A stretch of DNA of 64,000 nucleotides. Origin: Candidatus Hydrogenedentota bacterium. GTDB taxonomy: Bacteria; Hydrogenedentota; Hydrogenedentia; Hydrogenedentales; SLHB01. This document shows, piece by piece, positions 1 through 64,000 of the stretch. The stretch is from assembly GCA_963668025.2 (NCBI GenBank), contig CAXXTH010000012.1:1537-65536 (forward strand), read 5' to 3'. Below the pieces are notes generated by a model that was given only the letters and a program-made list of their open reading frames with translations, did not search any database and was not told where the DNA came from. Position numbers and translations under genes: made by a program. How positions within the stretch are numbered: the stretch's first letter is position 1; the number at the start of each line of letters is the position of its first letter.

Positions 1-194
1 TCGAGACGGCAGGGATCTACCAAACACGGGTGCAAATGGGCGGCGACGAGGTATTCGTGGCCGCATGCGCGGCAGGCCGCTTCAACGCCCAATGCAGTTC
101 GATTGAAGACCTATCGTTTTACCCAGCATTTTGCCTCGGGCTCGAATCCAGAATCCGGCTCGCTGCCGATTCCCGCTTATTTCCCGTTTGAGTA

Positions 195-850
195 AAAAAC
201 CACGCCCAGAGGACGTGGCTTTGCCTTTGGCCACTCAGAGAGTGGCTGAGTGCTTGCACCCAAAGGATGCAAGCGTGGGTTGTGTTCCGCAACACCGCTT
301 GGTTCAGTACTTCAATTTTAGCTGTTCATCGTGACGTTCCGCTTCTTCCTGGAACTTCACGTACTTGCGGATCATTTCTTCGTTAAGCCCCACGGTATCC
401 ACGCAATATCCAGGTGCCCAGAAATGATTGCCCCAATAGGGCTTCTTTTTCAAATGCGGAAACTGCTTGAATATCCGGATCGCCGTACGCCCCTTCAAAA
501 TGCCCGCCAGAATCCGATATCGACACCTTTGGCGGAACCATCACAAGCAAATGCACGTGCTCGGGCTGTACATTCAATTCGAGCACCTCGCATCCTTGCT
601 GCCCACAGAACATTTGGATACAGGTGTAGACCTCCTTGCCCACCGGTCCCGTCAAAACCCGGTAGCGGTATTTGGGCACCCATACCATGTGATATTGGGC
701 AATACCATATCGCATGTGATAATTTGCGGAAACGACTCATTGGCATCTCCTTCCTCGGTGTTGCGGAACAACACGAGTGTAGGGGGATGCCGATGGGCTC
801 AAACAGGCTGAGCCAAAGGCCCTATGACCACGTCCAAAGGACGTGGGTTT
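195..850 (-). mobile_element. IS200/IS605-family insertion sequence (ends approximate)
   Basis: A single IS200-type tnpA is flanked by subterminal hairpins with related CCAAAGG/CCAGAGG loops. These lie at 200-218, 230-246 and 252-274 on one side and at 828-846 (CCACGTCC-AAA-GGACGTGG) on the other. The ~0.65 kb size fits IS200-like elements. Confidence 0.6.
304..715 (-). pseudogene. tnpA: IS200-type Y1/HUH transposase TnpA, frameshifted
   Basis: ORF 383..715 reads MRYGIAQYHMVWVPKYRYRVL...EHVHLLVMVPPKVSIS (HUH motif). The expected continuation ILKGRTAIRIFKQFPHLKKKPYWGNHFWAPGYCVDTVG...IRKYVKFQE is in another frame (ORF 304..498). The frame change is near 500-525. Confidence 0.75.
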
Positions 851-870
851 CTAGGTCGCACTAAAATTCA

Positions 871-3412
871 TCATTGCTGCGGGGTATAGAACCAGATGGA
901 GCGCAGGTATTGGCCTCCCTGATTGGTGAGGATAATATCCACTCGTTGTGAAAGCCCGGTTTGCACTGCTTCTGGCAAGGTGAACCGGCTTTTTTCATGT
1001 GGATGCAATTCTATGTTCCATTGCTGTACCGGCGCGATATTGGGTGGTGTATCGCTGTCATTTGCCAGTACTACAATACGACTAAAACTGGCCGAAGCGT
1101 AATCGCGTTGGGCTGGCCGCTCGGCGGTCACGAGCAGCCGGAATGGCCCGCCGAAAGATGTCATATTCCCAATATGAACCCACTCCCAACGTAGGGGTGA
1201 GTTGTCCTGCATGGGGCGTAAACGCACCCACTCCTGCCTGTACTTGCATATGCATCAGGGAGGCCGCCTCGAAACGCAAAGAAGCTTGCGTTGCGGTATC
1301 GCCGCCCACCAGCATGCGCGCCATGACAGCATATTGGCCTTGCGGCAGATCACTTTCGGCGAAAACACTGCATTGCTCAGGATCATCCGGCTCGAAGAAA
1401 ACGGCCATGGCTTGCTCGTCCAGCGCATCACCGCAGTTCATTTCCCAGGTGTTGATGGGCCGCCAGCTTTCTTCTTTGGGTAGAAGCCTGCGAAAAGCCG
1501 CCGCCGTAAAGGTTTCAGCGGAGAGAAAGGCGGAGCATGTTAGCGCTTGAAAATCATTTGTTTCGTTCGCCACCGCGATTGTTGCAGGCCGCGTATCGGT
1601 ATCCGCACTCAAACCGACAACCGCCGGAGGCGTTTCCTCAAGGAACCGGGCGGCCGCTTCAAATGAATCCCGCCAATCCACGGCATCAGCGGCTTGAACT
1701 CGGCCATAAGCAGGCAAGGTGGCATCGCCGTAATCGGCCAGGCGCTCGACAGGAACAGTAGCATCACCGTTTTCAAGCAGCCGGTACCGGTATAGCGTGA
1801 TATCGTCGAAAGGAACGCGCAGCTCGCGAACAGCATGATGGTCAAGCCAATTGAGCATGAGGCGGGCATACGCAGGCCATTCGCCCATTTCCCACCAGGA
1901 CACAGTGAACCATATACGCTGCTTGCCGCGAATGATGTCTTCCAGGCGCTCGGGCATACTCTTTGACAACCGCCAGAGCGACTCCGCAGGAAAGCTGTTC
2001 ACTAAATTGCGCACGTCTTGGCGTCCGAATCCAGCCATATACTGTTCTTGAGGCAGGTAATACCAATACATGGGCATAAAGGTCATGTGCGTGAAATGGG
2101 CAATGGCGTCGCCAGGCTCGAAACCGGCTTTAATCATGGCGGCCACATCGCGATTGGCCGCTTTGTATCGCACCCCCAGGCGATGGTGGGGAGAAGGATG
2201 CTGGCGCTGGGCGTAATTATCCGCCAGCAAGGGCAGCGTCAATAGGCAAAAAGCGGCTATAACACTCCCTTGCTGCCAGCGGCGCGGCAAGGCGCATATT
2301 CCAGCGCTGATGCCGATGGCAAATGGTGTACGAGCTAAAAATAAACAAGCGATGCTGGTAATAATTGTGCGCCCGGTATTGCCACATGATGGTGCAAAAG
2401 GCAATGGGTAGAATGGTGGCGATGAGCAGGAACAACACCGCGCGGCGCTGGCGCCTAAGCGACCATATGCCCAGCGCGAAAGCGGCAAATCCAATCAGCA
2501 TTAACGGGCGATAAAACATAACGGATGGACTATATCCAGCAAGGAAGCTCTTGAAGGTAATCAAGCCGTCTTTGAATGTAAGGGGAGGATACCACTCGAT
2601 GGCCCTTGCTGGCCATTTGATCCATTCGCCCGGCGAGATAGAAGGCTGGCAGTGTAAGCAGCAGCACAACGCATTGCGAAATAAACCCATGCGGGCGTTT
2701 TCCGCTTATGCCAGGGAAGCACAGTGAGAAAATACACGTTAAAGACAGCAATCACCCATACAGAAAAATAATGTATATACATGCCCAAGCTCAATAAAAC
2801 AACCAGGCCGAGCCAGGAAGTTTTGCGGCCTGTTTCGAGGGCGCTGAGCAAGCATAGCAGCGCTCCAAGGGCAAGACAGGCATATGCGGTGTACGCACGC
2901 AATTCTTGGGCATAGTAAATTTGAAAAGGGGATATGGCAATAAATAAAGCGGCCACATAACTAGGCAGATCGCGCCTGGTGAGCATGCGGGTGGTAAAGA
3001 AGGCCAATGGCACGGTGAGCACCCCCAGAAACCACGAGGGCAGGCGGAAAAAGGCGTCATATGCCTCCGTCCGCAAGGGCGGGCTAGGGAGCATATGGGC
3101 GCATGCGCGCCAGCATGCGCTCAAAAAATAATAAAGGGGCGGTTCGATATTAAAGTTCGGATTGAAGTATAGCCATGGCTTCGAAACCAGATTGGCTCCC
3201 ATCAGGGTGGTGCCTTCGTCGTACCATAAACTGAACCGGCCCAAGGCGTATAGGCGCAGTCCTGCGCCAAGCAGCAGAATCAAACTGAGCAGGAGCCAGC
3301 CATGCCGGGAAAGCGGCAAATATGGAGGGCGGGGCTCGTCTGGCGGCTCGGGTATGTATGCATACAGTTTATCGAGTATCATGCCGGAGGTGTTCTCCAT
3401 GCCTGAGCGCAT
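871..3412 (-). pseudogene. PMT/ArnT-like membrane glycosyltransferase with a large C-terminal soluble domain, split over at least 4 frames
   Basis: ORF 2561..3412 is a multi-TM N-terminus with ...RLYALGRFSLWYDEGTT..., typical of PMT/ArnT-type glycosyltransferases. The TM-rich continuation lies in ORF 2217..2690, then ORF 1082..2494, then ORF 871..1227. The starts of the downstream ORFs look like out-of-frame junk, and the protein-like segments abut each other. Confidence 0.5.
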
Positions 3413-3870
3413 GGATTAAGCCGCCCGGCGGTTCTTGCGTCAAACCAATGGCGTGAGACATACGATTCTCCACTATGTGGGCCTTTGGAACAGGCAGCGA
3501 CAGGCCGTAGTATACCATATTGATTTTGCCTACCTGCAAGAACCGCCCCGCGATATCAGGGCAACCGCATTAAAAACAGCCCAGATATAGCCACAAAAGG
3601 CGCTGGGGCACAAGAAAATAACGTTTTTTGTGCTTTTTGAGCCTCTTGTGGCTAATTCTCCTGCTGTAGAGAAAAGAAATAAGGCATTTCAATGCGATTG
3701 CCCGAAGCGCCGTATATGCCACAACTTCATATTTGTGGTAGTATTACTGTATTAGATTTTTACATGGCTTCTTTGAGAAGAGATATTCGCATTCTTGCGG
3801 CCAGGAAGGGGTGTTGCTACTATGGCGTAATCGCACAACCATGAGGGGGAGCCGCGGCGCTGGAGAAGCA

Positions 3871-5196
3871 ATGGAAAACACAACTGGCCTAACAATGGAT
3901 AGCGGCCCTTGCCGCCTTTCTGTCCTCATCCCGAGCTTGAACGAAGCTCCCAATTTATACCGGCTGCTCCCGGTATTACGGGAAGCCTTGAACGCGATGG
4001 AGATCTCGTGGGAGATTCTAGTCATCGATGCGGATTCGAAAGATGGCTCGCGCAAAGTGGCCGAAGACAATCCCGGCGTCCGGTATATTCTAGAGGAAAA
4101 GCGGGGATATGGCGTGGCGCTGCAACGCGGGGCCGCCGAGGCGCGGGGCGAGTATCTGCTGACCATGGACGCCGATCTTTCCCACCCATCAAAATTCATC
4201 CAGGAGCTTTGGAAACGCCGGGAAGAGGCGGATATTTTGATCGCATCGCGCTATGTGGCGGGCGGCCATGCCGAACAGCCATTATTCCGGCTCCTGCTCA
4301 GCCGCATTCTGAACGCTTTCTTCTCGAAAGGGCTCGATGTGGGCGTCAAGGACATGTCGAGCGGATTCCGATTGTACCGGCGGGCCGCCCTCGAGTCGCT
4401 TCAACTGGAATTCACGAACTTCGTCATCCTCGTTGAGATCCTGCTCAAAGCCTTTGCCAAGGGCATGCGCATTGAAGAAGTTCCATTTCACTATAAGCCC
4501 CGGACGAGTGGTTCATCCAAAGCGCGCATCCTCCAGTTCGGCATGGATTACCTCCGGCTCTTTCACCGCACATGGCGCATCCGCAACTCGGTGGATTTTC
4601 CCGATTATGATTGGCGCGCCTACAGCAGCCGCATCCCCCTCCAGCGTTATTGGCAGCGCAAGCGCCACGAAATCGTGCTGCGTTTCACGCCGCCTATGGT
4701 GCCCACCTGCGATGTGGGCTGCGGCAGCAGCCGTATTCTGGCCGATCTGCCCCACGCGATAGGCGTGGATGTGCGCCATGACAAACTGGCGTTCATGCGC
4801 CGCACGAACACGCGCCTCGTGCAGGCAAGCGGATTGACGCTGCCTTTCCCGGACGCCGCGTTTGATGTGGTGATCTGTTCGCAGGTTATCGAGCATATTC
4901 CCGAGGAAAACGGCCGCTTGTTGGATGAACTGGCGCGCATTCTCGAACCAGGCGGCGTGCTCATTATCGGCACGCCTGATTATAGCCGGTGGGAATGGCG
5001 CGCCATGGAATGGTTGTATGCGAAGGCCGCCCCGAGCGCCTACGCGGACGAGCATGTGACGCATTACACCTTTGACAGCCTCGCCAAAGCGTTGGGACAG
5101 CGGGGATTCGCACTGGAAGAGCATGCGTATATCGGGCGGGGGGAATTGATCATTCGGGCGCGAAAACAAGCCCTTCCGGGTGAATCGGCCGTTTAG
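3871..5196 (+). CDS. Bifunctional GT2 glycosyltransferase (dolichyl/polyprenyl-phosphate sugar transferase-like) fused to a class I SAM-dependent methyltransferase
   Basis: N-terminal half: LSVLIPSLNEAPNL...ILVIDADSKDGS...GYGVALQRG...LLTMDADLSHP (GT2 signature). C-terminal half: CDVGCGSSRILADL...FDVVICSQVIEHIPEE...LEPGGVLIIGTPD (SAM-MTase motifs I, II and post-I). Start chosen at the ATG preceded by GGAG; the ORF opens at 3811. Confidence 0.8.
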   Translation: MENTTGLTMDSGPCRLSVLIPSLNEAPNLYRLLPVLREALNAMEISWEILVIDADSKDGSRKVAEDNPGVRYILEEKRGYGVALQRGAAEARGEYLLTMDADLSHPSKFIQELWKRREEADILIASRYVAGGHAEQPLFRLLLSRILNAFFSKGLDVGVKDMSSGFRLYRRAALESLQLEFTNFVILVEILLKAFAKGMRIEEVPFHYKPRTSGSSKARILQFGMDYLRLFHRTWRIRNSVDFPDYDWRAYSSRIPLQRYWQRKRHEIVLRFTPPMVPTCDVGCGSSRILADLPHAIGVDVRHDKLAFMRRTNTRLVQASGLTLPFPDAAFDVVICSQVIEHIPEENGRLLDELARILEPGGVLIIGTPDYSRWEWRAMEWLYAKAAPSAYADEHVTHYTFDSLAKALGQRGFALEEHAYIGRGELIIRARKQALPGESAV

Positions 5197-5882
5197 CGAA
5201 ACACTCGCCACGGAAGGTGAAAGAAGCTCAAAAGGGCCTTGCATAAGCCGACCATGTGTTCTTTGGCGCGCCAGAAGCCCGCGATGCGATGGGCCATGAT
5301 GGGCCTTGGCGAGTTTGTTTGATCCCGTCAGCTTCATTACGCGTTTGGCCTCGAATAGCCTTCTCTTCAGAATTTGCGCCCAACGAGTATGCTGGACACG
5401 ATGATATCGGCTCATACGAGAGGCAAGGTTTATTTTCACGTAAAACCGCTAAGCCGCAAAGGTCTATCAAAAACCAACGATAGGAATATCTCAGTACAAT
5501 CCTATATCCGTATGGCGAAACCGCATGCCATTGAAACATATTGTGATTCATTCGCGTCCATTCGCGGTTAAGAAAGCTGGCCGTTTGATCGCGGCCAATC
5601 CGTGCGGCGAATCTTGCACCATTTGAGGCCGCTACCCCCCCGTCCTACCGAAAGCGCCTCATTTTTTATTCGCGAACAAACGCATATTTGCTTTGTCTCG
5701 AAAGGCCCGATTCGGTACACTGGACGTGTTTTGTTTTGCGAGCCTGTCTTTCTGGATGAAAGGGATGGCGCACAGGAGGCAAGGAGGCTTGGTTGTTGAT
5801 TTCAGATTTCTCATGGCGGATGCGCCGAATGATTTCACGCCTGGCGCCTAAAAAGGAGGTGGGGGTGTATATAGATAATCTC

Positions 5883-6866
5883 ATGAAGGCGCTCGCGTCG
5901 ATTCCGCCGAGTTTGAGCGACGAGGAATGGGGGGAATTGTTTCAAGCGCTGGCAAAGGCTTGCCCGCCTTCCGTGGTGCAAAAGCTATGTGCGCCCCAGT
6001 ATTTTGCTATATGGGAAGCCGGCCGGATTCCATGTGACGCCCAATCATTATTACCAGCCCATTCCGGACTCGCGCACCATTGACCCCAATACATTTACCC
6101 GGCGTTCCGAACTGCCCGGCATAGAGTTGCGCGAAGCGGAGCAACTTGCGTTGGTTGGAGCAGTTTAGGCAGAAATACCGGGTGGAATATGAAGCTTTTC
6201 CGAAACACCCGCAGGAAGTGGCGCATCCGGGAGAATTCCATCTGTATAAACCGCATGTGCGGGCCGGTGGATGCAGAAATCCTGTATTGCATGGTGCGCG
6301 AGCATAAGCCGAAACGGATGATCGAGTTTGGCTCGGGATTCAGCACGCAAATCTCCGCGAGGGCGCTGGTTCAAAACCAGCAAGAAACTGGCGTGGCATG
6401 TGATTTTACGGCGGTCGAGCCCTATCCGAATCCCATGGTGCGCAAAGGATTTCCTGGCTTAACCCGCTTGAGCGAAACCTCTTGCCAGGAATTTCCTTTG
6501 GAGCATATTGAAGCCCTGGAAGAAAACGATGTTTTGTTTATCGATTCCAGCCATGTGCTCAAAATCGGCAGTGATGTGCAGCATTTGTTCCTTGAAGTTT
6601 TACCTAGGCTGAAAAAAGGCGTCGTGGTGCAAGTGCATGACATTTTCTTGCCCTTCGAGTATTCGAGTAATTGGGTGATGCGCCTGGCGGCGTTTCTGGT
6701 CGGAACAATATATTCTCCAGGCCTTCTTGATTTTTAATCGTGCTTTCAATGTCCTATGGGCAGGCAATTTCATGGCGACAACCCATAAAGATAAAATCGC
6801 CGCGGCGTTTCCCGCCTATCTCGGCAGTGGGCCCGGGCCGCATTCTGGATGCGCAAAATCGAGTAA
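5883..6866 (+). pseudogene. Class I SAM-dependent methyltransferase (Methyltransf_24-like), multiply frameshifted
   Basis: The protein-like sequence hops frames: MKALASIPPSLSDEEWGELF...(ORF 5793..6083) | GFHVTPNHYYQPIPDSRT... | EQFRQKYRVEYEAFPKHPQEVAHPGEFH | NRMCGPVDAEILYCMVREHKPKRMIEFGSGFST...(ORF 6189..6737) | FNRAFNVLWAGNFMATTHKDKIAAAFPAYL | ...FWMRKIE*. Confidence 0.55.
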
Positions 6867-6955
6867 TCGGTTATGAAATAGCGCCCATCGGGTGTATTAT
6901 TCTCATAAAAAGTGTAGTCGCCATGCAACACGCGGCATGCCGCATATGGAGGTGA

Positions 6956-7457
6956 ATGATGAGCATCATCGAACCCATCATTACGGAATTCGCCACCGAA
7001 TCGCAGAAAACCCGCAGCCCTGCTCGAGCGTGTGCCCGAGGAGCATTTTGGCTGGCAGCCGCATGAAAAATCCATGACGTTGGGGCGTCTCGCATCCCAT
7101 ATCGCCGAGACCCCCGCTTGGGCGGTTGTGATATTAAATACAGAAGAATTCTCCATGAACATGGAAACATATAAACGTTTCGAGGCGGAGAGCGTTTCCG
7201 AGCTGCTCGATGTGTTCGATAGAAATTGTACGAATGCCGCAGATGCCATGAAAGACCGTTCCGACGCGTACATGCAACAAATCTGGCGCATGAAGATAGG
7301 CGAAAGAACAGCTTTTGAAGCAACGCGAATCGAGGTCATCCGCGCCATGATCCTCAACCACGCCATTCATCACCGAGGCCAGCTTGATGTCTATCTGCGC
7401 CTCAAGGATGTGCCGCTGCCCGCCATCTATGGTCCCAGTGCTGACTCGGGGAGATGA
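6956..7457 (+). pseudogene. DinB-family (DinB_2-like) metal-dependent protein with one frameshift near 7015-7020
   Basis: GGAGG followed by an ATG gives MMSIIEPIITEFATESQKTRS. The frame then changes (an extra C in agccc), and ORF 7032..7457 continues ...LLERVPEEHFGWQPHEKSMTLGRLASHIAE...LNHAIHHRGQLDVYLRL. Confidence 0.65.
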
Positions 7458-7487
7458 AAAGCTCAGAGGCGGATTGAGCGCCGCTGG

Positions 7488-8561
7488 TCATCGCTGCTCT
7501 TTTTTATATTGGCGCTGCCATTTGGCGATTTGCTTCCATTTGCGTTCTTCTTCTATCTGGGCGCGCTGGTCTTGCTTGCGAGCCAGATATTGAAGTTCGC
7601 GCTGTAATTTCTTGTAACTGGCAAAACGCGCTTCATCGAGCGCGCCAATATCGAGAGCCGCCTGGACCGCGCAGCCGGGCTCGTTGGCATGGGTGCAATC
7701 CCGGAAACGGCAGTCTTCCGCCAAGGCCTCGATATCGGCAAACGCATGTTCGAGGCCTTCTTCCGTGCCCCACCAACTGGAGCTCCCGCATGCCGGGCGT
7801 ATCGAGCAGAACGCCTCCGCCGGGCACGGGGATAAGCTCCCGATGCGTGGTGGTATGTCGGCCACGGCTGTCATCGGCGCGCACTTCGCTTACTTGCTGG
7901 CGCGCTTCGCCTAAAAGCGCATTAATCAGGGAAGATTTCCCTACGCCAGAACTGCCGAGAAAGGCTACGGTCTGGCCGGAAACAGCGAACGGGCGCAAAG
8001 ATTCCGCGCCATCTTCTTCCACCGCCGAGACCGCGAACACGGGCACGCCGAACGCTATCGCCTGCACTTCTTCCACGATTTGCGCGATATCGCCGCATAG
8101 GTCCGCTTTATTGAGCACAATGACCGGCGCGGCTCCGCTCTCATAGGCGGCCGCCAGATAGCGCTCGATGCGCCGCACATTGTAATCTCCATCCAGGCCC
8201 GCCACGAGAAACACGGCATCCACGTTGGCCGCCGCCACTTGCGCTTCCGTCACCGTCCCCGGCTGCCTTGCGGATAAATGCGCTCCGCCGTGGCAATAGG
8301 GGCGTGAATGACCGCCTTTTCTTTCACCCGCGCAAGGCTCGAGCGCCACCCAATCTCCCACCGCCGGAAAATCCGCCGGGCTTTGGGCATGATGCCTGAA
8401 TGCGCCCGAGATCTCAGCGGTCCAAGTGGCATTTTCCCCCGAGGACGTAATAGATGCCGCGCGCGGCGCGCGCGATTCGCCCCGGTGTGCGCCCTTCTTG
8501 AGCATATGGATGGAACCGGCTTTTCCCATCCTGCATTCCAGCCTAGATCATTTAGATACAT
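7488..8561 (-). pseudogene. rsgA: Ribosome small-subunit-dependent GTPase A, frame-disrupted
   Basis: ORF 7633..8529 carries the circularly permuted GTPase motifs (VLNKADL, GSSGVGKSSLINAL, DTPGMRE). The C-terminal zinc knuckle CRFRDCTHANEPGCAV is in a different frame (ORF 7488..7874), with the shift near 7768-7778 at a G/C run. The N-terminal MYLNDLGW... is in a third frame (ORF 8250..8621). Confidence 0.75.
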
Positions 8562-8710
8562 TGGACAATAATCCCTTTTGTATGCGTTGCGCTTGCACGC
8601 TTTGCCCTCGCTCCTGTACATTCATTCACAGACTGAATCATATGGGGGTTCCCGGTCCTCGTTGTCCCATAATATAAAGAAAGGATGCGCATTCATGGCT
8701 ACAGAATCCG

Positions 8711-11240
8711 ATGCGGGCGGCCGAACGGCTGATTGGACTTCCTGACGCCCTGCGCCCCGGGAGGCTTACGCCCGCGAGCGATCGCTTCTCGATTGTGTCG
8801 GATGGGCCGCGATGCTTGGCGGCGCGCCCGTTCGATTACCGTAATCCCTTCCCTGTAAAGGCCTTCGAAGCCGCCCAGGATGAAGTGCGGGGAGCCCTCG
8901 GCTCATCGCATCAGCGCTCCTTGGCCAGCCCAGGATTCCGAGGATGCCTTCGAATACTTCGCCAATCCAGCGGCGGGGATTGGACTTCCAGGCGGCCCCG
9001 AGTGCGGCCTCGTGGATGGATATGGCACGCTGCGCGCCTATACGGGCGCATGGGCTTTTGCGCTGGGAGAAGAGGGTGTTGCGCCCCTCCTGTGTGTAGA
9101 TAAGGCTTCTCGGCCGGAAGGCGCTATCCATGGAGAAACAGCGAGCAAATCTTGCCGCTACCACATGAGTTATTTCGCCGCGGAAGCCCCCGATACGCCC
9201 AGCAGGCCTTTCCCGCTTGACGCCCGGGCGGAATTTTGCTGGGATGGAGGCATACAACCTCAGACTCGTAACATGATCTATTGCTTACGATGCCGCGCAT
9301 CGAGCAAGCTGGAGCGTCCCGCACGCGCCGTGTTGCAGCTCAGTTTACTCCCAAGCGCCTGCTTTATGCGCCGGGAGCGCCGATGAAGATGAAAACGGGG
9401 TCTTTCTGCCTCCTTGGAGTAAAGTGGCCCTCGAGCCTATCGGCAATGGCCGGTATCGCTTAAGCGCCGCACAAGGCACATCGAGTTTCACCCTCGCGCT
9501 CTTAATCGCGCCGGATTGCGAAATCGATAATGGCGCGGGCGCATGCGCGCATTGGCCCGCCTCATTGCCGGGCGCGCCCGGCACGGCGGCGCATCATGAG
9601 CTAATCCTGCGTAAAACGCTTATGCCAGAGACACAGGAGCTATTCACGTGGCTCATTCCGGCTTTTCCGATGCCAGGCCATGAAGAGCATGTCTTGTTAG
9701 GCGCTTCCGCGTCTCTGCTCGAGGCCGAGGCCTCTCGCTGCCTGGGCCAGCCCATGCGGCAAATCCCTGCTTGAATTGCCGGAACAAAAGGCGCAGTCCG
9801 CTTTTACCGCCTCCCTGCGTTATATGGATATGTGCGCCGCTTCTCTTGATGAGAGCCTATTTCCTACGCTGGGGCCGAGCGGCGGCAACCATGCATATGA
9901 CGAATGGGATTGCGCGGACATCCTCCACGCCTACGATCTGGCGGGCGAACACGGCTATACGGAACGCCTAATGGAATACAATTGGCTGCGCGGCCTGACC
10001 ACGGAGCGCGCGGGCGGCGGCATTGTGGGTGCAAGGCCGCCACTATGCCATCACCCAAAACCGGGAATGGCTCGAGCGCATGTTCCCGGATATTAAACGG
10101 CGCATGGCTTTTTTAATACACACCTGGGTGCGCCATAAAGACGAAAACGGCGGCTTGCTGCCTCCTACTGCGAAACCGGAGAACGAACAGATCGACGGCC
10201 ATACCGTCTCGCTGCATTTTTATGCCTTGGCGGGCATACGCTGCGCGGCGGGCATGGCCCGCGCCTTGGGTATGGAAAGCCTCGCGGCGAAGTGGGACGG
10301 CTTCTACTCGGCATTCCATGAGGCCGTATTCGCCCGCCTCGATGTGTTGCTGAAAGAAACGGATGGAGTGATTACCCCCTCGTTCGAGGGATTCGAGGCG
10401 AAATCCACCCTTCAGCGCATTCCCGGCACCCGCCGCAGCCGCCGTCTCGCGGGCCCATATGGCAAAACGGGCGGCTTTGACTGGCTCAACATCGCGGCGG
10501 TGTATCCCACGGAAACCATCGACCCCATGCACCGTTGGATAACCTCGTCCATCTCCCGCTGGGGCAATACGTATGTCGAAGGCCTGCTCCCGTATCCCGA
10601 GGAGGGCGATTTTGCATCGTTGCACACGGCGCTCACGCTTACGCTCGCCGAGACTTGGCTGCGCCGGGGTGATTATGCGGAAACCATCCGCGACCTCTAC
10701 GGCGTGCTGCTGCACACCTCACGCGGAAATGCCATGCCCGGCATCGCCGATTCATCCAGGCGCTTGGATAAAGACACCATGCCCAGCACGCTGGCTGCGG
10801 CGCGCCTCGTGCGGTTCCTGCGCAATTGCCTCGCCTATGAGGAAGGCGGGCGGCGGCTGCATCTCCTTGGGGGTTTTTCGCCAGCTTGGATGAAAGACGG
10901 AGCCGTTATTGCCCTGCGCAACGCTCCTACGGAGCTCGGTGCCATCTCATTCCGCACCCGCATGCGCATTGCAGCCCTGGACATGGAACTCGAGTTCCAT
11001 CCGCGCCCGCAGGCCGAAAGCATCATCCTGCATCTCCCGCCTTTCTTGAAAGAAACGCGTGTGAAAGTGGATGATACGCATGCCGAACAGGCCCATGGCG
11101 GATGGCTCGTTCCCCTAAATGCGAAGAACATCCGCGTTTGGTGGCGCGACGAGCCCTTGCCGGACATCTCCTACGAAGCCGTAGTGCGCGCGTATCTCGA
11201 TGATTACGAGAAACGAACCCAAGCAACGACGCTGTTTTAG
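8711..11240 (+). pseudogene. Large hypothetical protein, possibly (alpha/alpha)6 glycoside-hydrolase-like; N-terminal two thirds fragmented, C-terminal 405 aa intact (10023..11240)
   Basis: ORFs 8711..9103, 8880..9386, 9424..9774, 9776..10096 and 10023..11240 lie in shifting frames, and their protein-like segments read into one another (for example ...NWLRGLTTERAGG | LWVQGRHYAITQNREWLERMF). I do not confidently recognise the family. Confidence 0.4.
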
Positions 11241-11261
11241 CCGCTAGATGGACGGGGCGAT

Positions 11262-11978
11262 CTACGGCGCATAGGGCAGTGGATCGCGTTTGCCCACGGT
11301 ATCGAAGGCCTTCAGCCGCTCGACGCATGTCGGGCACGCGCCGCATGCATGTTCGCCGCCTCGGTAGCACGACCAGGTGTGGGCATAATCCACACCGAGT
11401 TGTATCCCGATATGCAGTATCTCCGCCTTTTTCGTAGATACGAACGGTGCGTGAACCGCCACGGCTTCCCGGCGGTTGAGGGCGAAGACGTGATTGAGGC
11501 GTTCGATGAACTCCGCCGTGCAGTCCCAATAGCCATATTCATCCGAAGCTTGCGCGCCATAAAACACATCGCGGATGCCTTGCGCTTCCGCACACGCGGC
11601 GGCGATGGACAACAGCATCATGTTGCGATTGGGCACATAGGTGGGCGGCTGATCGAGCTGCGCCGCATCAAGATCATCGAGAGCCGGTACGTCTTGCCCG
11701 CCCTCGATGAGGGCTGTCGCTCCTTGCAGCGCATCGCGCAAGAACGAAACATGGATGATCCTGTGGCTGGCTGCTCCCACCGCCGCCGCCTGCCACCGGG
11801 CGCATTCGAGTTCCCTCGCATGCCGCTGGCCGTAATCATAGCTGATGGCATGGACGGGCGACCGGCCCAAATTCCGCGCCACATAGTGCAACAGCGTCGT
11901 GGAATCCATGCCTCCGCTCAACAGCACCAATGCGGGAGAATGATTACAAGAAAGGTTTTCCAAAGGAGCAGTATTCAT
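11262..11978 (-). CDS. queC: 7-cyano-7-deazaguanine (preQ0) synthase
   Basis: PP-loop LVLLSGGMDSTT, then YDYGQRH, YVPNRNMMLLSIAA and the C-terminal zinc cluster WSCYRGGEHACGACPTCVERLKAF. Composition is GC-rich like the backbone. Confidence 0.9.
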   Translation of the reverse strand: MNTAPLENLSCNHSPALVLLSGGMDSTTLLHYVARNLGRSPVHAISYDYGQRHARELECARWQAAAVGAASHRIIHVSFLRDALQGATALIEGGQDVPALDDLDAAQLDQPPTYVPNRNMMLLSIAAACAEAQGIRDVFYGAQASDEYGYWDCTAEFIERLNHVFALNRREAVAVHAPFVSTKKAEILHIGIQLGVDYAHTWSCYRGGEHACGACPTCVERLKAFDTVGKRDPLPYAP

Positions 11979-12724
11979 TTTTTGGGAATTGCTTTTCGTG
12001 TTTTTATTAAGGTTGTTTCTCTTATTTTATTGAACTCGTCATTGCTTTCAAATACGGAATCAACAAGCCGATTGCATCCAGACGCAAGCCTGGCAAGCGC
12101 TTTAAGCTGTTCCTCGCATGCGATGCTTTCGGTTTTGTGTGGATAATTTATGGTATGGTCTACTTCACCCCACACTTCTTCCATTAAGGTTCGAACTTGA
12201 ATCTCACATGTATATCGGCTCGTGCTATTGGCCTGTACAACATAATGGACACTGGTATACATGGATGGGCTTTCCTGCACCGAAATACCCCAGGATTTAT
12301 ATTTGTCTTTTGTTTCATCATCCCATGAACGTACAAAAGGAGGTTCGAAAAAAAGATATTTTTCTTCTTCAATCGTTTGTTCAAGCGCTTGATGAATGTA
12401 GGGGAATTGCGTGGTGTGTAAATGAAGGAGGCGAATTCCTACTAGGTCATTGATTTTCTCGAAGAACGTGTCCGGTGTGATATCAAAGCTTTCACCCGAA
12501 TCCAGCGCTTTGAGGATTTTTCGCTTCAGCTTATCTCTGAGGTGGCCAGGCTCCTTGATTCGAAACTTCACTGAGTGTATATGGGCCATTAACTGCTTAT
12601 TATTCATGAGCGAATCATGGATGACCGACAAAAAGCGGCCAAGATCTTCTTTTTTCTTTACAAATATGTCAACGAGTTCATCGATGACTCTAGTTTGGGA
12701 TGCGCTTATCTGAGAGCCTGCCAT
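11975..12724 (-). CDS. Single-domain RelA/SpoT-family nucleotide pyrophosphokinase (small-alarmone-synthetase / toxSAS-like architecture)
   Basis: Synthetase motifs are present in order: FRIKEPGHLRDKLKRK, DLVGIRLL, YTSVHYV, EIQVRTLMEEVWGEVDH..NY. There is no HD hydrolase domain. The gene is AT-rich, and its stop overlaps the queC start (ATGA at 11975-11978). Confidence 0.85.
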   Translation of the reverse strand: MAGSQISASQTRVIDELVDIFVKKKEDLGRFLSVIHDSLMNNKQLMAHIHSVKFRIKEPGHLRDKLKRKILKALDSGESFDITPDTFFEKINDLVGIRLLHLHTTQFPYIHQALEQTIEEEKYLFFEPPFVRSWDDETKDKYKSWGISVQESPSMYTSVHYVVQANSTSRYTCEIQVRTLMEEVWGEVDHTINYPHKTESIACEEQLKALARLASGCNRLVDSVFESNDEFNKIRETTLIKTRKAIPKK

Positions 12725-12730
12725 CTCTCT

Positions 12731-13726
12731 CTATACCCTTCTAACCAGTGTTTCCGCAATGCCCCGAAACGTTGTCTTTGCCTGATCAAGCTGAGTTTTG
12801 TCCCCCTCGACTTTCCATAGCGGCAAACCTGCAAGTTGGGCCTTATTCGCAAGAGGAAATTCTTTAACATCACCGAGCTTGAAATCTTTCAAGGCGCCTC
12901 TTACTAGGGCCATATCAATATCTTGCAAACGCGTGACGACATCGCTGGAAATGCTTCTTTCCATTCTTGCCATCATATGACTGGAATTCCTGGCTGGCTT
13001 GTTGGCGTATACGCGAATCCTTTGCGGAATGTATCCTATGAATACCGGTTTTCCGGGTAACATTTCTACTCCGTCAGGAGCGAGTTTAACGAAGGTGTCC
13101 CAATCCGTTATCCATTTTGCTAGAGTATGCCCTAGTGTCTGCAACGCCCGTAGTGAAAACAAATCACATGCCATTGGAATAATAAAATAATCACAATCCA
13201 ACAAGACTACTTTCGTCAATGGCCCAATATTGGGGCCGGAATCATAGAAAACGTAATCCGCATTTCTGCTTCTAGCGGCTTCATTCACCACACGGCTCAA
13301 GGCGGATATGTTTTTGAAACCTCGGAGCTTTCGCCGAGCGCAATCTAACCAAGAATCATACAGATCCTCCTCGAAATTGGTGAGTTGAATATCTCCCGGC
13401 AGCAGAAAAACGCCTGCCTCTGAAAGCTCTATTGAAGGGATTCTTCGCACATCGCTTAAGCCATCGGTTAATGGTTTTACGCCAGACCAAAGCGTGGCTC
13501 CATTTACCCCGTCGCTCTCATCCAAGTACTTATCCACCACGGAGTCTTCTATGAAGTATGAAGTGAGATTACATTGAGGATCCGCATCCACTAGCAGCAC
13601 CTTCTTGCCAAGTTCGGCTAAGGCGCAAGCGATATTCGCCGTCAGCGTAGTCTTTCCAACGCCACCTTTATGATTAAAAATAGCGATACGTTTTGCGGGG
13701 AAACGTAGATTTGAGATATCACTCAT
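12731..13726 (-). CDS. ParA/MinD-superfamily ATPase with extended C-terminal region
   Basis: Deviant Walker A IFNHKGGVGKTTLT, then LLVDADPQCNLT and DYFIIPMACDLFSLRAL. Start taken at MSDISNL (13726), which overlaps the upstream gene by 8 nt. The ORF opens at 13840. Confidence 0.85.
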   Translation of the reverse strand: MSDISNLRFPAKRIAIFNHKGGVGKTTLTANIACALAELGKKVLLVDADPQCNLTSYFIEDSVVDKYLDESDGVNGATLWSGVKPLTDGLSDVRRIPSIELSEAGVFLLPGDIQLTNFEEDLYDSWLDCARRKLRGFKNISALSRVVNEAARSRNADYVFYDSGPNIGPLTKVVLLDCDYFIIPMACDLFSLRALQTLGHTLAKWITDWDTFVKLAPDGVEMLPGKPVFIGYIPQRIRVYANKPARNSSHMMARMERSISSDVVTRLQDIDMALVRGALKDFKLGDVKEFPLANKAQLAGLPLWKVEGDKTQLDQAKTTFRGIAETLVRRV

Positions 13727-14312
13727 TTGTTTTCCTGGATGCATTGCCTGTTTTTTTACGTAACGTTTTTCGAGGCCGCGCGTTTTGCATCGCAGCTTTT
13801 GCTGCATCTCTATCAGGGAGGGAGCGTACAAAAAGCTCACCCGCTGCGCTCAACTGCTTCTGGCCTTCTGGCGCTGCCACTAGATACCCCATTTTCATGG
13901 CATTATTCACAGAATTGGATGGATTAGAAAGTTTTTGCTGCGCCGCTTCCGTATTTAGCTCACTTATCTCGAATGTTTTGAAATAAGGAATATCCCGATA
14001 ATGGGTCAGATAGAAAGCAAGGCATGCCACTCTTTCCACATCAGTTTGGGGATTCTTATCGAGCAAGAATGATTTTGGCGATAATGTTCTCTCCATACTG
14101 AAATCGCCTCGAGGATTATCTTTGGCTATATACAATCCATTAGCGCGCACGGGCGCGTCTTTATCTGGCCCCGAATCTATTCCTAATAGTATGGAAACGC
14201 TTTTTAGCACCCGCTTTTGTTCCAGGTTCGAAAGGGAGGATAGTACATCATAGACTGTATCGTGTGCAGTTTTAATGCTATCACTGCCGGCGAACTCTGA
14301 ATTGGCTGACAT
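13719..14312 (-). CDS. Hypothetical protein (197 aa), possible winged-helix DNA-binding C-terminal half with basic tail
   Basis: Clean AT-rich ORF at the head of the cassette. The segment ...RVACLAFYLTHYRDIPYFKTFEISELNTEAAQQKLSNPSNSVNNAMKMGYLV... resembles wHTH proteins, and the tail is Lys/Arg-rich (PRKTLRKKTGNASRKTNE). I recognise no family. Confidence 0.6.
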   Translation of the reverse strand: MSANSEFAGSDSIKTAHDTVYDVLSSLSNLEQKRVLKSVSILLGIDSGPDKDAPVRANGLYIAKDNPRGDFSMERTLSPKSFLLDKNPQTDVERVACLAFYLTHYRDIPYFKTFEISELNTEAAQQKLSNPSNSVNNAMKMGYLVAAPEGQKQLSAAGELFVRSLPDRDAAKAAMQNARPRKTLRKKTGNASRKTNE

Positions 14313-14495
14313 ATCCGCACCCTCATTCCAGCGATATTTCTAGCCGATTACATCTCAACCGGCCTGGCTAAAAGACTAGCATATAATGAATAAGATATTC
14401 CAAAGCTTCCCTTTTACACGCTTGACAACCCTTTGTCAGCACATGGACAATGCGAGCCGTAAGTTTATTCGTAATGTCGGAAGGAATTGTTCCCA

Positions 14496-15266
14496 ATGGC
14501 ATCGCCGAAAATCGCCATTATTTTGTACACGGTGCGGGAAGCTGCAAAAACGGATCTTGCGGGTGCGCTCCAACGTGTGCGAGATATTGGCTTCGAGTAT
14601 GTGCAGTGGAGCGGCATGCCGTCCATGCCCGCCGAAGCGATACGCGAAGCCCTTGACGCCGCAGGCCTTCAGGCCATCGCGGCCCATTGCCCCATGGAGC
14701 CGTTCGAGCAGGATTTCGAGGGGCAGGTGGCGTATTGGAAAACGGCGGGTGTTCTGGATGTCGCACCGGGCGTGATGATGCAGGACTGCCGTGATAACCT
14801 TGCCGCATGGCTCCGTGGCGCGGAGCGCCTGGATGCGCTTGGTGAAAAGCTACGGAAAACGGGCATGCGGTTGTCGTACCACAACCACGCCTACGAATTC
14901 ACAAAATTTGATGGCGATGCCCGCTATCCCCTCGATATCCTCTTCGACGCCACCGCGCCTGAAAATCTGTATGCGGAACTGGATGTAGCGTGGGCCACCG
15001 CAGGCGGGGAAGACCCCGCTGCTTATATCCGCCGGTATGCGGGCCGTTGTCCGCTCGTTCATATGAAGGATCTGGCGGATGCACAAACACAGGAAGGAAA
15101 GCCTGTCTTTGTACCGCTTGGCGCGGGCCGGGTGGATTGGGATGCTGTGTTCAACGCCGTGAAAGAATCCGGTGTCGAGTGGTGCATATATGAGCAAGAC
15201 GATTGCCAAGGAGATGTTTTCGAGGCGATTCAAACGAGCTATGATTTCTTACGGAAAAACCTCTAG
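14496..15266 (+). CDS. Sugar phosphate isomerase/epimerase (xylose-isomerase-like TIM barrel)
   Basis: IAIILYTVRE..., LSYHNHAYEF, YAELDVAW and PLVHMKD are typical of the AP_endonuc_2 / xylose isomerase-like fold. It is a paralog of the next gene. Confidence 0.8.
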   Translation: MASPKIAIILYTVREAAKTDLAGALQRVRDIGFEYVQWSGMPSMPAEAIREALDAAGLQAIAAHCPMEPFEQDFEGQVAYWKTAGVLDVAPGVMMQDCRDNLAAWLRGAERLDALGEKLRKTGMRLSYHNHAYEFTKFDGDARYPLDILFDATAPENLYAELDVAWATAGGEDPAAYIRRYAGRCPLVHMKDLADAQTQEGKPVFVPLGAGRVDWDAVFNAVKESGVEWCIYEQDDCQGDVFEAIQTSYDFLRKNL

Positions 15267-15287
15267 CAACCAGCAAGGAGCCGAGAC

Positions 15288-16037
15288 ATGAGCGCATATC
15301 CTTTTGCCCTTCAACTGTATACGGTCCGAGATCATATGGAGGCCGATCCTGCGGGAACCTTGAAGCAAGTCAAGGCCGCCGGTTTTGACCATGTAGAACT
15401 CGCGGGAACGGCCGGTCTTGCCGTGGAGCAATTTAAAGCGCTTCTGGAGAGTGCGGGCCTTCAACCTTCGAGCGCCCATTACGGGATGGACGCCATCACC
15501 CAGCAAACCTCGCAAGTGATCGCGGACTGCAAGTGCTTCGGCCTTCGCCATGTGGTGATGCCATACGCCAACTTCCAAACTTCCGCGGAATGGGCCGATA
15601 TGGCCCGCAAGCTGGACACGGCGGGCGCGCAGTTACGCGATGCGGGCATCCGCCTCAGCTACCACAACCACGGCCATGAATTAGGCATGATCGACGGAAA
15701 AGTGATCCTCGACCTCATCCTCGAAACGGCCCAGCCGGAAAACCTGTGCGCCCAGCTTGATACATTCTGGATAAAATACGCGGGTGCGGAGCCTGTCGCG
15801 TATATTCAGAAATACGCGGGCCGGTGCCCCCTCATCCACATCAAGGATATGGACCCTTCAAGCAAGAAAGATAAACCGATCTTCGCGGATCTCGGCACAG
15901 GCACGATGGACTGGCCTCCCATTTTCGCCGCCGCAAAGGCTGCGGGCGTGGAATGGTACATTGTCGAAGAAGACACCTGCCCGCATGACAGCCTCGAAAG
16001 TGCGCGCACGGGCGCGGCGTTCATGTTGCAGCAATGA
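15288..16037 (+). CDS. Sugar phosphate isomerase/epimerase (xylose-isomerase-like TIM barrel)
   Basis: AAGGAG RBS. LQLYTVRD, LSYHNHGHEL, CAQLDTFW and PLIHIKDM parallel the upstream paralog. Confidence 0.85.
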   Translation: MSAYPFALQLYTVRDHMEADPAGTLKQVKAAGFDHVELAGTAGLAVEQFKALLESAGLQPSSAHYGMDAITQQTSQVIADCKCFGLRHVVMPYANFQTSAEWADMARKLDTAGAQLRDAGIRLSYHNHGHELGMIDGKVILDLILETAQPENLCAQLDTFWIKYAGAEPVAYIQKYAGRCPLIHIKDMDPSSKKDKPIFADLGTGTMDWPPIFAAAKAAGVEWYIVEEDTCPHDSLESARTGAAFMLQQ

Positions 16038-16069
16038 AGCGAATCGCCGCATAAGGGAACAAAAAAATG

Positions 16070-16119
16070 CGTAGCATGGCCGTCCCGGCCATGCGCATGG
16101 GCGGGACGCCCATGCTACG
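16070..16119. repeat. REP-like double-hairpin palindrome, copy 1
   Basis: CGTAGCATGGCCGTCCCGGCCATGCGCATGGGCGGGACGCCCATGCTACG. It contains two internal hairpins (CATGGCCG-TCC-CGGCCATG and CATGGGCG-GGA-CGCCCATG) inside an outer GTAG/CTAC stem. Related copies lie at 32594-32645 and 60407-60459. Confidence 0.7.
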
Positions 16120-16282
16120 GGATCTCACCAAATAGGTGAAATGGAGCATTCTTTGTATCCGGCGATCGAGGGCGATAAGCTCGCTTTACATATTCATGGT
16201 ATAATCACAATCATTGTTGGGGGGCTGGTCCGTGTCGAGAACCGGCCTCCTGTTGTGTTTATGGATAGGCGTCTAAAACACG

Positions 16283-19200
16283 ATGAAGAATCGGAGTTCC
16301 GCCAAGGGTTTGAGCAGTAACCGGCATGGCAAACGCCGCCGGTGGTGGTGGGGCATTGGCATCCTTTGTATACTTGCGCTGGTGTGCGTGGAGGTGGGCC
16401 AGCGCATTTTCGCTGGTGGACAAATCAAGCCTCTCTTGATGCGCGCTATCGAGAAGGAGACGGGCCTGCCGGTTTCCATCGGTTCGCTCCGGTTTCATCT
16501 GCTGCCGTATCCCCATGCCAGCGCGGAATCCATCGAGATAGGCCAGGGCGATTTTACGGCCAAAGCAAGGGAAGTCCGCGTCACGGTGCATGTGCCCAGC
16601 CTTGGCCATCGAGTCGTGGATATTCCCCATATCGAGATAGAAGGCCTTGAGGCTACCTTGCCTGCTTCTCCTGATGTGTTGGCTTCAAGCATCCAGGCCG
16701 TGGCGGACGCCAGTAAAAAAAACACTTCTCCCAAACCGCCCCGCTTCAAATCGCATGTGGATGAAATATACGCCCAGGATGCCATCATCCGTATGGCGGG
16801 ACAGGAAGAGCCTTTCGCCATATGCGCCCTTACGCTCACGGACATCCTTGAGCAAACCGCCACGGGTGTTTTAGAAGGCCAAGCGCCTGCCTGGGGAGAT
16901 AAAGCGTCGATTCACATACAGGCGCAATGGGAACGGCATCCCGGCGGCTCCCCAACCGCCACGGGCGTAATCACGGTCGCCCAAGCCGAAGCGCCGCGTT
17001 TCCTGGAGAATCCGAAAGCCCCCCACGTAACGCTTGATTTGAAGGCCGATGTGGCCGAGGCCACAAACACTCGAGTGGCGGCGGCCCTTTCGGGCCAAGT
17101 CTCGCCCGCTCCTGATGCGGACGCCAGTGTCCAGGCATTGGCAGGGGCATTCACGGCCATGGCGGGGTGGCAAGACAAGGCCATCATCGTGAACGGCTTG
17201 CAGTGGGACGCCCCCGGGGCGAACCTGCGGGCCGATTTCACCCGCTACCCCGGCGGGGCCATGGGTTTCCGCATTGACAGCGCGCACCTGAACGCCGCCG
17301 GACTCGCTCCACTACTGGCCATGGCCTCGACGGACAGCGTACGGCTCACACCGCAAGCGGAAGCATCCGCGGAGATAAGCAGTCTCTTGGTAGCGTCGCA
17401 AGATGGCCAGCCGCCCCGTTTAGTGAATGGTTCCGCCACGTTTCAAGGCATCGATTGGGGCTTGAAAAACGGAGCAACGGCCATCGCGGGCGTGCATGGC
17501 GAATTGGCCGTGCAAGACGGCGCATTCACGCTGAAGGAAGTTGGCGGCCCAGGCATCGTGGTTCGCGGCGCGGTCGTGCCTGATTTCCAGTCCGGCGCGG
17601 TGCGCCTGGATTTAGCCGCCGAGGCGGACCTGTCACGCGAACGACTCGCCTTGTTCGTTGAGCCCGGCTCTGTCAGTAACCTTTCCGGACGCCTTGCGGT
17701 TCAATCGTTGAAGGCCACGTTCACGCGCGGCCAGCAAGGGCTCCCCGCCGATCTGCATCTGCAAGGGCAGATCACCAAGGGGGAAATTGCACTCGTATCC
17801 AAATCTTACAACGATATACTGCGCAATGTGCAGCTCGATTTTTCAGGAGATGCAGGCCAGGTGCAGGCAAAGGGGGCATGGGCGTCCGAACAGTTAGGGC
17901 CGGTGCAAGCCAGCGGACAGTATGATCTGGCCAAACATGCGGGCCAAGGCGTCATCGACGCGGATATCAGCGGATTGAAACTTCCCATGGAATCGGATAG
18001 TGCAGGTGAGCGTGTGACGCGCGCATTGCTCAAAACGTATGGCCGCTCTTCCATGAATATCGCCGTACAAGGCGCTAAAAGCCAGGACTGGGCCATCGAA
18101 CTGTCCCGAAAAACCGAGCCCGCGCTGTCAGGCCGGTTGCATTTCGCCCAAGGACCAGCCGGGATGCGCCTTGCGGCGCTTCATGCGGAAGGAACCGTAC
18201 CGGTTGCCATATTGGCGTCCGTCTCACCCGATGCCGCCCGCTTCGATGGCGGTGCGCCGGTGGCTGTCGATATGGATGCGGGCGCAAGCCATTTTTCGGC
18301 CCAAGCGGACCTTTCGCCGTGCATGCTGGCGCTCGGCAAAACACTGGAAAAAGCGCCCGGTGCGCCGCTGCAAATAGCCATCGAAGGCGACGCGCCCGGC
18401 GTCCCCTGGAAACCAGCAACCCTCGCGGTTTCCCTCTCCGGCCAAACCGTACAAGGCCGTTTTGAACAAGGCCGCCTGATAGCGGATTCCATCGAGCTGG
18501 ATGCGGCGGCGCTTGCACCTTTTGTCACATCTAAGGAGCCGGTCGCTGCTACGGGGCGCATCACGGGCGCGTTCGCCACCACGCCCATTGAATTGGCCCT
18601 GGACCTGCATGATGTGGCGTTCAAGTATGGTGCGGGCGACGCCCAATCAGCCGCCGCGCCGCCTGCCCGCATTGACGCTTTAAACGGGCGCATTCAGTTT
18701 CAACAAGGGCGCTGGGCGCTCGAACAACTTGCCGTGCGTGCAGCGGATTCGGACTGCTTGATCAATGGGTCGGGCCAAGGCGCTGATTGGAGCGCCACGG
18801 TCTCTGGACAGCAGCTTAACGTCAATGCCGTAACAGAGCTTGTTGAATCCTTTCGCCGCACTAACGAGCCGGAAGACGAAACGGCGGAACAAGCGGCTCC
18901 CAAAAAGAAATACCATGGTATGATGGAGCTTAGCCTGGCGGAAGTGCGCTACCGCCGGGGCGTTTTTTCGGACGTAAGCGCCCATGTGGACATCACCCCC
19001 CAAGCCGTCCATATCGAGAACCTATCCGCCCGGCCATACCAAGGCGCCGTTACGGGCCTTGTAACGATTACCCGGGGGAAGCCGGATTGGTATGCGCTTG
19101 ATTTGAAAATGGAAGGCATTCAGTCTCGAATCATTGATGAAACGGCCTTTCTCGAACCACGTGATTTCCATGGCATTCTTAGCGGCCAGATACAAGCCAG

Positions 19201-19765
19201 CTTCCCCATCGGAGACGGAGTGATCCCGGAAAACCAGATGAGCGGCGCACTGTCATTCCAGGGCGAAAAAGGTTCATTTGGCAAATTGGGATTCGCCACC
19301 CAGCTTCTGACCGTACTGCGCGCCACCGAGATCGTGCAATTGCGCGCGCCCAGTCTGCGGGATAAGGGCCTCGAATATGATGCCTGCAAGGGGTCCGCAG
19401 TGATGAAAGATGGTGTTATCACCATCCAGGAAATGGACGCGAAAAATCCCACGCTTTACATGGCCGCTTCCGGCACACTGGATTACCCGCGCGGGCAAAG
19501 CCATGTCAATATCGATGTTACGCTGCTAGGCTCCGTGACGGGCATCATGGACGCCGTCGGCCTCAAGGGAGCCGCGGAGGACATCCGCAAGGCGTCGAGC
19601 ATGCGGCTCACGGCCACCGGCCCGCCCAAGGAGATGAAAGTCTCTCTTGTACCTGGCGGGCTGGCCGGCAATGTCGCCAGTGAAGTGACCGGTAAAACCC
19701 TTCAAACCATCGGCGGAATCAAAGACGCCGCAGGTGGAGTATTAAAAGGCGTTCTCGGAAAATAG
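16283..19765 (+). CDS. AsmA-family / TamB-like large envelope-biogenesis protein (1160 aa)
   Basis: N-terminal basic stretch plus a single TM (RRRWWWGIGILCILALV), followed by an AsmA-like start (IKPLLMRAIEKETGLPVSIGSLRF). The body is long and Ala/Gly-rich with a beta-type character. The AsmA-like C-terminal region reads GALSFQGEKGSFGKLGFATQLLTVL...GVITIQEMDAKNPTLYMAASGTLDYP. Confidence 0.7.
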   Translation: MKNRSSAKGLSSNRHGKRRRWWWGIGILCILALVCVEVGQRIFAGGQIKPLLMRAIEKETGLPVSIGSLRFHLLPYPHASAESIEIGQGDFTAKAREVRVTVHVPSLGHRVVDIPHIEIEGLEATLPASPDVLASSIQAVADASKKNTSPKPPRFKSHVDEIYAQDAIIRMAGQEEPFAICALTLTDILEQTATGVLEGQAPAWGDKASIHIQAQWERHPGGSPTATGVITVAQAEAPRFLENPKAPHVTLDLKADVAEATNTRVAAALSGQVSPAPDADASVQALAGAFTAMAGWQDKAIIVNGLQWDAPGANLRADFTRYPGGAMGFRIDSAHLNAAGLAPLLAMASTDSVRLTPQAEASAEISSLLVASQDGQPPRLVNGSATFQGIDWGLKNGATAIAGVHGELAVQDGAFTLKEVGGPGIVVRGAVVPDFQSGAVRLDLAAEADLSRERLALFVEPGSVSNLSGRLAVQSLKATFTRGQQGLPADLHLQGQITKGEIALVSKSYNDILRNVQLDFSGDAGQVQAKGAWASEQLGPVQASGQYDLAKHAGQGVIDADISGLKLPMESDSAGERVTRALLKTYGRSSMNIAVQGAKSQDWAIELSRKTEPALSGRLHFAQGPAGMRLAALHAEGTVPVAILASVSPDAARFDGGAPVAVDMDAGASHFSAQADLSPCMLALGKTLEKAPGAPLQIAIEGDAPGVPWKPATLAVSLSGQTVQGRFEQGRLIADSIELDAAALAPFVTSKEPVAATGRITGAFATTPIELALDLHDVAFKYGAGDAQSAAAPPARIDALNGRIQFQQGRWALEQLAVRAADSDCLINGSGQGADWSATVSGQQLNVNAVTELVESFRRTNEPEDETAEQAAPKKKYHGMMELSLAEVRYRRGVFSDVSAHVDITPQAVHIENLSARPYQGAVTGLVTITRGKPDWYALDLKMEGIQSRIIDETAFLEPRDFHGILSGQIQASFPIGDGVIPENQMSGALSFQGEKGSFGKLGFATQLLTVLRATEIVQLRAPSLRDKGLEYDACKGSAVMKDGVITIQEMDAKNPTLYMAASGTLDYPRGQSHVNIDVTLLGSVTGIMDAVGLKGAAEDIRKASSMRLTATGPPKEMKVSLVPGGLAGNVASEVTGKTLQTIGGIKDAAGGVLKGVLGK

Positions 19766-19772
19766 AGCAGCA

Positions 19773-19808
19773 TCGGGCGGGTTCAGCGGGGAAGCCGCAC
19801 CCGCCCGA
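19773..19808. terminator. Stem-loop between convergent genes (possible bidirectional terminator)
   Basis: TCGGGCGGGT (19773-19782) pairs with ACCCGCCCGA (19799-19808). There is no clear U-tract. Confidence 0.35.
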
Positions 19809-19817
19809 AGTGGGTTC

Positions 19818-20479
19818 TCACCACGAGTAATGAACCGTATATGTGATCGCCTTTTCCCCATCCGCCGGGATCTGTGCAGTGAACTCGATGGTATCCGCAT
19901 TCTTCTTGGCGAATTCATCGGAATGCATCATAATGTTCCAGGTGGGGCAGCGGTACATATGCTCGACCACCTTCACCTCGACGGGTTCGGTTTTGCGGTT
20001 CCGCACCTTGATCTCGAAGCTCTCATCAATCATATTGCCAGAATTGTTATGGTTGATTCGGTTGCGTTCCCCAACGATATCAAACGCATTGCCGGTGAAT
20101 ACCCGAAGCGTTTCGTTGACAGGCGTATGGTCAACCGTGTTTTCACCCGTCATCTCGAGCTTTCCATCAGAGTCTTGCCGATAGAAACGCACACGTCCGG
20201 CGGGCAAGGGTATGCCCAGATGGTTTTCTTGGGTGTTGGTGAATTCGTGTATCACCGCGACTTTAGTGGTTGACTCCAATCCAAAAGAATTATCCTGGAC
20301 GAAATTCCGCCACTCGGGACGGTTTCCATACCGCTGCCAATTGATCACCGCTCCATCATATTCATACATGCGCTTGGAGGCGATCCCATCCGCTCGGGTA
20401 AACTCCACCTGTTTCGTTTCCCGGTCGCGCAGGGTGACAGCCCGTTCGATGCTATATAAATGATATTCATCGAATTTCT
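19818..20479 (-). pseudogene. DUF4139-family protein, C-terminal part (gene split by IS66 insertion)
   Basis: After removing the IS and one target-duplication copy, it reads in frame with 22008..22871: ...GVTEKKF|DEYHLYSIERAVTLRD... Confidence 0.75.
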
Positions 20480-22007
20480 GTAACACTTTAGCCGACTGAA
20501 GTGTTTTCCGGTGGCAGGGGAGGCAATTGGCCGGTGTTGAGGTAGTGGACCAGGGCGTTGCAGACGGTGCAGACGGGGTTTTGCCCGCGTTTTTTCAAAG
20601 TAAAGAAGACGCTCATGAGCACCGCTTGTATGGCGGCTCCTTGGTCGCTGCGGTTGCAGTAACTGTTTTTGCGCAGGATAACGGCAGGACGGATGGAGCG
20701 TTCCGCCAAGTTGTTGTCGAAGGGAACATCTGATTGGCCGAGAAAAGTGAAGAGTTCATCCTGGTGTCGGCGCAGCCTTTTTATGAGGCGCTTGGCGTTG
20801 GCGTCCTCCCAGGGCGTATCGCACAAGTCCCGCAAGCGCCGGGCGAAGCGCGCGCGGCGCGAGTCGTACGCCTCCGGTTCGAGCTCGCCGCGCCGCCGCC
20901 ACAGCCGGATGGCGTCGGCAATCAGGCGGCGCAGCTTTTTGGCGAAGGCGGGCCAGGCCGGGCTGGGCGATTTGTATTTCTCCACGTGCTCGAGTTCGCG
21001 CAACAAATGCACGAGGCACTTCTGCCGGGCGGCGCACGCCACGGCGTTGTACGCGGCCCAGAAGTCGGCCACCAGCGTTCCGGCGAATTCCCGCGTGAAG
21101 AACTGCTGGAGCGCCGGACTCCCCCGCGAATGGTCGATCAGGAAAAAGCTCAGCCCTTTGGTGGCGAAACACCACAGCCATCGGGTCTTGCCATTCACGC
21201 GCCAGCCGGTCTCGTCGGCGTTGAGCACCGCCGAGTCCAGCGCTTCCTGGTGAATGGCCTCGTACCAAGGCAGGAGAATCTCCGCCAGCCTGCGCCACAT
21301 GTGCAGCAGCCCGCCCGGCGTGACCTGGAAAAGCAGGTGGAAATCGAAGACCTCCACGATTTGCGAAAGCGTGTTGCCCAACACATAGTGCAGCCACGCG
21401 CTGAGGACCAGCACCCGGTTGCCCAGGGTCGCGCCCGGCAAGGCCGCCGCCACAACCGGCTCGACTTTCTTCTTGCATCGCGGACACCAGTCGCGGTGAA
21501 TGGTATGCTCGGTGATTTCCGGACGGATGCCTTCGGGTATGTCTTCGGTGTAGCGCGTGCGGGTCTCCGCGCGGCGGTCCAGCGGCCCGCCGCAGTCGGG
21601 ACACACCTTGGTGCGGTGTGTTTCACGCCGGTCGATACGTTCGGGCGGCACGCGCCGGCTGCCGGGGTGGCCCATCTTGCGTCCCGGCTTTTTCTTGCCG
21701 CGCACAGGCGTCTGGGGTTTCCCGTAAACTGGCTGCATGCCCGAAGGGGTGGAGGGCGTTTGGTGGGAAGTGAACGCCGCCTCGGCCTGCTGCTCCGACA
21801 GCAGCTTGGATTGCGCCAACAGGGCAAACACCACGGCATCTTCGCCCAATGCGTAGATCGCTCGGGCTTGCTCCTCCGAGAGCAGCGGTCCCAATGGAAT
21901 GCCACTTATTGCCGTCGCCATGGCGTCTTGGCCCAAAACCACAACATCTTGTAACTATATTATACCGAAACGCTACTTATAGTTGCGCCAGACGGCTAAA
22001 GTGTTAC
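20480..22007 (-). mobile_element. IS66-family insertion sequence (single-ORF, ISBst12-like organisation), 1528 bp
   Basis: Terminal inverted repeats begin with GTAA: GTAACACTTTAGCCGACTG at 20480 and its complement CAGACGGCTAAAGTGTTAC ending at 22007 (15/15 identical at the tips). A perfect 8-bp target-site duplication GAATTTCT lies at 20472-20479 and 22008-22015. Confidence 0.9.
20488..21942 (-). CDS. IS66-family transposase (TnpC-type DDE with zinc finger)
   Basis: CPDCGGPL...DWCPRCKKKV zinc-finger region, then NADETGWRVNGKTRWLWCF..., LVADFWAAYN and QKCLVHLLRE, typical of IS66 TnpC. The ATG at 21921 is the likelier start. Confidence 0.9.
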   Translation of the reverse strand: MVLGQDAMATAISGIPLGPLLSEEQARAIYALGEDAVVFALLAQSKLLSEQQAEAAFTSHQTPSTPSGMQPVYGKPQTPVRGKKKPGRKMGHPGSRRVPPERIDRRETHRTKVCPDCGGPLDRRAETRTRYTEDIPEGIRPEITEHTIHRDWCPRCKKKVEPVVAAALPGATLGNRVLVLSAWLHYVLGNTLSQIVEVFDFHLLFQVTPGGLLHMWRRLAEILLPWYEAIHQEALDSAVLNADETGWRVNGKTRWLWCFATKGLSFFLIDHSRGSPALQQFFTREFAGTLVADFWAAYNAVACAARQKCLVHLLRELEHVEKYKSPSPAWPAFAKKLRRLIADAIRLWRRRGELEPEAYDSRRARFARRLRDLCDTPWEDANAKRLIKRLRRHQDELFTFLGQSDVPFDNNLAERSIRPAVILRKNSYCNRSDQGAAIQAVLMSVFFTLKKRGQNPVCTVCNALVHYLNTGQLPPLPPENTSVG

Positions 22008-22871
22008 GAATTTCTTTTCCGTGACTCCAGGCCGGGCGGGTTCACTGGCCCCATACGCATAACTCATATCCCCACCCATTCCGGGGGCATTGGGCGCGAG
22101 CTTGCTCACATCGCCCGCCACGAGTTTGACCTTGGCGTTCTCGAAGGATAGCCCACTTTGGTTATCAAGCGTCATCCAGCCCACGAGCTGGACGGTGTCT
22201 CCGGTTTCGGGCGACACTAGGTTGTAACTCGCCTCCCAGCCCATACCGCCGGTGACATATGACAGTTCGGCGTCGAGTGGCCCCGCCTGATCCGTTTCCA
22301 ATTTCCAGGCAAGCGTAGGCTTGAGGATGGAATCATCAGGGAGCTGGGGAAAAAGAGGCCTTCCCGGCAGGCCAAATTGGAGTTTCCCCTCGCTTGTTTC
22401 GATGATTGTCTGGTCCGAAGGCCCGCCTGGCATGTTCATTCTAGCCGACTGGGCCATGTAGTAGTCGTTGCCATACCGCCGCATCGCGGTGGCATCGTGC
22501 CATACGTATCCGCTACGTACGATTTTGCCAGGGATGACCGTCTGGCCTTCAGGCCGTTCAATCAAGAAATCAATGGTTTGCCCCTCAAAATAGGACAGCA
22601 GCAAACCTTGAGAAACCGGGTCCGCCCGGTAATTCTGTTCGAGGATGCGCAACGTCCGCTGCCCCGCCGGATCGCGCAGGATGACCGAGTCCGGCTCGAG
22701 TTGCGCCGTGAGGTTGTTGTACGAAATCGTGTTTTCTCCGGCTTCAAGCGCCAGGGGGATCATATCGCGGACAACGGCGAAATTACTTGAATAGATGGTA
22801 AGGGCGGGTTCCGAATCCGCATAGAAGGAAAACAAAAGCATACCCATGGCGCATAGCATTGCTCTCATCAC
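22008..22871 (-). pseudogene. DUF4139-family protein, N-terminal part with signal peptide (gene split by IS66 insertion)
   Basis: Signal-like MMRAMLCAMGMLLFSFYA. ...YNLVSPETGDTVQLVGWMTLDNQSGLSFENAKVKLVAGDV... resembles the DUF4139/DUF4140 family. The ORF runs into the IS end (…EKKFVTL*). Confidence 0.75.
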
Positions 22872-23215
22872 GGCATCCTCCTTTTGATTGTGAGTTTAAT
22901 CTATTCCATCATATGGGCATAATCTTAGAACAACTATATAATTAGTTTCAATGCGAAAAAAAGTTCCAGGATGGGTGGAGGATATCCTGCTTTTCAACGA
23001 ATATGCCGGACAGGATGATTTTGGCTCATACGAGAGGGTTTCTCTTGAATTCTATTGCACGTCGCGAAGAATGCAACCGTTAAAAGCGCGACATACCTAC
23101 AATAAAAAAACTTCGCCACACTTTAGCCATCTGGAACAAAAACATTGGGTTGATTTTTTAAACCACGAATAGATGCGAATAAACGCGAATTCATGACAAA
23201 CCTCTGTTAACGGCT

Positions 23216-23560
23216 GTGCGAGCAATATGGCTGGAAGTTCATGATTATGCTCACGGACGACCAATTGGCCACCGTGAACGAGGAATTCGAGAGCCTCGCG
23301 CCGTGAGGCCCGAAAACCAGCTTACGTGGCGTTGCGGCAGCAAGAAGGAAATCCACCAGCAGTTTCGCTGGTTCAACGACATCCCCTACCGCGACTCCGA
23401 GCGGCGGGAACACATCCCGTCCGTGCTCGAATGCGTGGACACCCGCCCGGACGCAGAAGGCATGATGAAGAAAACCAAGTTCAAATGGGTGACCAACGTG
23501 CCCGTATCCGCGCACAATGCGGCCGCCTTGGCCAATGAAGGAGGACGCTCCTCCACGTCC
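23216..23560 (+). pseudogene. Internal fragment of a DDE transposase (IS4-like superfamily, family uncertain), frameshifted and truncated
   Basis: YGWKFMIMLTDDQLATVNEEFESL is followed, after a frame change, by ...QQFRWFNDIPYRDSERREHIPSVLECVDTRPDAEGMMKKTKFKWVTNVPVSAHNAAALANEGGR. There is no start and no catalytic C-terminus. Confidence 0.5.
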
Positions 23561-23722
23561 CGCCCCCCCGTTCACCGGCTTCTACGCATAGCCCGAGCTC
23601 CTCCTGTTGCCCGTCGACCTCACTATTCCCGTCTAACCCGCATCTCCCCAACGCCTGACGCTGGATCCTCGCTATTCTTCACCGATGAGGAACGTTTGGG
23701 CCTGCGTCAAAAAAGTGGTTTT

Positions 23723-23850
23723 TCATCCGGTTCTTTGTTCCCAATACTCATCGAAGCGATTGGATTGAATAAGGCATCGCAACGCGGTAATGGCGTTTGC
23801 GCCTCGGACGGTCCATTCCATACCGGAGTGCTTCATACGCTGGCCAACGA
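23723..23850 (-). pseudogene. C-terminal relic of a second transposase
   Basis: The minus-strand peptide GQRMKHSGMEWTVRGANAITALRCLIQSNRFDEYWEQR* resembles the conserved C-terminal tail of several IS transposase families. The rest of the gene is absent. Confidence 0.35.
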
Positions 23851-23932
23851 TCGTCCTGCACGGCATAAAATAACTCAATTCTACGATTGCAATATAGATA
23901 TTTGGTATTATATTATCTTGCTACGCAAGATT

Positions 23933-25528
23933 TTAAGCGATTGGATTCAGTTTCGCCCATGAAGCAACAGCTTGCTCCAAAGTATCAAGTTGTCCATTGA
24001 TACCACGGATCCAGTGTTTATATTCGTCCCGAGATAAACATGAAGCCGCATAAATAAACGCTCTGCGCATCCAAGGAGTCATATCGCAAATAGTCTGTTT
24101 CCGTTCTCTAAACCAAAAATCCTTCTTACTGCGACCCATTGCCAGCATGATCTCTCGCCTTGAGAAATCATCAATAGCATCATTGTAGAGCCTGATATAA
24201 TGGTCTTCAGAATCCCAGTTCCCATCCAGCGCAAATGGTCTCAATACATACATTCGAGAGTACTCAAGATGAGAGACAGTTGAAGTCTTATCGTTGTATA
24301 TACTGATGATACGTTCACCAAAGACTTTCTTCTGTTCCGATGTTAACGTATTCTGTTTGAGTAAATACTCGATTGTCTCACGAATAACAGGTACGAATTT
24401 TGAAAAATTATCGAATATATAGGTGGCAATATCTACATCTCCGAGTTGTCCAAGCCGCCTAAGCAGGAATTTCAGTAGTGATAAGTCAGGCTCTTCTTCT
24501 TTAAGGTGCTCTACTAATATAGATTCAAGGTTCAGATTATCAAGGGCTCTTTGATGCTCCGGCTGCAATGAATCATAGTCTATGTCTTCATATGGGTTTT
24601 CGATACCTATTTGATCTAGCAAATCAAAAAAACGTTCTGTTAAAGTGTCTAGCTCACGTGTTTCATTTTCTCGGAGATAAATCGTCTTGAACGCTTCGAC
24701 CGTAATGATTTTTGTCTTGTTCTGCTGAAGAGTTAATCCATGATTATTGTAAAGCACTCTTGCAAGTAGAGTTAGATATTTGTATGCATCTCCTTCAGAA
24801 TTGCAGAAAATTCGAAAATCATCTGAATAGCGAAGGTATTTAGCATTTTCTGAAAGCAACGACTGGTCAACATCAGACAAACACAGTTCAGCGATCAAAC
24901 GCGATGCAGATGAGCCAACAGGTATACCATAGGAGTATGATCCAGCCCAGTGATTGATAAGTGTTCTTAGGGCAACTGCATGCATATGCCCACTTCCCAA
25001 AGCGCGGTCAAGAGCGTTTTCAATGCGATGGGTATAAAGTCGAGGGTAAAAATCTGCAATGTCGGCAATTACTACGTGAGAGAAACTATGCTCCTCACAT
25101 CTCTTCAAAGATGCTTGTTGAAAACTATGAAATGAATAATGCTCGGAAAACATTCGCCCATTTTGCTCTGGTTGAAAACGAAAGGAATGAACAATGTCAT
25201 CAATTGTTGGTATTCTCTCTAGCTCAAGCTCTTGTCCGACTTCATATACCAAGGCTGTAAATACCAAGAAATCTAGTGGATCTAGCTGCGTAGAAATCCG
25301 AAATCCAAAGCGATGCTTAGGAACTAAACACCGTCGGAATGCTCTGATCTCCCAATTTAATATATCAGTGTTTTTTATGTAGGTCTTTACTGCGTCCCAG
25401 TCTTCCCTTATTGCATCAAATTCAAAAACTTCAGGGAAAATGTCTGTGTCATGCCACGATAGAGCATGTATCAAAGACCAGTCTAGGGAAGCATCCTTCA
25501 GAGTCAAAGGCATGAGTTTTCCCCTCAA
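23933..25528 (-). CDS. Stand-alone reverse transcriptase with helical C-terminal extension (Abi/UG, defence-associated RT-like)
   Basis: RT motifs in order: LVPKHRFGFRISTQLDPLD, VIADIADFYPRLYTH, GIPVGSSASRLIAELCL, YLRYSDDFRIF (YxDD), LTLQQNKTKI. A helical tail of about 230 aa follows. There is no maturase, endonuclease or Cas domain. The gene is AT-rich relative to its flanks. Confidence 0.85.
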   Translation of the reverse strand: MRGKLMPLTLKDASLDWSLIHALSWHDTDIFPEVFEFDAIREDWDAVKTYIKNTDILNWEIRAFRRCLVPKHRFGFRISTQLDPLDFLVFTALVYEVGQELELERIPTIDDIVHSFRFQPEQNGRMFSEHYSFHSFQQASLKRCEEHSFSHVVIADIADFYPRLYTHRIENALDRALGSGHMHAVALRTLINHWAGSYSYGIPVGSSASRLIAELCLSDVDQSLLSENAKYLRYSDDFRIFCNSEGDAYKYLTLLARVLYNNHGLTLQQNKTKIITVEAFKTIYLRENETRELDTLTERFFDLLDQIGIENPYEDIDYDSLQPEHQRALDNLNLESILVEHLKEEEPDLSLLKFLLRRLGQLGDVDIATYIFDNFSKFVPVIRETIEYLLKQNTLTSEQKKVFGERIISIYNDKTSTVSHLEYSRMYVLRPFALDGNWDSEDHYIRLYNDAIDDFSRREIMLAMGRSKKDFWFRERKQTICDMTPWMRRAFIYAASCLSRDEYKHWIRGINGQLDTLEQAVASWAKLNPIA

Positions 25529-26108
25529 TTGGATATTAACCGCACATATAGAAACTGTAATTCTGAGCTAAACTATTTGCATATTCTTCTTGGCAAATCA
25601 AATCGCAATATTTATAGCACCTGTCGAGGCGCTAAGATATACACGAATTCTGGACAGGAATCAGGATATGAACGCAACGGAAAATGCGTTTGGCTCAGTA
25701 AAGTGTTGAAAAAATGTTCAGAACAATCTGTTCTTGCACTGCGTGCGCCATACGGGTTCAACCACATGGCTTCCAAGCTTTCCTGATGCTGCAATACGGA
25801 AAGTAAGTCTCGGCGATTTTTCCATGATCAAAACATGGGGCCGCCTATGTAATCTGCACAAGACGTAGCGTGTTTTCATGTTTTCATCTGGTCTTATGAT
25901 AAGCATCTTATGCCGTACGATCTGCAGCCATAAGCAATCGGCTTTTATCGGCCATTTTTTGCAGCGAGCGATTGTATGAAATATCTGGATTACGGGAGCT
26001 ATCTGGAGTCCGCAATCCGTGTTTGACGAGCATTAAAGGCATGTGATAAACTCGCCGGTCTATCGCAGGGATAGATCTGTCTGAATACGAAAACTGCAGG
26101 CGTACACG

Positions 26109-27473
26109 ATGTTTGAATCGCTGAGCAAGAGATTAGAGCGCACATTCCGGAATATTCGCGGCCAGGGCAAGCTGACCGAGAAAAATATGAAGGACAGCCT
26201 TCAGGAGATCCGTGTCGCCCTGCTCGAGGCCGATGTTAATTATAAGGTCGTTAAGCAGTTCATTACGGATGTGCAGGAAGCCGCCCTCGGGCGCGAGGTG
26301 CTCGAGAGCATCCAGCCTGGACAGATGATCGTCAAGATCGTCCATGACGAGTTGATCAAAATCATGGGCAGCGAGAGCGCTCCGCTCGATATGTGCGCCA
26401 CGCCGCCTACGATCATTATGATGGTGGGCCTGCAAGGCCAAGGCAAAACGACCAGTGCGGGCAAATTGGCCCTGCATTTGAAGAAAAAAGGGCATCGCCC
26501 GCTACTGGTGGGCGCGGATGTATACCGTCCCGCGGCTATCAAGCAGTTGGAAGTGGTGGCGCGCCAGGCGGAGTCGGAATTTTTCAGCTTGGGCGAGCAG
26601 GCGGACCCGGTTGATACATGCTTGATGGCGCGCGGCGAAGCGCAATTGCGCAATTGCGATGTCATTATTCTGGACACGGCGGGCCGCTTGCATGTGGACG
26701 AGCAGATGATGGGCGAAGTGCGCCGCATTCATACGCAGGTCCATCCGAATGAGATTTTGTTCGTGGCCAACGCCATGACGGGCCAGGACGCCGTGAATTC
26801 GGCCAAGCAGTTCCACCAGGCGCTGCCGTTGTCGGGCGTCATCTTGACGCAGCTCGATGGCGATGCGCGTGGCGGTGCGGCGATAAGTTTGACGTATGTG
26901 ACCCAGTGCCCCATCAAGTTCGTGGGCACGGGCGAAAAGCTGGATGCGCTGGATATATTTCATCCCCGGCGCATGGCCGACCAAATCCTGGGGATGGGCG
27001 ACATCGTGTCGCTTGTCGAAAAGGCCCAGGAGGTGGTGGACCGGGATAAGGCCATCGAGTTCCAACAGAAGGCCCGCAAGGCTTCTTGGGATCTCGAAGA
27101 CTTTTTACAGCAGATGCAGCAAATTAAGAAGATGGGCTCGTTCAGCGACATTCTGGGCAAGATCCCCGGCATGAGCAAGCTGATGGGGTCGGAAGAGATC
27201 GACACGAGCGAGTTGAAGTATTATGAAGCCATTATCCGGTCGATGACCATGAAAGAACGGCGCAATCCGAAAATCCTCAACGGGAGCCGCCGCCTGCGCA
27301 TCGCGGATGGCAGCGGCACGCAAGTGCAGGATGTGAACCGGCTGCTCAAGGATTTTGACCAGACGCGTAAGATGATGAAGCAAATGATGAAAGGCAAAGC
27401 CTTTAAACAAATGGCGGCGAAAGGCAAGATGCCTAAGGGCATGGGCCCCATGGGGCCGTTCCCGGGCATGTAG
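26109..27473 (+). CDS. ffh: Signal recognition particle protein
   Basis: NG domain GLQGQGKTTSAGKLA, DTAGRLH, LTQLDGDARGGAA, and a Met-rich M domain at the C-terminus. Confidence 0.95.
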   Translation: MFESLSKRLERTFRNIRGQGKLTEKNMKDSLQEIRVALLEADVNYKVVKQFITDVQEAALGREVLESIQPGQMIVKIVHDELIKIMGSESAPLDMCATPPTIIMMVGLQGQGKTTSAGKLALHLKKKGHRPLLVGADVYRPAAIKQLEVVARQAESEFFSLGEQADPVDTCLMARGEAQLRNCDVIILDTAGRLHVDEQMMGEVRRIHTQVHPNEILFVANAMTGQDAVNSAKQFHQALPLSGVILTQLDGDARGGAAISLTYVTQCPIKFVGTGEKLDALDIFHPRRMADQILGMGDIVSLVEKAQEVVDRDKAIEFQQKARKASWDLEDFLQQMQQIKKMGSFSDILGKIPGMSKLMGSEEIDTSELKYYEAIIRSMTMKERRNPKILNGSRRLRIADGSGTQVQDVNRLLKDFDQTRKMMKQMMKGKAFKQMAAKGKMPKGMGPMGPFPGM

Positions 27474-27534
27474 CCGGTATAGGGCGGGCGCGGGTGCGTT
27501 CCGCGAACAGGATGGAAACAGGAGAAGCAATCGA

Positions 27535-27852
27535 ATGGCAACAGTGATTCGGATGAAGCGGGGAGGACGGACCCACGCGCCCTACTACCGTGTAGTGGTC
27601 ATGGACCAGCGTGATCGGACGCGCGGGCGCGTGCTCGATGAAATCGGCGTTTATCATCCTTGCGCACGGCCGGAACCGATGATCGAATTGGATGCCCAGA
27701 AAGCCCTTGAATGGCTGTATAAAGGCGCGGCTTGCTCGGATACGGCCCGCAAAGTCCTCTCGCAGAAGGGCGTTATGGCCGCGTTTGCCAAAGGTGCGAA
27801 GCCTGAGGAGTTTGCTCCCGCTGCTCCCGCCGCGCCTGCCGCAGGCGAGTAG
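27535..27852 (+). CDS. rpsP: 30S ribosomal protein S16
   Basis: MATVIRMKRGGRTHAPYYRVVVMDQRDRTRGRVLDEIGVYHP..., in conserved position after ffh. Confidence 0.95.
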   Translation: MATVIRMKRGGRTHAPYYRVVVMDQRDRTRGRVLDEIGVYHPCARPEPMIELDAQKALEWLYKGAACSDTARKVLSQKGVMAAFAKGAKPEEFAPAAPAAPAAGE

Positions 27853-27919
27853 ACGGCATTCTAGAATGGCCTCGAAGGAGGCCGGGCCGCGCCATTTACC
27901 GGCGCAGGATTGAAGTGTA

Positions 27920-28150
27920 ATGAAAGAATTGATTGAATTGATCGCCAGGAAGCTCGTCGAGCACCCGGATGATGTGCGGGTGTCCGCCACGGAGAGCGAA
28001 GACGGGCAGGCTATCGAGCTGCGGGTGCATCCGGACGATATGGGCCGGGTCATCGGCAAGGACGGGCGTACGGCCAAGGCCATCCGCACCGCGCTTGCTT
28101 CCGCCGCGACCAAACAGGATGTCCACGTCCAATTGCAGATTGTCGAGTAG
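27920..28150 (+). CDS. KH-domain RNA-binding protein (UPF0109/YlqC-like)
   Basis: ELRVHPDDMGRVIGKDGRTAKAIRT (the GxxG KH motif), 76 aa, in the conserved slot between rpsP and rimM. Confidence 0.85.
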   Translation: MKELIELIARKLVEHPDDVRVSATESEDGQAIELRVHPDDMGRVIGKDGRTAKAIRTALASAATKQDVHVQLQIVE

Positions 28151-28160
28151 TCCGGAAGCC

Positions 28161-28688
28161 ATGCCGGACGGGTGGACATCCGTGGGCGTTGTGCGTTCGG
28201 TGAATCCGGCGCGCCGGGAATTGCGCATAGCGCCTTCCCGAGGCAAGCAGCGCTGGTTTGACGGCTTGGAATGGCTTGGGGCAGTGCAGCCTGGAAAGGC
28301 CGCGCCGCTTCGATGTAAAGCCGCCCGGATGCGCTGGCATGGTGATTTCGCCATTGTGGAGTTGAGCCCGGGCGTGGCGCGGGAAACCGTCGCGAGTTTA
28401 AAAGGTGCGGAAGTGTTGGTTCCGGAGACGCAGCGGCCCGCCGCCAGTGAAGACTGGCATGGGGAAGAATTGCTGCATTTTCGGGTGCGCGCCGTGGATG
28501 GCGAATGGATTGGCGAAGTAGTGGGTGTGCTGGCTACCGCCGCCCATGATGTGCTCGAGATCGCATTGGCTTCCGGCGGGCGCATGCTGGTTCCGGCGAT
28601 ACCCGAGGTGATTCAAGAAATAGCATGGGAAGAGGGCGTGATGATTGTTCACGATGTAGCGCCCTATGCGGTGCATGATGCGGATTGA
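28161..28688 (+). CDS. rimM: 16S rRNA processing protein RimM
   Basis: Position between the KH protein and trmD. Motifs: G.VVRSVN...; C-terminal PRC-barrel-like ...HDVLEIALASGGRMLVPAIPEVIQEI. Start taken at MPDGW. Confidence 0.8.
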   Translation: MPDGWTSVGVVRSVNPARRELRIAPSRGKQRWFDGLEWLGAVQPGKAAPLRCKAARMRWHGDFAIVELSPGVARETVASLKGAEVLVPETQRPAASEDWHGEELLHFRVRAVDGEWIGEVVGVLATAAHDVLEIALASGGRMLVPAIPEVIQEIAWEEGVMIVHDVAPYAVHDAD

Positions 28689-29454
28689 CATCCTCACCCT
28701 GTTCCCTGAGATGATAGAAGAGGTGCTTCGGACCAGCCTCTTGGGAAAAGCCCTTGAGAAGGGCATTCTCGATGTAAAGGCTACGAACATCCGTGACTTT
28801 GCTTTTGACCGGCACCGGACGGTGGATGATGCGCCATTTGGCGGCGGCGCGGGCATGGTGATGAAATGCGAACCGTTGTTCGCGGCGGTCGAGAGTCTGC
28901 GCGGGCGTAATTCGCTCGAACGGGTGATATTGATGTCGCCGCGCGGACGGACGCTGACGCAGGACTTGGTGCGCGAATTGTCGGCGGCGCCGGATATAGT
29001 GCTGATTTGCGGGCGCTATGAAGGTGTGGATGAACGGGTAAGCCAGGCGTTATGCACCGATGAGATATCGGCCGGCGATTATGTGTTGAGTGGCGGAGAA
29101 TTGCCCGCGCTAGTGCTGGTGGAGGCGATGAGCCGGATGCTGCCGGGCGTAGTCGGCGATTGGGAGTCCGTCGAGACGGATTCATTTTATAACGGCGTGC
29201 TTGGCCCGCCGCAGTATACGCGCCCGGCGGAATTTCAGGGTATCGAGGTTCCGGCGGTGTTGCGGGAAGGAAATCACGCGGCCATCGCGCGATGGCGGCG
29301 CAAAGAGGCGTTACGGGTGACAATGGCCAGACGGCCGGACTTATTGTGTACATGCAATGCGAGTGACAGGGCGCTCCTCGCGGAGCTTGAGGCGGAAAAC
29401 GGCGTCCAAGATTCCGCGGCGCAACCGGCAGCCGAAAAGGAGAACAAGTCGTGA
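28675..29454 (+). CDS. trmD: tRNA (guanine37-N1)-methyltransferase
   Basis: [12 protein letters not shown]..., [49 protein letters not shown]. It overlaps the rimM stop. Confidence 0.95.
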
Positions 29455-29840
29455 AAGTCGTGCAGGAAATTAAAAATGCCCAAATGAAGCCCGCGGATCA
29501 AATCCCGCAGTTCAATGTGGGCGATACGGTGCGCGTACACTTCCGCATCGTGGAAGGCGAAAAGGAGCGTGTCCAGGTATTCGAAGGCGTTGTGATTGGC
29601 CGCCAAGGCGAAGAGAGTCCGGAAGCCAAGTTCACGGTGCGCCGCGTTGCATTTGGCGAAGGTGTCGAGCGCGTATTCCCGCTTCATTCGCCGCGCGTCG
29701 AGAAAGTGCAAGTGGTGCGTGAAGGCAGCGTGCGCCGCGCCAAGCTGTACTATCTGCGCGACCGTGCGGGCAAAGCCGCGCGCGTGAAGGCAAAAGCGCG
29801 CGCCACGGGCGCAAAAGCCGGTAAAAAAGCAGCCGAATAA
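29451..29840 (+). CDS. rplS: 50S ribosomal protein L19
   Basis: [32 protein letters not shown]...RRAKLYYLR. The GTG start overlaps the trmD stop (GTGA). Confidence 0.95.
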
Positions 29841-29921
29841 GCTGTCTGGCTGTTCCCAAAAAGGGCCGTACGCCTGGCGTAATGAGCAGGTGTGACGTGG
29901 AGCCGATTAACTTGTATAGTA

Positions 29922-29953
29922 AGGGCGGAATCGTTCCGCCCTTTCTTTGTATT
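29922..29953 (+). terminator. Rho-independent terminator after rplS
   Basis: The AGGGCGGAA-TCG-TTCCGCCCT hairpin is followed by the T-rich tract TTCTTTGTATTT. Confidence 0.55.
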
Positions 29954-30006
29954 TCCCGCCCATTTGGCGTGGCGGCGCCGCGAAATACGGCGGGCAAGGT
30001 GAATGA

Positions 30007-30822
30007 GTGAGCGCATCGCTGGAAACATTGCGGGCCGCTGTTGCGGCGGGCCCCCCTTTCGAAGCAAGCTTGCTGAATGCTTTGCGGGAAGATCCGCGCG
30101 CCGGGGCGCAAACGCTCTATCATCATTGCCTGCGCCGGCAGCAAGCCGCTTCCCGTGAAGAAGAACGCATTCGCCATATGCTCCGCTTCGAAGAGATGGC
30201 CCACGACAACGGGTTTAGTATTGTGGCTGGCGTGGATGAAGCGGGCCGGGGGCCCTTAGCGGGGCCTATCGTGGCCGGGGCCGTGGTCTTGGCCCATCCC
30301 ATTCACGGGCTCAACGACTCGAAACAGCTCACGGAAGCCCAGCGAGAACATCTTTTCGCGGAACTCCACCGGGGCGGGCACCATATAGGCGTGTCCATCG
30401 TCGAAGCGGAAGCTATTGACACGATGGGGATCCAAACGGCGAACTACAGCGCCATGGCGCAAGCAGCCCACCGCATCGAGCCTTTGCCGCAATTCTTGCT
30501 GGTCGATGGATTCGCCATACCGGGATGCGCCATACCACAGCAGCGAATTGTAAAAGGAGATTGCCAGTCTCTTTCCATCGCCGCCGCGAGCATCGTGGCG
30601 AAAGTTGTCCGCGACCGCATCATGACTGAATTAGATCGGCGATTCCCCGAATATGGTTTCGCTCGAAATAAGGGCTATGGCACCGGGGAGCACCTCGATG
30701 CGCTACGCAAGCATGGGCCGTGTCCCGTGCATCGTACCAGTTTCGCACCCATTTCTGGTATAGTACAGCAAGAGATGTTCAACGAGGCCGCCGAGGGTAA
30801 TGCTGAATGGAACCGCGCGTAA
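30007..30822 (+). CDS. rnhB: Ribonuclease HII (long form with N-terminal extension)
   Basis: GVDEAGRGPLAGPIV, LNDSKQL, LLVDG, SIAAASIVAKVVRD, GYGTGEHLDAL. Confidence 0.9.
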   Translation: MSASLETLRAAVAAGPPFEASLLNALREDPRAGAQTLYHHCLRRQQAASREEERIRHMLRFEEMAHDNGFSIVAGVDEAGRGPLAGPIVAGAVVLAHPIHGLNDSKQLTEAQREHLFAELHRGGHHIGVSIVEAEAIDTMGIQTANYSAMAQAAHRIEPLPQFLLVDGFAIPGCAIPQQRIVKGDCQSLSIAAASIVAKVVRDRIMTELDRRFPEYGFARNKGYGTGEHLDALRKHGPCPVHRTSFAPISGIVQQEMFNEAAEGNAEWNRA

Positions 30823-32498
30823 GACGGGCCGTTATCGTTTGCATGCTGGCGCTGCTGATCGCAGGCTGCCAGACTATGTCCACCCAGCGCGCTTCACGCG
30901 GATATGCGGGCGGTTCGCCGCGTGCGCAAGCCTATTCGCATTATATCGCCGCAGTCATCTATGAACGCCGGGGGCGCCTCGAGGACGCCATCATCGAGCT
31001 GCGCAGGGCGCTTCGCCAATCGCCCGATAACCTGAGGCTGCACCTCGAATTGATTTTGGCGTACCGCCAATTGGGCGATTTCGAGAGCGCCCGCACCATC
31101 TGCCAGCGGGCCACGGAACGCTGGCCCGAAGACCCTGCTCTATGGATGGTCTTGGGCTGGCTGAACCAGCAGCTCGACCAATATGACGCCGCCGTCGATA
31201 GCTATAGCCGCGCCGTGGCGCTCAAGCCCGGCGATACGGTGGGATATGCCCCCCTCATCCTCGCGGCAGAAGAAGCCAACGACCTGGTGGCCGCTATTGA
31301 TATCTACGAGAAATTGATCGAACTGCGCCCCGAATCCGCCTTGTTCCGCCTCCAGCTCGGCATTACCTTGGTGCGGGTGAATGATCTAGATAAGGCGAGG
31401 GCTTCTCTCGAAAAGGCCCTTGAACTCAAACCCACCTTATCCGAAGCGCGAAGCGTCCTCGGCTTGGTTTATCTCGATCTTAATCGGAATGAAGAGGCCA
31501 TCCAGCAATTCGAGCAGTACCTCCAGGAGCAGCCGGATGATCCTTCCGCCATGGAAAACTTGGCGGCGGTATATGCCCGCCAGGGCCAATGGGACCGGGC
31601 TCTCGAAATAATCTGCGCTCTTCTTGAAACAGAAAACGCGGAGCCCATTCATACGCTGGAACAGATTTACATCTTGCAGCGTTTAGGCCGGTTCAAAGAA
31701 GCTTCCACCGTAGCGCCGCCTAATGAAGCTCCCTTGTTTGGCACGGTGATGCGCGCTCTTTCCCATCGGATGAATGGCGATCCCTATCGTATGCCCCTCG
31801 ATACCCTCGATAAAGTCGAAGGCGATATAGACGAAGAATGCCAGTCTTTCCTCTCCGAAATCATGCTGCTCTTTGGACAGAAAGACACGGGGGAATTTCT
31901 GGCACAAGGCATTGAAGGCATGCGGGCCGAAGGCGTGAAGTCTAAATGTGTGGACTTGCTGCTCGCCCGCATCTATATGGGCTTGGATCGGGATGCGGAA
32001 GCGGAACAGGTGCTGCTCGCCATACTGGCTGCGTACGGCTCCGACAAATGGGCGCATTACTATCTCTCCACCCTCTATGATGACGCCAAGCGCAGTCCCG
32101 AAGCGGAACAGCATCTTATCGAGTGCCTTTCGCTCGATCCGCTCGATCCGGAAATCAAGAATTTTCTTGCCTATATGTATGCCGAACAGGGCGTCAAATT
32201 GGATGAGGCGGAGCGCTTGATCTTGCAAGCCCTCGAGATTGACCCCACCAACGGCTATTATCTGGATAGCTTAGGCTGGGTGTATTATAAAATGGGCGAC
32301 GCCGAACGCGCGGTGGATTATATCCGCCGCGCTATTTTCAGCATGAAAAATGATGACGCCACCTTGCGTGATCACTTGGGCGATGCGTATTTCCTGCGGG
32401 GCGACAAAGACAAAGCCGTGGCGGAGTGGAAGCGAGCCGGCCGGCTCGATCCGGAACTCGAAGGCGTCCAGCAAAAGATCGAGCAGTACGAGAAATAA
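30807..32498 (+). CDS. TPR-repeat lipoprotein
   Basis: Lipobox LLIAGC after a signal peptide. Repeated TPR-like A..Y..AL...P..... units run throughout. Confidence 0.8.
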   Translation: MEPRVRRAVIVCMLALLIAGCQTMSTQRASRGYAGGSPRAQAYSHYIAAVIYERRGRLEDAIIELRRALRQSPDNLRLHLELILAYRQLGDFESARTICQRATERWPEDPALWMVLGWLNQQLDQYDAAVDSYSRAVALKPGDTVGYAPLILAAEEANDLVAAIDIYEKLIELRPESALFRLQLGITLVRVNDLDKARASLEKALELKPTLSEARSVLGLVYLDLNRNEEAIQQFEQYLQEQPDDPSAMENLAAVYARQGQWDRALEIICALLETENAEPIHTLEQIYILQRLGRFKEASTVAPPNEAPLFGTVMRALSHRMNGDPYRMPLDTLDKVEGDIDEECQSFLSEIMLLFGQKDTGEFLAQGIEGMRAEGVKSKCVDLLLARIYMGLDRDAEAEQVLLAILAAYGSDKWAHYYLSTLYDDAKRSPEAEQHLIECLSLDPLDPEIKNFLAYMYAEQGVKLDEAERLILQALEIDPTNGYYLDSLGWVYYKMGDAERAVDYIRRAIFSMKNDDATLRDHLGDAYFLRGDKDKAVAEWKRAGRLDPELEGVQQKIEQYEK

Positions 32499-32593
32499 AC
32501 CGCCTTCACGCTGAGGCAGTGACGCAACCAAAGTGTTTCGTTTTTTTGCCGCGAATGAACGCGAATATATCCTCTAACATGTTTTTGCATCTC

Positions 32594-32645
32594 CCGTGGC
32601 GTGGGCGTCCCGGCCATGCATATGGGCAGGACGGCCACGCCACGG
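32594..32645. repeat. REP-like double-hairpin palindrome, copy 2
   Basis: CCGTGGCGTGGGCGTCCCGGCCATGCATATGGGCAGGACGGCCACGCCACGG. It has the same architecture as 16070-16119. Confidence 0.65.
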
Positions 32646-32700
32646 AAGGCATTCTTCAACAAATCATAACGTTTCCACTGGGGCGAGCGGCGCTTCTTTC

Positions 32701-34119
32701 CTATTCCAGTGCTATCGCTTGGAGCATTGCCGGTTGAGCGCCCTTCGCCCGGATAGTGACGGTGATTTGTCCGTGGCTATTTGGTGTCACATCCTCGGCG
32801 CGGATGTCGATGGACCGGTTTTTCCCTCCCGCCGCTTGTAGCGGATCGAAACTGGAATAGAACACCCGGCCATTCACCTCGATGTCCATTGGCCGTTCAC
32901 CTGCTTGTTCGAGCCACATCTCGGCAAATTTCATCCGCACGTTGTAGAGTCCCGCAGGCATATCGAATGTGTAGGTTATTTCCTTGCCCACTCGAGCCGT
33001 CTGGTAGAGCGGATAATCATAGAGCGTCGGCGTCGCTAGAATGACCTCGCCGTTTGAAGAAAGCGGCTCGCCCGAGGCCGCATCTTTCGCCCAGACCGAG
33101 TTGTTCCAATCCACGAAGCTTTCACCACCACAATTCAAGTACACTTCCGGTTTCATTTGCGGCAGGATCTCGATGGCCTTGAGAAGCGCTTCTTTGGTTG
33201 TCTGGAGCGGCTCCCAGCCGCCGGTCAAACGCAATACGATGTTTCCTTCCGCATCAGGAACGACATAGGAAACGAGGCGCTCAAACGCTTTATTTACGCC
33301 TCGGCTCGCTTGTGCGATATCGTAGTTATGAAGCTCTCGTGCGCCGTTGACATATAGATCGAAAGGACGCTCGAACGACCACTCTTTCTCGGTCTCGGCG
33401 AATTTAAGGCGCACCGTGTAGATGCCGTCCGGCACAGGAATGCGGTAGGTGAAATCCTTGCCTTGGCGCCCATGCGCGTACAGCTCCGTATCTTCAAGTG
33501 ATGGATATGCGCCGGAGACTGGCTTATTCGATAGGACGGCGCGGCCGCCTTTGAAACAGGTATCCGCCGACCAGGTATTTCCGGATGAATCCGTGTACTC
33601 TTTCTCGGAACCGCAGAGAATCCGAATGACCGCACCACCGAATTGCGGTGCGGGCTCTAGATATTGGATTGTGGGCATCCAAGCGAGCACGCCATCGTCT
33701 TCGGTCATGGATTTATCCAAGACAAATCGCAGCTCATCTCCCTCTTGGATATCAAGCTGGAGCGTATGCGCCGCGCCTACAAGGTCGCCACCCGCGATCT
33801 CCGCCCAGCCGGAATCCGGCCAGATTACATCGGCGTTACGCATGATCCGGACCTTCATCGGAGAAGTCTTCGAGCGGGTGTAATAATCCCGGAATGCCCG
33901 GCCTACAACGCTGATCTTCCCAGCGCGAGGGGCCGTCCACTTGCGCACACTCGCCCATCCGGGCGTCGAGGCCTGCCATCCCCGGCTGACTTTGGCCACG
34001 GGCTTTCCGTTTGCCTCTTCGGGCTTTTCGGACATCCACACTCCGGACAAGCCGCCCGGCTGCATGCAATTTCCGCCATATTCGATGGCTTTAATGCCTT
34101 CATGCGGCACGATTACCAT
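32701..34119 (-). CDS. Tandem malectin-like carbohydrate-binding domain protein (may be the C-terminal part of the upstream 985-aa ORF)
   Basis: There are two malectin-like units (…SGNTWSADTCFKGG...YAHGRQGKDFTYRIPVPDGIYTVRLKFAE... and ...NSVWAKDAASGE...YQTARVGKEITYTFDMPAGLYNVRMKFAE...). The ORF stays open to 34407 in a frame that overlaps the end of the upstream gene. Confidence 0.7.
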   Translation of the reverse strand: MVIVPHEGIKAIEYGGNCMQPGGLSGVWMSEKPEEANGKPVAKVSRGWQASTPGWASVRKWTAPRAGKISVVGRAFRDYYTRSKTSPMKVRIMRNADVIWPDSGWAEIAGGDLVGAAHTLQLDIQEGDELRFVLDKSMTEDDGVLAWMPTIQYLEPAPQFGGAVIRILCGSEKEYTDSSGNTWSADTCFKGGRAVLSNKPVSGAYPSLEDTELYAHGRQGKDFTYRIPVPDGIYTVRLKFAETEKEWSFERPFDLYVNGARELHNYDIAQASRGVNKAFERLVSYVVPDAEGNIVLRLTGGWEPLQTTKEALLKAIEILPQMKPEVYLNCGGESFVDWNNSVWAKDAASGEPLSSNGEVILATPTLYDYPLYQTARVGKEITYTFDMPAGLYNVRMKFAEMWLEQAGERPMDIEVNGRVFYSSFDPLQAAGGKNRSIDIRAEDVTPNSHGQITVTIRAKGAQPAMLQAIALE

Positions 34120-34138
34120 CGGTTCGTACGTGGCGAAA

Positions 34139-37096
34139 TCAACGGTTTTCTCCGCCTGCCAGCCTTCCCGCGCCAGGCTCGTCAAACTGGCCTCCCAACA
34201 CGGCGTAGGTAAACGGTTTGCCTTCCATCGAGGATGCATCAAGCCAGCCACTTGCGTTGCCGTCGCCGTCGATGGTTCGCACTGCATAGGCGGCGTCAAT
34301 ACCATAGCCGATGGAACGGTCAAAATAGAATGTGCCTGTGCCCGCCCGGCCAAGCACTTTACCGTCGCGCGCGATTTCATAGTAGCTGATCCAGTTATTA
34401 TCCACACCCGGAGACCAATAGACGCCGATACCTGAGAAACCCAAATTGGTTTCGTAGCGTTTGAAAGCGCGCCCAGGCTCGGATGGGGGCTGGCTGTCGC
34501 GTTCGTTTCCAGGAATATCCGGCAAACCCAAATAAATCACTTCGGCAGGTTTCTGCCGTTTGATGCCGATGCCGTTGGCCATCAGGTCTTTTCCACTGCG
34601 CTTGACGAGTGATGTGGCGTTTTCAAAACCTACTGTATATTCGTGGCCCGCTATCAATCCCTTTGGATAAATAGTCACGGCATGATCCGTGCGATGCTTT
34701 AAGATGATGCAGGCGCGCTCCCGGTCGTGGCTGAGCCGTTGGAAATAGTAGATCGGATTATCTCCGTCCACCTTGGGCCGTTCCACGTAGCTCCACCGGC
34801 CCGCGACGCCTTGGCCAACTAAATAATGATAGATTTCCGCGTTGCGGCGGACCGCTTCGCGGTCATATGGGTGCCTCGCATCGGGCCATGGCTGGAGCGA
34901 ATCATAGCGGTCGCTGGCTTTTGCCGATGGCGGAACCAGCGCCTTGAAGAGATCATTATGGCGCTTACGGGCTTCATCGAAGCGATGGGTCATGTATGCC
35001 CAAGACACAGCGCTAGTCAGTTGGTTGCGGTCCGCGTCTGGATTGAAGACGCCCAATCCGCCCCACATCGTGACGATATCGAGCCATTTATCGGGCGTAT
35101 CGAGAAGTGATGCGTAATAATTGGTTTCATCATTTCGTCCATAGTCCGCGAGATAATTAATCGAAGTAAGCCGCTGGATATCGAAATTGTGGGAATAGGT
35201 GCCTCCAAAGGCGCAGGTGTGATACGCGCATCGTGGGAAGTTGCTGAGCAACTGCTCGACCATCTGCTTCCATTCACGCTCGACCTGAAAACTGGGGAAG
35301 GTCACGCTGTCGGTGCGCCATTCGAAATTGCCCCAGCTTCCCACGTAATTCGTGAGCTGGCCGAGATCGGGATTCCCGGCGATCCAGAGGTTCCAGTCCA
35401 TCTGTTGCTTTTCAATCGTGCGCAACATCGGGGCGAAATCAGGGCCATCCTTGGGTTTCCAGAAGTCCGGTTTCGGAGTGCCGGGCGTGGGTTCGGTGAC
35501 GGTCCACCCGGCGTCGTCCCATATCATGTCATACCCCATATCACGCGCGTTCTCGATGCTCTCCATGCCGCTGGCCGACACCCGCCCCGTGAACTGGTCT
35601 TGTAGGTTGAGGCCGCTCACAAACCACTCGGTCGCCCAGCGCGCCCGGGCGTAATGGTCGTAGTTGGTCATATCCCACATGTATGCATACTGCCAGTCAT
35701 ACACATGGCGGCTCATGTCGTCCAGCGTATTTTCAAACACCCCAAGGACAAGAGATGGAAGCGAGATTTTTTCGCTCGGAGCGAGCCGGTAATCGGCCAG
35801 CTCCGCCACATTCGCGCTCATTTCCACGGTGCTTCCATCCGGGCTGGCGGTTTTTAGAGTCCATTTGCCGATATATTCGAGCGATGTGAAAAGCCCGCCG
35901 CGCTCTCCTGTCGTAAGGCCCAGCCAGGGCAAGAATGGAGAAGTGGCTGTTCCGTTCAGGATCTTTTCGGTTCCCGTCGTGATTTTCTCCGTCGAGAGGC
36001 CAATAGAGCCTTCATACGTCATCCAATAGAGATTTCCCGGCGAGTTCGCCAAATCCAGGCGCAGTTGGAAGGGCTTGTATTCAGGCAGAAGCGCGACGCT
36101 ATCCGTCGTGTTCACCAGATAATTGTCTAGCCGTATGATAGGCGTGCCGGGAAATGCGGTCAGATGGACCTGCATATCGCAAGCTCCGTTCGACAGGTCG
36201 AATATCAGCGCGGCCGCAGGGCGGCCTCCGACGCGGACAAGCGCAGTGGAACTATCCCGGAGAGTCCATTCATTTTTAAAGGGGATTTGGCTTTCTTCAG
36301 CAGGTTTGGGCGTTGCCCTGATCACGCTCAAATCGACCGCGCTTGCCGCCATGTGATTGGCATTCTTGGCGGACCCCGAGAGTGTGACCACGCCGTCCTT
36401 GGGCGCAATCCATAGCCTCAGGGCATGATGGTTATCCGACGGATGCAGGTAGGTTCCATTCACGTGAGGGCAGTTTCCGGGCACGCGAAACGCGGAGGTA
36501 TTACTAGGGATTCGAACTACGCCAACCGGCTCGAAAGACTCGGACGAATCCATCTCCTCAATACACGATTGTTCGGGAGAATAGACGCCATATTTCCATA
36601 CAGGCCCTTGTTCCAAGGCCTTGTCGTCAGCAGAAACATACTGTTCGCCGTCCGCATATTGGACGGTAGTGGCCCATTCGGTTTCGTCGAACGAATACCC
36701 ACCCGCCGGGCCCACGGCGAATCCAATAAGATCGCCTTTCCTTACCTCCAACTGGAGCGTAGCAGGATCCAGCACGGCGGTCTGGTCGCCCAGCATGCGC
36801 GTATTCCAAAGTGTTTCAATGTTATATTTCGATGTACAGGGGGATGCTGGCCCGAAATCGAATAACGGCGGTTCATCGCCTGAGACATATTCAATCGCGT
36901 TCTTATTCGTTTTATTCTGGAGGCTTTTAAGGACAAGGCCGTTGTTAGCATATTCGAGCTGTAGCTCAATTAAGGAAGTGCCAATGGTGAACGAATTCCC
37001 GGCCTTATCGGCCTTGGCATACGCATCCGGCCACATGGCCTCGGTAGCGAGTGGCGACACTATCATCGCGAAGGCCAGCATAGTAGTAGTTGCCAT
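34139..37096 (-). CDS. Large secreted glycoside-hydrolase-like protein (985 aa; TIM-barrel alpha-galactosidase-like core suspected)
   Basis: Signal-like N-terminus MATTTMLAFAMIVSPLATEA. The central segment ...ARDMGYDMIWDDAGWTV... recalls GH27/GH36-type D-D-G-W motifs. The family assignment is tentative. Confidence 0.55.
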   Translation of the reverse strand: MATTTMLAFAMIVSPLATEAMWPDAYAKADKAGNSFTIGTSLIELQLEYANNGLVLKSLQNKTNKNAIEYVSGDEPPLFDFGPASPCTSKYNIETLWNTRMLGDQTAVLDPATLQLEVRKGDLIGFAVGPAGGYSFDETEWATTVQYADGEQYVSADDKALEQGPVWKYGVYSPEQSCIEEMDSSESFEPVGVVRIPSNTSAFRVPGNCPHVNGTYLHPSDNHHALRLWIAPKDGVVTLSGSAKNANHMAASAVDLSVIRATPKPAEESQIPFKNEWTLRDSSTALVRVGGRPAAALIFDLSNGACDMQVHLTAFPGTPIIRLDNYLVNTTDSVALLPEYKPFQLRLDLANSPGNLYWMTYEGSIGLSTEKITTGTEKILNGTATSPFLPWLGLTTGERGGLFTSLEYIGKWTLKTASPDGSTVEMSANVAELADYRLAPSEKISLPSLVLGVFENTLDDMSRHVYDWQYAYMWDMTNYDHYARARWATEWFVSGLNLQDQFTGRVSASGMESIENARDMGYDMIWDDAGWTVTEPTPGTPKPDFWKPKDGPDFAPMLRTIEKQQMDWNLWIAGNPDLGQLTNYVGSWGNFEWRTDSVTFPSFQVEREWKQMVEQLLSNFPRCAYHTCAFGGTYSHNFDIQRLTSINYLADYGRNDETNYYASLLDTPDKWLDIVTMWGGLGVFNPDADRNQLTSAVSWAYMTHRFDEARKRHNDLFKALVPPSAKASDRYDSLQPWPDARHPYDREAVRRNAEIYHYLVGQGVAGRWSYVERPKVDGDNPIYYFQRLSHDRERACIILKHRTDHAVTIYPKGLIAGHEYTVGFENATSLVKRSGKDLMANGIGIKRQKPAEVIYLGLPDIPGNERDSQPPSEPGRAFKRYETNLGFSGIGVYWSPGVDNNWISYYEIARDGKVLGRAGTGTFYFDRSIGYGIDAAYAVRTIDGDGNASGWLDASSMEGKPFTYAVLGGQFDEPGAGRLAGGENR

Positions 37097-37173
37097 TTTC
37101 CGCTTCTCCTCATTTTTATGTGTCCATCATAGGTATATGGAAAGGCGATACTGAAGCTCCTGTCCTCCATATG

Positions 37174-38928
37174 TTATATCGCGCCTCGGGACTTCAGCTC
37201 CTCATATGTTCCCACGTCCGCGATCTCCCCGTGGTTCAAGACATATATGCGGTCCGCAAACCGCACGGCGCTTGGCGTATGCGTAATGAAAAGAACGGTT
37301 TTCCCCAAGAAGTCGCGGCGTATGGCTTGATACACCCGCAACTGGGAATCGATATCCACGGAGGCCAGCGGTTCATCGAGCATCAATACATCCGATTCAC
37401 GGGCGAGCGCGCGAGCAATCGTCAGGCGCTGTTTCTGTCCTCCCGACAGATTGCCGCCTTCATCCATGGGCGTATCAAGCCCGTCTGGCAGCTCATCGAT
37501 AAATTCGGCGCAATCCGATGCTTCCAAGGCCGCACGCAGTTTCTCCGCCGAAACGCTTCCCGAAGCGCCGTAAACGATATTTTCATGCAGAGTGCCGGGA
37601 AAGACTTGGGGATTTTGCATCACCACCCCGAGCCGGCGCCGGTAGTAATCCGCATCCATATCGCGCAAGTCCACGCCATCCACCCGTATCGCGCCCGAGC
37701 CAGGATCGCGAAAACGCAGGAGCAATCCGAGCAGAGTGGATTTTCCACAGCCCGAATGGCCAATGAACGCGACGTGCTCGCCAGGTTCAATCGTAAATGA
37801 CACGTTTTTCAACACGGTCTCGCCGTTATACTGGAAATTCACGCCCTCGCATTCGATACGGCCCAGCAAACGGCTGGGGCGGACCGGCTTGGCCTTTTCA
37901 GGAATACGGCTGCGAACATTCAATATATCCAGCACCCGTTCGGCGGCCACCATTTCCCGGCAAAGCGTTTGGTAATTTAAAATAACAGTCGAGATGGGAA
38001 CCAAACCCATTTGGATAAGCCCGACAAGCGCAATCCATTGGCCCAGGGTGATTTGTCCGGCGATATGCAAGTATCCAAGCACATACCCCATGCTAGCGGA
38101 GAAGATCGTGGCCAAGCCAGCCGGGCAGATCAGCCCCTCCTGAATGCCTTCAAAGACAAACCAGGCATATAATGACCGCAAAAATGGGCTAAGGAAAGAT
38201 TGATATCGCTGGGCTTCATCTTCTTCTCGTGCGGATACTTTTACTACGGCCACGTGGGTATAGGTTTCTTGCAAGTGCGCCGTCACGCGCGAACGCGCTT
38301 CGCGCATTGAACGATCCGAGCGCCGCCATAATTTGGTGAAATACTGGGTGATCAGCACATAGGGTGGGAAAAACAAGGCGATAGCCACTGCGGGACGCCA
38401 GTCAATGAAGAGGGTGATGGAGATCATGAGGAGGCCTTGCAATACCATCGCCGCCGCCGTGGGCAGCGACACTCCTAGCATGCGCGCCGTGTCGTGGGTA
38501 TCGGTGAATGTGCGGAAAATCCGCTCGCCCACGGAATGCTTCGTATGAAACGCCATGGACATATCGAGCATATGGTTATAAAAATCCCGGCCTAAATCAC
38601 GCAGGATTTCCATTTTCAAATTAAACCGGATAAAGCCCTCGATCAGGAAATTGCTGTCGCGCAGCACTGCTCCGAGGAATCCCCCGGTCACGAATAGCGC
38701 CACCCAGAAATATTTGCCCCGGGGTAACACCTCGTCCAGCAGGATGATGCTTAATACCGCTATCAGGGAACTTATGACAGCTCCCACGATGGGCGTCAAG
38801 AGGAACACGAGGATGAGCTTGGGCCAATGCCTGCGGTAATAGGGGGCATACCTGCGAATGACCCGGATTTGTTGCAGCAAGCTCGCACTTTCCGTGGGTG
38901 CGGCGGCCTGGGTTTCTGGAACGCTCAT
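37174..38928 (-). CDS. ABC exporter, fused permease/ATPase (MsbA-like half transporter)
   Basis: Six-TM N-terminal half. Walker A GHSGCGKSTL, signature LSGGQKQRLTIARA, Walker B VLMLDEP. Confidence 0.9.
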   Translation of the reverse strand: MSVPETQAAAPTESASLLQQIRVIRRYAPYYRRHWPKLILVFLLTPIVGAVISSLIAVLSIILLDEVLPRGKYFWVALFVTGGFLGAVLRDSNFLIEGFIRFNLKMEILRDLGRDFYNHMLDMSMAFHTKHSVGERIFRTFTDTHDTARMLGVSLPTAAAMVLQGLLMISITLFIDWRPAVAIALFFPPYVLITQYFTKLWRRSDRSMREARSRVTAHLQETYTHVAVVKVSAREEDEAQRYQSFLSPFLRSLYAWFVFEGIQEGLICPAGLATIFSASMGYVLGYLHIAGQITLGQWIALVGLIQMGLVPISTVILNYQTLCREMVAAERVLDILNVRSRIPEKAKPVRPSRLLGRIECEGVNFQYNGETVLKNVSFTIEPGEHVAFIGHSGCGKSTLLGLLLRFRDPGSGAIRVDGVDLRDMDADYYRRRLGVVMQNPQVFPGTLHENIVYGASGSVSAEKLRAALEASDCAEFIDELPDGLDTPMDEGGNLSGGQKQRLTIARALARESDVLMLDEPLASVDIDSQLRVYQAIRRDFLGKTVLFITHTPSAVRFADRIYVLNHGEIADVGTYEELKSRGAI

Positions 38929-40772
38929 GTTTCGACCTCCCCAGCTTGTGAATGGCCGCTTTCACCCAGCTCCGTCTGCATGGACCATAAGGTGCAATAA
39001 AGCCCCTGCTTGTCGAGAAGCTCCTCATGGCTGCCTTCTTCCCACACGATTCCTTGATTCAACACGATGATCCGATCCAGGCTGTGCAACGTAAGTAAAT
39101 CGTGGGAAATGAACAGCGCCGTTTTGCCTGCGGCGGCGGCGTCAATACCCTCGACAATGGCATGCTTTGCTTCAGGATCCGCTAAGGCCGTCGGCTCATC
39201 CAGGAGGGCCACATTCGGAGCGCCCGCCATACATCGAGCCACGGCCACACATTGGCGCTGGCCAAGCGATAAGCTCCCGCTGCCTTCCAGCAATGTATCC
39301 AATCCATTCGGCAAACTATGAACTGCCTCTTCGAGATTCGTACTCCGCAGCACCTCATCCAAATTCAACATGTCGTTGTCTCGAACGCCATACAGGATAT
39401 TTTCGCGCAAGGTGCGCTCGAAAATGACCGGCGATTGAAGCACAATGCCGAACTGCCTGCGATACTCCGCCAGCCGGTATGTGCGGATATCACGGCCATC
39501 CACGAGGATGCGCCCGCTGTCGGGTTCATAGAACCGTAATATCAGGTTGAGAATCGTGGATTTGCCAATGCCAGACGGCCCTACGAAGGCCACGCGGCTG
39601 CCCGCCGTAATCTTGAATGAAACGCCCTTGAGCACCGTTTTGCCTGGTGAATAAGAAAACCAGACATTCTCGAATTCGATATCGCCGCGAAGAGGTTCCG
39701 TGAGCGCCACCGCATCTGGCGCGTCTTGCACGCGATCATCAAGGTCGAGGAGATGCAGAATTCGCTCCGCGGGAATCATGCGCAAGCGGATCATTTGGTA
39801 ATAGTTCAACAGAATCCCGAGGGGAACGATCGCTTGAATAATGAGCAACGAGAGGGCTTGCCACTGGCCGAGGGTTATGCTCCCCGAGATTACCCAAAAA
39901 GCGCAAAGGCCGATGATATAGGTCGCTACAGCCGCGGGCATGCTCGATGGCCAAACAATCACGATACTGACTTGATGCAGGAAGAAATAGATCATGTTGG
40001 CGGTGCTATAGCCGACCAAGGCGCGGAAATATTGGAGCATCGTCTTTTTGCGCGCCCCATGTGAATATACCACCGAGATGTTGGAGAGGCTTTGTTCGAT
40101 GAACGACGTGAGTTTCTGGCCTTGAATTCGTTGGCGCAGGTCGATTTTACGGTAATAGTTGAAAAATTGCTGCGCGATAAATAGAAATACTGGTGAACAG
40201 GCAACGGCAATTGCAATAGGCCGCCAGTCGATAAGGCAAACGGCCACGATGGTCACCAAGAATTGGCATAAATATAACGCCGTCATGGGAAACGCGGAGC
40301 CCAGCAATTCCGCCGTATCAAGTATATCGGTATCGGACCGGAAGATTTTCTCGCCCACGGGCGTGGTTTGGTGGTAGCGCATGTTTAGGTCGAGCATGTT
40401 GCGGTAGAAGCGCCGGCCCAGCACTTCGATCACCCGCTTGCGAAGATGGGCATTCGTCGCATTTCGCACCATGACCAATAAGAAACGTTCGAGCACTATC
40501 ATGGATACGGCAGTTCCACCGAAGATGGCAAGCAAGACAACAGAGTGCCTCGGGAAAGCCACATCAATGATCATGCGATGGCACAAGGCGGGCACGACCG
40601 TGATGACCGCGCCCGCTAATGGCAAAATAACAATCAACAAGACCAGCTCAGGCCAATTGGGAAGCAAAATCGGCAGATACCGCTTGAGCAGCTTCACCGT
40701 GCGGCTAAAAGAAAGCGGTGGTGCTGTGGATTCGATGCTTGCCTGTTTTGCTGCCGCTTCCTGTGCGCTCAT
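38925..40772 (-). CDS. ABC exporter, fused permease/ATPase (partner half transporter)
   Basis: Walker A GPSGIGKSTI, a degenerate signature LSLGQRQCVAVARC and Walker B VALLDEP. Its stop overlaps the next start (ATGA), which suggests a heterodimer with one degenerate site. Confidence 0.9.
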   Translation of the reverse strand: MSAQEAAAKQASIESTAPPLSFSRTVKLLKRYLPILLPNWPELVLLIVILPLAGAVITVVPALCHRMIIDVAFPRHSVVLLAIFGGTAVSMIVLERFLLVMVRNATNAHLRKRVIEVLGRRFYRNMLDLNMRYHQTTPVGEKIFRSDTDILDTAELLGSAFPMTALYLCQFLVTIVAVCLIDWRPIAIAVACSPVFLFIAQQFFNYYRKIDLRQRIQGQKLTSFIEQSLSNISVVYSHGARKKTMLQYFRALVGYSTANMIYFFLHQVSIVIVWPSSMPAAVATYIIGLCAFWVISGSITLGQWQALSLLIIQAIVPLGILLNYYQMIRLRMIPAERILHLLDLDDRVQDAPDAVALTEPLRGDIEFENVWFSYSPGKTVLKGVSFKITAGSRVAFVGPSGIGKSTILNLILRFYEPDSGRILVDGRDIRTYRLAEYRRQFGIVLQSPVIFERTLRENILYGVRDNDMLNLDEVLRSTNLEEAVHSLPNGLDTLLEGSGSLSLGQRQCVAVARCMAGAPNVALLDEPTALADPEAKHAIVEGIDAAAAGKTALFISHDLLTLHSLDRIIVLNQGIVWEEGSHEELLDKQGLYCTLWSMQTELGESGHSQAGEVET

Positions 40773-40812
40773 GTCTTGCTCATATCCTTGATAGCCCGGT
40801 AATCATATAGCT

Positions 40813-43800
40813 CTATCGATTTAAGAGGTTCTTTTTCGCTAACAAACCTATCCCCGCCACCGCGCCCGCATGGGCCAGCGGGCCAAGAGGAAAGGCGGTT
40901 TGCCCTTGTTCGCCGCTAACGGATAGCGCTAGGTCTTCTCCGGGCCGCAGCGTTACTTCCCGTTCCGTTCCCACATCGAGCAAATCGCCGTTGCGCATAT
41001 GAAATGCGGTGTGGAGCCCTTCCGGGGCATAGACCGTATGCACGCGCACTTTCCGGGATTCGCGCACCACCTTAGGCAGCGTTTCGCCGCCGCAATCCAC
41101 CGTGACCGCCACGCCGGATTTCGGCTCCGCGAGGTCGTGGGCGCGCAACCGGTATAACCGCCCGCTCTCGAGCGACGCTTCCGCGTTCACCCACACCCAC
41201 TGGCCATCCCGCACATGGCGCATCCAATTTTTCGCCACTTCCACCCATAAATCGCCTTCTTTCCGTTCGAGCGTGAGGCATACCCGCGCACCGCCGTTGA
41301 AGGGGATATCCGTTGCGGCGTAATGGGCCTGCACACCAGCTTTGCTGAATGGCGCCGCTGGAGTGAATTCCCACATATTGGCGGACGAAGCGCCCGGGGC
41401 TGCTTCCACGGATTCACGTACGGCTTCGATGTTGAAGTTGTATACACCGCCCTGGCTGCCCACATTGTCAATGGCGATGCTGTCGAGCGCCGAGGGTACG
41501 CGTGGATTCAGGGACAAGCCGCCTGGCCGCAATTCCGCGCCCAGATATGCGGCCACTTGCGCTTCTCCCAGCGAACCGTTGCTCGGGAAAATCTCCCGGT
41601 ATCCCTCGATATCCGCCCGGTTCACATTCGGCTCGCCGAAATGCCAGCGGCCACGGCCGCCGGGATCATCATACGTGCGCCCGCCGGTGAGCCGGTCGGG
41701 GCTGGCGAACCGGGCAAGCACCTGCTCGTTCCGCTCATGCATGTTATCCATCGAGAGATACTTCGCGCGCACGGTGAGATCACGGGCCTCATACATCAGG
41801 CGCGTGCCGCCGTTTGACAATACTTCCATGTACGGCAGCTTGCCCGTGATGCCGACCCAGCCGTCGATTTCATTTGTGTTATACGGCGGAGAGATCTGCC
41901 AGATGCTATAGATGTCTTCCTGCCATGGCCCTGCGGGGTCACTCTTCCAGTATCCGGTATCAAGCCACCAAATGATATCCCGCGCTTGAGCGCGCGACGT
42001 GATGCCGAAGTCCGCCGCTTCGAGATTGTAATACGTAAAGCCAAAATCATGAATGACGCCGTCCCAGTCACGGCAGCCAAAATACCGGTTGAAGGTCTTG
42101 CCGTTCTCCTGCACGCCATACCAGAAGGTGCGGTTATAGGCCTCTTTTGCGCGGCGTTCGAGTTCGAGGAAATGTTCAGTGGCGTTTGCGTCGCCGCGCA
42201 TGGAAGCCATATAGGCCATGGCCTTGCACGCGGGGGGATACCACAAGCCCATCAAGGCGTCATAACCGCCGCCGAGGCATTCGTGAAACGAATTCTGCAT
42301 CGTCACCAGCGAACGCCCCGATTTCTGGTTCGCGATGTTGTATTCGGGGTCGTTTTGGTAATACGACACATCCGTGGTTTTCGCCCCGGTGTATTCATAC
42401 AGATAATTAAAAATGACCTGCATCTCGTCATATATCGAGCCCGAGAAGGGGCCGAATGAAGCTTCGCCCCCAACGTAATTCCCTTCGGCTTCCGTCCACC
42501 AAAATATGCCCGGTCCAAAATAATCCTTGCCGCTGCGCATGTCATAAACGCGCACTTCGTATTGGCCAGGCTCGGCCTGTTCGGTAAGGTCTGCCGATAC
42601 ATATTGGCTGTTCATGCCTTGGCTGAGCGGGCGCTGGATATCCGCAAAGACTTTATTATCCGAAAGCCGCGTGACGGTAATGCGGGCAGTCACGCTGGTG
42701 GGCGCGCCAGCGGGGGCTGTTCCCGTGCCCAGGCGGAGTGTCACCTTAGAGAACGGTTTGCGGGTGGTGAACGACTGGCCAAGGCTGAACACTTTGGATG
42801 GCGTTTTGCCATCGAGCCGCTTGTCGCCGGCCGCGAGGACATGATGCTGCATGGATGCGTTTTCGCCGCATAAAGGCTGCGCTTCTTCCCCATCGGTCTT
42901 GACCCATCGCTCCGGGCGCACGTCCAGGATCGAGGCGTCCCCCGTGGACATGACATATTCCGACAGCGCGATAATGAACATGGCGTTGACGTGCAGGAAG
43001 CGCATGTCATATGCGCCATTATTCGCGGGGATATTGAGCAACGCGCCCGCGCCATAATCGGGGTAAGTTCCCCAATTGAAGATCATGCCGAAGTGCTCGA
43101 AGCGGTCATAACCGATCAGCGGAAGATTGCTCAGGAAACCGCGCCGCAATACTTCATCGTAGTTGCTCCGGGTATCCACAAACCGGAATGTACGCACGGC
43201 GTCGAACACCCACTCGCCGTTGAACATGGTTTCAGGGTGCCAGCCTATCGCCATCTGAAGCAGGTCCGTAGCCAGCGGAGAAGCGTCCGCAGCCTTGCCG
43301 GTTTGATCAAAGGTGACATTGAAGGAAGGCGAGAACGCCATTTGAGGCCGTTGCGGCACGCACGGAATATCCGACTCGGAAGGCAGCGCGCGGACCTCTA
43401 CGGGATTTGGTGTCACTCCCCACTTCAAGGAGAGGAAATTTTCACCCACCTCCGGGAAAGCCGCTGTCTGGCCTGGACAGTTCACACTCAGAACGCCGCC
43501 GATCTCCGGTTCGCCCACGACCCAGAAGGTGTTGCCGTTCAACAGGTTCAACCACAAGCCATGAGCGCCGATGGGCAGGCGCTTGAAATACTCGATGAAC
43601 AAGGTTTGGCTGTTGCTGGTAAGGAATTTGCGTATTGGCATGACATGGGATGCGCCTCCCGCCACCTGGGGTTCGGGATAGAGCATGTGCGCATCCGCGT
43701 CGTAATACCCCGCCCGATCAAAGGGAAATGGCCACGACACCCCGCCCGCCGCCGTGTCGAAGAGCAGGCGGTCGTCCTCGATACGAGGATTCGACACCCC

Positions 43801-44034
43801 TGTGATGCTTTTCCCGTCCGCTACGAGATTTGAACCATATGCGCCCTGCCCCGTGGCGTCGATGCGCAGCGAAGTGATATTCGGCGAAGTATACATAACG
43901 TCGAAATAGCCATTTTGTAATCTGGGCATTTCCTGTTCCATGGCGTTCTCTCCCCACGCGAGTAATGACAGTAACAACAGGAATACAGACAAACCTAAAC
44001 CATGCCTATTCATCCGTCGTCTTGGATATTGCAT
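40813..44034 (-). CDS. Very large secreted hypothetical protein (1073 aa) with C-terminal hydrophobic/basic tail
   Basis: Signal peptide RHGLGLSVFLLLLSLLAWG and a continuous 1073-aa ORF. The C-terminus is ...PLGPLAHAGAVAGIGLLAKKNLLNR. I recognise no family. Confidence 0.55.
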   Translation of the reverse strand: MQYPRRRMNRHGLGLSVFLLLLSLLAWGENAMEQEMPRLQNGYFDVMYTSPNITSLRIDATGQGAYGSNLVADGKSITGVSNPRIEDDRLLFDTAAGGVSWPFPFDRAGYYDADAHMLYPEPQVAGGASHVMPIRKFLTSNSQTLFIEYFKRLPIGAHGLWLNLLNGNTFWVVGEPEIGGVLSVNCPGQTAAFPEVGENFLSLKWGVTPNPVEVRALPSESDIPCVPQRPQMAFSPSFNVTFDQTGKAADASPLATDLLQMAIGWHPETMFNGEWVFDAVRTFRFVDTRSNYDEVLRRGFLSNLPLIGYDRFEHFGMIFNWGTYPDYGAGALLNIPANNGAYDMRFLHVNAMFIIALSEYVMSTGDASILDVRPERWVKTDGEEAQPLCGENASMQHHVLAAGDKRLDGKTPSKVFSLGQSFTTRKPFSKVTLRLGTGTAPAGAPTSVTARITVTRLSDNKVFADIQRPLSQGMNSQYVSADLTEQAEPGQYEVRVYDMRSGKDYFGPGIFWWTEAEGNYVGGEASFGPFSGSIYDEMQVIFNYLYEYTGAKTTDVSYYQNDPEYNIANQKSGRSLVTMQNSFHECLGGGYDALMGLWYPPACKAMAYMASMRGDANATEHFLELERRAKEAYNRTFWYGVQENGKTFNRYFGCRDWDGVIHDFGFTYYNLEAADFGITSRAQARDIIWWLDTGYWKSDPAGPWQEDIYSIWQISPPYNTNEIDGWVGITGKLPYMEVLSNGGTRLMYEARDLTVRAKYLSMDNMHERNEQVLARFASPDRLTGGRTYDDPGGRGRWHFGEPNVNRADIEGYREIFPSNGSLGEAQVAAYLGAELRPGGLSLNPRVPSALDSIAIDNVGSQGGVYNFNIEAVRESVEAAPGASSANMWEFTPAAPFSKAGVQAHYAATDIPFNGGARVCLTLERKEGDLWVEVAKNWMRHVRDGQWVWVNAEASLESGRLYRLRAHDLAEPKSGVAVTVDCGGETLPKVVRESRKVRVHTVYAPEGLHTAFHMRNGDLLDVGTEREVTLRPGEDLALSVSGEQGQTAFPLGPLAHAGAVAGIGLLAKKNLLNR

Positions 44035-44203
44035 CCTTATCCCCTCCGAAAATGAGCTGCTTGGATACTGGAACCGCGAATGGATGCGAATGAACGCAAA
44101 TGAGGGAAACGTTGGCGCTCATCTTGCCATTCAACAAGGCAAGCGCCTTTCATGGCTCGTCATTCATTGCGCCCATTCGCATCCAAGGCTAATGGCATAT
44201 CCT

Positions 44204-46918
44204 CTATCGCACTTGTATCCGGACCGGCCCGAAAAGGCCGCTGCGGCGGCGTTCCGGGAAATCACCACCTCCATTGAGCGGCTTATCGTTAAAGTATGGG
44301 AACTGGGCCATGTAGTTCGAGAGCGTATTCGCAACGCGCACCTCGAATTGGTTCACGCCCGGGCGCACCTTGCCAGTGATATCGAGTTCATAAGGTTCGA
44401 AGAATTTTATACCCGCCGGTTGGCCGTTCACGATGACTTCCACCGTGTTATGCACCTCGCCTAAATCGAGCAGCACGCGGCCCGTGGCCGCTTCCTCGGG
44501 TAATACCGCTTCAAAGGCATAACAGCCGATGCCCGAGAAATGGGCAAGGCCTTGCTCGCTCCAATCACCCGCGTTCAACTGTGCGGGAATGGCCAGTGGG
44601 GTAGTGTGTGATGGCGCATACCCTTCGGCGTCTTCGGCGAAATTCCAAGCGATCTCAGGACGCCGGAACGTTTCTTCCGCTGAAAATGTGAATGGCCCGG
44701 AGATCTCGATGGCCTGGGCGGCGCACGGGCTTTCAATCGGTTTCACCGCTCCGTCGCGGTGGAACGCCAGCACCTGCATGGCATACGGCGCGAAAGCCAG
44801 CCGCAGCCACGTGTATCCCTGCCCGGCGTGCTCGGGAGCCATTGGCGTGCATGCCCCCGTCTCCGCATCCCACAACTCCACGGCGCCCTCCGCTTTCAAG
44901 CGGATGCACGTCTCGCAAGGGGCGTCCGTATAGTTGAATACAAGGAAAACATCGCCGTCGTCCAGGATGCGGTGGAACGCCACGAAACGGCCAGGCCCTT
45001 CCCACTGCAATTCCGGCTCGCATGCCTCGCCCAGCAGTGCGGGCACATCGGCCACGGTTGGTGCGAATCCGGCTCGGCCGCCCGACGGGTGGGCATGCCA
45101 GAATGGACGTTCCGATGGCCGCGCTGTTCCCAATAGGTGAACCAGCGACGACGCCACGGCGGGGTCGTCCGTTCCTTGTTCATACGAATGTTTGGGCAGC
45201 GACCCTACGAACAGCAGCGTGCCGCCCGACGCCACGAAGGCTTCCCACCGCGTAAGCAACGACACACGTACGCCGTCCACGGGTGGCGCCACCACCACAT
45301 CAAACCGTTCCGTCGCCGTCACGATCTGACCGGCGGCGCAGCAGGATTGTTCGAGGAACGCGCGGTCGTCGAGAATATCGAAGTCATACCCCGCGAAGCG
45401 GATGGCGTCGCCGAGGGCGTTGAAGGATTTCGAGCGTTCGCGCAAGGTGTCGTGGTCCCAGGCATGGGTCCAGATGTCCACTTCGGGATATGCGAGCGCC
45501 ACCTGGGCGCGATGGCCGCTCCCGGCGGTGAGGGAGCACACCCGCGCCTCGTAATCGGCGAAAGGCCGTATGTGGTCCCAGTAAGGCTGTTGGTAGCTCA
45601 AGCCGGGAGGATAGAATGTCGTCCGGTTTATCCCGCGCAGCGAATATTTATAACAGATGGGCACTTGCATGCTGATGCCGTTGACATGCTCCCAGTTCAC
45701 GATGCGGCGCATATCGCGCGGCGTGATGCCCCAGCCCGAGGCGGCGAAGGTTTCCGCCCAGGATTGATGCCGGCCCATGAGATGCGCCATCGAAGTCGGA
45801 TATTTGGGCGTGGTGGCGGGCAGATCGTGGAAGGTCTCTTCGAAGGGATGAATCCAATCCATGCCCGGCACATGCATGTAGCGGAAATGCGTGGGCAGAT
45901 TGCCCCCCTGCTGGGCGAGATGATTATAAAATTCTTCCTCGATCACCAAATGCCCGCTCGATAGCATGCCGCGTTCTTCACAGAAGCGGTAGATTTGGCC
46001 GAAGTAATTCTCGCTGTACAAATAACAGCAGGTCTCCCAATACCGGCATTGGAAACGCAGGCGCTCGGGGCCTGCCGGGTGGTACAACAGCGGCAGGTTG
46101 CGCCGCCATGGCATGCTATGGCGCGCTTCGAAGGTTTTCTCGAGTTCGGGCGTGAAGGGCATGGAAGGATACCACGGGAACCGTTCCCATTCGATCATCG
46201 AGAGGGAAAAGGCAGGTTCGTCGGTGAAGAATCCCGTGATGGATGCGCCTGGAATCGCCTTGACGCGCTCCTCATGGCCGCCATACACCCAGCTCACGAA
46301 TTCACCCATGGCTTCGCGGCTCATCAAGTCGCCATACACATCAATGAGCAAGCCTAGGCCTTTCCGTGCCGTGTACAGGGCGACGGTCCAATTGCCTGCG
46401 GGCGCATCCCATTCTAGACGGCCTTCATTTACTAGGGGCGTCAAATCCGTGAGGGTGTCTTCGATGAGTTGATTGTCTTCGAGCTGGAATGCGGACGCTG
46501 CGACGAAGCCGCCTTCCCCCGCTTCGAGGCTCACATGCGAGCCGCCTGCATGGGCCGACTCGGCGCAATGCAAGTATTTCCAGGAATAATCCGGATAGCG
46601 CTCCACCAATTGGCCGCCGATGGACCCCGAAGGCCAGTCTTCTTCGTCGTAGGCCCAGAACGCCAGCCCATACTCCGCGCATAGCCGCGCGGTCATGTCT
46701 ACAACCTTCCACCACCAATCCGTGCAGAATTTCTCAGGCGCGCCTTCCTGGAAATACTCGCAACAGAGAAATACGCCGCCGAATCCTTGTGTTTTCAATG
46801 ATTGAAGCTGGTAGCGCAAGTGTTCTTCGCTTATTTCATCATTGATGCGCAACAGAGGGGTCATGCGGTATTCGCGGGAAGGATTTTGGAAGGATGAGTG
46901 CAGCTCAGTAAGTTTCAT
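44204..46918 (-). CDS. Glycoside hydrolase-like protein with C-terminal jelly-roll (GH2 sugar-binding-like) domain, GH106-like N-terminal region
   Basis: N-terminal FQNPSREYRMTPLLRINDEISEEHLRYQLQSLKTQGFGGVF...WAYDEEDWPSGSIGG. C-terminal ...VEVIVNGQPAGIKFFEPYELDITGKVRPGVNQFEVRVANTL. There is no signal peptide. Confidence 0.65.
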   Translation of the reverse strand: MKLTELHSSFQNPSREYRMTPLLRINDEISEEHLRYQLQSLKTQGFGGVFLCCEYFQEGAPEKFCTDWWWKVVDMTARLCAEYGLAFWAYDEEDWPSGSIGGQLVERYPDYSWKYLHCAESAHAGGSHVSLEAGEGGFVAASAFQLEDNQLIEDTLTDLTPLVNEGRLEWDAPAGNWTVALYTARKGLGLLIDVYGDLMSREAMGEFVSWVYGGHEERVKAIPGASITGFFTDEPAFSLSMIEWERFPWYPSMPFTPELEKTFEARHSMPWRRNLPLLYHPAGPERLRFQCRYWETCCYLYSENYFGQIYRFCEERGMLSSGHLVIEEEFYNHLAQQGGNLPTHFRYMHVPGMDWIHPFEETFHDLPATTPKYPTSMAHLMGRHQSWAETFAASGWGITPRDMRRIVNWEHVNGISMQVPICYKYSLRGINRTTFYPPGLSYQQPYWDHIRPFADYEARVCSLTAGSGHRAQVALAYPEVDIWTHAWDHDTLRERSKSFNALGDAIRFAGYDFDILDDRAFLEQSCCAAGQIVTATERFDVVVAPPVDGVRVSLLTRWEAFVASGGTLLFVGSLPKHSYEQGTDDPAVASSLVHLLGTARPSERPFWHAHPSGGRAGFAPTVADVPALLGEACEPELQWEGPGRFVAFHRILDDGDVFLVFNYTDAPCETCIRLKAEGAVELWDAETGACTPMAPEHAGQGYTWLRLAFAPYAMQVLAFHRDGAVKPIESPCAAQAIEISGPFTFSAEETFRRPEIAWNFAEDAEGYAPSHTTPLAIPAQLNAGDWSEQGLAHFSGIGCYAFEAVLPEEAATGRVLLDLGEVHNTVEVIVNGQPAGIKFFEPYELDITGKVRPGVNQFEVRVANTLSNYMAQFPYFNDKPLNGGGDFPERRRSGLFGPVRIQVR

Positions 46919-47271
46919 ATGCCGCTCCTGGTTGCCGGGGCGCTCATGGAAGCCCCAGAGGTTCTAGGATTCTCGGAAGCATCGATTGAAACAATGATAC
47001 ACTAAGTGTGCATAAATATCAACAATCATTCATGATTCGCTATGCAGCCGCCCAGGTTTCCATAAGAAGTTCCAAATGAACAAAAAACGCCCATTTTCGG
47101 CCACAACCGCTAGATGGGGTTCCGGGTTATGGAAAGGCTCGGGTTTCGTTCATGCGATTTTGCTTGAAAAACCACCCTTTTCGTGTTATGGTTGTGCGCG
47201 TTCATGCATGATCGCGCACGATATGGCTTATCGGTCGCATGCGATGCTGGAGTGGCAAGGATGAAGACGCC

Positions 47272-48105
47272 ATGACATTGCCAAACCTTTGCTCGGTCTT
47301 ACAGGAAATGGAAGCGGATTTTGGACGGCGGGCCGCCGAATTGGCCCCATATGACGCCCTTGCGTGGGTGGGGTATCCGGCGCGGTCTCATGTTTCCTGG
47401 CCTGATGCCATTGCGGCCGCCGATGCGCTCGAGGCGGGGCCGATCCACCGCGCCCTTTTGTCGCATACGGCGGGGATGCTTCACGACCCGATTGCGGGCA
47501 ACCGCATGCTCGCGGAAGTGTTGCAGGCGCTGCCCGGCTGCCACGGCGTGATGTCGTTACTGCCTGGAACGCTTCAACCCGATTGGGATATCCGCGCACA
47601 CATTGATGTTTGTTTTCGCGCGGGCATGCGCGCGGCGCGGTTATTGCCGAAGTTGCACCGGTACACGCTGAAAACACCCGGCATGCAGGAACTCTTCGAG
47701 GCGCTGGCCGTTCGCCGGATTCCGCTATTTCTGCCTATCGGGCAAACCTCTTGGGATGAACTGGGCGCTATCGCCTTGGCTTACCCTAAACTGAATATCC
47801 TGGCCGAATCGGCGGGCCACCACGAATACCTCAATATGCGCGCGGCTTTGCCTTGGCTCGAAAAAGTGTCGAATGTGTTCGTACCCACGAACCGGCAGTT
47901 TCTAGCGGGTGGTATCGAGCTGCTCGTGGAACGCCTCGGGGCGCACCGGGTGCTGTTTGCGTCCGGCCAGCCCATCGAGGATCCCTGGGCATCTCTTGGA
48001 CCGCTCGTGATGAACCGCCTTTCCGATGCGGCCTGCCTCCAAATCGCCCATGAAAACCTGGAACGCCTGCTCGCGGAAGCCCATGAAGGGGAGAATGCGC
48101 TATGA
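47272..48105 (+). CDS. Amidohydrolase-2-like TIM-barrel protein
   Basis: The C-terminal pattern ...HRVLFASGQPIEDPW... resembles metal-dependent hydrolases of the PF04909 type. I did not see an N-terminal HxH. It overlaps the next gene (ATGA). Confidence 0.6.
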   Translation: MTLPNLCSVLQEMEADFGRRAAELAPYDALAWVGYPARSHVSWPDAIAAADALEAGPIHRALLSHTAGMLHDPIAGNRMLAEVLQALPGCHGVMSLLPGTLQPDWDIRAHIDVCFRAGMRAARLLPKLHRYTLKTPGMQELFEALAVRRIPLFLPIGQTSWDELGAIALAYPKLNILAESAGHHEYLNMRAALPWLEKVSNVFVPTNRQFLAGGIELLVERLGAHRVLFASGQPIEDPWASLGPLVMNRLSDAACLQIAHENLERLLAEAHEGENAL

Positions 48106-48878
48106 CGGCCCCATTTATCATCGACGCCCACGCCCATCTGGGCCCTACCCAGGCATTTGAAGCCTATCACGGCGGAATGGACGCCATGATAGCCGCTATG
48201 GATCTCCTCCATATCGAGACCACGATCTTTTCCGCCATGCCGTCCCTCGAAAACGAGTTCGAGGAAGGGTATCGCTTGTCTATCGAAGCCATGGAACGTT
48301 TTCCGGGCCGGTTCCGCGCCTATGCGGTTTTCAATCCCAATTGGCTCGAACCTTCGATGCACTACATCGAGCGTTTGATGGCGCATCCCGGTTTCGCTGG
48401 TATTAAGATCCATCCCGCCATGCATGCCATGGACCCGATAGACGCGCGATACCAGCCGTTATGGGAAATGGCGGACGAACACAAGCTGGCCGTGCTCGCC
48501 CATACCTGGAGCCCTGATCCCGCCAAACCCGTGCAGAACCTTTCCGTTCCCGAGCGCTTCGCGCCGGTTCTCGAACGCTATACGCGCCTGCGCGTGATCC
48601 TGGGCCATTTCGGCGGCAGGGACGTGGGTATGCGGCAGGCTATCGCCCTCATGAACGCCTATTCCCACTGCTACGCGGATCTTTCTGGCGATTGCTGGGA
48701 AATGGGCCAGCTCGAATGGCTTTGCGCACAGACGGACCCATCGCGCATTTTATTCGGCACGGACATGAACTGGATCGAAGGGCGGTATGTCTTCGGGCAT
48801 GTGCTCAAGGCCCGGTTGTCTCCGGAAATCAAGCTGGCCATATTCCGCGAAAACGCCCTGCGGCTATTCGGCGGATGA
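48102..48878 (+). CDS. Amidohydrolase family protein (metal-dependent TIM-barrel hydrolase)
   Basis: IIDAHAHLG near the N-terminus, then GIKIHPAMH, VILGHFGG and ILFGTDM. Confidence 0.8.
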   Translation: MTAPFIIDAHAHLGPTQAFEAYHGGMDAMIAAMDLLHIETTIFSAMPSLENEFEEGYRLSIEAMERFPGRFRAYAVFNPNWLEPSMHYIERLMAHPGFAGIKIHPAMHAMDPIDARYQPLWEMADEHKLAVLAHTWSPDPAKPVQNLSVPERFAPVLERYTRLRVILGHFGGRDVGMRQAIALMNAYSHCYADLSGDCWEMGQLEWLCAQTDPSRILFGTDMNWIEGRYVFGHVLKARLSPEIKLAIFRENALRLFGG

Positions 48879-48935
48879 TCCATCCGATCCGTCCGCTCCG
48901 TCCGATAATCTGAAACCTTCAAGGGGGATGCTATC

Positions 48936-51900
48936 ATGAATGCTGTTGGGCAAACTCGAGATAATCTAGACGCCTTTCGCCCTGTCTTGATGTGGTTCTG
49001 GAACGCCTCACTGAATGAAGCAGAAATCCGCCGCCAAATAGCGATGTTTGAACAAGCCCGCATCCGCGAGTTCTTCATTCACCCTCTCTATGGCCTCGAG
49101 GTTCCCTACTTGTCGGATGCCTATTTCGATGCCTTCGGCGTGGCTATTGACGAAGCGCGGAAACGGGGCATGCGCGTCTGGCTATATGATGAATATGCCT
49201 GGCCCAGCGGCACGGCGGGCGGCAGCGTGATTCGCGATCATCCGGAAGACCGCATGATGGCGCTTTGGCATGCCCGTTTCGAGCTCGAACCTGGTGAAGA
49301 AGCAGAGTGCGCACCGCCAGGAAATCTCGTCTCGGCGCACGTCATTCAATGGAAACAGACACTGAACGGCATTGCCGCGCAAGCGGAGCGCCTTGAAGCC
49401 CTCCCGCCTCGCTGGCGCAATGACAGCGCTGGCCGGGTGAGCCTATTGGTGTGCAGCGAACAGGCCTCGGAGGGCCTGCATCCCTCGGCCCGCTGGCGTT
49501 CGGATGCATCGAATCAGCGAGGCTCGCTCGATGGGTGTTCGCCTGAAGCCGTTCGCCATTTCATTGACGCCACGCATGAAGCCTATTACCGGCGCTTTCC
49601 AGACGCCTTCGGCACGGTCATCGCAGGCTCGTTCACGGATGAGCCGCCTCTGAATATCGGCTGGGTCTTGCAGCCTATCGGTTCCTTCACCGGCCTGCCA
49701 TGGCATCGCGGCCTGCTAGAGGCGTTTGAAAAGGAAATGGGTTACAACCTGGCGGACAAGCTGCATGAACTCACCTTTCCCATCGGGAATTATGTACGCA
49801 CACGTTGTGATTACTGGCGGTACCTTACCCAGCGCTTCGAAAACGCCTACTTCCGCCAAATAAGCGAGTGGTGCCAGCAGCACGGCATCGCCTTGACCGG
49901 GCACGTCAACGCGGAAGAAAGCCTGATCGCGACGCTGTTATGCACCGGCGATTGGTCCGCGGCCCTCAAATGGTTCCATGTCCCCGGTATCGATAACATC
50001 CTGTCCCGGCAGCAGCTTGGCACGGACGCCTCGGTTCCACCCGCCAAACAAGTGTCCAGCCTGGCCAGCCAGCTTGGACGCGAGCGGACACTGTGCGAAA
50101 CCTATTCTGGAAGCGGATGGAACACCACGTTTCTCGATATGAAACGCATTCTGGACCGCCTGGCCGTCCTCGGCGTAAATCAGATCCAGTATATGGGCGG
50201 CTATTACACCATGAAAGGTTTCCGAAAATTAAAGCCCGATGCCGGCTGGCCCCCCTCCCACTTCGAACAAAACAGTTTGTGGCCCTATTATAGCCACTTT
50301 TCGGATTATGCGGCGCGGGTATGCCTTGCGAATACCCAGGGAACGCATGCCGCCGAAGTGGCCATGCTGTATCCCATCGTGTCGGCGTGGGCGGGTTTTC
50401 AATTTGGCCACGACACCCATATGAGCACGTCCACGACGTACCGGCGGAAAATGGATTGCCTGTCCAAAACCTACGAAGGCATGGCGTGCGCGCTTCTCGA
50501 AGTGCAAGCGGATTACGAGATCTTATATGAAGACAGCCTGGCCCGCGCCACCATCGAAGATGGTTGGATTCGTTTGGATGGCGGCTTGGCCTTTTCAACC
50601 CTTATCCTGCCTGCTTGCACGGCGCTGCGCCCGCGCACACTCGAACAGATGGAGGCATTTGCCGCATCTGGCGGCCGGCTCTTGTTTGTTAACGGTCTTC
50701 CGACTCACTTTGATACGGGTGAATCCATATGTGTCCGCGTCACTCGCGCATGGAACATGGATGTCGAGGCCACGAACAGCCTCGTGATGGAAGTGATTGA
50801 CGGGGAAGTTCCGTGCGTACTGCCCGCCGATATCATCTACACCAGCGCGAACACGCCTAACGTGCGCGCCATATCCACAAATTGCCTGCAAGGCCCCGCA
50901 CGGGCCAAGCTTCAGGAAGCTTTGATTCGCGAATTGCCGGAATCCGCCCGTGTCCGCTTCGAGCCGCAGTCGGCGGCGCTAACCATTCACTGCCGACAGG
51001 TGGAGGATGCGTCGTGCGTGTTCATCGTGAACGGAGCGCCAGAATCCTATGCAGGAAGAGTTGCCATTCCACCCCATCATGCGGTGGAGTTTTATAAACC
51101 CGAAACGGACACGTGGAGCGCCGCAATGATCGAAATGCGCGGCGAAGACGCCTTTGCTACTCTCCGCCTCGCTCCATATGAAGCCGCCGTGCTTCGGCAG
51201 ACACCCGGCGCAAGCCTAGATACCGGCGCGTCCGCGCCAGAATCCAATGCATTCGTGCTGGACGGCCCTTGGACCGTAACGCCAGTATCGCCGAATCTCC
51301 TTCCGCTGTTCGCTTCCGTATTCGAGGAGGATGGCGCGCCATTGAGCCTGGAAAAAGCGGAAACGCTCGCGCCGGAGCAATTCGCACCATGTATTGACGG
51401 CCGCTTTGTTGAAGGCTATTCCATGGGCGTGAGCGAAGGAAACGGCTGGGGCGTCATGCAAGGGGCGTATCCCTTGAGCTCCTTCGTAAAAGGAAAGGCA
51501 TATTGGGTGCGAGCCGAGTTTGATGTCCTTTCCGCGCCTGAAGGCATGCGGCTCGTCACGGAGGCATTGGGGCAGACCGTAATTGCGTTAAATGGCCGTC
51601 CGTTGTGTTTATCACCATGCCGGGATTGGGATGAAAGCAACCTAGGCGCATGCGTGGATGGCATGCTTCAGCCCGGGCGTAACATCTTACTTATGCGCCT
51701 CGTTATGCCCGAATGGGAAGGCCCCCATGCCCTGCCCTTCACCGCGCTGTGCGGTCCGTTCCAACTGGATGCCCAGCACCGGATTATCCTGCCGCTGCCG
51801 ATACGTGAAACCGGCGACTGGTGCGGGCAAGGATATCCATTTTATTCCGGGACGATGTCCTACCGGCAGACATTCACGTTTTCAGGTTCGGAAGGCGTTC

Positions 51901-52181
51901 CAGCGCGGCTCATCATTGAAGATGCGGCGGATGTAGTGGAGCTGGCCCTGAATGGAATCGGCGTGGGAGTATGTCTCTGGCCTCCATATGTGTTTGAAGT
52001 AGGAAAACTGCTTCATCCTGGGAAAAATGACATCGAAATACGGATAACGAATATCTCTTCCAACCGCTATATGTCTGTCCAAGATGCCAGTACGGCTTGT
52101 CCTACGGGGCTTACGGAAGATCTACGCAATTATAAGCCCATCCCAGCGGGATTGTTGGGAGCGCTCCGGCTTGTTTGGTAG
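48936..52181 (+). CDS. Glycoside hydrolase-like protein (1081 aa), paralog class of 44204..46918
   Basis: FRPVLMWFWNASLNEAEIRRQIAMFEQARIREFFIHP...RVWLYDEYAWPSGTAGG. C-terminal jelly-roll ...VVELALNGIGVGVCLWPPYVFEVGKLLHPGKNDIEIRITN. Confidence 0.65.
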   Translation: MNAVGQTRDNLDAFRPVLMWFWNASLNEAEIRRQIAMFEQARIREFFIHPLYGLEVPYLSDAYFDAFGVAIDEARKRGMRVWLYDEYAWPSGTAGGSVIRDHPEDRMMALWHARFELEPGEEAECAPPGNLVSAHVIQWKQTLNGIAAQAERLEALPPRWRNDSAGRVSLLVCSEQASEGLHPSARWRSDASNQRGSLDGCSPEAVRHFIDATHEAYYRRFPDAFGTVIAGSFTDEPPLNIGWVLQPIGSFTGLPWHRGLLEAFEKEMGYNLADKLHELTFPIGNYVRTRCDYWRYLTQRFENAYFRQISEWCQQHGIALTGHVNAEESLIATLLCTGDWSAALKWFHVPGIDNILSRQQLGTDASVPPAKQVSSLASQLGRERTLCETYSGSGWNTTFLDMKRILDRLAVLGVNQIQYMGGYYTMKGFRKLKPDAGWPPSHFEQNSLWPYYSHFSDYAARVCLANTQGTHAAEVAMLYPIVSAWAGFQFGHDTHMSTSTTYRRKMDCLSKTYEGMACALLEVQADYEILYEDSLARATIEDGWIRLDGGLAFSTLILPACTALRPRTLEQMEAFAASGGRLLFVNGLPTHFDTGESICVRVTRAWNMDVEATNSLVMEVIDGEVPCVLPADIIYTSANTPNVRAISTNCLQGPARAKLQEALIRELPESARVRFEPQSAALTIHCRQVEDASCVFIVNGAPESYAGRVAIPPHHAVEFYKPETDTWSAAMIEMRGEDAFATLRLAPYEAAVLRQTPGASLDTGASAPESNAFVLDGPWTVTPVSPNLLPLFASVFEEDGAPLSLEKAETLAPEQFAPCIDGRFVEGYSMGVSEGNGWGVMQGAYPLSSFVKGKAYWVRAEFDVLSAPEGMRLVTEALGQTVIALNGRPLCLSPCRDWDESNLGACVDGMLQPGRNILLMRLVMPEWEGPHALPFTALCGPFQLDAQHRIILPLPIRETGDWCGQGYPFYSGTMSYRQTFTFSGSEGVPARLIIEDAADVVELALNGIGVGVCLWPPYVFEVGKLLHPGKNDIEIRITNISSNRYMSVQDASTACPTGLTEDLRNYKPIPAGLLGALRLVW

Positions 52182-52240
52182 TTCGCGAATGCGCACTTAT
52201 GCGCGTTTGTATACAAATTGTAGATATATTGTTTTTCTTA

Positions 52241-52269
52241 TTGACAGTAGGCTTGAAAACAGGTACGAT
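52241..52269 (+). promoter_or_regulatory. Sigma70-like promoter (TTGACA-N17-TACGAT)
   Basis: A near-consensus -35/-10 pair with 17-nt spacing lies about 115 nt upstream of the 52383 start. Use of this consensus by the organism is assumed, not shown. Confidence 0.4.
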
Positions 52270-52382
52270 ACTTCAGAATTATCTACCAGAGAGTAAGATT
52301 TGAGCAAGAGGATGCAACAACAGGATGCTGCGGAGCCTGTCAGAGTACAGGCTCAAAACTCGGAAGGGAGGATGTTATAATT

Positions 52383-53948
52383 ATGAGTATTCCACGATTT
52401 TGCATGGCTATGGCGATTCTGTTCGCCGGAATCATGGCGTTTGCGCCCGCGAACGCCGCAGTACTTGAGGTGACACATACGCCTGGGTCAGGCCAATATG
52501 CCAGTGTGACGGAGGCAGTAGCGGCGGCGGCGGCTACGGGGGACACTATTCGCATTATCGACAATAGTGCGCCGTTCGAGGAGACTGTCCTCATTAATAA
52601 GGTTGTGACGGTGGAAGGCGATGCCAGCCTGGATCCCCGCCCGACCATCCTTGGCCAATGCCAAGCTGACATTGGTGGTTACTTGTGTACACTTTCTTTT
52701 GGGGATGCCTATCCCGATGGATGCGTGTTTCGCAACTTGATTTTTAAGTCTATAGATTTGAATAACGATGGCTGGGAGTCAGGCTCTTCGGTCGTGGTAT
52801 TGCGGCACTGTTTCAATACAGTGTTCGAGAATTGCGAGTTCGATGGAGAGGACCATGTCGAAACGACGGTCACCCAGCGGTGGTATTGGGCCAATGTGTT
52901 CAATAATTGCACCTTAAAAGGAGGGCAATACACACTGATAACCATGGGAGGAACCGTTACGTTCAATTCTTGCTTGTTTGAAAAAACAGGCGGGGGCTCT
53001 CCTATGATGATGAATAGTAGCGACCAGGAATTAACGGCCACATTCAATGATTGCACCATCGATTACACCGACACTTGGGCTGTCCAAACGTATGACCTGT
53101 GGGGTGAAAACCTCAAAACCTTCAACTACTCCCGCTGCCTCTTTATTGCTACGGCATCGGCCGGTGTTCAGACTGTCGCGATACGTCCCGGTGAATCGAC
53201 CACGACCGATCCTACCTTCAATATTGACAACTGCGACTTTGTGAGGACACCCGAATCCGCGGGAACTACATATGGTATTCTGATGGCACATACCTCGAAT
53301 TTCACGTTAACCGATTCAATCTTCTACAACCTGAATCCTGGCGTAGCCTTCTGGAATCCATGGGGGTTAACGGGTGGAACCTACACGAACGATTACAATG
53401 TATTCCAAGGGAATGAATTTAACATTGAAGGTTTCACCGCAGGCGAGCACACCACCATACTGAATACGGGCGACCCACTGTATGTGGATGCCGCAGCCGG
53501 AAATTACAAGCTGCTCGATACCTCCGTGGCGGCTACGTATAGCAGCGGCAATACTGCGGAGACCTGGGCGGGCTCGCAAGGCGTTCTCGCTCCTTATGAA
53601 GTCACCGCTGATCCCACAGGCGCGGTTTCGGAAGGCGGAACGCTCACGTTGACCGGCCCTGCGGATGGCACGGATTACTACTGGGAAAAAGACGGCGAAG
53701 CGCTGTCTGACGATGCGCCGCGTGTAACGGGCACGACTTCCCAGACATTGTCCTTCACATCTGTCGAAGCGGGTGATGCGGGCGTTTATACCGTGTATTT
53801 CAATGATGGCACCGGCGTCCAAAGCGCTTCGTATACGCTCGAAGTGTCTGCTGCTGGTGATTTACCCGTCGCTGGCGGCATCGGCCTCGCGCTGGCCAGC
53901 CTGGCGATGGGAATCATTGCTGCCCGCAGGGCAAGGCGGACTCGGTAA
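52383..53948 (+). CDS. Secreted parallel beta-helix repeat protein with Ig-like domain and C-terminal LPVAG/TM/Arg-rich sorting-signal-like tail
   Basis: Signal peptide MAMAILFAGIMAFAPANA. Repeated xFxNCxF units (FENCEFDG, FNNCTLKG, FNSCLFEK, FNDCTIDY, IDNCDFVR). An Ig-like segment ...YYWEKDGEALSDD...AGVYTVYF. The tail is DLPVAGGIGLALASLAMGIIAARRARRTR. Confidence 0.6.
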   Translation: MSIPRFCMAMAILFAGIMAFAPANAAVLEVTHTPGSGQYASVTEAVAAAAATGDTIRIIDNSAPFEETVLINKVVTVEGDASLDPRPTILGQCQADIGGYLCTLSFGDAYPDGCVFRNLIFKSIDLNNDGWESGSSVVVLRHCFNTVFENCEFDGEDHVETTVTQRWYWANVFNNCTLKGGQYTLITMGGTVTFNSCLFEKTGGGSPMMMNSSDQELTATFNDCTIDYTDTWAVQTYDLWGENLKTFNYSRCLFIATASAGVQTVAIRPGESTTTDPTFNIDNCDFVRTPESAGTTYGILMAHTSNFTLTDSIFYNLNPGVAFWNPWGLTGGTYTNDYNVFQGNEFNIEGFTAGEHTTILNTGDPLYVDAAAGNYKLLDTSVAATYSSGNTAETWAGSQGVLAPYEVTADPTGAVSEGGTLTLTGPADGTDYYWEKDGEALSDDAPRVTGTTSQTLSFTSVEAGDAGVYTVYFNDGTGVQSASYTLEVSAAGDLPVAGGIGLALASLAMGIIAARRARRTR

Positions 53949-54367
53949 TATCTATAGTTAATGGTAGGGCGCTTTTTCTGGATGCGCGCCTGCAATACGC
54001 GCGGTGTGTATGGCAGGGCGGGGAAAGAGAAAGCGCCTTTCCTTTTCTTTGCGGAAACACCTCCAATAATACCGGTTCTGTTTTTCCACCGATTGCGCTG
54101 ATGACACTGATGTCCGGAAAAATAAATAGTATACTACTATTTGTCGAAATCTTGTTTCCTTGCATGTATTTTCTGTGTAAGTCAAATAGAATCTAATTGT
54201 TATAGCATACGTTTTAAATAATGTCTTAGTTGGCTCTTCCTTTGATTGGTGGGGCAAGCCCCACCCTACACTTCAAATTTTAGTGTATTTAGTGTATTTA
54301 GTGGTTAGATCGGGCTCTTTGGTTATGGATTCATCCCTACTCTCCGGCAAAATCGTTGCGGAATGTA

Positions 54368-54770
54368 TTATTCCTCTTCCTCCAAGCTATCCAGGACATC
54401 TTGCGTGACATTCACCGCAGGAATAGCAGGATCAATTGCTGCAAAATATCCTGCTTGGACCAAGAGGTCATAATCGGAGCCTTTGCCAAAATCTCTCACT
54501 GCCCGAATCGCCCGGGAATTGGCCTTATCCAGTAGAATCCAGTATTCTCCGGTGCCTCTTTTAATCTCTCGCTTTTTTATGGCTTTATATGCATCCGTAT
54601 TTTGCACCAGCGTCGTGAATACGATTTCTCCCGGTTTGTTGAAGCCATCGAGAGAGCCCCAGAGCACCTGGGGTGGGATCTTGCTTTTCTTTCGGCACGG
54701 CATACGTGCTCGCGCCTCCCATGGAAGCGAGGAAAAACAAGACAAATGCGGTATACAATAACTTCTTCAT
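54368..54770 (-). pseudogene. Small secreted protein, apparently frameshifted after the signal peptide
   Basis: The signal peptide MKKLLYTAFVLFFLASMGGAS is in ORF 54585..54770. The mature-looking part ...IPPQVLWGSLDGFNKPGEIVFTTLVQNTDAYKAIKKREIKRGTGEYWILLDK... is in ORF 54368..54745. Confidence 0.45.
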
Positions 54771-55061
54771 GAGTCTTTGAACCTCCCGGACGCGTTAGGC
54801 CTGCTTGGACTGCCAGGCAACCCCTTTTCACGTGTTCAGCCTCGACTCCGGCCTTCTTTGCCATACCGCAGCGGATACAATCCGCGAGCCGTTTCGGTTT
54901 TAGGCAAAAAAAGCTACATCAGTCTATACTATGATCCTGCCTGTTTTTGAAAAGTTCCCGTTCATTCATATGAAATACCGGCGCATGCCATTTCGGAGGT
55001 CCGCCTATCCCTGAAGAGGCTTTACTCGATATACATAGTTCCAAATACATATGTTTTTATA

Positions 55062-55090
55062 TTGACTAGAACATAATGTCGTGTTATACT
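55062..55090 (+). promoter_or_regulatory. Sigma70-like promoter (TTGACT-N17-TATACT)
   Basis: A near-consensus pair lies just upstream of the GGDEF gene. It implies that the ATG at 55076 is not used and that translation starts at a downstream ATG. Confidence 0.45.
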
Positions 55091-55150
55091 CTAGCCAATG
55101 AAATATTTCTTTATTTTGTTTGTATGCATGGAATGAAGGAAACCGGAAAG

Positions 55151-55825
55151 ATGGATACTACAGATCCCGTCGAGGCCGGGCATGCGCCATTCAGCCAATC
55201 GCTAGATCCCCTGACAGGGCTGCCGGGGCAGCCTGCGTTTACGTCGGTTTTTTCCGAAGCCTTGGCTCACGCGGAACAGGCGGGCGAGCCCGTTTCGCTT
55301 GTGTTGGCGGATATTGATCGGTTCGAAGCCATGAACCGGCAGCTTGGGCGGGATGCAGGCGATGGCGCGCTCAAGAGTGTCGCGCAAACGATGTCCGGTG
55401 TCGTAGCGCAAACGGGCCAGGTGTTTCGATACGGCGGCGATGCGTTCATTGTTCTGATTGAAGGCATGGAAAAAGAAGATGCCTTCCTGCTGGGTGAACG
55501 GGTCCGAAGCGCCATCGAGCAAAGTGATGCAACCATGTCCGCGGAATGTCCTTTGCGCATTACGGCGGGCGTGGCGGCTTACTCCGATGACGGCGGCACG
55601 GTGCAGGAAGTCATCCGCAAGGTCAACGAAGCCTTATACCGAGGCAAAGTACGCGGCGGCAACACGGTCTGCATCGCCCGCGAAGAGAAAATGGTCACCA
55701 AGACCAGCCACTACACCCAGGGCCAATTGCTCGGCCTGACACGCCTCGCCAAGCGCGAGGGCCTCGGCGAAGCGGAATTGCTCCGCGAGGCGCTAGACGA
55801 CCTGCTGAGGAAGTATAACGCGTGA
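55151..55825 (+). CDS. Degenerate GGDEF-domain protein (GGDAF) fused to a C-terminal ribbon-helix-helix-like segment
   Basis: LTGLPGQPAF, LVLADIDRFEAMNRQLGRDAGDGALK, FRYGGDAFIVL. The C-terminal KTSHYTQGQLLGLTRLAKREGLGEAELLREALDDLLRKY looks CopG/Arc-like. The start is uncertain (55124, 55133 or 55151). Confidence 0.8.
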   Translation: MDTTDPVEAGHAPFSQSLDPLTGLPGQPAFTSVFSEALAHAEQAGEPVSLVLADIDRFEAMNRQLGRDAGDGALKSVAQTMSGVVAQTGQVFRYGGDAFIVLIEGMEKEDAFLLGERVRSAIEQSDATMSAECPLRITAGVAAYSDDGGTVQEVIRKVNEALYRGKVRGGNTVCIAREEKMVTKTSHYTQGQLLGLTRLAKREGLGEAELLREALDDLLRKYNA

Positions 55826-56067
55826 GGAGGCGGCTGCCGGGAGTAATACCCCTAAAGCCTCGTGTTATAATCACCTGAGTAAAGAAAGAGGATGCGGGTG
55901 TTGATATCGGCCTCAGTCGTAACAGGGATAAATGGGCCATTTATCGTCTCTCGCATGGATGCAGAAGGGTAAGCTTTTAGCGCCTTTTGGTTTTCGCCCC
56001 TCTTTTTGTTTGCCATCCGGTGGCGGGTCGCAACAATAGTCCGGCAAACTATGGAGGAAATCTCCAA

Positions 56068-56643
56068 ATGCTTGTATTCTACAAACGGAATAAGAGGAAC
56101 ATTTCATTTTTCCTGCTTCTCTGCGTAATGGCAGGCGGATATTATGGATATTTGCAAATTTCGGGGAATTTCCACACAGTTGTGCCTGGTGCATTATACC
56201 GGTCCGCACAGATTACGCCGGGGCAGATCTCCAGATACAAAGAACGTTATGGCATCCGCACCATCATCAATCTTCGAGGAGATAGTGCTGGCAACGATTG
56301 GTACGAAAAAGAAGTGGCGGCAGCTCAGCAACTTGGCATTCAGCATGTTGATTTTGGCATGTCTGCTAATAAGACACTTTCTATCGCCCAGGCAGGCGAG
56401 CTTGTTAAGCTGCTGAAAGCAGTTCCGAAACCGGTGCTGATTCATTGTAAGGCAGGTTCCGATCGGAGCGGGCTAGTGGCCGCGATATACCTTGCCGCCG
56501 TTGATGGCTCTAATGAAGGCCGGGCGGAACGGGAGATATCCATTTGTTACGGCCATATTGGAATTCCTTACATATCCTCGGCATACGCCATGGATGAGAC
56601 GTGGGAGAACCTAGAGCCCTGGCTTGGCTTTGGAGAATCGTAG
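56068..56643 (+). CDS. Membrane-anchored protein-tyrosine/dual-specificity phosphatase family protein
   Basis: N-terminal TM ISFFLLLCVMAGGYYGYL and a CX5R active-site loop HCKAGSDRSG. A GGAGG RBS precedes the start. Confidence 0.8.
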   Translation: MLVFYKRNKRNISFFLLLCVMAGGYYGYLQISGNFHTVVPGALYRSAQITPGQISRYKERYGIRTIINLRGDSAGNDWYEKEVAAAQQLGIQHVDFGMSANKTLSIAQAGELVKLLKAVPKPVLIHCKAGSDRSGLVAAIYLAAVDGSNEGRAEREISICYGHIGIPYISSAYAMDETWENLEPWLGFGES

Positions 56644-56780
56644 CCGGCCCAGCGGAACTGTCCAGCTGCGGGTGTCATGGCTGTCGCGCCTGGTGGAAGA
56701 CATCAGGCGCGAAAAAAGGTATCGAGAGAGGCCACGTTAATACTTTATGTCATACTCGCTTGGCCTAGAGGAGGTAAAAC

Positions 56781-57080
56781 ATGGAGTTGCCGATTCGGAT
56801 TGATAAAAGCCAGATAGCGGTATTTTGCAAAAAGCACCATATAACGAAGCTGGCGCTTTTCGGGTCCGTCTTGACCGAGCATTTCACCGAGGAAAGCGAC
56901 GTGGATGTGCTGGTGGAATTTGAGCCGGAGCATATCCCGGGCCTGATCCGGCTCTGTGGCATGGAGCGCGAGCTTTCCGGCATTCTCGGGAGGAAAGCGG
57001 ACATGCGCACGCCTGGCGATCTAAGCCGGTATTTCCGCGATGAAGTCATCAACTCCGCCGTGGTGCAATATGCTGCTTGA
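56781..57080 (+). CDS. MntA-type nucleotidyltransferase antitoxin (type VII TA), pair 1
   Basis: LALFGSVLTEHFTEESDVDVLVEF (the GS...DxD minimal nucleotidyltransferase motif). Strong RBS GAGGAGG. It overlaps the downstream HepT. Confidence 0.85.
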   Translation: MELPIRIDKSQIAVFCKKHHITKLALFGSVLTEHFTEESDVDVLVEFEPEHIPGLIRLCGMERELSGILGRKADMRTPGDLSRYFRDEVINSAVVQYAA

Positions 57081-57411
57081 CGGTGATCAGGTGAGGCTGA
57101 AACACATACTTGATGCCCTTCAAGAAGCTGTAGATTATGTAATGGATGTTGAGTGGACCGAGTTCGCAGCCAAACGGCCATTACAGCATTCGGTGGTGCG
57201 CTGCATTGAAATTGTGGGTGAGGCATCCAGCCGATTATCGAAGGAACTACGAGAATCAAATCCACAAATTCCATGGGTGGATATGATTGGCATGCGCAAT
57301 CGCATTGTACACGCCTATTATGAAATTGATATTGATATTATATGGAAAACAGCGAAAGAAGATTTACCGAATTTGTTGCCAAAGATAAAGGCTGCCACTC
57401 AAAAGCCGTGA
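57070..57411 (+). CDS. HepT-type HEPN ribonuclease toxin (DUF86), pair 1
   Basis: RNRIVHAYYEIDIDIIW carries the Rx4HxY HEPN motif. It is about 113 aa. Confidence 0.85.
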   Translation: MLLDGDQVRLKHILDALQEAVDYVMDVEWTEFAAKRPLQHSVVRCIEIVGEASSRLSKELRESNPQIPWVDMIGMRNRIVHAYYEIDIDIIWKTAKEDLPNLLPKIKAATQKP

Positions 57412-57501
57412 TCTTCAGAATAGATAATATATGCGTTTTCATTCGTGTAAATTGGTGTCCATTCGTGGTTCAACTGAATGCTCGATAAGTAGGGGCGTTA
57501 C

Positions 57502-58089
57502 ATGGCTTCAACTCCCAAATCTCGATGCGGATGGCCGGGCGATGACCCGTTGATGCGAGCGTATCATGACGCGGAGTGGGGCGCGCCACAGCATGACGAC
57601 CGGGTGTTGTTCGAGTTCGTGACGCTCGAGAGCGCCCAAGCGGGATTGAACTGGAAGACCATCTTGAACAAGCGTGAGGGCTACCGCCAGGCGTTCGCGG
57701 GATTCGACCCGGCGGCTGTGGCGCGGTTCACGGAATGCGACCAGGCACGGCTTCTGGCCGATGCGGGCATCGTCCGAAACCGCCTCAAGATAGCGGCGGC
57801 CATCACCAACGCCCAGGCGTTTCTGGCGATACAGGAGGCCTTCGGCAGTTTCGACGCCTACAGTTGGCGTTTCGTGGAGGGCGCGCCCATTCAGAACCAT
57901 TGGCGCACGCTGGCCGAGATTCCAGCCCGTTCCGCCGAGTCAGACGCCATGAGCAAGGATATGAAGCAGCGCGGCATCAAGTTTTTTGGCACTACCATCT
58001 GTTACGCCCACATGCAGGCGGTGGGCATGATGAATGATCATATAATGGATTGTTTCCGGTGGCGGGAAGTGCAAGCGGTAGGCAAGTGA
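57502..58089 (+). CDS. tag: DNA-3-methyladenine glycosylase I
   Basis: RCGWPGDDPLMRAYHDAEWGAPQHDDRVLFEFVTLESAQAGLNWKTIL...IVRNRLKI... Confidence 0.9.
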   Translation: MASTPKSRCGWPGDDPLMRAYHDAEWGAPQHDDRVLFEFVTLESAQAGLNWKTILNKREGYRQAFAGFDPAAVARFTECDQARLLADAGIVRNRLKIAAAITNAQAFLAIQEAFGSFDAYSWRFVEGAPIQNHWRTLAEIPARSAESDAMSKDMKQRGIKFFGTTICYAHMQAVGMMNDHIMDCFRWREVQAVGK

Positions 58090-58407
58090 ATGGGAGACAA
58101 AGTCATGCATACGCGGGAATCAGCGCTGCGGGTTCTGCGTGAGAGCTTGCCGGAATTGAGGAAAGCTTATGGCGTGCGCCGTTTGGCTTTGTTCGGATCC
58201 GTCGCGCGGGATGCTGCACGAGAGGAAAGCGATGTCGATGTGCTGGCCGAATTTGACCGGCCCATTGGTTTCCTTTTTGTCGATTTTGCGGAGCATCTTG
58301 AACATATACTGGGCGCGAAAGCGGATGTGCTGACGCCCGATGGCGTGGCCGCGATTCACAATCCTGAGATTGCCACACGTATTCTGGAATCAGCCATCGA
58401 TGTCTAA
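58090..58407 (+). CDS. MntA-type nucleotidyltransferase antitoxin, pair 2
   Basis: LALFGSVARDAAREESDVDVLAEF. It starts immediately at the tag stop (TGAATG) and overlaps the downstream HepT (ATGTCTAA). Confidence 0.85.
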   Translation: MGDKVMHTRESALRVLRESLPELRKAYGVRRLALFGSVARDAAREESDVDVLAEFDRPIGFLFVDFAEHLEHILGAKADVLTPDGVAAIHNPEIATRILESAIDV

Positions 58408-58753
58408 ACGTTCGGATAAGGAACTCATTGATGACATGCTTAATGCGTTGAGCCGTATGGAGGCATACTGCGCGGAGATGGATTATGCAAGCTTCTTAGA
58501 GGATAACAAGACGCAAGACGCGGTGATACGAAATGTGGAGATCCTAGGTGAAGCGGCCAAACTGGTTTCCGAGGATTTGCGACAAGCCTACCAGGAAATA
58601 CCATGGCGCAGTATAGCGGGCACACGCGATCGACTTATTCACCATTACTTTGGTGTGAACTGGGAGATCGTATGGAACATAGTCAAGAATGATAGTCCGA
58701 TTTTGATTGACAAACTGAACCAAGTTCGATTTAACCAAAAGAGAAACTGTTGA
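58400..58753 (+). CDS. HepT-type HEPN ribonuclease toxin (DUF86), pair 2
   Basis: TRDRLIHHYFGVNWEIVW carries the Rx4HxY motif. Confidence 0.85.
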   Translation: MSKRSDKELIDDMLNALSRMEAYCAEMDYASFLEDNKTQDAVIRNVEILGEAAKLVSEDLRQAYQEIPWRSIAGTRDRLIHHYFGVNWEIVWNIVKNDSPILIDKLNQVRFNQKRNC

Positions 58754-58786
58754 GTAAATGGTTATTGGATAGGAGTAACACGCAAA

Positions 58787-60196
58787 ATGCCGAAGAACAT
58801 CTATGAAAAAATCTGGGACGCGCATTTGGTGCATGAAGAAGCGGGGCAGTCGCCCATTCTCTACATCGACCGGCAGTATGTCCATGAAGTGACCTCGGCG
58901 CAGGCTTTCGATGGATTGCGCCTGTCGGGGCGCAAAGTCCGGCGGCCCGAATTGACCTTCGCCACCATGGACCACAATATCCCGACGACCGGGCGCGGCA
59001 AGCCCATCGCTGACGCCCTGTCGCGCCAGCAGGTCGAGACGCTCTCGAAGAACTGCGCGGAATTCGGCGTCGCGTGCTTCGGCATGGATCATCCCTTGAA
59101 CGGCATCGTCCACGTCATCGGCCCTGAACTGGGCCTAACCCGCCCCGGCATGACCATCGTCTGCGGCGATTCCCACACGGCCACCCATGGCGCGCTGGGC
59201 GCGCTGGCCTTCGGCATCGGCACGAGCGAAGTCGAGCACGTCCTGGCGACACAGACCCTTTTACAGAAGAAATCGAAGACCATGGAAGTGCGCGTCACGG
59301 GCGCCCTCAAGCCGGGCATCACGGCGAAAGACGTTATCCTGGCCATCATCGGCATCATCGGCACGGACGGCGGTACGGGCTACGTCATCGAGTTCACGGG
59401 CGACGCCATCCGCGGCTTGAGCATGGAAGGCCGCATGACGGTGTCGAACATGACCATCGAGGCGGGGGCGCGCGCGGGGCTGATCTCGCCCGACGACACG
59501 ACCATCGAATACTTGAAAGGCCGCGAGTATCTGCCGAAAGACCAGCCGTGGAACGCCCTCGCGGCAGGATGGAAGAGCTGGGCCTCGGACCCCGGCTGCG
59601 CGTACGACAAGGTGGTCGTGCTCGACGGCGCGTCCATCGAGCCGCAAGTCACGTGGGGCACCTCGCCGGGCATGGTCACGAGCATTACGAGTAAAACGCC
59701 CGTGCTGGCGGACATCGCCGATGCGGATAAGCGCGATTCGGCAGCAAAAGCCCTCGCATACATGGGCTTGGGCGAAGGCGTACCCATGATGGATATCGCC
59801 GTCGACAAGGTGTTCATCGGCTCCTGCACGAATGGACGCATTGAAGACCTGCGCGAAGCCGCGAAATTCGCCAAGGGCCATAAGGTCCACGCGAATATCC
59901 GCCAAGCGCTGATCGTCCCCGGCTCGAACAAGGTCAAACAGCAGGCGGAGGCCGAAGGCTTGGACAAGATTTTCATCGAAGCGGGATTCGAGTGGCGGGA
60001 AGCGGGCTGTTCCATGTGCCTGGCCATGAACGACGACCGGCTCGATCCCGGCGACCGCTGCGCCGCCACGTCGAACCGGAACTTTGAAGGCCGGCAAGGC
60101 AAAGGCGGCCGCACGCACCTCGTCAGCCCCGCCATGGCGGCGGCGGCGGCGGTGGTCGGCCACTTCGTGGATATCCGTAATTGGAAATGTGATTAA
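58787..60196 (+). CDS. leuC: 3-isopropylmalate dehydratase large subunit
   Basis: [15 protein letters not shown]..., [53 protein letters not shown]. Confidence 0.95.
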
Positions 60197-60217
60197 CTGT
60201 ATAAAAAACGCTCTCAT

Positions 60218-60283
60218 CGTCATTCCCGCGCAGGCGGGAATCCAGGGCTACTCGCATGGGGCCATGCTTTCGCGGGAATGACG
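60218..60283. repeat. Palindromic element with ATTCCC-N8-GGGAAT core (copy 1)
   Basis: The outer 13-bp inverted repeat is CGTCATTCCCGCG (60218-60230) / CGCGGGAATGACG (60271-60283). The inner core is ATTCCCGCGCAGGCGGGAAT (60222-60241). A second copy lies at 60525-60592. Confidence 0.75.
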
Positions 60284-60406
60284 GTGGAGAGCAATAGACG
60301 CAGAGGCGCGGAGTACGCGGAGAGGACATAAAGTACAGAACAATAGCCACAAAATCCACAAGAGGCATCAAATGCTTCTTGAACACCAGATAGGAAGGAT
60401 GAGAAC

Positions 60407-60459
60407 CCGTAGCATGGGCGTCCCGCCCATACGCATGGCCGGGACGGCCATGGTGGCGG
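60407..60459. repeat. REP-like double-hairpin palindrome, copy 3
   Basis: CCGTAGCATGGGCGTCCCGCCCATACGCATGGCCGGGACGGCCATGGTGGCGG. Its 3' end merges into the duplicated leuC 3' end. Confidence 0.65.
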
Positions 60460-60489
60460 CGGTTGGACACTTCGTGAATATCCAGGACT
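60447..60489 (+). pseudogene. Duplicated 3' end of leuC (orphan fragment)
   Basis: GCCATGGTGGCGGCGGTTGGACACTTCGTGAATATCCAGGACTGA encodes AMVAAVGHFVNIQD*. This parallels the true end [21 protein letters not shown] at 60131-60196. The similarity continues through the downstream palindromic element to about 60610. Confidence 0.65.
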
Positions 60490-60524
60490 GAAAATGCAAT
60501 TTACGGCATAAAAAACGGCCTCAA

Positions 60525-60592
60525 CCGTCATTCCCGCGCAGGCGGGAATCCAGGGCGATTTACACGAAGCCATGTTTTCATGGGAATGACGG
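60525..60592. repeat. Palindromic element with ATTCCC-N8-GGGAAT core (copy 2)
   Basis: CCGTCATTCCC (60525-60535) pairs with GGGAATGACGG (60582-60592). The core ATTCCCGCGCAGGCGGGAAT lies at 60530-60549. Confidence 0.75.
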
Positions 60593-60692
60593 TGGAGAGT
60601 ATCATACGCAAGGCGAGGAAAAGGCAACAGATGAAGTCAGAAGTAGGGACGGTATTGTGAGACACATTGGATAATGCATGGAGTAGTTTGAA

Positions 60693-61511
60693 ATGCCAGC
60701 GATAACGGATCATCCTTGTTTTCCGCAGCCTGAGGATGCTGACACCAAAATCTGGCGTTACATGGATTTACCAAAATTGCTTTGGATGCTGGAAGAGAAT
60801 GCTCTCTACTTTTGCAGAGTGGATTTACTAGAAGATACGTTTGAGGGTACAAGGACTCCGTCTACTGAGCCCTTGATTAACGAAGATAGGTGTCCTGATC
60901 TCCTGAAGCAATTTTTTCGAGAAGAAAGAAAAGCTAGACGTTCTTTGGTTTTTGTGAACTGTTGGTACTTTGGTGATCACGAATCTGTTGCTATGTGGAA
61001 GATATACGGGAAAGAGAATAAGTCAATCGCTGTGCAGTCAACTTATCGTTCCTTATTTGAACAGTTAAATCTAGTTCGATTTCTAGAAAACGAAGAATTA
61101 GTTCACGACTGTTTCTTAGGGCTTGTCTCATATATTGACTATACTAAGGAGAGTCTGGGTCGCCCTCAGAATTTGCTCTCTCCATTCATGCATAAGAGAG
61201 AGTCATTTGCCTTTGAAAAGGAAGTGCGTGCATTGGTCGATTCAGAATTCATCAAGAATCTTGGTGATTATTGTGCGAAGAAATCAGATAGGCAAAAAGA
61301 AGCGAGGCGTATTCGTGATCTGTATGCCAGGCATGTGAAAGAGTGCTCAGGAATCACTGTTCCCGTTGATCTATCTGCGCTTATCGAAAGCATTTACGTT
61401 GCACCCAAAGCAGAGCTGTGGTTTGTGGAACTCGTAGAGAAAGTAATACGGCGATATGGACTCAATGTGCCGGTGAAGCATTCGTCTTTGGATGCCGATC
61501 CACTATACTAA
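60693..61511 (+). CDS. DUF2971-family protein
   Basis: KIWRYMDLPKLLWMLEENALYFCRVDLLEDTFEG, VNCWYFGDHESVAMWKIYG, VSYIDY and FMHKRESFAFEKEVRAL match the DUF2971 pattern as I recall it. The gene is AT-rich. Confidence 0.7.
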   Translation: MPAITDHPCFPQPEDADTKIWRYMDLPKLLWMLEENALYFCRVDLLEDTFEGTRTPSTEPLINEDRCPDLLKQFFREERKARRSLVFVNCWYFGDHESVAMWKIYGKENKSIAVQSTYRSLFEQLNLVRFLENEELVHDCFLGLVSYIDYTKESLGRPQNLLSPFMHKRESFAFEKEVRALVDSEFIKNLGDYCAKKSDRQKEARRIRDLYARHVKECSGITVPVDLSALIESIYVAPKAELWFVELVEKVIRRYGLNVPVKHSSLDADPLY

Positions 61512-61540
61512 GATGTCTCTGATTAGGGATGAAAACGTCA

Positions 61541-61617
61541 CATAGTGGCTGTTGTGCTCGTTGTGGTTGAATATGGTCAAATATAAATAAACCACAACGG
61601 ACACGACGAACACGAGG
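61541..61617. repeat. Word-triplet hairpin repeat
   Basis: CATAGTGGCTGTTGTGCTCGTTGTGGTTG, an AT-rich loop, then AACCACAACGGACACGACGAACACGAGG. The basal stem is 10 bp with an imperfect extension. A related copy lies at 62715-62811. Confidence 0.7.
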
Positions 61618-61660
61618 ATCACCTAGGTAAGGTGATTCTTACGCTAGAAGGGTACGGCCC

Positions 61661-61975
61661 ATGACGCGCGAAGAGTTATTGCTTGCCGTGAAGGAGGCCG
61701 TGCAGGCGGTGTCGCCTGGCGCGTCGGTGATCCTGTTCGGCTCGCGCGCACGGGGCGACGCCCAGCCGGATTCGGATTGGGATTTTCTGGTGCTGACCGA
61801 TGAACCACTAGGCTGGAGGAAAGAAAGAGAACTCCTGCGCGGTATGTGGCGTGTGGAATGGCAATGCGGTGAAGTGCTTAATCCTATTGTCCATTCACGT
61901 GCGGAATGGCAGTCGCCCATACGTGAAGGCTCTCCATTCCTGCAGGCCGTGAACCGGGAAGGGATTCCCGTATGA
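61661..61975 (+). CDS. Minimal nucleotidyltransferase (MNT) domain protein, partner of the downstream HEPN protein
   Basis: VILFGSRARGDAQPDSDWDFLVLTDE. It overlaps the HEPN gene by 4 nt. Confidence 0.85.
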   Translation: MTREELLLAVKEAVQAVSPGASVILFGSRARGDAQPDSDWDFLVLTDEPLGWRKERELLRGMWRVEWQCGEVLNPIVHSRAEWQSPIREGSPFLQAVNREGIPV

Positions 61976-62370
61976 ACGATTCTACACAGGAGATTGTCCT
62001 GTTTCGCCTTCGAGCGGCGCGGGAAACGCTGGTAGAAGCTCGCGCCATGTTGGACGGAGGGCATCCCCGCGGATGCATTAACCGGCTCTATTATGCATGC
62101 TTTTACGCCGTGAGCGCATTGTTATTGGCAAAAGGGCTTTCCTCCTCCAAGCATACGGGGGTTCGCGCCTTTTTTAATAAAGAGTTCATCCATACCGGTG
62201 TGTTTTCTGCTTCTATTGGAGACACATACAACACGTTGTTTGTAAAACGTATGAGTAGCGATTATGAAGATTTTTTCACGCCTAATAGCCAGGAAGTATC
62301 TGAGTTGTTCTCAGAAGCCGGGCAGCTTGTAGATACGATAGACGGATATTTGCAGCGAAACACGGAGTAA
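61972..62370 (+). CDS. HEPN-domain protein (PF05168-like)
   Basis: ARAMLDGGHPRGCINRLYYACFYAVSALLLAKGL...KRMSSDYEDF matches the classic HEPN/MNT pair layout. Confidence 0.8.
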   Translation: MNDSTQEIVLFRLRAARETLVEARAMLDGGHPRGCINRLYYACFYAVSALLLAKGLSSSKHTGVRAFFNKEFIHTGVFSASIGDTYNTLFVKRMSSDYEDFFTPNSQEVSELFSEAGQLVDTIDGYLQRNTE

Positions 62371-62375
62371 TTCCA

Positions 62376-62690
62376 ATGACGCGCGAGGAGTTGTTACAAG
62401 CCGTGAAGGAAGCCGTGCAGGCGGCGGCGCCGGACGCGTCGGTGATCCTATTCGGTTCGCGCGCACGGGGCGACGCCCAGCCGGACTCGGATTGGGATTT
62501 TCTGGTATTGACCGATGAGCCGCTGAGCGAAGCATCGCAGGAAAGTGTGAACCGGCGTATATGGGAATTGGGTTGGGACGAAGGATTGACACTATCCACC
62601 CTGTTCTATACCCGTTCTCAATGGCAGGAACCTCGGCGGCGGGCCGCAGGATTCCACCGCGCCGTGGAACGCGAGGGAATCTTGTTATGA
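62376..62690 (+). CDS. Second MNT-domain nucleotidyltransferase (orphan paralog)
   Basis: MTREELLQAVKEAVQAAAPDASVILFGSRARGDAQPDSDWDFLVLTDEPL. The 5' half is nearly identical at the DNA level to 61661..61975, and the 3' half is diverged. Confidence 0.85.
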   Translation: MTREELLQAVKEAVQAAAPDASVILFGSRARGDAQPDSDWDFLVLTDEPLSEASQESVNRRIWELGWDEGLTLSTLFYTRSQWQEPRRRAAGFHRAVEREGILL

Positions 62691-62714
62691 TGGAAGGTTC
62701 AGTTGATAATCGGA

Positions 62715-62811
62715 CATAGTGGTTATTGTGCTCGTCGTGGTTGAGTCTCAACAAACCACAACGGACACAATGTTGGCGTTTTTTCGTGTATTTGGTGTAT
62801 TTCGTGGTTCG
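62715..62811. repeat. Word-triplet hairpin repeat (three arms)
   Basis: CATAGTGGTTATTGTGCTCGTCGTGGTTGAG / AAACCACAACGGACACAATG / TTTTCGTGTATTTGGTGTATTTCGTGGTTCG. Confidence 0.65.
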
Positions 62812-62849
62812 TATTTTTGAGGACAAACGCCAAACATAGGAGTGAGCCC

Positions 62850-63125
62850 ATGGGATGCTGTTTTGGATTGTTGCTGGCGGCGGGGATTCCGCGCATCGCG
62901 TTGATTCTGGTGTGGCTGTCGGGAAAGAGCGCGTCTCTCTTTGATACGCGCCTGTGGCCGTTGCTCGGGTTCTTCTTCCTGCCCTACACCACGTGCGGCT
63001 ATTGTATCGCGGAATATTACTTTAAAGGCCCCTCGGCGGGCTGGGGCCTTGCGGTGGTGATCATCGGCGTGCTACTCGATTTGGGCAGCCACGGCGGCGG
63101 CGCACGGCAAATGCAGCGGCGATGA
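62850..63125 (+). CDS. Small hypothetical membrane protein
   Basis: AGGAG RBS. The product has three predicted hydrophobic segments (MGCCFGLLLAAGIPRIALILVWL..., LWPLLGFFFLPY..., WGLAVVIIGVLLDL). Confidence 0.5.
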   Translation: MGCCFGLLLAAGIPRIALILVWLSGKSASLFDTRLWPLLGFFFLPYTTCGYCIAEYYFKGPSAGWGLAVVIIGVLLDLGSHGGGARQMQRR

Positions 63126-63130
63126 TGAAT

Positions 63131-63365
63131 GTATTTTTAACACAAAGGCACAAAGACACAAGGAGGTCTCTCACCGCTTGTAGTTTGCCCATAATTCTTT
63201 GTGCCTTAGTGTCTTTGTGTTGAGTTTTTAATGAGTACAAAATCGCGAAAGCGTTGTCGAATAGATCGTGATGTTCTAACAAAGAGAAGAAAACACATGG
63301 AATCCTTCAAGACGTTGACTAGCGTTGTGGAGCCGCTGGACCGGATGGATGTGGATACGGACCAG
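63131..63365 (+). repeat. Duplicated leuD leader plus 5' coding end (copy 1 of a ~235-bp direct repeat; copy 2 at 63767-64000)
   Basis: The same hairpin repeat is present in both copies (AACACAAAGGCACAAAGACACAAGGAGG...CTTTGTGCCTTAGTGTCTTTGTGTT), along with the same RBS region and first 23 codons. The offset is 636 bp. Confidence 0.8.
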
Positions 63366-63380
63366 TCTAGAACGGAATGA
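63297..63380 (+). pseudogene. Truncated duplicate of the leuD 5' end
   Basis: MESFKTLTSVVEPLDRMDVDTDQ|SRTE* compares with the true start MEPFKTLTGVVAPLDRMNVDTDQ at 63933. By my alignment there are 5 mismatches in the last 84 aligned nt. Confidence 0.75.
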
Positions 63381-63396
63381 TTGGAGGTGAAGAGAT

Positions 63397-63705
63397 ATGC
63401 GCGAAGTACGCTATGTTGCTAAGAATAATCGCATTCTTGTCATTTCCTTGGCATTTACATTCTGCTGGATGATTTATGCCATGTCCACCTTTTATACAGC
63501 TAAGATGGTTTGGATTTTACCCGGATTAGGCTTTATCCTAAGCGGTTTTGTTTTGTGCGGAGTAAGTGTATTGGCGGACTTGAGGCTGTTTTTTGAAAGA
63601 GAAGTAAAACTAAAAACCAGGCTGCTAGTCGGAAGCGTATGCCTTTTGGTGGTTTTATATTCTTGTTATGCTTTTCTTTCTGTGCTTAGGCAGCCAACGT
63701 TTTGA
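63397..63705 (+). CDS. Small hypothetical membrane protein (102 aa)
   Basis: GGAGG RBS. There are three hydrophobic segments. The gene is AT-richer than its flanks and sits between the two leuD-5' repeat copies. Confidence 0.5.
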   Translation: MREVRYVAKNNRILVISLAFTFCWMIYAMSTFYTAKMVWILPGLGFILSGFVLCGVSVLADLRLFFEREVKLKTRLLVGSVCLLVVLYSCYAFLSVLRQPTF

Positions 63706-63932
63706 TAAGGATTATGCGGAAATATACAACCGACAACGCCGGGAAGATAGGTTTACTTAGACGTTTATTTTTTAACACAAAGGCACAAAGACACAAGGAG
63801 GTCTCTCGCCGCTTGTGGTTTGGCCTTAATTCTTTGTGTCTTAGTATCTTTGTGTTGGAATTTTTGTAAGTAAAAATCGCAGAAACGTTATCGAATAGAT
63901 CGTAATGGCCCATAACAAGGAGAAGAAAACAC

Positions 63933-64000
63933 ATGGAACCCTTCAAGACGTTGACTGGCGTTGTGGCGCCGCTGGACCGGATGAATGTGGATACGGACCA
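63933..64000 (+). CDS. leuD: 3-isopropylmalate dehydratase small subunit (5' end; continues beyond the window)
   Basis: MEPFKTLTGVVAPLDRMNVDTDQ is the canonical LeuD N-terminus (…LD..NVDTDQIIP). Confidence 0.8.
   Translation, partial: MEPFKTLTGVVAPLDRMNVDTD

Follow-up and report, generated by a model that had tools for sequence, protein, structure and literature searches.

The window analysed here, the whole 64,000-nucleotide stretch of DNA from a Candidatus Hydrogenedentota bacterium, carries on its minus strand an AT-rich group of genes in which a synthetase-only RelA/SpoT protein follows a ParA-type ATPase and a small basic protein and adjoins queC. This arrangement raises the question of whether the genes form a toxin-antitoxin, abortive-infection or nucleotide-signalling module, and whether queC belongs to it.

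Organization of the locus

The original prediction described four packed minus-strand ORFs, and its coordinates, overlap, spacer, junction and motifs were all correct (Table 1). Gene 1 and the ATPase gene overlap by 8 nt (13719-13726), and a 6-nt spacer (12725-12730) separates the ATPase gene from the RelA/SpoT gene. The stop codon of the latter and the start codon of queC share an ATGA, in which the ATG at 11978-11976 overlaps the TGA at 11977-11975 (...AAAAAATGAATAC...). The motifs NHKGGVGKTT, FRIKEPGHLRDKLKRK, DLVGIR, YTSVH and EIQVRT are all present. A mechanical ORF list gives a longer GTG start at 13840 as an alternative for the ATPase, and both the homologue alignments and the Logan gene call favour the 331-aa form.

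Table 1. Features of the cassette and its junction with queC
Feature	Position	Strand	Basis
Gene 1 (197 aa)	13719..14312	-	ORF and homologue alignment
Gene 2, ParA-type ATPase (331 aa from ATG)	12731..13726	-	ORF, Pfam
Gene 3, RelA/SpoT synthetase (249 aa)	11975..12724	-	ORF, Pfam
queC ORF (238 aa)	11262..11978	-	ORF, Pfam; host portion 11262..11939
Junction, AT-rich first ~13 codons of annotated queC	11940..11978	-	G+C bins, QueC model start
Low-G+C leader, presumed promoter region	14313..14486	-	Composition only

The leader extends from the start of gene 1 to a divergent host gene at 14487, and its composition suggests that it belongs to the cassette. Neither a sigma-70 site nor an operator palindrome could be identified convincingly in the leader within the window sequence. 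When 74 upstream regions of cassette loci were compared, no common motif emerged, and centromere-type repeats were found neither within the window nor in common among these regions.

The three genes travel as one unit

The co-occurrence of the three genes in other genomes had been set in advance as a test of the original prediction, and it was confirmed very strongly. A search with the RelA/SpoT gene led to 80 genome loci, and at 75 of them the triad is complete, with order and strand conserved. Four of the remaining five are truncated by contig ends, and in one an IS transposase replaces the upstream genes. This last locus, L026, retains an apparently intact synthetase gene without both partners, which argues weakly against a strict antitoxin role of these partners, although the IS may have removed the promoter of the synthetase. 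At another locus, L074, the ATPase and the synthetase are both inactivated by IS insertions and stop codons, and the two loci thus give conflicting hints on toxicity and its neutralisation. A second set of 81 loci (80 metagenomic and one viral), collected through the 197-aa gene, contained the ATPase gene in 72/72 loci with room for it and the RelA/SpoT gene in 54/54.

The pairwise distances of the three proteins correlate with each other (Pearson 0.67-0.68; 108 cassettes, comprising 107 loci and the window), and the nearest neighbours of a cassette in this comparison sometimes come from different phyla. The hosts include Acidobacteriota, Pseudomonadota, Planctomycetota, Nitrospirota, Bacteroidota, Myxococcota, Chloroflexota, Verrucomicrobiota, Bacillota, Omnitrophota and others, and the distribution is patchy, with 126 matches among 185,579 species representatives. 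The insertion sites are unrelated, the most widely recurring flanking gene being found at no more than 6 of the 80 loci. The G+C content of the cassette is on average 9 points below that of the flanks; it is lower in 67 of 75 loci and higher in none. These data show that the triad is passed on and exchanged as a single unit in at least a dozen phyla. We describe the cassette as a self-contained module of three genes, some 2.3 kb in size, that moves horizontally; in the window it lies in a foreign insert of 2.4 kb.

More distant relatives, at approximately 30% identity, occur on mobile elements, including 102 plasmids (among them pXO1-type Bacillus plasmids), a Ralstonia phage and a 12-kb Vibrio phage record. 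The plasmid collection gave a single close match, and 2.9 million viral contigs also gave a single match. A Caballeronia megaplasmid carries a divergent ATPase and RelA/SpoT pair without gene 1, and at locus L059 the partner of a full-length paralogue of gene 1 (hhalign probability 99.3%) is an unrelated protein of 255 aa.

Composition of the insert and its boundary

The hand counts of G+C in the original prediction, 16/60 for 12001-12060 versus 29/60 for 11901-11960, were exact. At larger scale, G+C is approximately 0.44 from 11940 to ~14450 versus approximately 0.60 outside, and the three cassette genes have a GC3 of 0.41-0.46, compared with 0.62-0.71 for queC and the other neighbours. In 60-nt bins, values of 0.38-0.52 continue above gene 1 as far as ~14520, and at queC the values are 0.33 for 11940-11999, 0.57 for 11880-11939 and 0.63-0.75 deeper in the gene. 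Since low G+C persists over roughly the first 35 nt of queC as annotated, codons 1 to ~13, including the overlapping ATG, look as if they derive from the cassette side. Models of QueC start matching at residue 16 of the annotated product, and the insertion may thus have created an N-terminal extension of queC. The composition break and the lower G+C of the cassette in other genomes bear out the claim that the three upstream genes are an acquired unit joined to a native queC.

The window contains two other low-G+C islands, one with a DRT8 defence reverse transcriptase (E-value 1.7e-158), whose gene lies 10 kb from the cassette, and one with a PDC-S31 candidate. An IS66 transposase lies 6 kb from the cassette.

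Gene 3 is predicted to be a divergent synthetase

The product of gene 3 matches RelA_SpoT (PF04607; E-value 1.2e-15, 58.2 bits against a cut-off of 27), which is the sole significant Pfam match in its 249 amino acids, and HD, TGS and ACT domains are absent. The motif set of small alarmone synthetases is present, namely a basic RxKxxxSxxxK-type ATP-binding strand, DxxG[IV]R, Y-x-S-x-H and EIQ[IV]RT. In 20 homologues, residues R55, K57, K65, D93, G96, R98, Y156, S158, H160, E174, Q176, R178 and T179 do not vary, and they line up with the catalytic motifs of RelP. Further features of the protein are a WDDE motif that is invariant, an N-terminal helix specific to the family, and a long helix at the C-terminus that carries a basic tail.

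The AF2 model of gene 3 (pLDDT 91.5) matches the RelP, RelQ, Rel and RelA synthetase domains with a Foldseek probability of 1.00. The best matches are RelP and RelQ (E-value 2e-10, TM 0.5-0.6, 18-21% identity), followed by CapRel and SaEAS. Of the validated toxSAS subfamilies (FaRel, FaRel2, PhRel, PhRel2 and CapRel), CapRel alone is among the structural matches, and only weakly so (14-15% identity, E-value ~1e-6). A profile search of PDB sequences returned RelP/RelQ-type proteins only. Housekeeping RelQ/RelP identity was rejected on the low identity and on the score against the RelQ (YjbM) equivalog NF053588, which was 30.1 bits with a cut-off of 320. Gene 3 thus appears from its sequence to encode a divergent and active enzyme, and the original description of a synthetase-only protein with intact motifs is supported.

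Genes 2 and 1 are predicted to be an extended ParA-class ATPase and a winged-helix protein

Gene 2 matches AAA_31 (E-value 2.3e-29) and also CbiA in Pfam. Its deviant Walker A (KGGVGKTT), Walker A' (DADPQ) and Walker B motifs are intact, and K20, G21-T27, D47, D49 and D162 are conserved without exception in 25 homologues, so that, as judged from alignments, both predicted enzymes of the cassette have kept their catalytic residues. The protein falls under every NCBIfam equivalog cut-off; against ParA_partition (NF041546) it scores 64.9 bits with a cut-off of 180, and over the P-loop region only. The closest solved structure is 3PG5 (E-value 2.4e-45 over residues 12-312, extension included), and the next is Soj (1e-19), again over the P-loop region only. 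Described as an 'uncharacterized protein' of 361 aa, 3PG5 is the only solved member of this extended subfamily, and the searchable literature on it yielded a discussion of phasing methods and nothing further. Gene 2 can be classed by these motifs and matches as an extended ParA/MinD-class (SIMIBI) ATPase of a 3PG5-like subfamily, with about 100 aa more than type Ib ParA, in agreement with the expectation that it is longer than a plasmid ParA. ParA-type ATPases are ATP-dependent dimer switches on DNA, and the fold class suggests that gene 2 may also bind DNA.

Gene 1 gave no match in Pfam, NCBIfam, PADLOC or PHROGs, and the prediction that it has no recognised family stands. Its homologues, 1502 at 90% clustering and 1425 representatives at 50% clustering, are nearly all 180-220 aa long. 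An N-terminal helical hairpin (~5-43) is connected through a disordered linker (51-69) to a winged helix in the C-terminal half (~79-178), and the tail is basic (RPRKTLRKK...). The Foldseek matches of the AF2 model (pLDDT 78) are weak yet consistently winged-helix (E-values of 0.04 to 1), and include MarR, a PhiH1 repressor-like protein, the MCM8 WH domain and the Rok DNA-binding domain. The homologue alignment, the model and Foldseek agree on the winged-helix C-terminal half and basic tail that had been proposed, and the fold class suggests that gene 1 is a DNA-binding-type protein without a named family.

Genomic neighbourhood

Approximately 4 of 106 immediate neighbours of the cassette match PADLOC (one SNF2 helicase, two mad8 and one mad3), as a raw count. 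Most neighbours are housekeeping genes, e.g. GroEL, methylmalonyl-CoA mutase, SurE and PurD, and a location in defence islands found no support. Mobility genes among the 106 neighbours amount to two integrases and two rve_3 transposase domains, and across 80 loci the cassette has no recurrent neighbour with a role in replication, integration or conjugation. None of the PADLOC v2 system models matches the cassette. No description of a ParA-like ATPase plus a winged-helix protein as the partner set of a small alarmone synthetase was found in PADLOC v2, Pfam, NCBIfam or searchable papers, which upholds the claim that this set lies outside the described partner classes.

Proposed function and alternative explanations

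Based on these observations, we suggest, with a probability of roughly 0.55, that the cassette is a tripartite conflict module of the toxin-antitoxin or abortive-infection type, with a new partner class for a toxSAS-like effector and an accidental placement before queC. Gene 3 would be the effector, moving pyrophosphate from ATP onto an acceptor. With a purine nucleotide as acceptor the product would be (pp)pGpp or (pp)pApp; alternatively, the acceptor would be the 3' end of tRNA. Growth would be arrested in both cases. Genes 1 and 2 would form a control layer over the synthetase. Gene 1, a predicted winged-helix protein with a basic tail, would sit on DNA, and would probably autoregulate the operon and contact the ATPase in the way that small centromere-binding proteins interact with ParA. 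The ATPase would keep the synthetase inactive or license it according to a DNA- or nucleoid-related cue. The partners might either neutralise the synthetase, following classical antitoxin logic, or, like the YejK-like protein of PANGU, activate it. The obligate triad, its co-inheritance, mobility and modularity, the intact enzymes, the relatives on mobile elements, the DRT8 and PDC-S31 islands and the precedent support the conflict-module reading. The rare defence neighbours, the lack of a match among PADLOC v2 systems, RelP and RelQ as the closest folds, the lone synthetase of L026, the single viral match, the missing operator and centromere repeats and the weak Foldseek support for the winged helix speak against it.

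An alternative, which we regard as rather unlikely, is that the triad serves non-toxic accessory signalling, as a low-output (p)ppGpp source like RelP or RelQ that is tuned by the regulator and the ATPase and has no conflict or defence role. Alarmone levels tied to chromosome or cell-cycle state would be an example. RelP and RelQ are non-toxic and are the best structural and sequence matches of gene 3 among solved structures, and the predominance of housekeeping neighbours, the rarity of defence genes, L026 and the occurrence on a single viral contig are also consistent with such a role. On the other side stand the low identity to RelP/RelQ and the failed RelQ equivalog, the patchy distribution, the G+C systematically below that of the host, the unrelated insertion sites, the decay of one copy and the distant relatives on plasmids and phages. 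All these traits are typical of selfish or defence cassettes and not of core regulators.

Still less probable is a role in element maintenance, in which gene 1 and the ATPase would be a partition-like or anchoring system and the synthetase an addiction toxin, by analogy with delta/omega-epsilon-zeta of pSM19035. An intact-motif ParA-class ATPase beside a small DNA-binding protein with a basic tail, the tight gene packing and the variant on the Caballeronia megaplasmid fit this proposal. However, par loci have the opposite gene order, the ATPase belongs with 3PG5 and fails ParA_partition, and centromere-type repeats were not found. The scarcity of mobility genes among the neighbours, the absence of a recurrent replication, integrase or conjugation gene, and the one close match in the plasmid collection also oppose it.

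A further proposal was that the ATGA overlap marks translational coupling and hence a common function with queC, in a nucleotide or tRNA-modification pathway with 7-deazaguanine that resembles QatABCD or Dpd; the match of the queC product to the PADLOC QueC model (E-value 5e-26) is in line with it. This reading is effectively refuted, and with it the suggested link to tRNA queuosine. First, queC lies beside the triad in 0 of ~155 other loci. Second, its product, which matches Pfam QueC at 1.9e-60, passes the housekeeping equivalog TIGR00364 (184.6 bits, cut-off 150.3), and its GC3 of 0.68 is like that of the remaining genome. Third, no QatA, QatB, QatD or Dpd genes are near the cassette, and membership in QatABCD or Dpd was rejected. 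Finally, the overlapping ATG sits in cassette-type AT-rich DNA upstream of the start of QueC homology. We conclude that queC is the host's housekeeping 7-cyano-7-deazaguanine synthase, a neighbour outside the module, and that the cassette probably landed directly upstream of it by chance.

The ParA-like annotation and the IS66 transposase might also point to a one-off accident, in which the partition locus of an integrated plasmid decayed and holds an unrelated gene as a passenger. This idea is refuted, since ~155 independent loci from many phyla, whose flanks are unrelated, contain the same three genes in the same order.

Comparison with known systems

The cassette resembles type Ib ParA with its centromere-binding protein in that a deviant-Walker-A ATPase adjoins a small DNA-binding protein whose tail is basic and flexible, and resembles the pSM19035 locus, where omega-epsilon-zeta unites regulator, neutraliser and nucleotide-modifying toxin. 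It differs from the par systems in its reversed order, its longer, 3PG5-like ATPase and its lack of centromere repeats or replicon context. A ParABS partition locus was rejected on the ParA_partition score, the lack of repeats and the diverse chromosomal genes at the flanks. RelP and RelQ (SAS2/SAS1; PDB 6EWZ and 5DEC) share the catalytic motifs and the long C-terminal helix of gene 3. In contrast to gene 3, which has an extra N-terminal helix and the invariant WDDE and is part of a mobile triad, they are stand-alone housekeeping genes, with 18-21% identity to it.

[quoted passage not shown] 2020, PMC7229694). Small antitoxins, a SAH hydrolase and a fused antitoxin domain are the partners known for toxSAS enzymes. 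Like FaRel, FaRel2, PhRel, PhRel2 and CapRel, gene 3 is a synthetase-only RelA/SpoT homologue with intact catalytic motifs, lies last or central in a packed, conserved two- or three-gene operon spread across disparate lineages, and has relatives on plasmids and phages. It differs from them in its partners, a 197-aa winged-helix protein and a 331-aa ParA-class ATPase, and in its large distance from CapRel.

In PANGU type I, the YejK-like nucleoid-associated protein Pag1A is combined with the GRel toxSAS Pag1B, which binds Pag1A via an added C-terminal domain and is activated by its DNA-bound partner (bioRxiv 10.64898/2026.04.06.716658). Membership of the cassette was rejected, as it has no YejK-like partner in Pfam or NCBIfam and is not bicistronic: PANGU has two genes and no ATPase, whereas the cassette has three with an obligatory ATPase in the middle, and gene 1 has a hairpin-linker-winged-helix fold without the YejK/NA37 signature. 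Since the synthetase is 249 aa long, it also has no space for an added C-terminal domain of the Pag1B kind. Both nevertheless combine a small alarmone synthetase effector with a DNA-associated partner, which is a predicted one in the cassette, and PANGU type I offers a model for a partner that licenses the enzyme upon a change of DNA status rather than neutralising it.

Conservation and spread of the three-gene cassette

The four minus-strand ORFs of the original prediction, namely gene 1, the ATPase gene, the synthetase gene and queC, were all present in the window, and each junction predicted between them was found in its sequence: an overlap of 8 nt, a spacer of 6 nt and the ATGA in which stop and start overlap. 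The ATPase ORF can be extended upstream to a GTG at 13840. Since its homologues begin about ten residues ahead of the P-loop in an alignment, and since the gene was called independently as an ATPase of 331 aa on a Logan contig from the same organism, the shorter coordinates (see the table) are right.

Coordinates of the features discussed, in the window and in loci of other genomes or metagenomes
Sequence	Feature	Position	Strand	Remarks
Window	queC	11262-11978	-	host gene directly downstream of the synthetase gene
Window	synthetase gene	11975-12724	-	249 aa
Window	ATPase gene	12731-13726	-	331 aa
Window	gene 1	13719-14312	-	197 aa
Window	low-G+C block	~11940 to ~14450-14520
Window	sigma-70-like site	12051-12024	-	TTGAAA, 16 nt, TAAAAT; 10/12 matches; inside synthetase gene 3' end, ~45 nt upstream of queC ATG
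Window	cassette flanks			queC; unknown 405-aa gene; two xylose-isomerase-like TIM barrels; AsmA/YhdP protein
Window	IS66 transposase	20488-21942		6 kb from cassette
Window	low-G+C island	~23.5-25.5 kb		G+C ~0.40-0.46; between IS66 transposase and ffh/SRP54
Window	DRT type 8 reverse transcriptase, full-length	23933-25528	-	in the low-G+C island; PADLOC Drt8 E 1.7e-158; Pfam RVT_1
Window	ffh/SRP54	26109-27473
Window	PDC-S31 candidate single-gene system	60693-61511	+	272 aa; PADLOC E 1.6e-22; no Pfam family; low-G+C patch
L001, Logan contig, same organism	gene 1	1788-2380		called as two ORFs, 61 aa and 125 aa
L026, Alphaproteobacteria MAG	synthetase gene without gene 1 or ATPase	7899-10576		435-aa IS transposase directly upstream
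L059, Chitinophagaceae MAG	second operon	11705-13015		~1 kb downstream of triad
L074, Bryobacterales chromosome OZ253444.1 (complete)	decayed cassette	5698-10760		ATPase gene split by two different IS transposase genes (443 aa, 310 aa)
L082, Caballeronia sp. NK8 megaplasmid pNK81	two-gene variant	4886-6654		PLSDB record unannotated
L166, Logan contig, another run	stretch compared with window 12009	1-353		fused ORF with GMP_PDE_delta-like (eukaryote-type) N-terminus

When we scanned one genome per GTDB species with a synthetase profile, 126 relatives were found, 80 of which were kept, and tblastn searches of these 80 loci were performed with the other three proteins (gene 1 product, ATPase and QueC). 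Gene 1 and the ATPase gene were located directly upstream of the synthetase gene, in the same order and on the same strand, at 75 of the 80 loci; four others were cut by a contig end, and the single exception is the Alphaproteobacteria locus L026. An independent search was started from the 197-aa protein in metagenome contigs, and loci were scored where at least 400 nt (for the ATPase) or at least 1500 nt (for the synthetase) followed downstream. The ATPase gene was present downstream in 72/72 of these loci and the synthetase gene in 54/54, so that the co-occurrence elsewhere on which the original prediction depended was found from both sides.

The cassette is 2.1-2.35 kb long across loci, and its hosts belong to a dozen phyla. 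The predicted break in composition was seen both in the window, where the cassette is low in G+C, and in 67 of 75 genomes, where the cassette lies below its flanks (mean difference -0.09; never higher). Pairwise distances of the three proteins are correlated among 108 cassettes (107 loci and the window; Pearson 0.67-0.68), indicating that the three genes were inherited and exchanged together. Some nearest neighbours in this comparison cross phyla, and coherent clades are formed by Myxococcaceae, Xanthomonadales and Chitinophagaceae, which shows horizontal transfer plus some vertical persistence. All-against-all clustering revealed no fourth conserved gene, as no flanking ORF was common to more than 6 of the 80 loci. 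These results show that the triad is a three-gene unit under joint selection which spreads horizontally. The core of the original prediction, a real module around the RelA-SpoT gene, was right, and the module is an obligate mobile triad.

The synthetase and the ATPase

The 249-aa protein is a RelA/SpoT synthetase domain without the hydrolase domain, and the residues aligning with the RelP catalytic motifs are invariant in 20 homologues (46-64% identity). Its AlphaFold model is confident (pLDDT 91.5), and the best structural matches were RelP and RelQ (E 2e-10, TM 0.5-0.6, identity 18-21%), followed by CapRel and an exported Streptomyces synthetase. The protein falls far short of the cut-off of the RelQ equivalog. 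Its family is set apart by a long helix at the N-terminus, an invariant WDDE motif and a C-terminal tail that is basic.

The 331-aa protein is a ParA/MinD-class ATPase, in which the deviant Walker A, A' and B residues are invariant among homologues, and it scores under the cut-off of every curated NCBIfam model. Its only close solved relative is the uncharacterised 361-aa protein of PDB 3PG5 (E 2.4e-45 over residues 12-312), indicating that the ATPase belongs to a distinct extended subfamily. As judged from their conserved residues, both enzymes are catalytically competent. An ordinary decayed par locus, which the original prediction had named as an alternative, is ruled out by the curated model, the gene order, the absence of centromere-type repeats and the context, and the question was answered in favour of a real module.

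Gene 1 and its family

The gene 1 product matched no family in Pfam, NCBIfam, PADLOC or PHROGs. Its family is common: clustering at 90% identity gives 1502 clusters, and at 50% still 1425. In the predicted structure (pLDDT 78), a helical hairpin at the N-terminus is joined by a disordered linker to a C-terminal winged helix, behind which comes an Arg/Lys tail. Foldseek matches of this model were weak (E 0.04 to 1) and consistently winged-helix DNA binders, including MarR, a PhiH1 repressor-like protein, the MCM8 WH domain and the Rok DNA-binding domain. On the Logan contig from the same organism (L001), tblastn placed a frame change of gene 1 near residue 50, inside the predicted disordered linker; this reflects either a fault of the assembly or a frameshift that varies between strains.

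The second operon of the Chitinophagaceae MAG (L059) begins with a 179-aa full-length gene 1 paralogue (hhalign probability 99.3%, about 30% identity). After 4 nt it is followed by an unrelated 255-aa protein, for which no Pfam or PADLOC family was found, and then by a 526-aa HEAT-repeat protein. By eye, an RNKRDVAH stretch in the 255-aa protein resembles the HEPN Rx4-6H motif. Since the paralogue stands beside an unrelated gene, gene 1 seems to be a reusable partner, which suggests that its family serves other effectors as a modular partner. Reusable partner proteins are a hallmark of regulator and adaptor components in conflict systems.

Divergent relatives and decayed copies

At about 30% identity, the synthetase homologues are longer single proteins and were found on 102 plasmids, mostly pXO1-type Bacillus plasmids. 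One on a 5-kb Paracoccus plasmid adjoins BrnTA, one on a Geobacillus plasmid lies among integrases, and others occur in a Ralstonia phage and in a 12-kb Vibrio phage record. The Caballeronia megaplasmid (L082) carries a divergent variant, in which a ParA-like gene (27% identity) may carry a 5' frameshift and has a stop that overlaps the start of a 224-aa synthetase gene (42% identity); no gene 1 homologue was detected at this locus.

The Alphaproteobacteria locus (L026) is the only one where an apparently intact synthetase gene has neither gene 1 nor the ATPase gene, and the transposase occupies the position where these two genes are expected. In the decayed Bryobacterales copy (L074), the synthetase gene contains two in-frame stops, one of which replaces the catalytic Tyr of YTSVH.

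Cassette boundaries and the queC junction

The G+C hand counts of the original prediction on the two sides of the queC junction (16/60 and 29/60) were exact, and GC3 is 0.41-0.46 in the three cassette genes compared with 0.62-0.71 in queC and five other neighbours. Since the low-G+C block starts at about 11940, it takes in the first ~13 codons of annotated queC. The ATG overlapping the synthetase stop thus sits in cassette-type AT-rich DNA and adds about 15 residues before the conserved QueC core; QueC homology begins at residue 16, downstream of the AT-rich codons, and the product passes the housekeeping equivalog TIGR00364. An Rfam scan of 10500-15500 gave no RNA family and no preQ1 riboswitch, and the number of sites in a promoter and terminator scan of the region did not exceed the shuffled expectation. 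The sigma-70-like site borne by the cassette could drive queC. Most simply, the insertion would have displaced the leader that queC had natively, and queC would now be expressed via read-through or from cassette DNA, so that its coupling to the cassette would be a side effect.

The original prediction had raised a link to queC and 7-deazaguanine metabolism. This was not borne out, since queC stands beside the triad at none of about 155 other loci, and we rejected a functional link on this ground. The tRNA/7-deazaguanine look of the locus came from an adjacency that is accidental.

At the cassette ends, the search for terminal repeats or a target-site duplication gave short chance-level repeats only, and no operator or centromere motif common to the regions upstream of gene 1 emerged when k-mers and palindromes were surveyed at 74 loci. 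A look-up of the neighbouring host gene for an empty site found nothing, and in the empty-site comparison the sole related contig, L166, is a probable chimera breaking within the synthetase gene. This contig is 100% identical to window 10114-12009 and then switches to unrelated AT-rich sequence; the assembly is probably chimeric, and the fused ORF that the switch creates hints at eukaryotic host DNA in the samples.

Genomic context

The 106 immediate neighbours at 53 loci were scanned with PADLOC and Pfam and proved to be mostly housekeeping genes, such as GroEL, methylmalonyl-CoA mutase/MeaB, SurE, PurD and transporters. About 4 of the 106 neighbours matched PADLOC, two were integrases and two carried rve_3 domains, and a few HigA/HigB-like and IS21 genes recurred among the flanks. 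The expected location in defence islands was therefore rejected. Toxin-antitoxin cassettes stand alone among core genes more typically than island-resident systems do.

The DRT type 8 gene in the window lies in a low-G+C island similar in composition to the triad, and the PDC-S31 candidate is in a second such island. The foreign low-G+C DNA of this genome thus includes defence cargo, which may lend the triad weak support by analogy. Carriage by phages was limited to one IMG/VR contig with uninformative neighbours, and PHROGs gave only generic ParA families and RelA/SpoT-like families of unknown function.

Proposed function and comparison with known systems

Where SASs (small alarmone synthetases) are encoded in conserved mini-operons, they have time and again proved to be toxins or effectors of phage defence, and every new class of partner has revealed a further way in which infection or stress is sensed; examples are antitoxins, the sensing of capsids by CapRel and that of the nucleoid by PANGU. 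As ATP-dependent dimer switches, ParA/MinD ATPases attach to a surface, which is usually non-specific DNA, and a basic peptide of a partner resets them. Small wHTH proteins with flexible tails act as operon autoregulators and ParA partners. From this established family knowledge we propose that the synthetase acts as effector under a DNA-associated control layer, which gene 1 and the ATPase would form.

Two reports (PMC7229694; PMC11782079) describe synthetase-only RelA/SpoT homologues in conserved mini-operons as toxins, which make (pp)pApp or (p)ppGpp or pyrophosphorylate tRNA 3' ends. In PANGU, a chromosome-bound YejK-like protein, freed by phage-induced genome degradation, turns an inactive toxSAS (toxic SAS) tetramer into an active complex (bioRxiv 10.64898/2026.04.06.716658). 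The control layer of the triad could work in two ways: under an antitoxin logic the partners would sequester the synthetase, and under a licensing logic they would act as in PANGU. The lone intact synthetase gene of L026 leans slightly towards licensing or promoter loss.

The triad is a real, well-delimited and widely distributed three-gene module around a known kind of effector, and it is apparently undescribed so far. Under a bolder reading, to which we give a probability of roughly 0.3, it would be an immune or addiction module of a new class. In it, the ParA/MinD-type ATPase, acting as a switch, and a nucleoid-protein-like wHTH partner would read the state of cellular DNA and license a synthetase-type pyrophosphokinase, leading to growth shutdown, with the gene 1 family as an adaptor reusable with other effectors, as in L059. 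Candidate cues would be nucleoid integrity, invading DNA and replication status. If this is true, a ParA-class positioning ATPase would for the first time be found to serve a toxin that modifies nucleotides or tRNA as its sensor or regulator. Alarmone or tRNA toxin biology would then be tied to the DNA-positioning switch that is best studied in bacteria, which would be new biology and directly testable in a compact three-protein system.

The triad is abundant and is spread widely over soil and freshwater phyla of which model-organism screens cover little, and neither PADLOC v2 nor current family databases detect it. PADLOC v2 has no model for it, giving only P-loop-level matches to PDC-M28B and an insignificant match to PDC-S33. 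A ParA-like partner of an SAS is not described in the searchable literature on toxSAS, PANGU, exported alarmone synthetases and the Aravind-group NTP-dependent conflict systems, from which the wider literature may differ.

CapRel was the only validated toxSAS among the matches of the structure searches, and the triad synthetase is not close to it. The partner families differ from those of toxSAS modules and of PANGU, and the triad has three obligatory genes. It is therefore not a member of either system as defined; in its working, it would be closest to the toxSAS toxin-antitoxin and abortive-infection modules and, conceptually, also to PANGU.

Follow-up and report, generated by a model that had tools for sequence, protein, structure and literature searches.

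A solitary reverse transcriptase gene of the UG7/DRT8 group in an AT-rich islet upstream of ffh in a Hydrogenedentota-like genome

The window, i.e. the whole stretch of 64,000 nucleotides that was analysed, carries on its minus strand a reverse transcriptase (RT) gene, which lies between the debris of an insertion sequence on one side and the divergent ffh operon on the other. The features of this locus, together with the basis of each assignment, are the following:

23723..23860, minus strand: 5'-truncated relic of an ISKra4-family transposase, last ~35 codons and stop (NCBIfam NF033572, translation)
23905..23921, minus strand: 7-bp hairpin ATCTTGC-TAC-GCAAGAT, a possible weak terminator 12 nt past the RT stop (sequence and fold of 23783-23932)
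23933..25513, minus strand: UG7/DRT8-type RT gene, solitary variant, 526 aa plus stop (lengths and N-termini of homologs, PADLOC Drt8)
23936..24655, minus strand: predicted all-helical C-terminal domain, aa 287-526, alphaRep/HEAT-like (AlphaFold2 model, Foldseek, Class 1 definition)
24671..25345, minus strand: fingers/palm core of the RT, ~aa 57-281 (Pfam RVT_1 at residues 144-276; PDB sequence matches)
24818..24829, minus strand: catalytic YSDD box, aa 229-232 (translation; R228, D231 and D232 shared by at least 95% of 74 RTs of the family)
25433..25450, minus strand: N-terminal loop motif DTDIFP, codons 22-27 (family-wide DTDIFPxxFE, in at least 95% of 74 UG7 RTs)
25514..26108, no strand: divergent intergenic region from RT to ffh, 595 nt, no evidence for an ncRNA
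25521..25526, minus strand: Shine-Dalgarno-like GAGGGG, 7 nt 5' of the RT ATG (read from the sequence)

The open reading frame of 531 aa (23933..25528, minus strand) reported in the initial annotation does exist. Because nearly all of the ~1000 homologs of the RT are 526 aa long and begin with MxLxL, the start is placed later, at the ATG 25511-25513, which gives a protein of 526 aa. An identical protein is found on a public contig, where it adjoins the same ffh operon. The gene is full length and its catalytic site is intact: the YSDD box, which had already been recognised, is confirmed by the translation, out of 85 columns with a conservation of at least 80% the protein agrees with its family at 81, and most of the substitutions private to it are conservative. 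Two phenylalanines, F128 and F111, were considered as inactivating Tyr-to-Phe changes and rejected, as the family has Y, W or F in column 128, and in column 111 a Y in 85% of the sequences and F, S or H in the others. Among the computable sister pairs of the solitary clade dN/dS lies between 0.04 and 0.12 in six out of seven, and the closest pair reaches 0.30. As judged from its sequence the window RT is predicted to be a functional gene. Decayed copies of the family exist at other loci (L020, L033, L037, L068/L069).

The Pfam scan of the protein yields RVT_1 alone, and maturase, endonuclease and Cas1 domains were not found in it, in agreement with the first reading. Within the RT core, sequence matches in the PDB to UG15/DRT4, Abi-P2 and AbiK extend across profile positions 113-291, and the conserved residues of this core are G70, R72, Q76, P79, D151, S194, G196, P198, G200, R228, D231, D232 and K266. 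In the AlphaFold2 model (pLDDT 88, pTM 0.87) the C-terminal domain of ~240 aa is predicted to consist of nothing but helices (residues 287-522), so that the helical C-terminal extension described before is borne out by a confident model. The DTDIFP motif, whose T23 is present in 100% of 74 UG7 RTs, is modelled as a coil between the helices 7-20 and 30-37. The top PDB matches of this model in Foldseek are DRT6 (TM 0.63/0.66), DRT4, AbiA, Abi-P2, UG15 and AbiK, with ~450-630 alignment columns which cover the RT and the helical C-terminal domain in full length. The first ncRNA-dependent RT in the ranking is DRT9, whose structures occupy ranks 34 and 48. Class 1 of the UG/Abi RTs is defined by an RT followed by a C-terminal alpha-helical HEAT-like repeat (alphaRep) domain (PMC9226505), and according to its model the window RT has this Class 1 fold, RT plus alphaRep.

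The PADLOC profile Drt8 (UG7) matches the window RT with 527 bits (E 1.7e-158) over residues 10-526 and profile positions 2-490 of 493, while the next-best PADLOC group, RT_UG21, reaches 162 bits. For comparison, a Citrobacter RT with a nuclease partner scores 551 bits on the same profile. The full-length match supports the earlier view of a defence-associated RT of the UG/Abi type, and it supersedes the statement that the class could not be told from the sequence or might be a new one. The following NCBIfam RT models stay below their cutoffs (in parentheses), namely Drt2 with 34.6 bits (390) and NF041749 Drt4 with 79.4 bits (450), and so do the group II intron and retron models TIGR04416 with 58.7 bits (300) and Retron St85 with 39.7 bits (235). 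UG2 and UG28 are not within the 25 best PADLOC families. A search of Rfam over 22800-26300, with E values up to 1, found no RNA family, be it of a group II intron, a retron or another kind, and no repeats of at least 40 nt touch the RT gene or the upstream gap, as the template/variable repeat of a DGR would.

DRT8 is equivalent to UG7, a Class 1 UG/Abi group (PMC9226505), the variants of which are congruent with its phylogeny: 150 out of 385 members occur with a PD-(D/E)XK protein and 165 out of 385 are solitary, the latter denominator being printed once as 358 (PMC9226505, Mestre et al. 2022). The present comparison covered 79 genome loci. No neighbour gene recurs beside any RT of at least 31% identity to the window RT, whereas at four loci, the RTs of which are 28-30% identical, an ORF of ~240 aa overlaps the RT stop; the one of these four that was scanned, from L075, matches PADLOC RTasPDDEXK with E 6.9e-69. 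In an NJ tree the four nuclease-linked RTs form one clade and the window RT is found deep inside the solitary clade. The canonical two-gene feature of DRT8, a nuclease directly downstream of the RT, is absent, and the truncated ISKra4 transposase lies 72 nt past the RT stop instead. Also, no remnant of a PD-(D/E)XK nuclease was found in the window (tblastn; profile from the four partner proteins; six-frame pieces of 22800-26200). The absence of an adjacent effector gene, which had been noted at the outset, is thus confirmed in the window and extends to the loci with RTs of at least 31% identity. All of this assigns the locus, by its sequence, to the UG7/DRT8 group and, within it, to the variant without a partner that PMC9226505 had described. 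Since the clade of at least 31% identity occurs across many phyla without a partner, keeps a length of ~526 aa and is under strong purifying selection, the partner-less state is predicted to be ancestral to this clade and functional.

The RT gene has a GC content of 0.40, in comparison to 0.59 in the flanks and 0.55 in the whole window, and no other 2 kb of the window is as poor in GC, so the AT-rich islet has been described correctly. Such a difference is common in the family: out of 76 loci, 95% have an RT with a lower GC content than the flanking DNA. On the left side the GC content is 0.29 in 23861-23932 vs 0.58 in 23216-23860, and the truncation point of the ISKra4 relic marks the border of the islet. 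This relic matches NF033572 with E 1.4e-11 at profile positions 387-421 of 422; its homology covers ~23756-23860 on the minus strand and its stop is located at 23723-23725. Of the transposase relics formerly assigned to 23216-23850 only this tail can be retained, because 23216-23722 matches nothing; neither for this stretch nor for 22872-23215 was a Pfam, NCBIfam or plasmid match found. The hairpin at 23905..23921 was not called in the terminator scan. A 9-bp inverted repeat bracketing the islet was rejected as a mobile-element terminus: both words are real, but 12 such pairs occur in 23600-26200 vs ~12.9 expected, and 6.4% of the shuffles have a 9-bp pair between the two border zones.

On three related Hydrogenedentota-like contigs the order ffh-rpsP-KH-rimM-trmD-rplS is the same, but there is no RT upstream. 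This empty-site comparison is one of gene order, as the closest ffh relatives are only 80-83% identical and no alignment could be made of the non-coding DNA next to ffh. The RT gene is horizontally acquired and represents a lineage-specific insertion, which lies beside IS debris and on the upstream side of the ffh operon in a Hydrogenedentota-like genome. Defence genes were not found near the RT, so the locus itself gives no defence-island support.

The initial annotation had proposed an RT-plus-ncRNA module, in which a structured ncRNA in the ~580 nt upstream would work with the RT as scaffold and template, as in DRT2 and DRT9. The gap is indeed large (595 nt), and ~435 nt of it (~25514-25950, GC 0.42) have an RT-like low GC content and presumably arrived with the gene. 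The few small hairpins that were taken as a further hint are all present in the sequence at the positions given for them; however, their number is at chance level, with three perfect hairpins of at least 6 bp in the gap vs 1.2 +/- 1.3 in shuffles (p = 0.15). Neither the Rfam search nor the folding points to a structured RNA: compared with shuffles the upstream region has z values of -0.56 on the minus and -1.28 on the plus strand, eight sub-windows of 150 nt range from -1.8 to +0.5, and for the 150 nt upstream of the RT at 20 homolog loci z averages ~0. It could be argued that further UG groups might have ncRNAs, and that the ncRNAs of UG2 are poorly conserved between subgroups (PMC9226505). 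Yet the upstream and downstream DNA of the window, compared with 78 homolog loci and 998 ORFs (nhmmer, blastn, tblastx, blastx), gives chance-level hits only, none of them at a matching position, and the upstream gaps of the homolog loci vary in length (median 256 nt; below 150 nt in 31%). Even at sister loci with RTs of 85-96% identity the homology begins at -180 to +3 relative to the ATG, and it begins at most 14 nt from the ATG in the pairs L006/L012, L002/L005, L003/L004 and L039/L040. The Class 1 alphaRep fold, the low Drt2 score and the structural distance to DRT9 point in the same direction, and the placement of the RT, which had been set beforehand as a check, puts it inside a family with a name of its own, the tested members of which depend on a PD-(D/E)XK partner and not on an RNA. 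Missing conservation upstream of the homologs had been set as a second check, and it too went against the ncRNA. By this comparison of sequences the ncRNA idea appears largely refuted, and we regard it as very improbable.

In 25514-26108 there is no recognisable or conserved ORF, as had been stated for the DNA between RT and ffh. On the RT strand the scan of the upstream DNA gave nothing that would pass as a convincing sigma-70 promoter, with the restriction that the sigma-70 model may not be the promoter type of the host; the promoter and terminator scans were uninformative. The ffh relatives, which are without an RT, have 130-190 nt upstream only. In our favoured reading of the locus the 595 nt upstream of the RT are likely an ordinary divergent promoter/leader region, made up of the RT leader, co-transferred junk and the ffh promoter, and not an ncRNA gene.

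Two other explanations concern the RT itself. It could be the orphan half of a two-gene system, which needs a nuclease effector that is absent or acts in trans, so that the RT would be inert alone and a passenger of an IS-mediated rearrangement. The tested DRT8 requires the nuclease active site (PMC9226505), the truncated transposase so close to the RT stop means that the downstream DNA was rearranged, and decayed copies, as mentioned above, are known from this family. Against this stands the whole clade of at least 31% identity, which lacks the partner in many phyla and nevertheless keeps ~526 aa under strong purifying selection; furthermore, no nuclease remnant was found anywhere in the window, and the ORF is intact with its catalytic residues kept. 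We therefore consider an orphan RT unlikely. Even less probable, and in our opinion hardly tenable, is a non-defence role, e.g. in maintaining or transferring a mobile element, with a mere resemblance to defence RTs. Such a role would fit the neighbourhood of IS fragments instead of defence genes and the AT-richness relative to the host in 95% of the loci, which is typical of mobile DNA, but in none of the 79 loci does a recombinase, integrase or other mobility gene recur beside the RT, and UG7 is enriched in defence islands, with one member protecting against T5 (PMC9226505). No close relatives of the RT were found in phage records or IMG/VR, and the plasmid hits are distant only (at most 33%).

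Among the known systems the solitary variant of UG7 (Mestre et al. 2022, PMC9226505) is the one to which the window RT corresponds: it matches the same PADLOC Drt8 profile in full length, it consists of an N-terminal region, RT core and alphaRep, and it has no associated gene. There is no substantial difference, although a Hydrogenedentota-like host is unusual as to its phylum and even the nearest relative has an identity of only 70%. With canonical DRT8, a UG7 RT plus a PD-(D/E)XK nuclease that protects E. coli against T5, it shares YxDD and the family-invariant motifs; however, the identity to nuclease-linked RTs is 28-30%, and the nuclease gene which overlaps the RT stop there is absent here. 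Phage resistance by UG7/DRT8 that depends on the active site of the RT has been shown for one nuclease-linked member only (PMC9226505). DRT4 (UG15) and DRT6 (UG12), single-gene defence RTs of Class 1, are the best full-length structural matches and also combine RT and alphaRep in one gene, but the sequence similarity is confined to the RT core (79 bits with the NCBIfam model Drt4 vs a cutoff of 450), and the invariant priming residue Tyr125 of DRT4 has no invariant counterpart in UG7. AbiK and Abi-P2, which are protein-primed and template-independent and have no RNA partner, belong to the same overall fold class (Foldseek E 1e-10 to 1e-11); they differ in being 14-16% identical and in their UG/Abi group, and their priming residue is not identifiable in the window RT. 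DRT2 (UG2) and DRT9 (UG28) resemble the window in that a single protein-coding gene is preceded by non-coding DNA. Unlike the window RT these are Class 2 RTs without alphaRep, and their constant upstream region encodes a conserved, highly expressed ncRNA, whereas neither a constant region nor such an RNA was found here. Such ncRNAs are documented for DRT2, DRT9, DRT3 and UG27; in DRT3 the RNA is copied by the Class 2 RT Drt3a.

Taken together we think it likely that the window RT is a single-gene, horizontally acquired defence RT of the UG7/DRT8 group, which has no nuclease partner and would act by untemplated DNA synthesis. In analogy to AbiK, Abi-P2 and DRT4 it would oligomerise and make DNA without a nucleic-acid template, a synthesis that is probably primed from a side chain of the RT itself. 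Upon phage infection the DNA product would accumulate or be stabilised, and it would stop the infection with an outcome of the abortive-infection type. Those Class 1 RTs that have been studied need no nucleic-acid template for their polymerisation, and DRT4 is a protein-primed, single-gene example (PMC12783706, PMC13174585). For DRT8 a review of 2026 gives 'mechanism not yet established', and because there is no published DRT8 mechanism the untemplated, protein-primed step is proposed by analogy only. Of the two mechanisms that had been offered for this locus, both fold and classification favour the protein-primed, template-independent one of AbiK and Abi-P2 over an adjacent ncRNA template.

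For the most part the locus is ordinary: a family of defence RTs that has already been catalogued gains a further member, from a candidate phylum of which few samples exist, and RT plus ncRNA is removed as a false lead. DRT8 is among the few DRT types without a published mechanism. Because the solitary UG7 clade comprises more than 1000 homologs, is under strong purifying selection and conserves essentially nothing beyond the ORF, it offers a clean single-gene system in which to study which DNA a Class 1 RT makes and how the product defends without a nuclease.

The column equivalent to Tyr125 of DRT4 holds Y in 36, W in 31 and F in seven of 74 UG7 RTs, and the window RT has F there and a Tyr two residues earlier; for this reason a Tyr-priming site can not be assigned in the window RT. 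A more far-reaching proposal, which we mention tentatively and consider rather unlikely, is that the solitary UG7 clade is a true stand-alone effector, the DNA product of which would itself be toxic or a decoy and could be primed by a chemistry other than the one in AbiK, DRT4 and DRT3b, which start from a tyrosine. If true, this would make it understandable that the clade can do without the PD-(D/E)XK nuclease. As no tyrosine is invariant at the site equivalent to that of DRT4, possible candidates for non-Tyr priming are the invariant Thr23 in the DTDIFPxxFE loop or Ser110.

The reverse transcriptase (RT) on the minus strand of the window is a member of the UG7 group of UG/Abi defence RTs, also named DRT8. 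The PADLOC Drt8 profile matches the protein over its full length (527 bits, E 1.7e-158, residues 10-526 on profile positions 2-490 of 493), and the runners-up lie far below, UG21 with 162 bits being followed by UG19, UG32, UG23, Drt4, Drt6, AbiP2 and AbiK. None of the NCBIfam models reaches its cutoff (Drt4 79 bits vs 450, Drt2 34.6 vs 390, group II intron RT 58.7 vs 300, retron 39.7 vs 235). The initial annotation as a UG/Abi-type defence RT is borne out by this match, and the new class that it had considered possible gives way to a named group. UG7 belongs to Class 1 of the UG/Abi RTs and splits into two variants congruent with the phylogeny, one with a PD-(D/E)XK nuclease (150 of 385 members) and a solitary one (165 members); a tested nuclease-linked member protected E. 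coli against T5, for which both active sites were needed (Mestre et al. 2022, PMC9226505).

The ORF 23933..25528 described at the outset is present and has 531 aa when counted from a TTG. Because nearly all of the more than 1000 homologs found have 526 aa and an N-terminus of the form MxLxL, and because a public contig carries the identical 526-aa protein adjoining the same ffh operon, the true start is the ATG at 25511-25513. A Shine-Dalgarno-like word, GAGGGG, is found 7 nt upstream of this ATG, and the non-coding gap to the start of ffh at 26109 comprises 595 nt. The YSDD box is located at 24818-24829 and all sequence words quoted initially are found at their positions. Pfam detects RVT_1 alone in the protein, in agreement with the reported lack of maturase, endonuclease and Cas1 domains.

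To which of the two variants the gene belongs was studied in 79 fetched genomic loci, whose RTs are 28-69% identical to that of the window, by clustering all flanking ORFs. No recurrent neighbour gene stands beside any RT of at least 31% identity. An ORF of ~240 aa overlapping the RT stop occurs in only four loci (L074, L075, L078, L080), whose RTs are 28-30% identical to that of the window and group as one clade when 74 RTs are placed in a neighbour-joining tree. The copy from L075, the only one of the four that was scanned, is the PADLOC RTasPDDEXK protein (E 6.9e-69), and the RT beside it matches the same Drt8 model with 551 bits. The window RT is placed deep in a solitary clade, among sequences from cyanobacteria and from beta- and gamma-proteobacteria. 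A nuclease remnant was sought in the window by tblastn and with a profile built from the four nucleases, and none was found; the absence of an adjacent effector gene noticed earlier holds. Because of the missing recurrent neighbour, the position in the tree and the lack of a nuclease remnant, we assign the gene by sequence to the already described solitary UG7 variant. Defence in the absence of a nuclease, on which the tested system depends, would concern the UG7 family as a whole and is nothing specific to this locus. PADLOC finds no defence genes in the neighbourhood of the RT. Close relatives, including its clade, were found neither in phage records nor on the viral contigs of IMG/VR, and plasmid relatives are distant only (at most 33% identity). 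The only relatives from viral contigs (L084-L089) fall, with 29-32% identity, into the range of the distant branches to which the nuclease-linked RTs also belong.

The active site is intact. At 81 of the 85 columns conserved in at least 80% of the 74 family members the window RT agrees; three of the four mismatches (G21H, Y111F, L373F, P494S) have precedents in other members, and its 12 private changes against 11 close homologs are mostly conservative. For solitary sister pairs dN/dS is 0.04-0.12 in six of seven computable pairs and 0.30 in the closest one. Among the invariants of the family are, besides the RT motifs, the residues of a loop near the N-terminus, DTDIFPxxFE (aa 22-31, window 25421-25450), common to all 74 RTs, with T23 in 100%. 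Some other genomes have the solitary RT in decayed form: its ORF is frameshifted or split in L020, broken by ~1 kb in Leptolyngbya (L033) and interrupted by an internal stop in L037, and in two Nostoc strains (L068, L069) only the first ~300 residues are matched. These copies suggest that the gene is often gained and lost.

It had been proposed that the RT forms a module with a structured ncRNA encoded upstream. The gap does contain three perfect hairpins of at least 6 bp, but this is chance level (shuffles 1.2 +/- 1.3, p = 0.15). The same is true for the 9-bp inverted repeat 23860-23868/25908-25916, which is present, but 23600-26200 has 12 such 9-mer pairs in all, against an expectation of ~12.9; at least one pair between the two border zones arises in 6.4% of the shuffles. 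Rfam gives no match in 22800-26300 at E up to 1. Compared with dinucleotide shuffles the 595-nt gap shows no excess folding (z -0.56 on the RT-sense strand, -1.28 on the opposite strand), and none of its 150-nt sub-windows passes z -1.8. Searches with nhmmer, blastn, tblastx and blastx found nothing in common between the flanks in the window and those of 78 homolog loci. While a constant upstream region led to the ncRNAs of UG2 and UG28, the relatives of the window RT have the next ORF upstream at widely differing distances (median 256 nt, interquartile range 122-496, 31% below 150 nt). The folding z of the 150 nt upstream of the RT lies around zero in 20 loci; the sole outlier, L011:5851-6000 upstream of a Pseudanabaena RT (-64.5 kcal/mol, z -3.98), more likely reflects a local repeat or terminator than a feature of the family.

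Most telling among these tests are the homology limits in sister loci with RTs 85-96% identical. Colinear nucleotide homology begins there at -180 to +3, counted from the ATG, in four pairs (L006/L012, L002/L005, L003/L004, L039/L040) at most 14 nt from it, and stops no more than ~150 nt past the RT stop. As dS in L006/L012 is already ~1.1, the DNA ahead of the RT changes like neutral sequence or like sequence that has been replaced. What is conserved is essentially the ORF. The RT-plus-ncRNA module is not upheld, as the RT falls into a named family and its upstream DNA is without conservation, constant spacing or excess structure.

An AlphaFold2 model from a 22-sequence alignment is confident (pLDDT 88, pTM 0.87) and consists of the RT core followed by an all-helical domain (residues 287-522), which matches the helical C-terminal extension described initially. 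In a Foldseek search of the PDB the best matches of the model are, by rank, DRT6 (TM 0.63/0.66), DRT4, AbiA, Abi-P2, UG15 and AbiK, with ~450-630 columns aligned; group II intron RTs come after AbiK and the ncRNA-dependent DRT9 appears first at rank 34. Consistent with this, a PDB sequence search, covering the RT core only, finds UG15/DRT4 (1.7e-17), Abi-P2 (1.9e-12) and AbiK (5.6e-9). No Class 1 RT characterised to date uses a nucleic-acid template in DNA synthesis, in contrast to Class 2, where an ncRNA is copied (PMC13174585). DRT4, which consists of a single gene, has a random, Tyr125-primed ssDNA product (PMC12783706); the mechanism of DRT8 is listed as not established (PMC13213688). By analogy with the closest characterised enzymes, the window RT would be an oligomeric DNA polymerase independent of a nucleic-acid template, DNA synthesis would probably be protein-primed, and the product may accumulate upon infection and abort it.

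Judged by the alignments, a priming residue cannot be assigned. Tyr125 of DRT4 aligns with loop 126-128, a site at which Y, W or F occurs in UG7 RTs. Position 128 is Tyr in the close clade and Phe in the window RT, which has Tyr126. Tyr111 of the HSYRF motif (aa 110-112), a motif that like the N-terminal loop is common to all 74 RTs, is likewise Phe in the window RT; at both positions its 11 close homologs carry Tyr. Outside the RT motifs, Thr23 and Ser110 alone are invariant residues with a hydroxyl, the latter present in 97% of the 74 RTs.

With a GC of 0.40 against 0.59 in the flanks the RT gene is the lowest-GC stretch in the window, as its early description as AT-rich implied. Being richer in AT than the host is typical of the family: of 76 loci, 95% have an RT with a GC below that of its flanks; the difference averages 9 points and amounts to 19 in the window. 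The neighbouring ffh protein is 80-83% identical to its counterparts in Candidatus Hydrogenedentes/Hydrogenedentota MAGs. Because three such contigs keep the operon ffh-rpsP-KH-rimM-trmD-rplS without the RT, with only 130-190 nt upstream of ffh and different upstream genes, the RT is a lineage-specific insertion at a synteny breakpoint. On its 5' side low GC (0.42) reaches ~25950, and so ~435 nt of non-coding DNA, in which no coding or RNA signal was detected, probably arrived together with it. On the 3' side 72 nt of GC 0.29 with a 7-bp hairpin are followed by insertion sequence (IS) remains:

23723-23860, minus strand: ISKra4-family transposase relic, 5'-truncated, last ~35 codons (NF033572, E 1.4e-11, profile 387-421 of 422)
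20488-22871, minus strand: IS66-family transposase (DDE_Tnp_IS66, E 2.8e-42) and adjoining 291-aa ORF

Of the transposase relics initially placed at 23216-23850 the ISKra4 remnant stands, while 23216-23722 is without any match. The ISKra4 gene is cut off exactly where the low-GC tract begins. Its N-terminal ~386 codons are missing and do not reappear on the far side of the islet, therefore this is not a simple insertion into an IS. The 291-aa ORF has weak, sub-threshold DUF4140/DUF4139 matches and looks truncated; with this ORF, the IS66 transposase and the ISKra4 relic, the DNA upstream of ffh is littered with IS debris.

Further features of the window are:

22995-23037 and 5381-5423: direct repeat of 43 nt, 88% identical
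11975-14312, minus strand: second low-GC module, GC 0.42-0.46
16070-16127, 32595-32645 and 60400-60458: palindromic GC-rich 51-nt repeats, REP-like, in both orientations
60203-60302 and 60511-60610: 100-nt repeat pair with internal inverted repeat
61658-64000: direct repeats of 88-152 nt, spacing 635-715 nt, 88-94% identical

In the 43-nt repeat three of five differences are spaced 6 nt, third-codon-like, with the peptide NEYAG[QH]DD[FI]GSYER; neither copy matches any protein family, and that at 22995-23037 lies in a second low-GC patch (22872-23215, GC 0.39) beyond the IS relic. The module 11975-14312 encodes a 249-aa RelA/SpoT-domain nucleotidyltransferase, a 369-aa ParA-like AAA_31 ATPase with a weak PADLOC PDC-M28B match and an unknown 197-aa ORF; possibly it was acquired as well and is toxin-like or mobile in nature. 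The repeats of 61658-64000 suggest short genes duplicated in tandem at the window end.

Follow-up and report, generated by a model that had tools for sequence, protein, structure and literature searches.

A spacer allele nested within a second spacer allele between leuC and leuD of a Candidatus Hydrogenedentota bacterium

Background

A displacement model has been proposed both for orphan Rhs 3′ regions and for the T6SS arrays of V. cholerae, where orphan immunity genes carry 3′ effector stubs (PMC5361080). Homology-facilitated illegitimate recombination (HFIR) has been shown experimentally (PMC3240628); its frequency, as quoted in PMC5361080, lies orders of magnitude below that of ordinary recombination. 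In Photorhabdus, toxin-antitoxin (TA) cassettes flanked by palindromes have been reported, the unoccupied site having only one palindrome (PMC13617665). The explanation that we favour for the locus described here, a stretch of DNA that separates the two genes of one leucine-biosynthesis enzyme, is of the kind proposed for Rhs/CDI/T6SS orphan arrays.

Anatomy of the leuC–leuD spacer

The window, the whole 64,000-nt stretch of DNA analysed, ends in leuD. A preliminary description had placed leuC and leuD ~3.7 kb apart; the spacer between the leuC end (60196) and the leuD start (63933) is 3736 nt long, contains all of the elements then listed, and consists of imported toxin-antitoxin, defence-like and membrane-protein genes. 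leuC matches the NCBIfam leuC equivalog TIGR00170 with 774.6 bits (cut-off 560). The window stops after 23 leuD codons, and the presumed homologous anchor in leuD, like any recombinase gene downstream, would lie outside it. The main segments, with orphan ends marked by a prime, are:

58787-60196, + strand: leuC, 3-isopropylmalate dehydratase large subunit, 469 aa, intact (Pfam Aconitase, 2.8e-177)
60197-60451: outer allele, left part (REP-A1, filler, REP-B)
60452-63364: inner allele (leuC tail′, REP-A2, DUF2971, hairpin H1, MNT-HEPN-MNT, hairpin H2, memb1, hairpin K1, leader, leuD head′)
63365-63932: outer allele, right part (old leader remnant, memb2, hairpin K2, leader)
63933-64000, + strand: leuD 5′ end, first 23 codons, MEPFKTLTGVVAPLDRMNVDTDQ, matching the LeuD N-termini of relatives

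Both orphan ends adjoin the functional ends in the same orientation and have diverged from them, pairwise alignment giving 79% identity on the leuC side and 88% on the leuD side. Because 60452-63364 opens with a decayed leuC tail and closes with a decayed leuD head, it represents an entire spacer allele, enclosed by another. The 64-kb window has six direct-repeat families with units of at least 40 nt and copies at most 5 kb apart, and all of them fall inside 60131-64000. As the preliminary description had stated, the interval has no integrase or transposase; no recombinase gene is present in the 20 kb upstream either, and no recombinase or transposase gene in 44-64 kb. No plasmid or phage similarity was found for the interval or its cargo. 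The spacer is an accessory-gene islet without mobile-element genes. Our preferred reading, to which we assign a probability of about one half, is that diverged alleles of the leu locus recombined repeatedly, by homology at one end and illegitimately at the other, for which an integrase is not needed.

An independently assembled Logan contig (run ERR12015700) is 100% identical to 60527-63163 and breaks exactly in the 30-39-nt exact repeats of both hairpin pairs, so that the outer joins are not confirmed by it. With a metagenome-assembled contig as source and a structure that is literally two spacer alleles, the alleles of two co-existing strains might have been stitched into the nested arrangement during assembly. 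This is very improbable, as the partners share only 6-9 nt at the joins (60452, 63365), far below any assembler k-mer, and copies that differ by 6-27% can be resolved as repeats. With a stop at a conserved Trp, a weakened Shine-Dalgarno sequence and substitutions in conserved motifs, the degenerate orphan ends are not the working gene ends of another strain, and memb2 flanked by K hairpins was found independently in a sister lineage.

The spacer in related genomes

About 100 related loci from a Hydrogenedentota-like clade (LeuC at most 82% identical) were compared. Their leuC-leuD spacer varies from 6 to 1625 nt; some sites are empty (gaps of 6-95 nt), and the others have no fewer than nine alternative cargos, every one on the leu (+) strand. 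It contains MscL, a Na/Ca exchanger, an AsnC-like protein, DUF1232, MNT+HEPN, other ORFs or nothing and, in one relative, an IS200-like Y1 transposase. The hotspot suggested by the preliminary description is thus supported. Orphan gene ends are present in none of 90 related loci with cargo and therefore are occasional accidents, not a regular by-product of insertion at the site. The proposal that they are footprints of successive events is supported in that they are real and decaying and that, on the leuD side, there is evidence of more than one round.

The two small membrane-protein ORFs had both been taken as cargo:

62850-63125, + strand: memb1, conserved membrane protein, 91 aa, with homologues in the leuC-leuD gap of relatives
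63397-63705, + strand: memb2, AT-rich membrane ORFan, 102 aa

memb1 has no Pfam or NCBIfam family and a native-like GC3 (0.75), and its homologues occupy the leuC-leuD gap in many related loci (L003, L005, L009, L081/82, L090, L091, L093-99, L103, L104, L106, L110, L129). As a conserved occupant of the clade's leuC-leuD gap it contradicts the earlier statement that no element is leucine-related; it is an ancestral resident, leuC-memb1-leuD is the usual order of the clade, and related lineages have differing co-oriented cargo in both junctions of this order. For memb2 the only homologues are P0122/P0243 (81%), from contigs of the sister lineage, with no further family members among 1.84 billion representatives. 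The window and sister-lineage genes are 83% identical, with dS 0.54 and dN/dS 0.22, which indicates purifying selection. memb2 is a lineage-specific ORFan rather than a travelling cassette.

Cargo genes and their hairpins

The remaining genes of the inner allele and the associated H hairpins are:

60693-61511, + strand: DUF2971-like gene, AT-rich, 272 aa, with homologues so named
61545-61613, + strand: H1 hairpin, directly 3′ of the DUF2971 stop (-31.9 kcal/mol, z -4.2)
61661-61975, + strand: MNT1, minimal nucleotidyltransferase, 104 aa (Pfam NTP_transf_2, 3.4e-11; PADLOC PDC-S09)
61972-62370, + strand: HEPN-domain protein, 132 aa, overlapping the MNT1 stop (Pfam HEPN, 1.2e-15)
62376-62690, + strand: MNT2, second nucleotidyltransferase, 104 aa (Pfam NTP_transf_2, 3.3e-13)
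62719-62777, + strand: H2 hairpin, directly 3′ of the MNT2 stop (repeat comparison and folding)

The AT-rich DUF2971 gene of the preliminary description is AT-rich (GC 0.42, GC3 0.41), and the family name rests on its homologues, the Pfam match being sub-threshold (18 versus 22 bits). Its similarity to PADLOC PDC-S31 (1.6e-22) makes the product a candidate single-gene phage-defence protein; the best homologue outside its own genome is 39% identical and the taxa are scattered. MNT1 and MNT2 are 88% identical over their first 152 nt and about 50% over the remainder (62% in amino acids), and the HEPN protein is 42% identical to the HEPN at the same position in relative L110. The MNT-HEPN-MNT block lies between H1 and H2, which are 77-81% identical, and GTGTATTT-type 8-nt repeats follow H2 (62781-62809).

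Such an arrangement could reflect cassettes of one or more genes plus a 3′ imperfect palindrome, inserted or exchanged in trans at a resident hairpin by a hairpin-specific recombinase encoded elsewhere (integron-like/CALIN, IS200/IS605-type palindrome-associated elements or res/Xer-like sites), with hairpin-cargo-hairpin as the outcome. A strong 60-95-nt hairpin stands 8-65 nt after every gene block, H1/H2 flank MNT-HEPN-MNT and the K hairpins flank memb2 as direct repeats, the latter in both the window and the sister lineage, all cassettes have one orientation, and cassettes typically carry toxin-antitoxin modules; the Photorhabdus cassettes (PMC13617665) provide a parallel, and one relative has the Y1 transposase in the same gap. 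We nevertheless consider this improbable. The examined regions of the window have no IntI, Y1 or other recombinase gene. The hairpins fall into three unrelated families and, by inspection of sequence and folds, have neither the R″/R′ boxes nor the unpaired spacers of attC sites. Site-specific exchange also leaves unexplained why the homology runs well past the hairpins, through the leader and into the gene ends, and memb2, with no relatives outside the window and sister lineage, is therefore not a circulating cassette. Related loci and viral contigs yielded no K or H motifs in hairpin form.

The leuC side

The leuC tail and the hairpin downstream are duplicated (60145-60312 versus 60452-60619, 79% over 169 nt, E 1.7e-34), with REP-like sequences between the copies:

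60145-60316, + strand: duplicated unit copy 1, functional leuC tail (to 60196) and REP-A1 hairpin
60210-60292, + strand: REP-A1 hairpin, containing ATTCCCGCGCAGGCGGGAAT at 60222-60241
60317-60399, no strand: filler of REP-like fragments, without coding potential on sequence inspection
60400-60452, no strand: REP-B palindrome, REP-like element, cut short by 5 nt (ctacg) at its end relative to the canonical copy
60452-60503, + strand: orphan leuC 3′ tail, …VAAVGHFVNIQD*KCNL, from alignment with the functional tail
60518-60600, + strand: REP-A2 hairpin, degenerate, with the second ATTCCCGCGCAGGCGGGAAT at 60530-60549

The palindrome ATTCCC-N8-GGGAAT occurs exactly twice in the window (60222, 60530) versus 0.01 expected. 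Predicted folds are -53.5 kcal/mol (z -7.4) for the copy-1 unit, -35.6 kcal/mol (z -3.3) for REP-A2 and -35.1 kcal/mol for REP-B. In the filler, GCGCGGAGTACGCGGAGAGG has its single occurrence in the window, and the overlapping antisense ORFs have no Pfam match. In the orphan tail a conserved Trp codon is changed from TGG to TGA. Both tails end in KC(D/N), a derived ending absent in 13 relatives, whose leuC tails end W[QEDA][FY][KN], and any donor would therefore be a close lineage.

REP-B has other copies in the window at 16070-16127 (96% to 16075-16127) and 32593-32645 (82-86%). Its final 6 nt, GCCATG, recur in leuC (60131-60136), and it is through them that REP-B meets the orphan tail; with the palindrome 5 nt short, the left junction is therefore a product of illegitimate joining at microhomology and not of regular REP insertion. 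The native-like REP-B points to the outer-left part as the resident allele, but the unusual codons at the end of the functional leuC gene (GC3 2/8 in the last 8 sense codons versus 0.83 in the gene body, P=5e-4) points the opposite way.

Gene-end direct repeats flanking inserted DNA are a classical island signature and the interval has foreign AT-rich genes. The preliminary description envisaged elements that bring or create a replacement end; spelled out, these would be decayed site-specific integrative elements that target the leuC 3′ and leuD 5′ ends, with an integrase lost or encoded beyond the window, whose view ends at 64000. This is more doubtful still than cassettes moved in trans. No integrase was found, the DNA between the repeats is only 139 and about 400 nt long, and the repeats, 73-94% identical, have no exact att-like common core beyond 39 nt. 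The left junction is a truncated REP with 6 nt of microhomology, duplicated ends are found in 0/90 related loci with cargo, and the cargo lacks phage or plasmid similarity.

The leuD side and the sister lineage

The hairpin, leader and first 23 codons of leuD are present twice (63134-63364 versus 63769-64000, E 1e-80):

63134-63297, + strand: K1 hairpin (63137-63224) and leader copy 1, orphan (-36.7 kcal/mol, z -4.2)
63298-63381, + strand: orphan leuD head, 23 codons (MESFKTLTSVVEPLDRMDVDTDQ) followed by SRTE up to a stop
63365-63396, + strand: right junction, at which leuD homology stops at GACCAG
63769-63932, + strand: K2 hairpin (63770-63860) and leader copy 2, functional, with an AAGGAG Shine-Dalgarno sequence (-39.4 kcal/mol, z -6.6)

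Described earlier as nearly identical, the copies are 88% identical over 233 nt and 94% in the last 88 nt. The orphan has a weakened Shine-Dalgarno sequence (AAAGAG versus AAGGAG), and all four differences in its head are non-synonymous, two of them in a VAPLD..NVDTDQ motif conserved in relatives.

The sister lineage is represented, on the leuD side only, by three low-coverage contigs of 538-565 nt (L088, L170, L171) from three ENA samples. Its order is K, partial leader, memb2, K, leader, without the leuD′ orphan. The 27 nt after GACCAG in the window are homologous to sister-lineage sequence upstream of memb2, which there follows the partial leader (local alignment score 38 reached by 0/500 shuffles; other alignment, 5/500), and 63370-63396 thus keeps a homologue of the sister lineage's older leader remnant, evidence for more than one round on the leuD side. 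The orphan K-leader is 94.4% identical, without gaps, to the sister's functional K-leader, the window's functional K-leader only 84.4%, and the two window copies are 87.2% identical to each other (Fisher P=0.004 for the contrast). With memb2 at dS 0.54, the neutral divergence between the lineages, and the adjoining spacer at 63%, these identities indicate that the orphan leader arose from an allele, long after the lineages had separated. A microhomology junction that cuts a REP palindrome and an orphan leader nearest another lineage's functional leader fit allelic recombination between related genomes, rather than elements carrying replacement ends.

Short tandem duplications (~307- and 635-nt units) within the genome, by microhomology- or repeat-mediated slippage among the hairpins, are a possible but unlikely origin; the redundant copy would then have decayed, with indels, later insertion of cargo and gene conversion from time to time. 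All local direct repeats of the window cluster in this interval, hairpins and REPs are dense, GCCATG fits a duplication join equally well, both leuC tails have the same lineage-specific ending, and the mosaic of MNT1 and MNT2 is evidence of local recombination or conversion. However, a tandem event alone can account neither for the ~400 nt of unrelated DNA (memb2) that part the leuD copies nor for the 139 nt that part the leuC copies, second copies of the intervening filler are absent, and an orphan leader nearer to the sister's (94%) than to its own (87%), despite dS 0.54, requires extra conversion or replacement events.

Proposed recombination between leu-locus alleles

The nested anatomy, the microhomology junction, the relationships among the alleles and the lack of recombinase genes are observations, whereas one-ended recombination, the identity of the resident allele and the number of events are inferred. 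DNA entering from a related lineage, putatively a close one, would be anchored by homologous recombination in a conserved leu gene or the hairpin-leader, and its other end would occasionally be joined illegitimately a short way into the end of the resident gene, where a few bases match, as in HFIR. The imported piece would supply one complete gene end, and the other copy would stay adjacent as a co-oriented, decaying orphan. One such event on each of the leuC and leuD sides would leave one spacer allele nested in another; at least two events, probably three, would have taken place. Two or three rare HFIR events are then needed at one locus, and the observed identities could also arise from in-situ duplication if one copy was later converted or replaced by another allele. 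Only products with intact, co-transcribable leuC and leuD would survive, which would explain why all cargo at this hotspot lies on the leu strand.

Organization of the leuC-leuD spacer

The leuC gene (Pfam Aconitase, 2.8e-177; NCBIfam leuC equivalog, 774.6 bits, above the cut-off) is followed by leuD after a spacer of 3736 nt. The leuD start codon has a good Shine-Dalgarno sequence, and the N-terminal residues encoded by the 23 codons inside the window match those of relatives. Judged on these 23 residues for LeuD, the two genes are co-oriented, as an operon encoding 3-isopropylmalate dehydratase (leuCD) requires. All elements listed for this interval in a preliminary description of the sequence are present, and pairwise alignment bears out the duplication of both flanking gene ends. 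The leuC tail and a downstream hairpin occur at 60145-60312 and again at 60452-60619 (79% identity over 169 nt, E ~2e-34), and a hairpin, the leuD leader and 23 leuD codons at 63134-63364 and 63769-64000 (88% over 233 nt, E 1e-80, with the final 88 nt 94% identical). The stray copies, here termed orphans, are co-oriented with the functional ends, the orphan leuC tail 256 nt beyond the leuC stop codon and the orphan leuD head 567 nt ahead of the leuD start.

Features of the leuC-leuD region
58787-60196, + strand, leuC
60452-60503, + strand, orphan leuC tail
60693-61511, AT-rich DUF2971-like gene (GC 0.42)
61661-62690, MNT-HEPN-MNT, two nucleotidyltransferase genes (MNT1, MNT2) and a HEPN gene
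62850-63125, memb1, membrane-protein ORF
63298-63366, + strand, orphan leuD head
63397-63705, memb2, membrane-protein ORF
63933, + strand, leuD start

A survey of the whole 64-kb window for direct repeats of 40 nt or more, with copies no more than 5 kb apart, yielded six families, all of them inside 60131-64000. The palindrome ATTCCC-N8-GGGAAT occurs exactly twice, versus 0.01 occurrences expected. The spacer consists of two spacer alleles, one nested in the other. The inner block (60452-63364) contains, in order, the orphan leuC tail, hairpin REP-A2, the DUF2971-like gene, hairpin H1, MNT-HEPN-MNT, hairpin H2, memb1, hairpin K1, a leader and the orphan leuD head. The outer allele is represented on the left by hairpin REP-A1, filler and the palindrome REP-B, and on the right by a leader remnant, memb2, hairpin K2 and the functional leader. 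It is extremely improbable that this nesting is an assembly chimera, as the critical junction partners have only 6-9 nt in common and the orphan ends are degenerate. The Logan assembly of ERR12015700 contains a separate 2637-nt contig, 100% identical to 60527-63163, whose two ends fall precisely within the exactly repeated cores of the REP-A hairpin and the K hairpin, breaks of the kind that real repeats produce in a k-mer graph.

The leuC-leuD junction in relatives

Loci were compared in a clade defined by LeuC sequences at least 72% identical, the named members of which are Candidatus Hydrogenedentes/Hydrogenedentota. The exact LeuC of the window is known from only one NCBI/ENA contig and the next LeuC is 82% identical; the comparison is at the family level, with flanking synteny outside leuCD already lost. 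The leuC-leuD gap is 6-1625 nt in clade relatives, so that the 3736 nt of the window is the largest, and mostly 3-50 nt in more distant bacteria. The description of this junction as a hotspot is upheld, with both empty sites (L002, L006, L084, L086, L087, L008, L004) and alternative cargo found, the cargo in relatives being always on the leu strand.

Cargo in the leuC-leuD gap of relatives
L081/82, Na/Ca exchanger
L091, MscL
L083, AsnC-like
L003/L129, DUF1232
L096/97, IS200-like Y1 transposase with inverted REP arrays
L098, 349-aa ORF
L010, 128-aa membrane ORF
L110, MNT+HEPN
L007, lone REP-A pair

Self-searches with the leuC end and leuD start found no orphan gene ends in the 90 loci that have both genes, and insertion at this site therefore does not normally duplicate gene ends. 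In Gallionellaceae and other Betaproteobacteria (L038, L041, L047, L069) the gap contains a small ORF (39-101 aa) whose product is secreted, a lipoprotein or entericidin-like, and small envelope proteins thus recur at the leuC-leuD junction across phyla.

Proteins of the memb1 type (~90-100 aa; N-terminal M.CC; motif FPR..L..MWL…LWP.LGFFF.PYTTCAY…GW…LD.G..GG) are encoded between leuC and leuD, mostly directly ahead of leuD, in L003, L005, L009, L081/82 and ~14 metagenome loci (the loci listed being L003, L005, L009, L081, L090-L099, L103, L104, L106, L110 and L129). The usual gene order in the clade is therefore leuC-memb1-leuD, with cargo entering either junction, and memb1, originally counted among the elements unrelated to leucine, is instead a resident of the gap. 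More distant members of the family are found at other loci, and memb1 matches no Pfam or NCBIfam model. In this clade memb1 may belong to the leu operon without having been recognised as part of it.

Duplicated end of leuD

Among 5.8 billion proteins, the homologues of memb2 form one cluster, and an exhaustive HMMER search of 1.84 billion representatives gave no relatives outside it, which makes memb2 an ORFan. The gene is under purifying selection (dN/dS 0.22) and, as judged from its sequence, is a real gene. It received no family assignment from Pfam or NCBIfam; there is a weak match (E 0.004) to a PADLOC '2TM effector'. The homologues are carried by three short ENA contigs, L088, L170 and L171, here termed the sister lineage. 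L088 is colinear with 63388-63930 of the window, through memb2, a spacer, a K hairpin and a leader.

Nucleotide identities of the window, the sister lineage and the two K-leaders
memb2 coding sequence, window versus sister, 83% (dS 0.54)
Spacer after memb2, window versus sister, 63%
Functional K-leader of the window versus sister K-leader, 84.4%
Orphan K-leader of the window versus sister K-leader, 94.4%, no gaps
Orphan versus functional K-leader, both of the window, 87.2%

The orphan K-leader is thus closer to the sister K-leader than is the functional copy (94.4% versus 84.4%; Fisher P=0.004). As the orphan is non-functional, 94% identity across a split at dS 0.54 indicates a recent arrival, or a recent conversion, whose source was an allele like the functional one of the sister lineage. 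L170 and L171 reach 118 nt upstream of memb2, where they have the right half of another K hairpin, followed by a stretch of ~55 nt with a partial leader in it (19-21 of 27 positions match leaders, a value reached by 5 of 500 shuffles); the leuD orphan is absent upstream of memb2 in both. The 3′ part of this ~55-nt stretch has a homologous counterpart in the window, the junction at 63370-63396 (none of 500 shuffles reached the score), so that the order K, partial leader, memb2, K, leader, leuD is old and common to both lineages. Later, an extra piece, K-leader-leuD(1-23), would have been gained in the window lineage and joined into the old remnant, and the leuD-head duplication would comprise two nested rounds, the older one placed by short alignments. 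The proposal that successive events had left footprints at a hotspot gains support from these two rounds and from the variable gaps and cargo of relatives.

Two other arrangements were considered and dropped. The sister arrangement is compatible in sequence with that of the window minus a 125-nt deletion between GAAT repeats, but the orphan would then predate the lineage split, in conflict with its 94% identity to the sister functional leader at dS 0.54. An exchange of A and B leader types was abandoned as the sister partial leader resembles the two types to a similar degree (19 and 21 of 27 positions).

Duplicated end of leuC

The orphan leuC tail reads …VAAVGHFVNIQD-stop-KCNL, the conserved Trp codon now being TGA. 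Both the orphan and the functional tail have a KC(D/N) ending, found in none of 13 relatives, which places the origin of the two copies in one lineage or in very closely related ones. They are 79% identical, with no sister-lineage sequence for comparison on this side. The orphan starts exactly where the REP-B palindrome ends. This REP-B matches the copy at 16075-16127 at 96% identity, minus the last 5 nt of that copy, and the junction (60447-60452) is at GCCATG, 6 nt common to REP-B and to leuC at 60131-60136. A microhomology junction that truncates a repeat element points to illegitimate recombination rather than to REP transposition. The last eight sense codons of the functional leuC (60172-60196; GAT ATC CGT AAT TGG AAA TGT GAT) have a GC3 of 2/8 versus 0.83 in the gene body (P=5e-4). 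The codons ending in A or T that are used here are rare or absent elsewhere in leuC, and CGT is used for none of the 23 Arg codons in the rest of the gene. This small sample hints that the present leuC tail may not have co-evolved with the gene body.

Hairpins and REP elements

Every gene block has a strong hairpin of 60-95 nt located 8-65 nt downstream, with fold energies of -53.5 (REP-A1), -31.9 (H1), -36.7 (K1) and -39.4 kcal/mol (K2) and z-scores of -4 to -7. These hairpins form three unrelated families. The longest exact repeat stretches, 39 nt in the left arm of K and ~31 nt in REP-A, are inside the hairpins, off the repeat boundaries, and the repeats overall are 73-94% identical. The arms of the K hairpins (63139-63221, 63774-63856) are built of 8-nt periodic units, CACAAAGG/CACAAAGA/CACAAGGA, as are those of the H hairpin (61551-61607), CCACAACG/GACACGAC/GAACACGA, an architecture that matched no known element family; half-arrays of the GTGTATTT type are found at 62781-62809 and at 54278-54306.

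REP-A (the ATTCCC-N8-GGGAAT type) is also present in L007, L047, L065 and L135. REP-B (cgtagcatggccgtcccggccatgcgcatgggcgggacgcccatgctacg) is a dispersed, intergenic family of 50-nt GC-rich palindromes, located at 16070-16121, 32591-32648 and 60400-60452, and a related GGGCGTCCCGCCC palindrome follows leuC in L001. REP-A and REP-B are typical extragenic palindromes, and L096 (2160-3110) and L097 have, in the same gap, an IS200-like Y1 transposase gene between memb1 and leuD, flanked by REPtron-like inverted arrays of GTCCCGTAGGGAC and CCCAGCGATTTATCGCTGGG palindromes. Duplication of adjacent gene ends is not a consequence of REP proliferation, and the L096 and L097 insertions show none. By the features of REP/RAYT or IS200/IS605 systems, the window has the REP hairpins and no Y1 gene, although a copy elsewhere in the genome might act in trans; a further difference from REPtrons is that the REP-B copy is cut at a recombination junction.

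The layout resembles integron arrays, CALINs and the Photorhabdus palindrome-flanked toxin-antitoxin cassettes (PMC13617665) in having co-oriented small genes, each with a 3′ imperfect palindrome, and a toxin-antitoxin block between two palindrome copies. Identity with integrons or CALINs was rejected after inspection of sequences and folds: there is no IntI, REP-A and H have no R''(RYYYAAC)/R'(GTTRRRY) boxes of an attC site, and in K the base of the stem carries AAC…GTT, but the stem is fully paired and made of 8-nt repeats, with no unpaired central spacers. Hairpin-bounded cassettes moved by a trans-acting recombinase would fit both the H-MNT-HEPN-MNT-H and the K-memb2-K order, and have the Photorhabdus precedent, but are improbable given three unrelated hairpin families without attC architecture, homology that continues past the hairpins, and a memb2 that circulates nowhere else. 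A more speculative version, and a slightly less probable one, is that each gene with its 3′ hairpin is a cassette of an unrecognised trans-acting, hairpin-directed recombination system, integron-like without an IntI/attC consensus, which would use the Hydrogenedentota-like leuC-leuD spacer as a landing pad; the orphans would then be side products of recombination running from a hairpin into the adjoining homology.

Cargo genes and the junction upstream of leuC

The product of 60693-61511 scores 18 bits against Pfam DUF2971, below the gathering score of 22, and matches the PADLOC candidate defence family PDC-S31 (E 1.6e-22). The best homologues outside its own genome, named DUF2971, are 30-39% identical and from scattered taxa, and the gene is a candidate defence gene. 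Candidate defence family PDC-S09 is also represented in the cargo. Assignment of MNT-HEPN-MNT to the type VII HepT/MntA toxin-antitoxins was rejected, as the HEPN protein matches PF05168 and not HepT (PF01934), and the MntA model gives the MNT proteins 34.7-35.5 bits, against a cut-off of 60. By these domain matches the block is a generic MNT-HEPN pair with an additional MNT. MNT1 and MNT2 are 88% identical over the first 152 nt (61658-61809 and 62373-62524) and ~50% afterwards, the high-identity stretch extending from 3 nt ahead of the ATG to a sharp boundary at about codon 50; this mosaic points to gene conversion or to an antitoxin gene of recombinant origin. A same-family MNT-HEPN pair (42% identity) lies between leuC and memb1 in L110 (7295-7998; LeuC 76% identical), tightly packed and without hairpins, and would be either a long-standing occupant of the gap or the product of repeated acquisition.

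Ahead of leuC, the junction at 55826-58786 is likewise expanded, between a GGDEF gene (55076-55825) and leuC, with blocks that have no flanking hairpins or local repeats. In L083 and L087, GGDEF directly precedes leuC.

Genes between the GGDEF gene and leuC
Within 55826-58786, tyrosine/dual-specificity phosphatase
56781-57411, MNT-HepT pair 1, HepT-type
57502-58089, Tag glycosylase
58090-58753, MNT-HepT pair 2, HepT-type

Origin of the orphan gene ends

Pfam searches of the interval ORFs on both strands, including all long antisense ORFs, detected no recombinase or transposase domains, consistent with the preliminary description, and no recombinase or integrase domains were present in the larger ORFs tested at 44-64 kb. 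The Y1 transposase of L096 had no tblastn match in the window and the spacer no blastn match to plasmids or phages. In viral contigs, the K-hairpin pattern had 0 hits and the H-arm pattern 13, all in unrelated sequences without a hairpin partner, and an exact-pattern scan of metagenome contigs with the leuD leader gave 0 hits. An Rfam scan of 55-64 kb returned nothing but sub-threshold microRNA look-alikes on the hairpins, and promoter and terminator consensus counts did not exceed those of shuffled sequence. Integrase-mediated genomic islands that insert into a tRNA, tmRNA or protein gene restore the 3′ end of that gene, and the window resembles them in having duplicated gene-end sequence around inserted DNA with the functional gene intact. 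It differs in that no integrase was detected in the ORFs tested, the longest exact repeats are inside hairpins and not at the repeat boundaries, there is no discrete element, the leuC-side junction is at microhomology, and an orphan is allelic to the functional copy of another lineage. The view that integrative elements, now decayed, had brought replacement ends is not sustained by these features, nor by relatives, given their 0/90 orphans, and is very improbable.

The most economical mechanism, with a probability of about one half based on one genome and three short sister contigs, would be homology-facilitated illegitimate recombination (HFIR). One end of an incoming allele would be anchored by homologous recombination, either within the conserved body of leuC or leuD or at the 39 nt of exact identity in the K arm, and the other end joined illegitimately. 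One such event per side, plus an older one at leuD, would suffice, and either the inner or the outer allele could have been the resident. As in HFIR arrays, the orphans are adjacent and co-oriented, there is an allelic difference at the leuD head, and the leuC-side junction has microhomology. The uniform orientation of cargo would follow from selection for an intact, co-transcribed leuCD. In situ microhomology duplications, followed by decay and conversion, would also account for the clustering of repeats and the microhomology; this alternative is rather unlikely, as it explains neither the unique DNA between the copies nor the 94/87/84% identity pattern without extra events.

HFIR has been established experimentally (PMC3240628), and the same displacement model has been put forward (PMC5361080) to explain both the orphan immunity genes of V. 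cholerae T6SS clusters, which come with 3′ stubs of effector genes, and the orphan 3′ regions of Rhs loci. The Rhs/CDI/T6SS orphan arrays and the window would have in common an incoming allele with one end anchored where the gene is conserved and the other joined illegitimately, an old or hitch-hiking end that decays beside the functional one in the same orientation, rounds that stack, and no requirement for a recombinase. Those arrays encode polymorphic toxins, whereas leuC and leuD encode housekeeping subunits of one enzyme; the window orphans are facing 3′ and 5′ ends across one spacer, giving nested spacer alleles, and have no obvious selective value. We infer that orphan ends of the displacement, or HFIR, type formed here at a junction within a housekeeping operon, and that this junction doubles as a tiny toxin-antitoxin and defence islet.

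Significance

The leuC and leuD genes, which encode subunits of one enzyme, are among the most stably adjacent gene pairs in bacteria. In published defence hotspots, cargo may often be without mobility genes and be exchanged via flanking homology. The P. aeruginosa core defence hotspots (PMC10250203) are, like the leuC-leuD junction, fixed sites between conserved genes with accessory or defence-type cargo that differs by genome; the window hotspot differs in being inside an operon, between normally adjacent subunit genes, very small, and visibly scarred by recombination. At least 120 of 135 Pelagibacter genomes retain LeuB, LeuD and LeuC side by side (bioRxiv 10.64898/2026.04.03.716430). Here the leuC-leuD junction is a small hotspot for accessory and defence genes. 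The orphan ends would be datable fossils of islet growth without mobile-element machinery, by sloppy recombination between related genomes, and the spacer a clean natural example with datable scars. If general, this process would let toxin-antitoxin and candidate defence genes settle inside essential operons, positions from which they are not easily lost, and it would also account for stray housekeeping pseudo-fragments in metagenome-assembled genomes.
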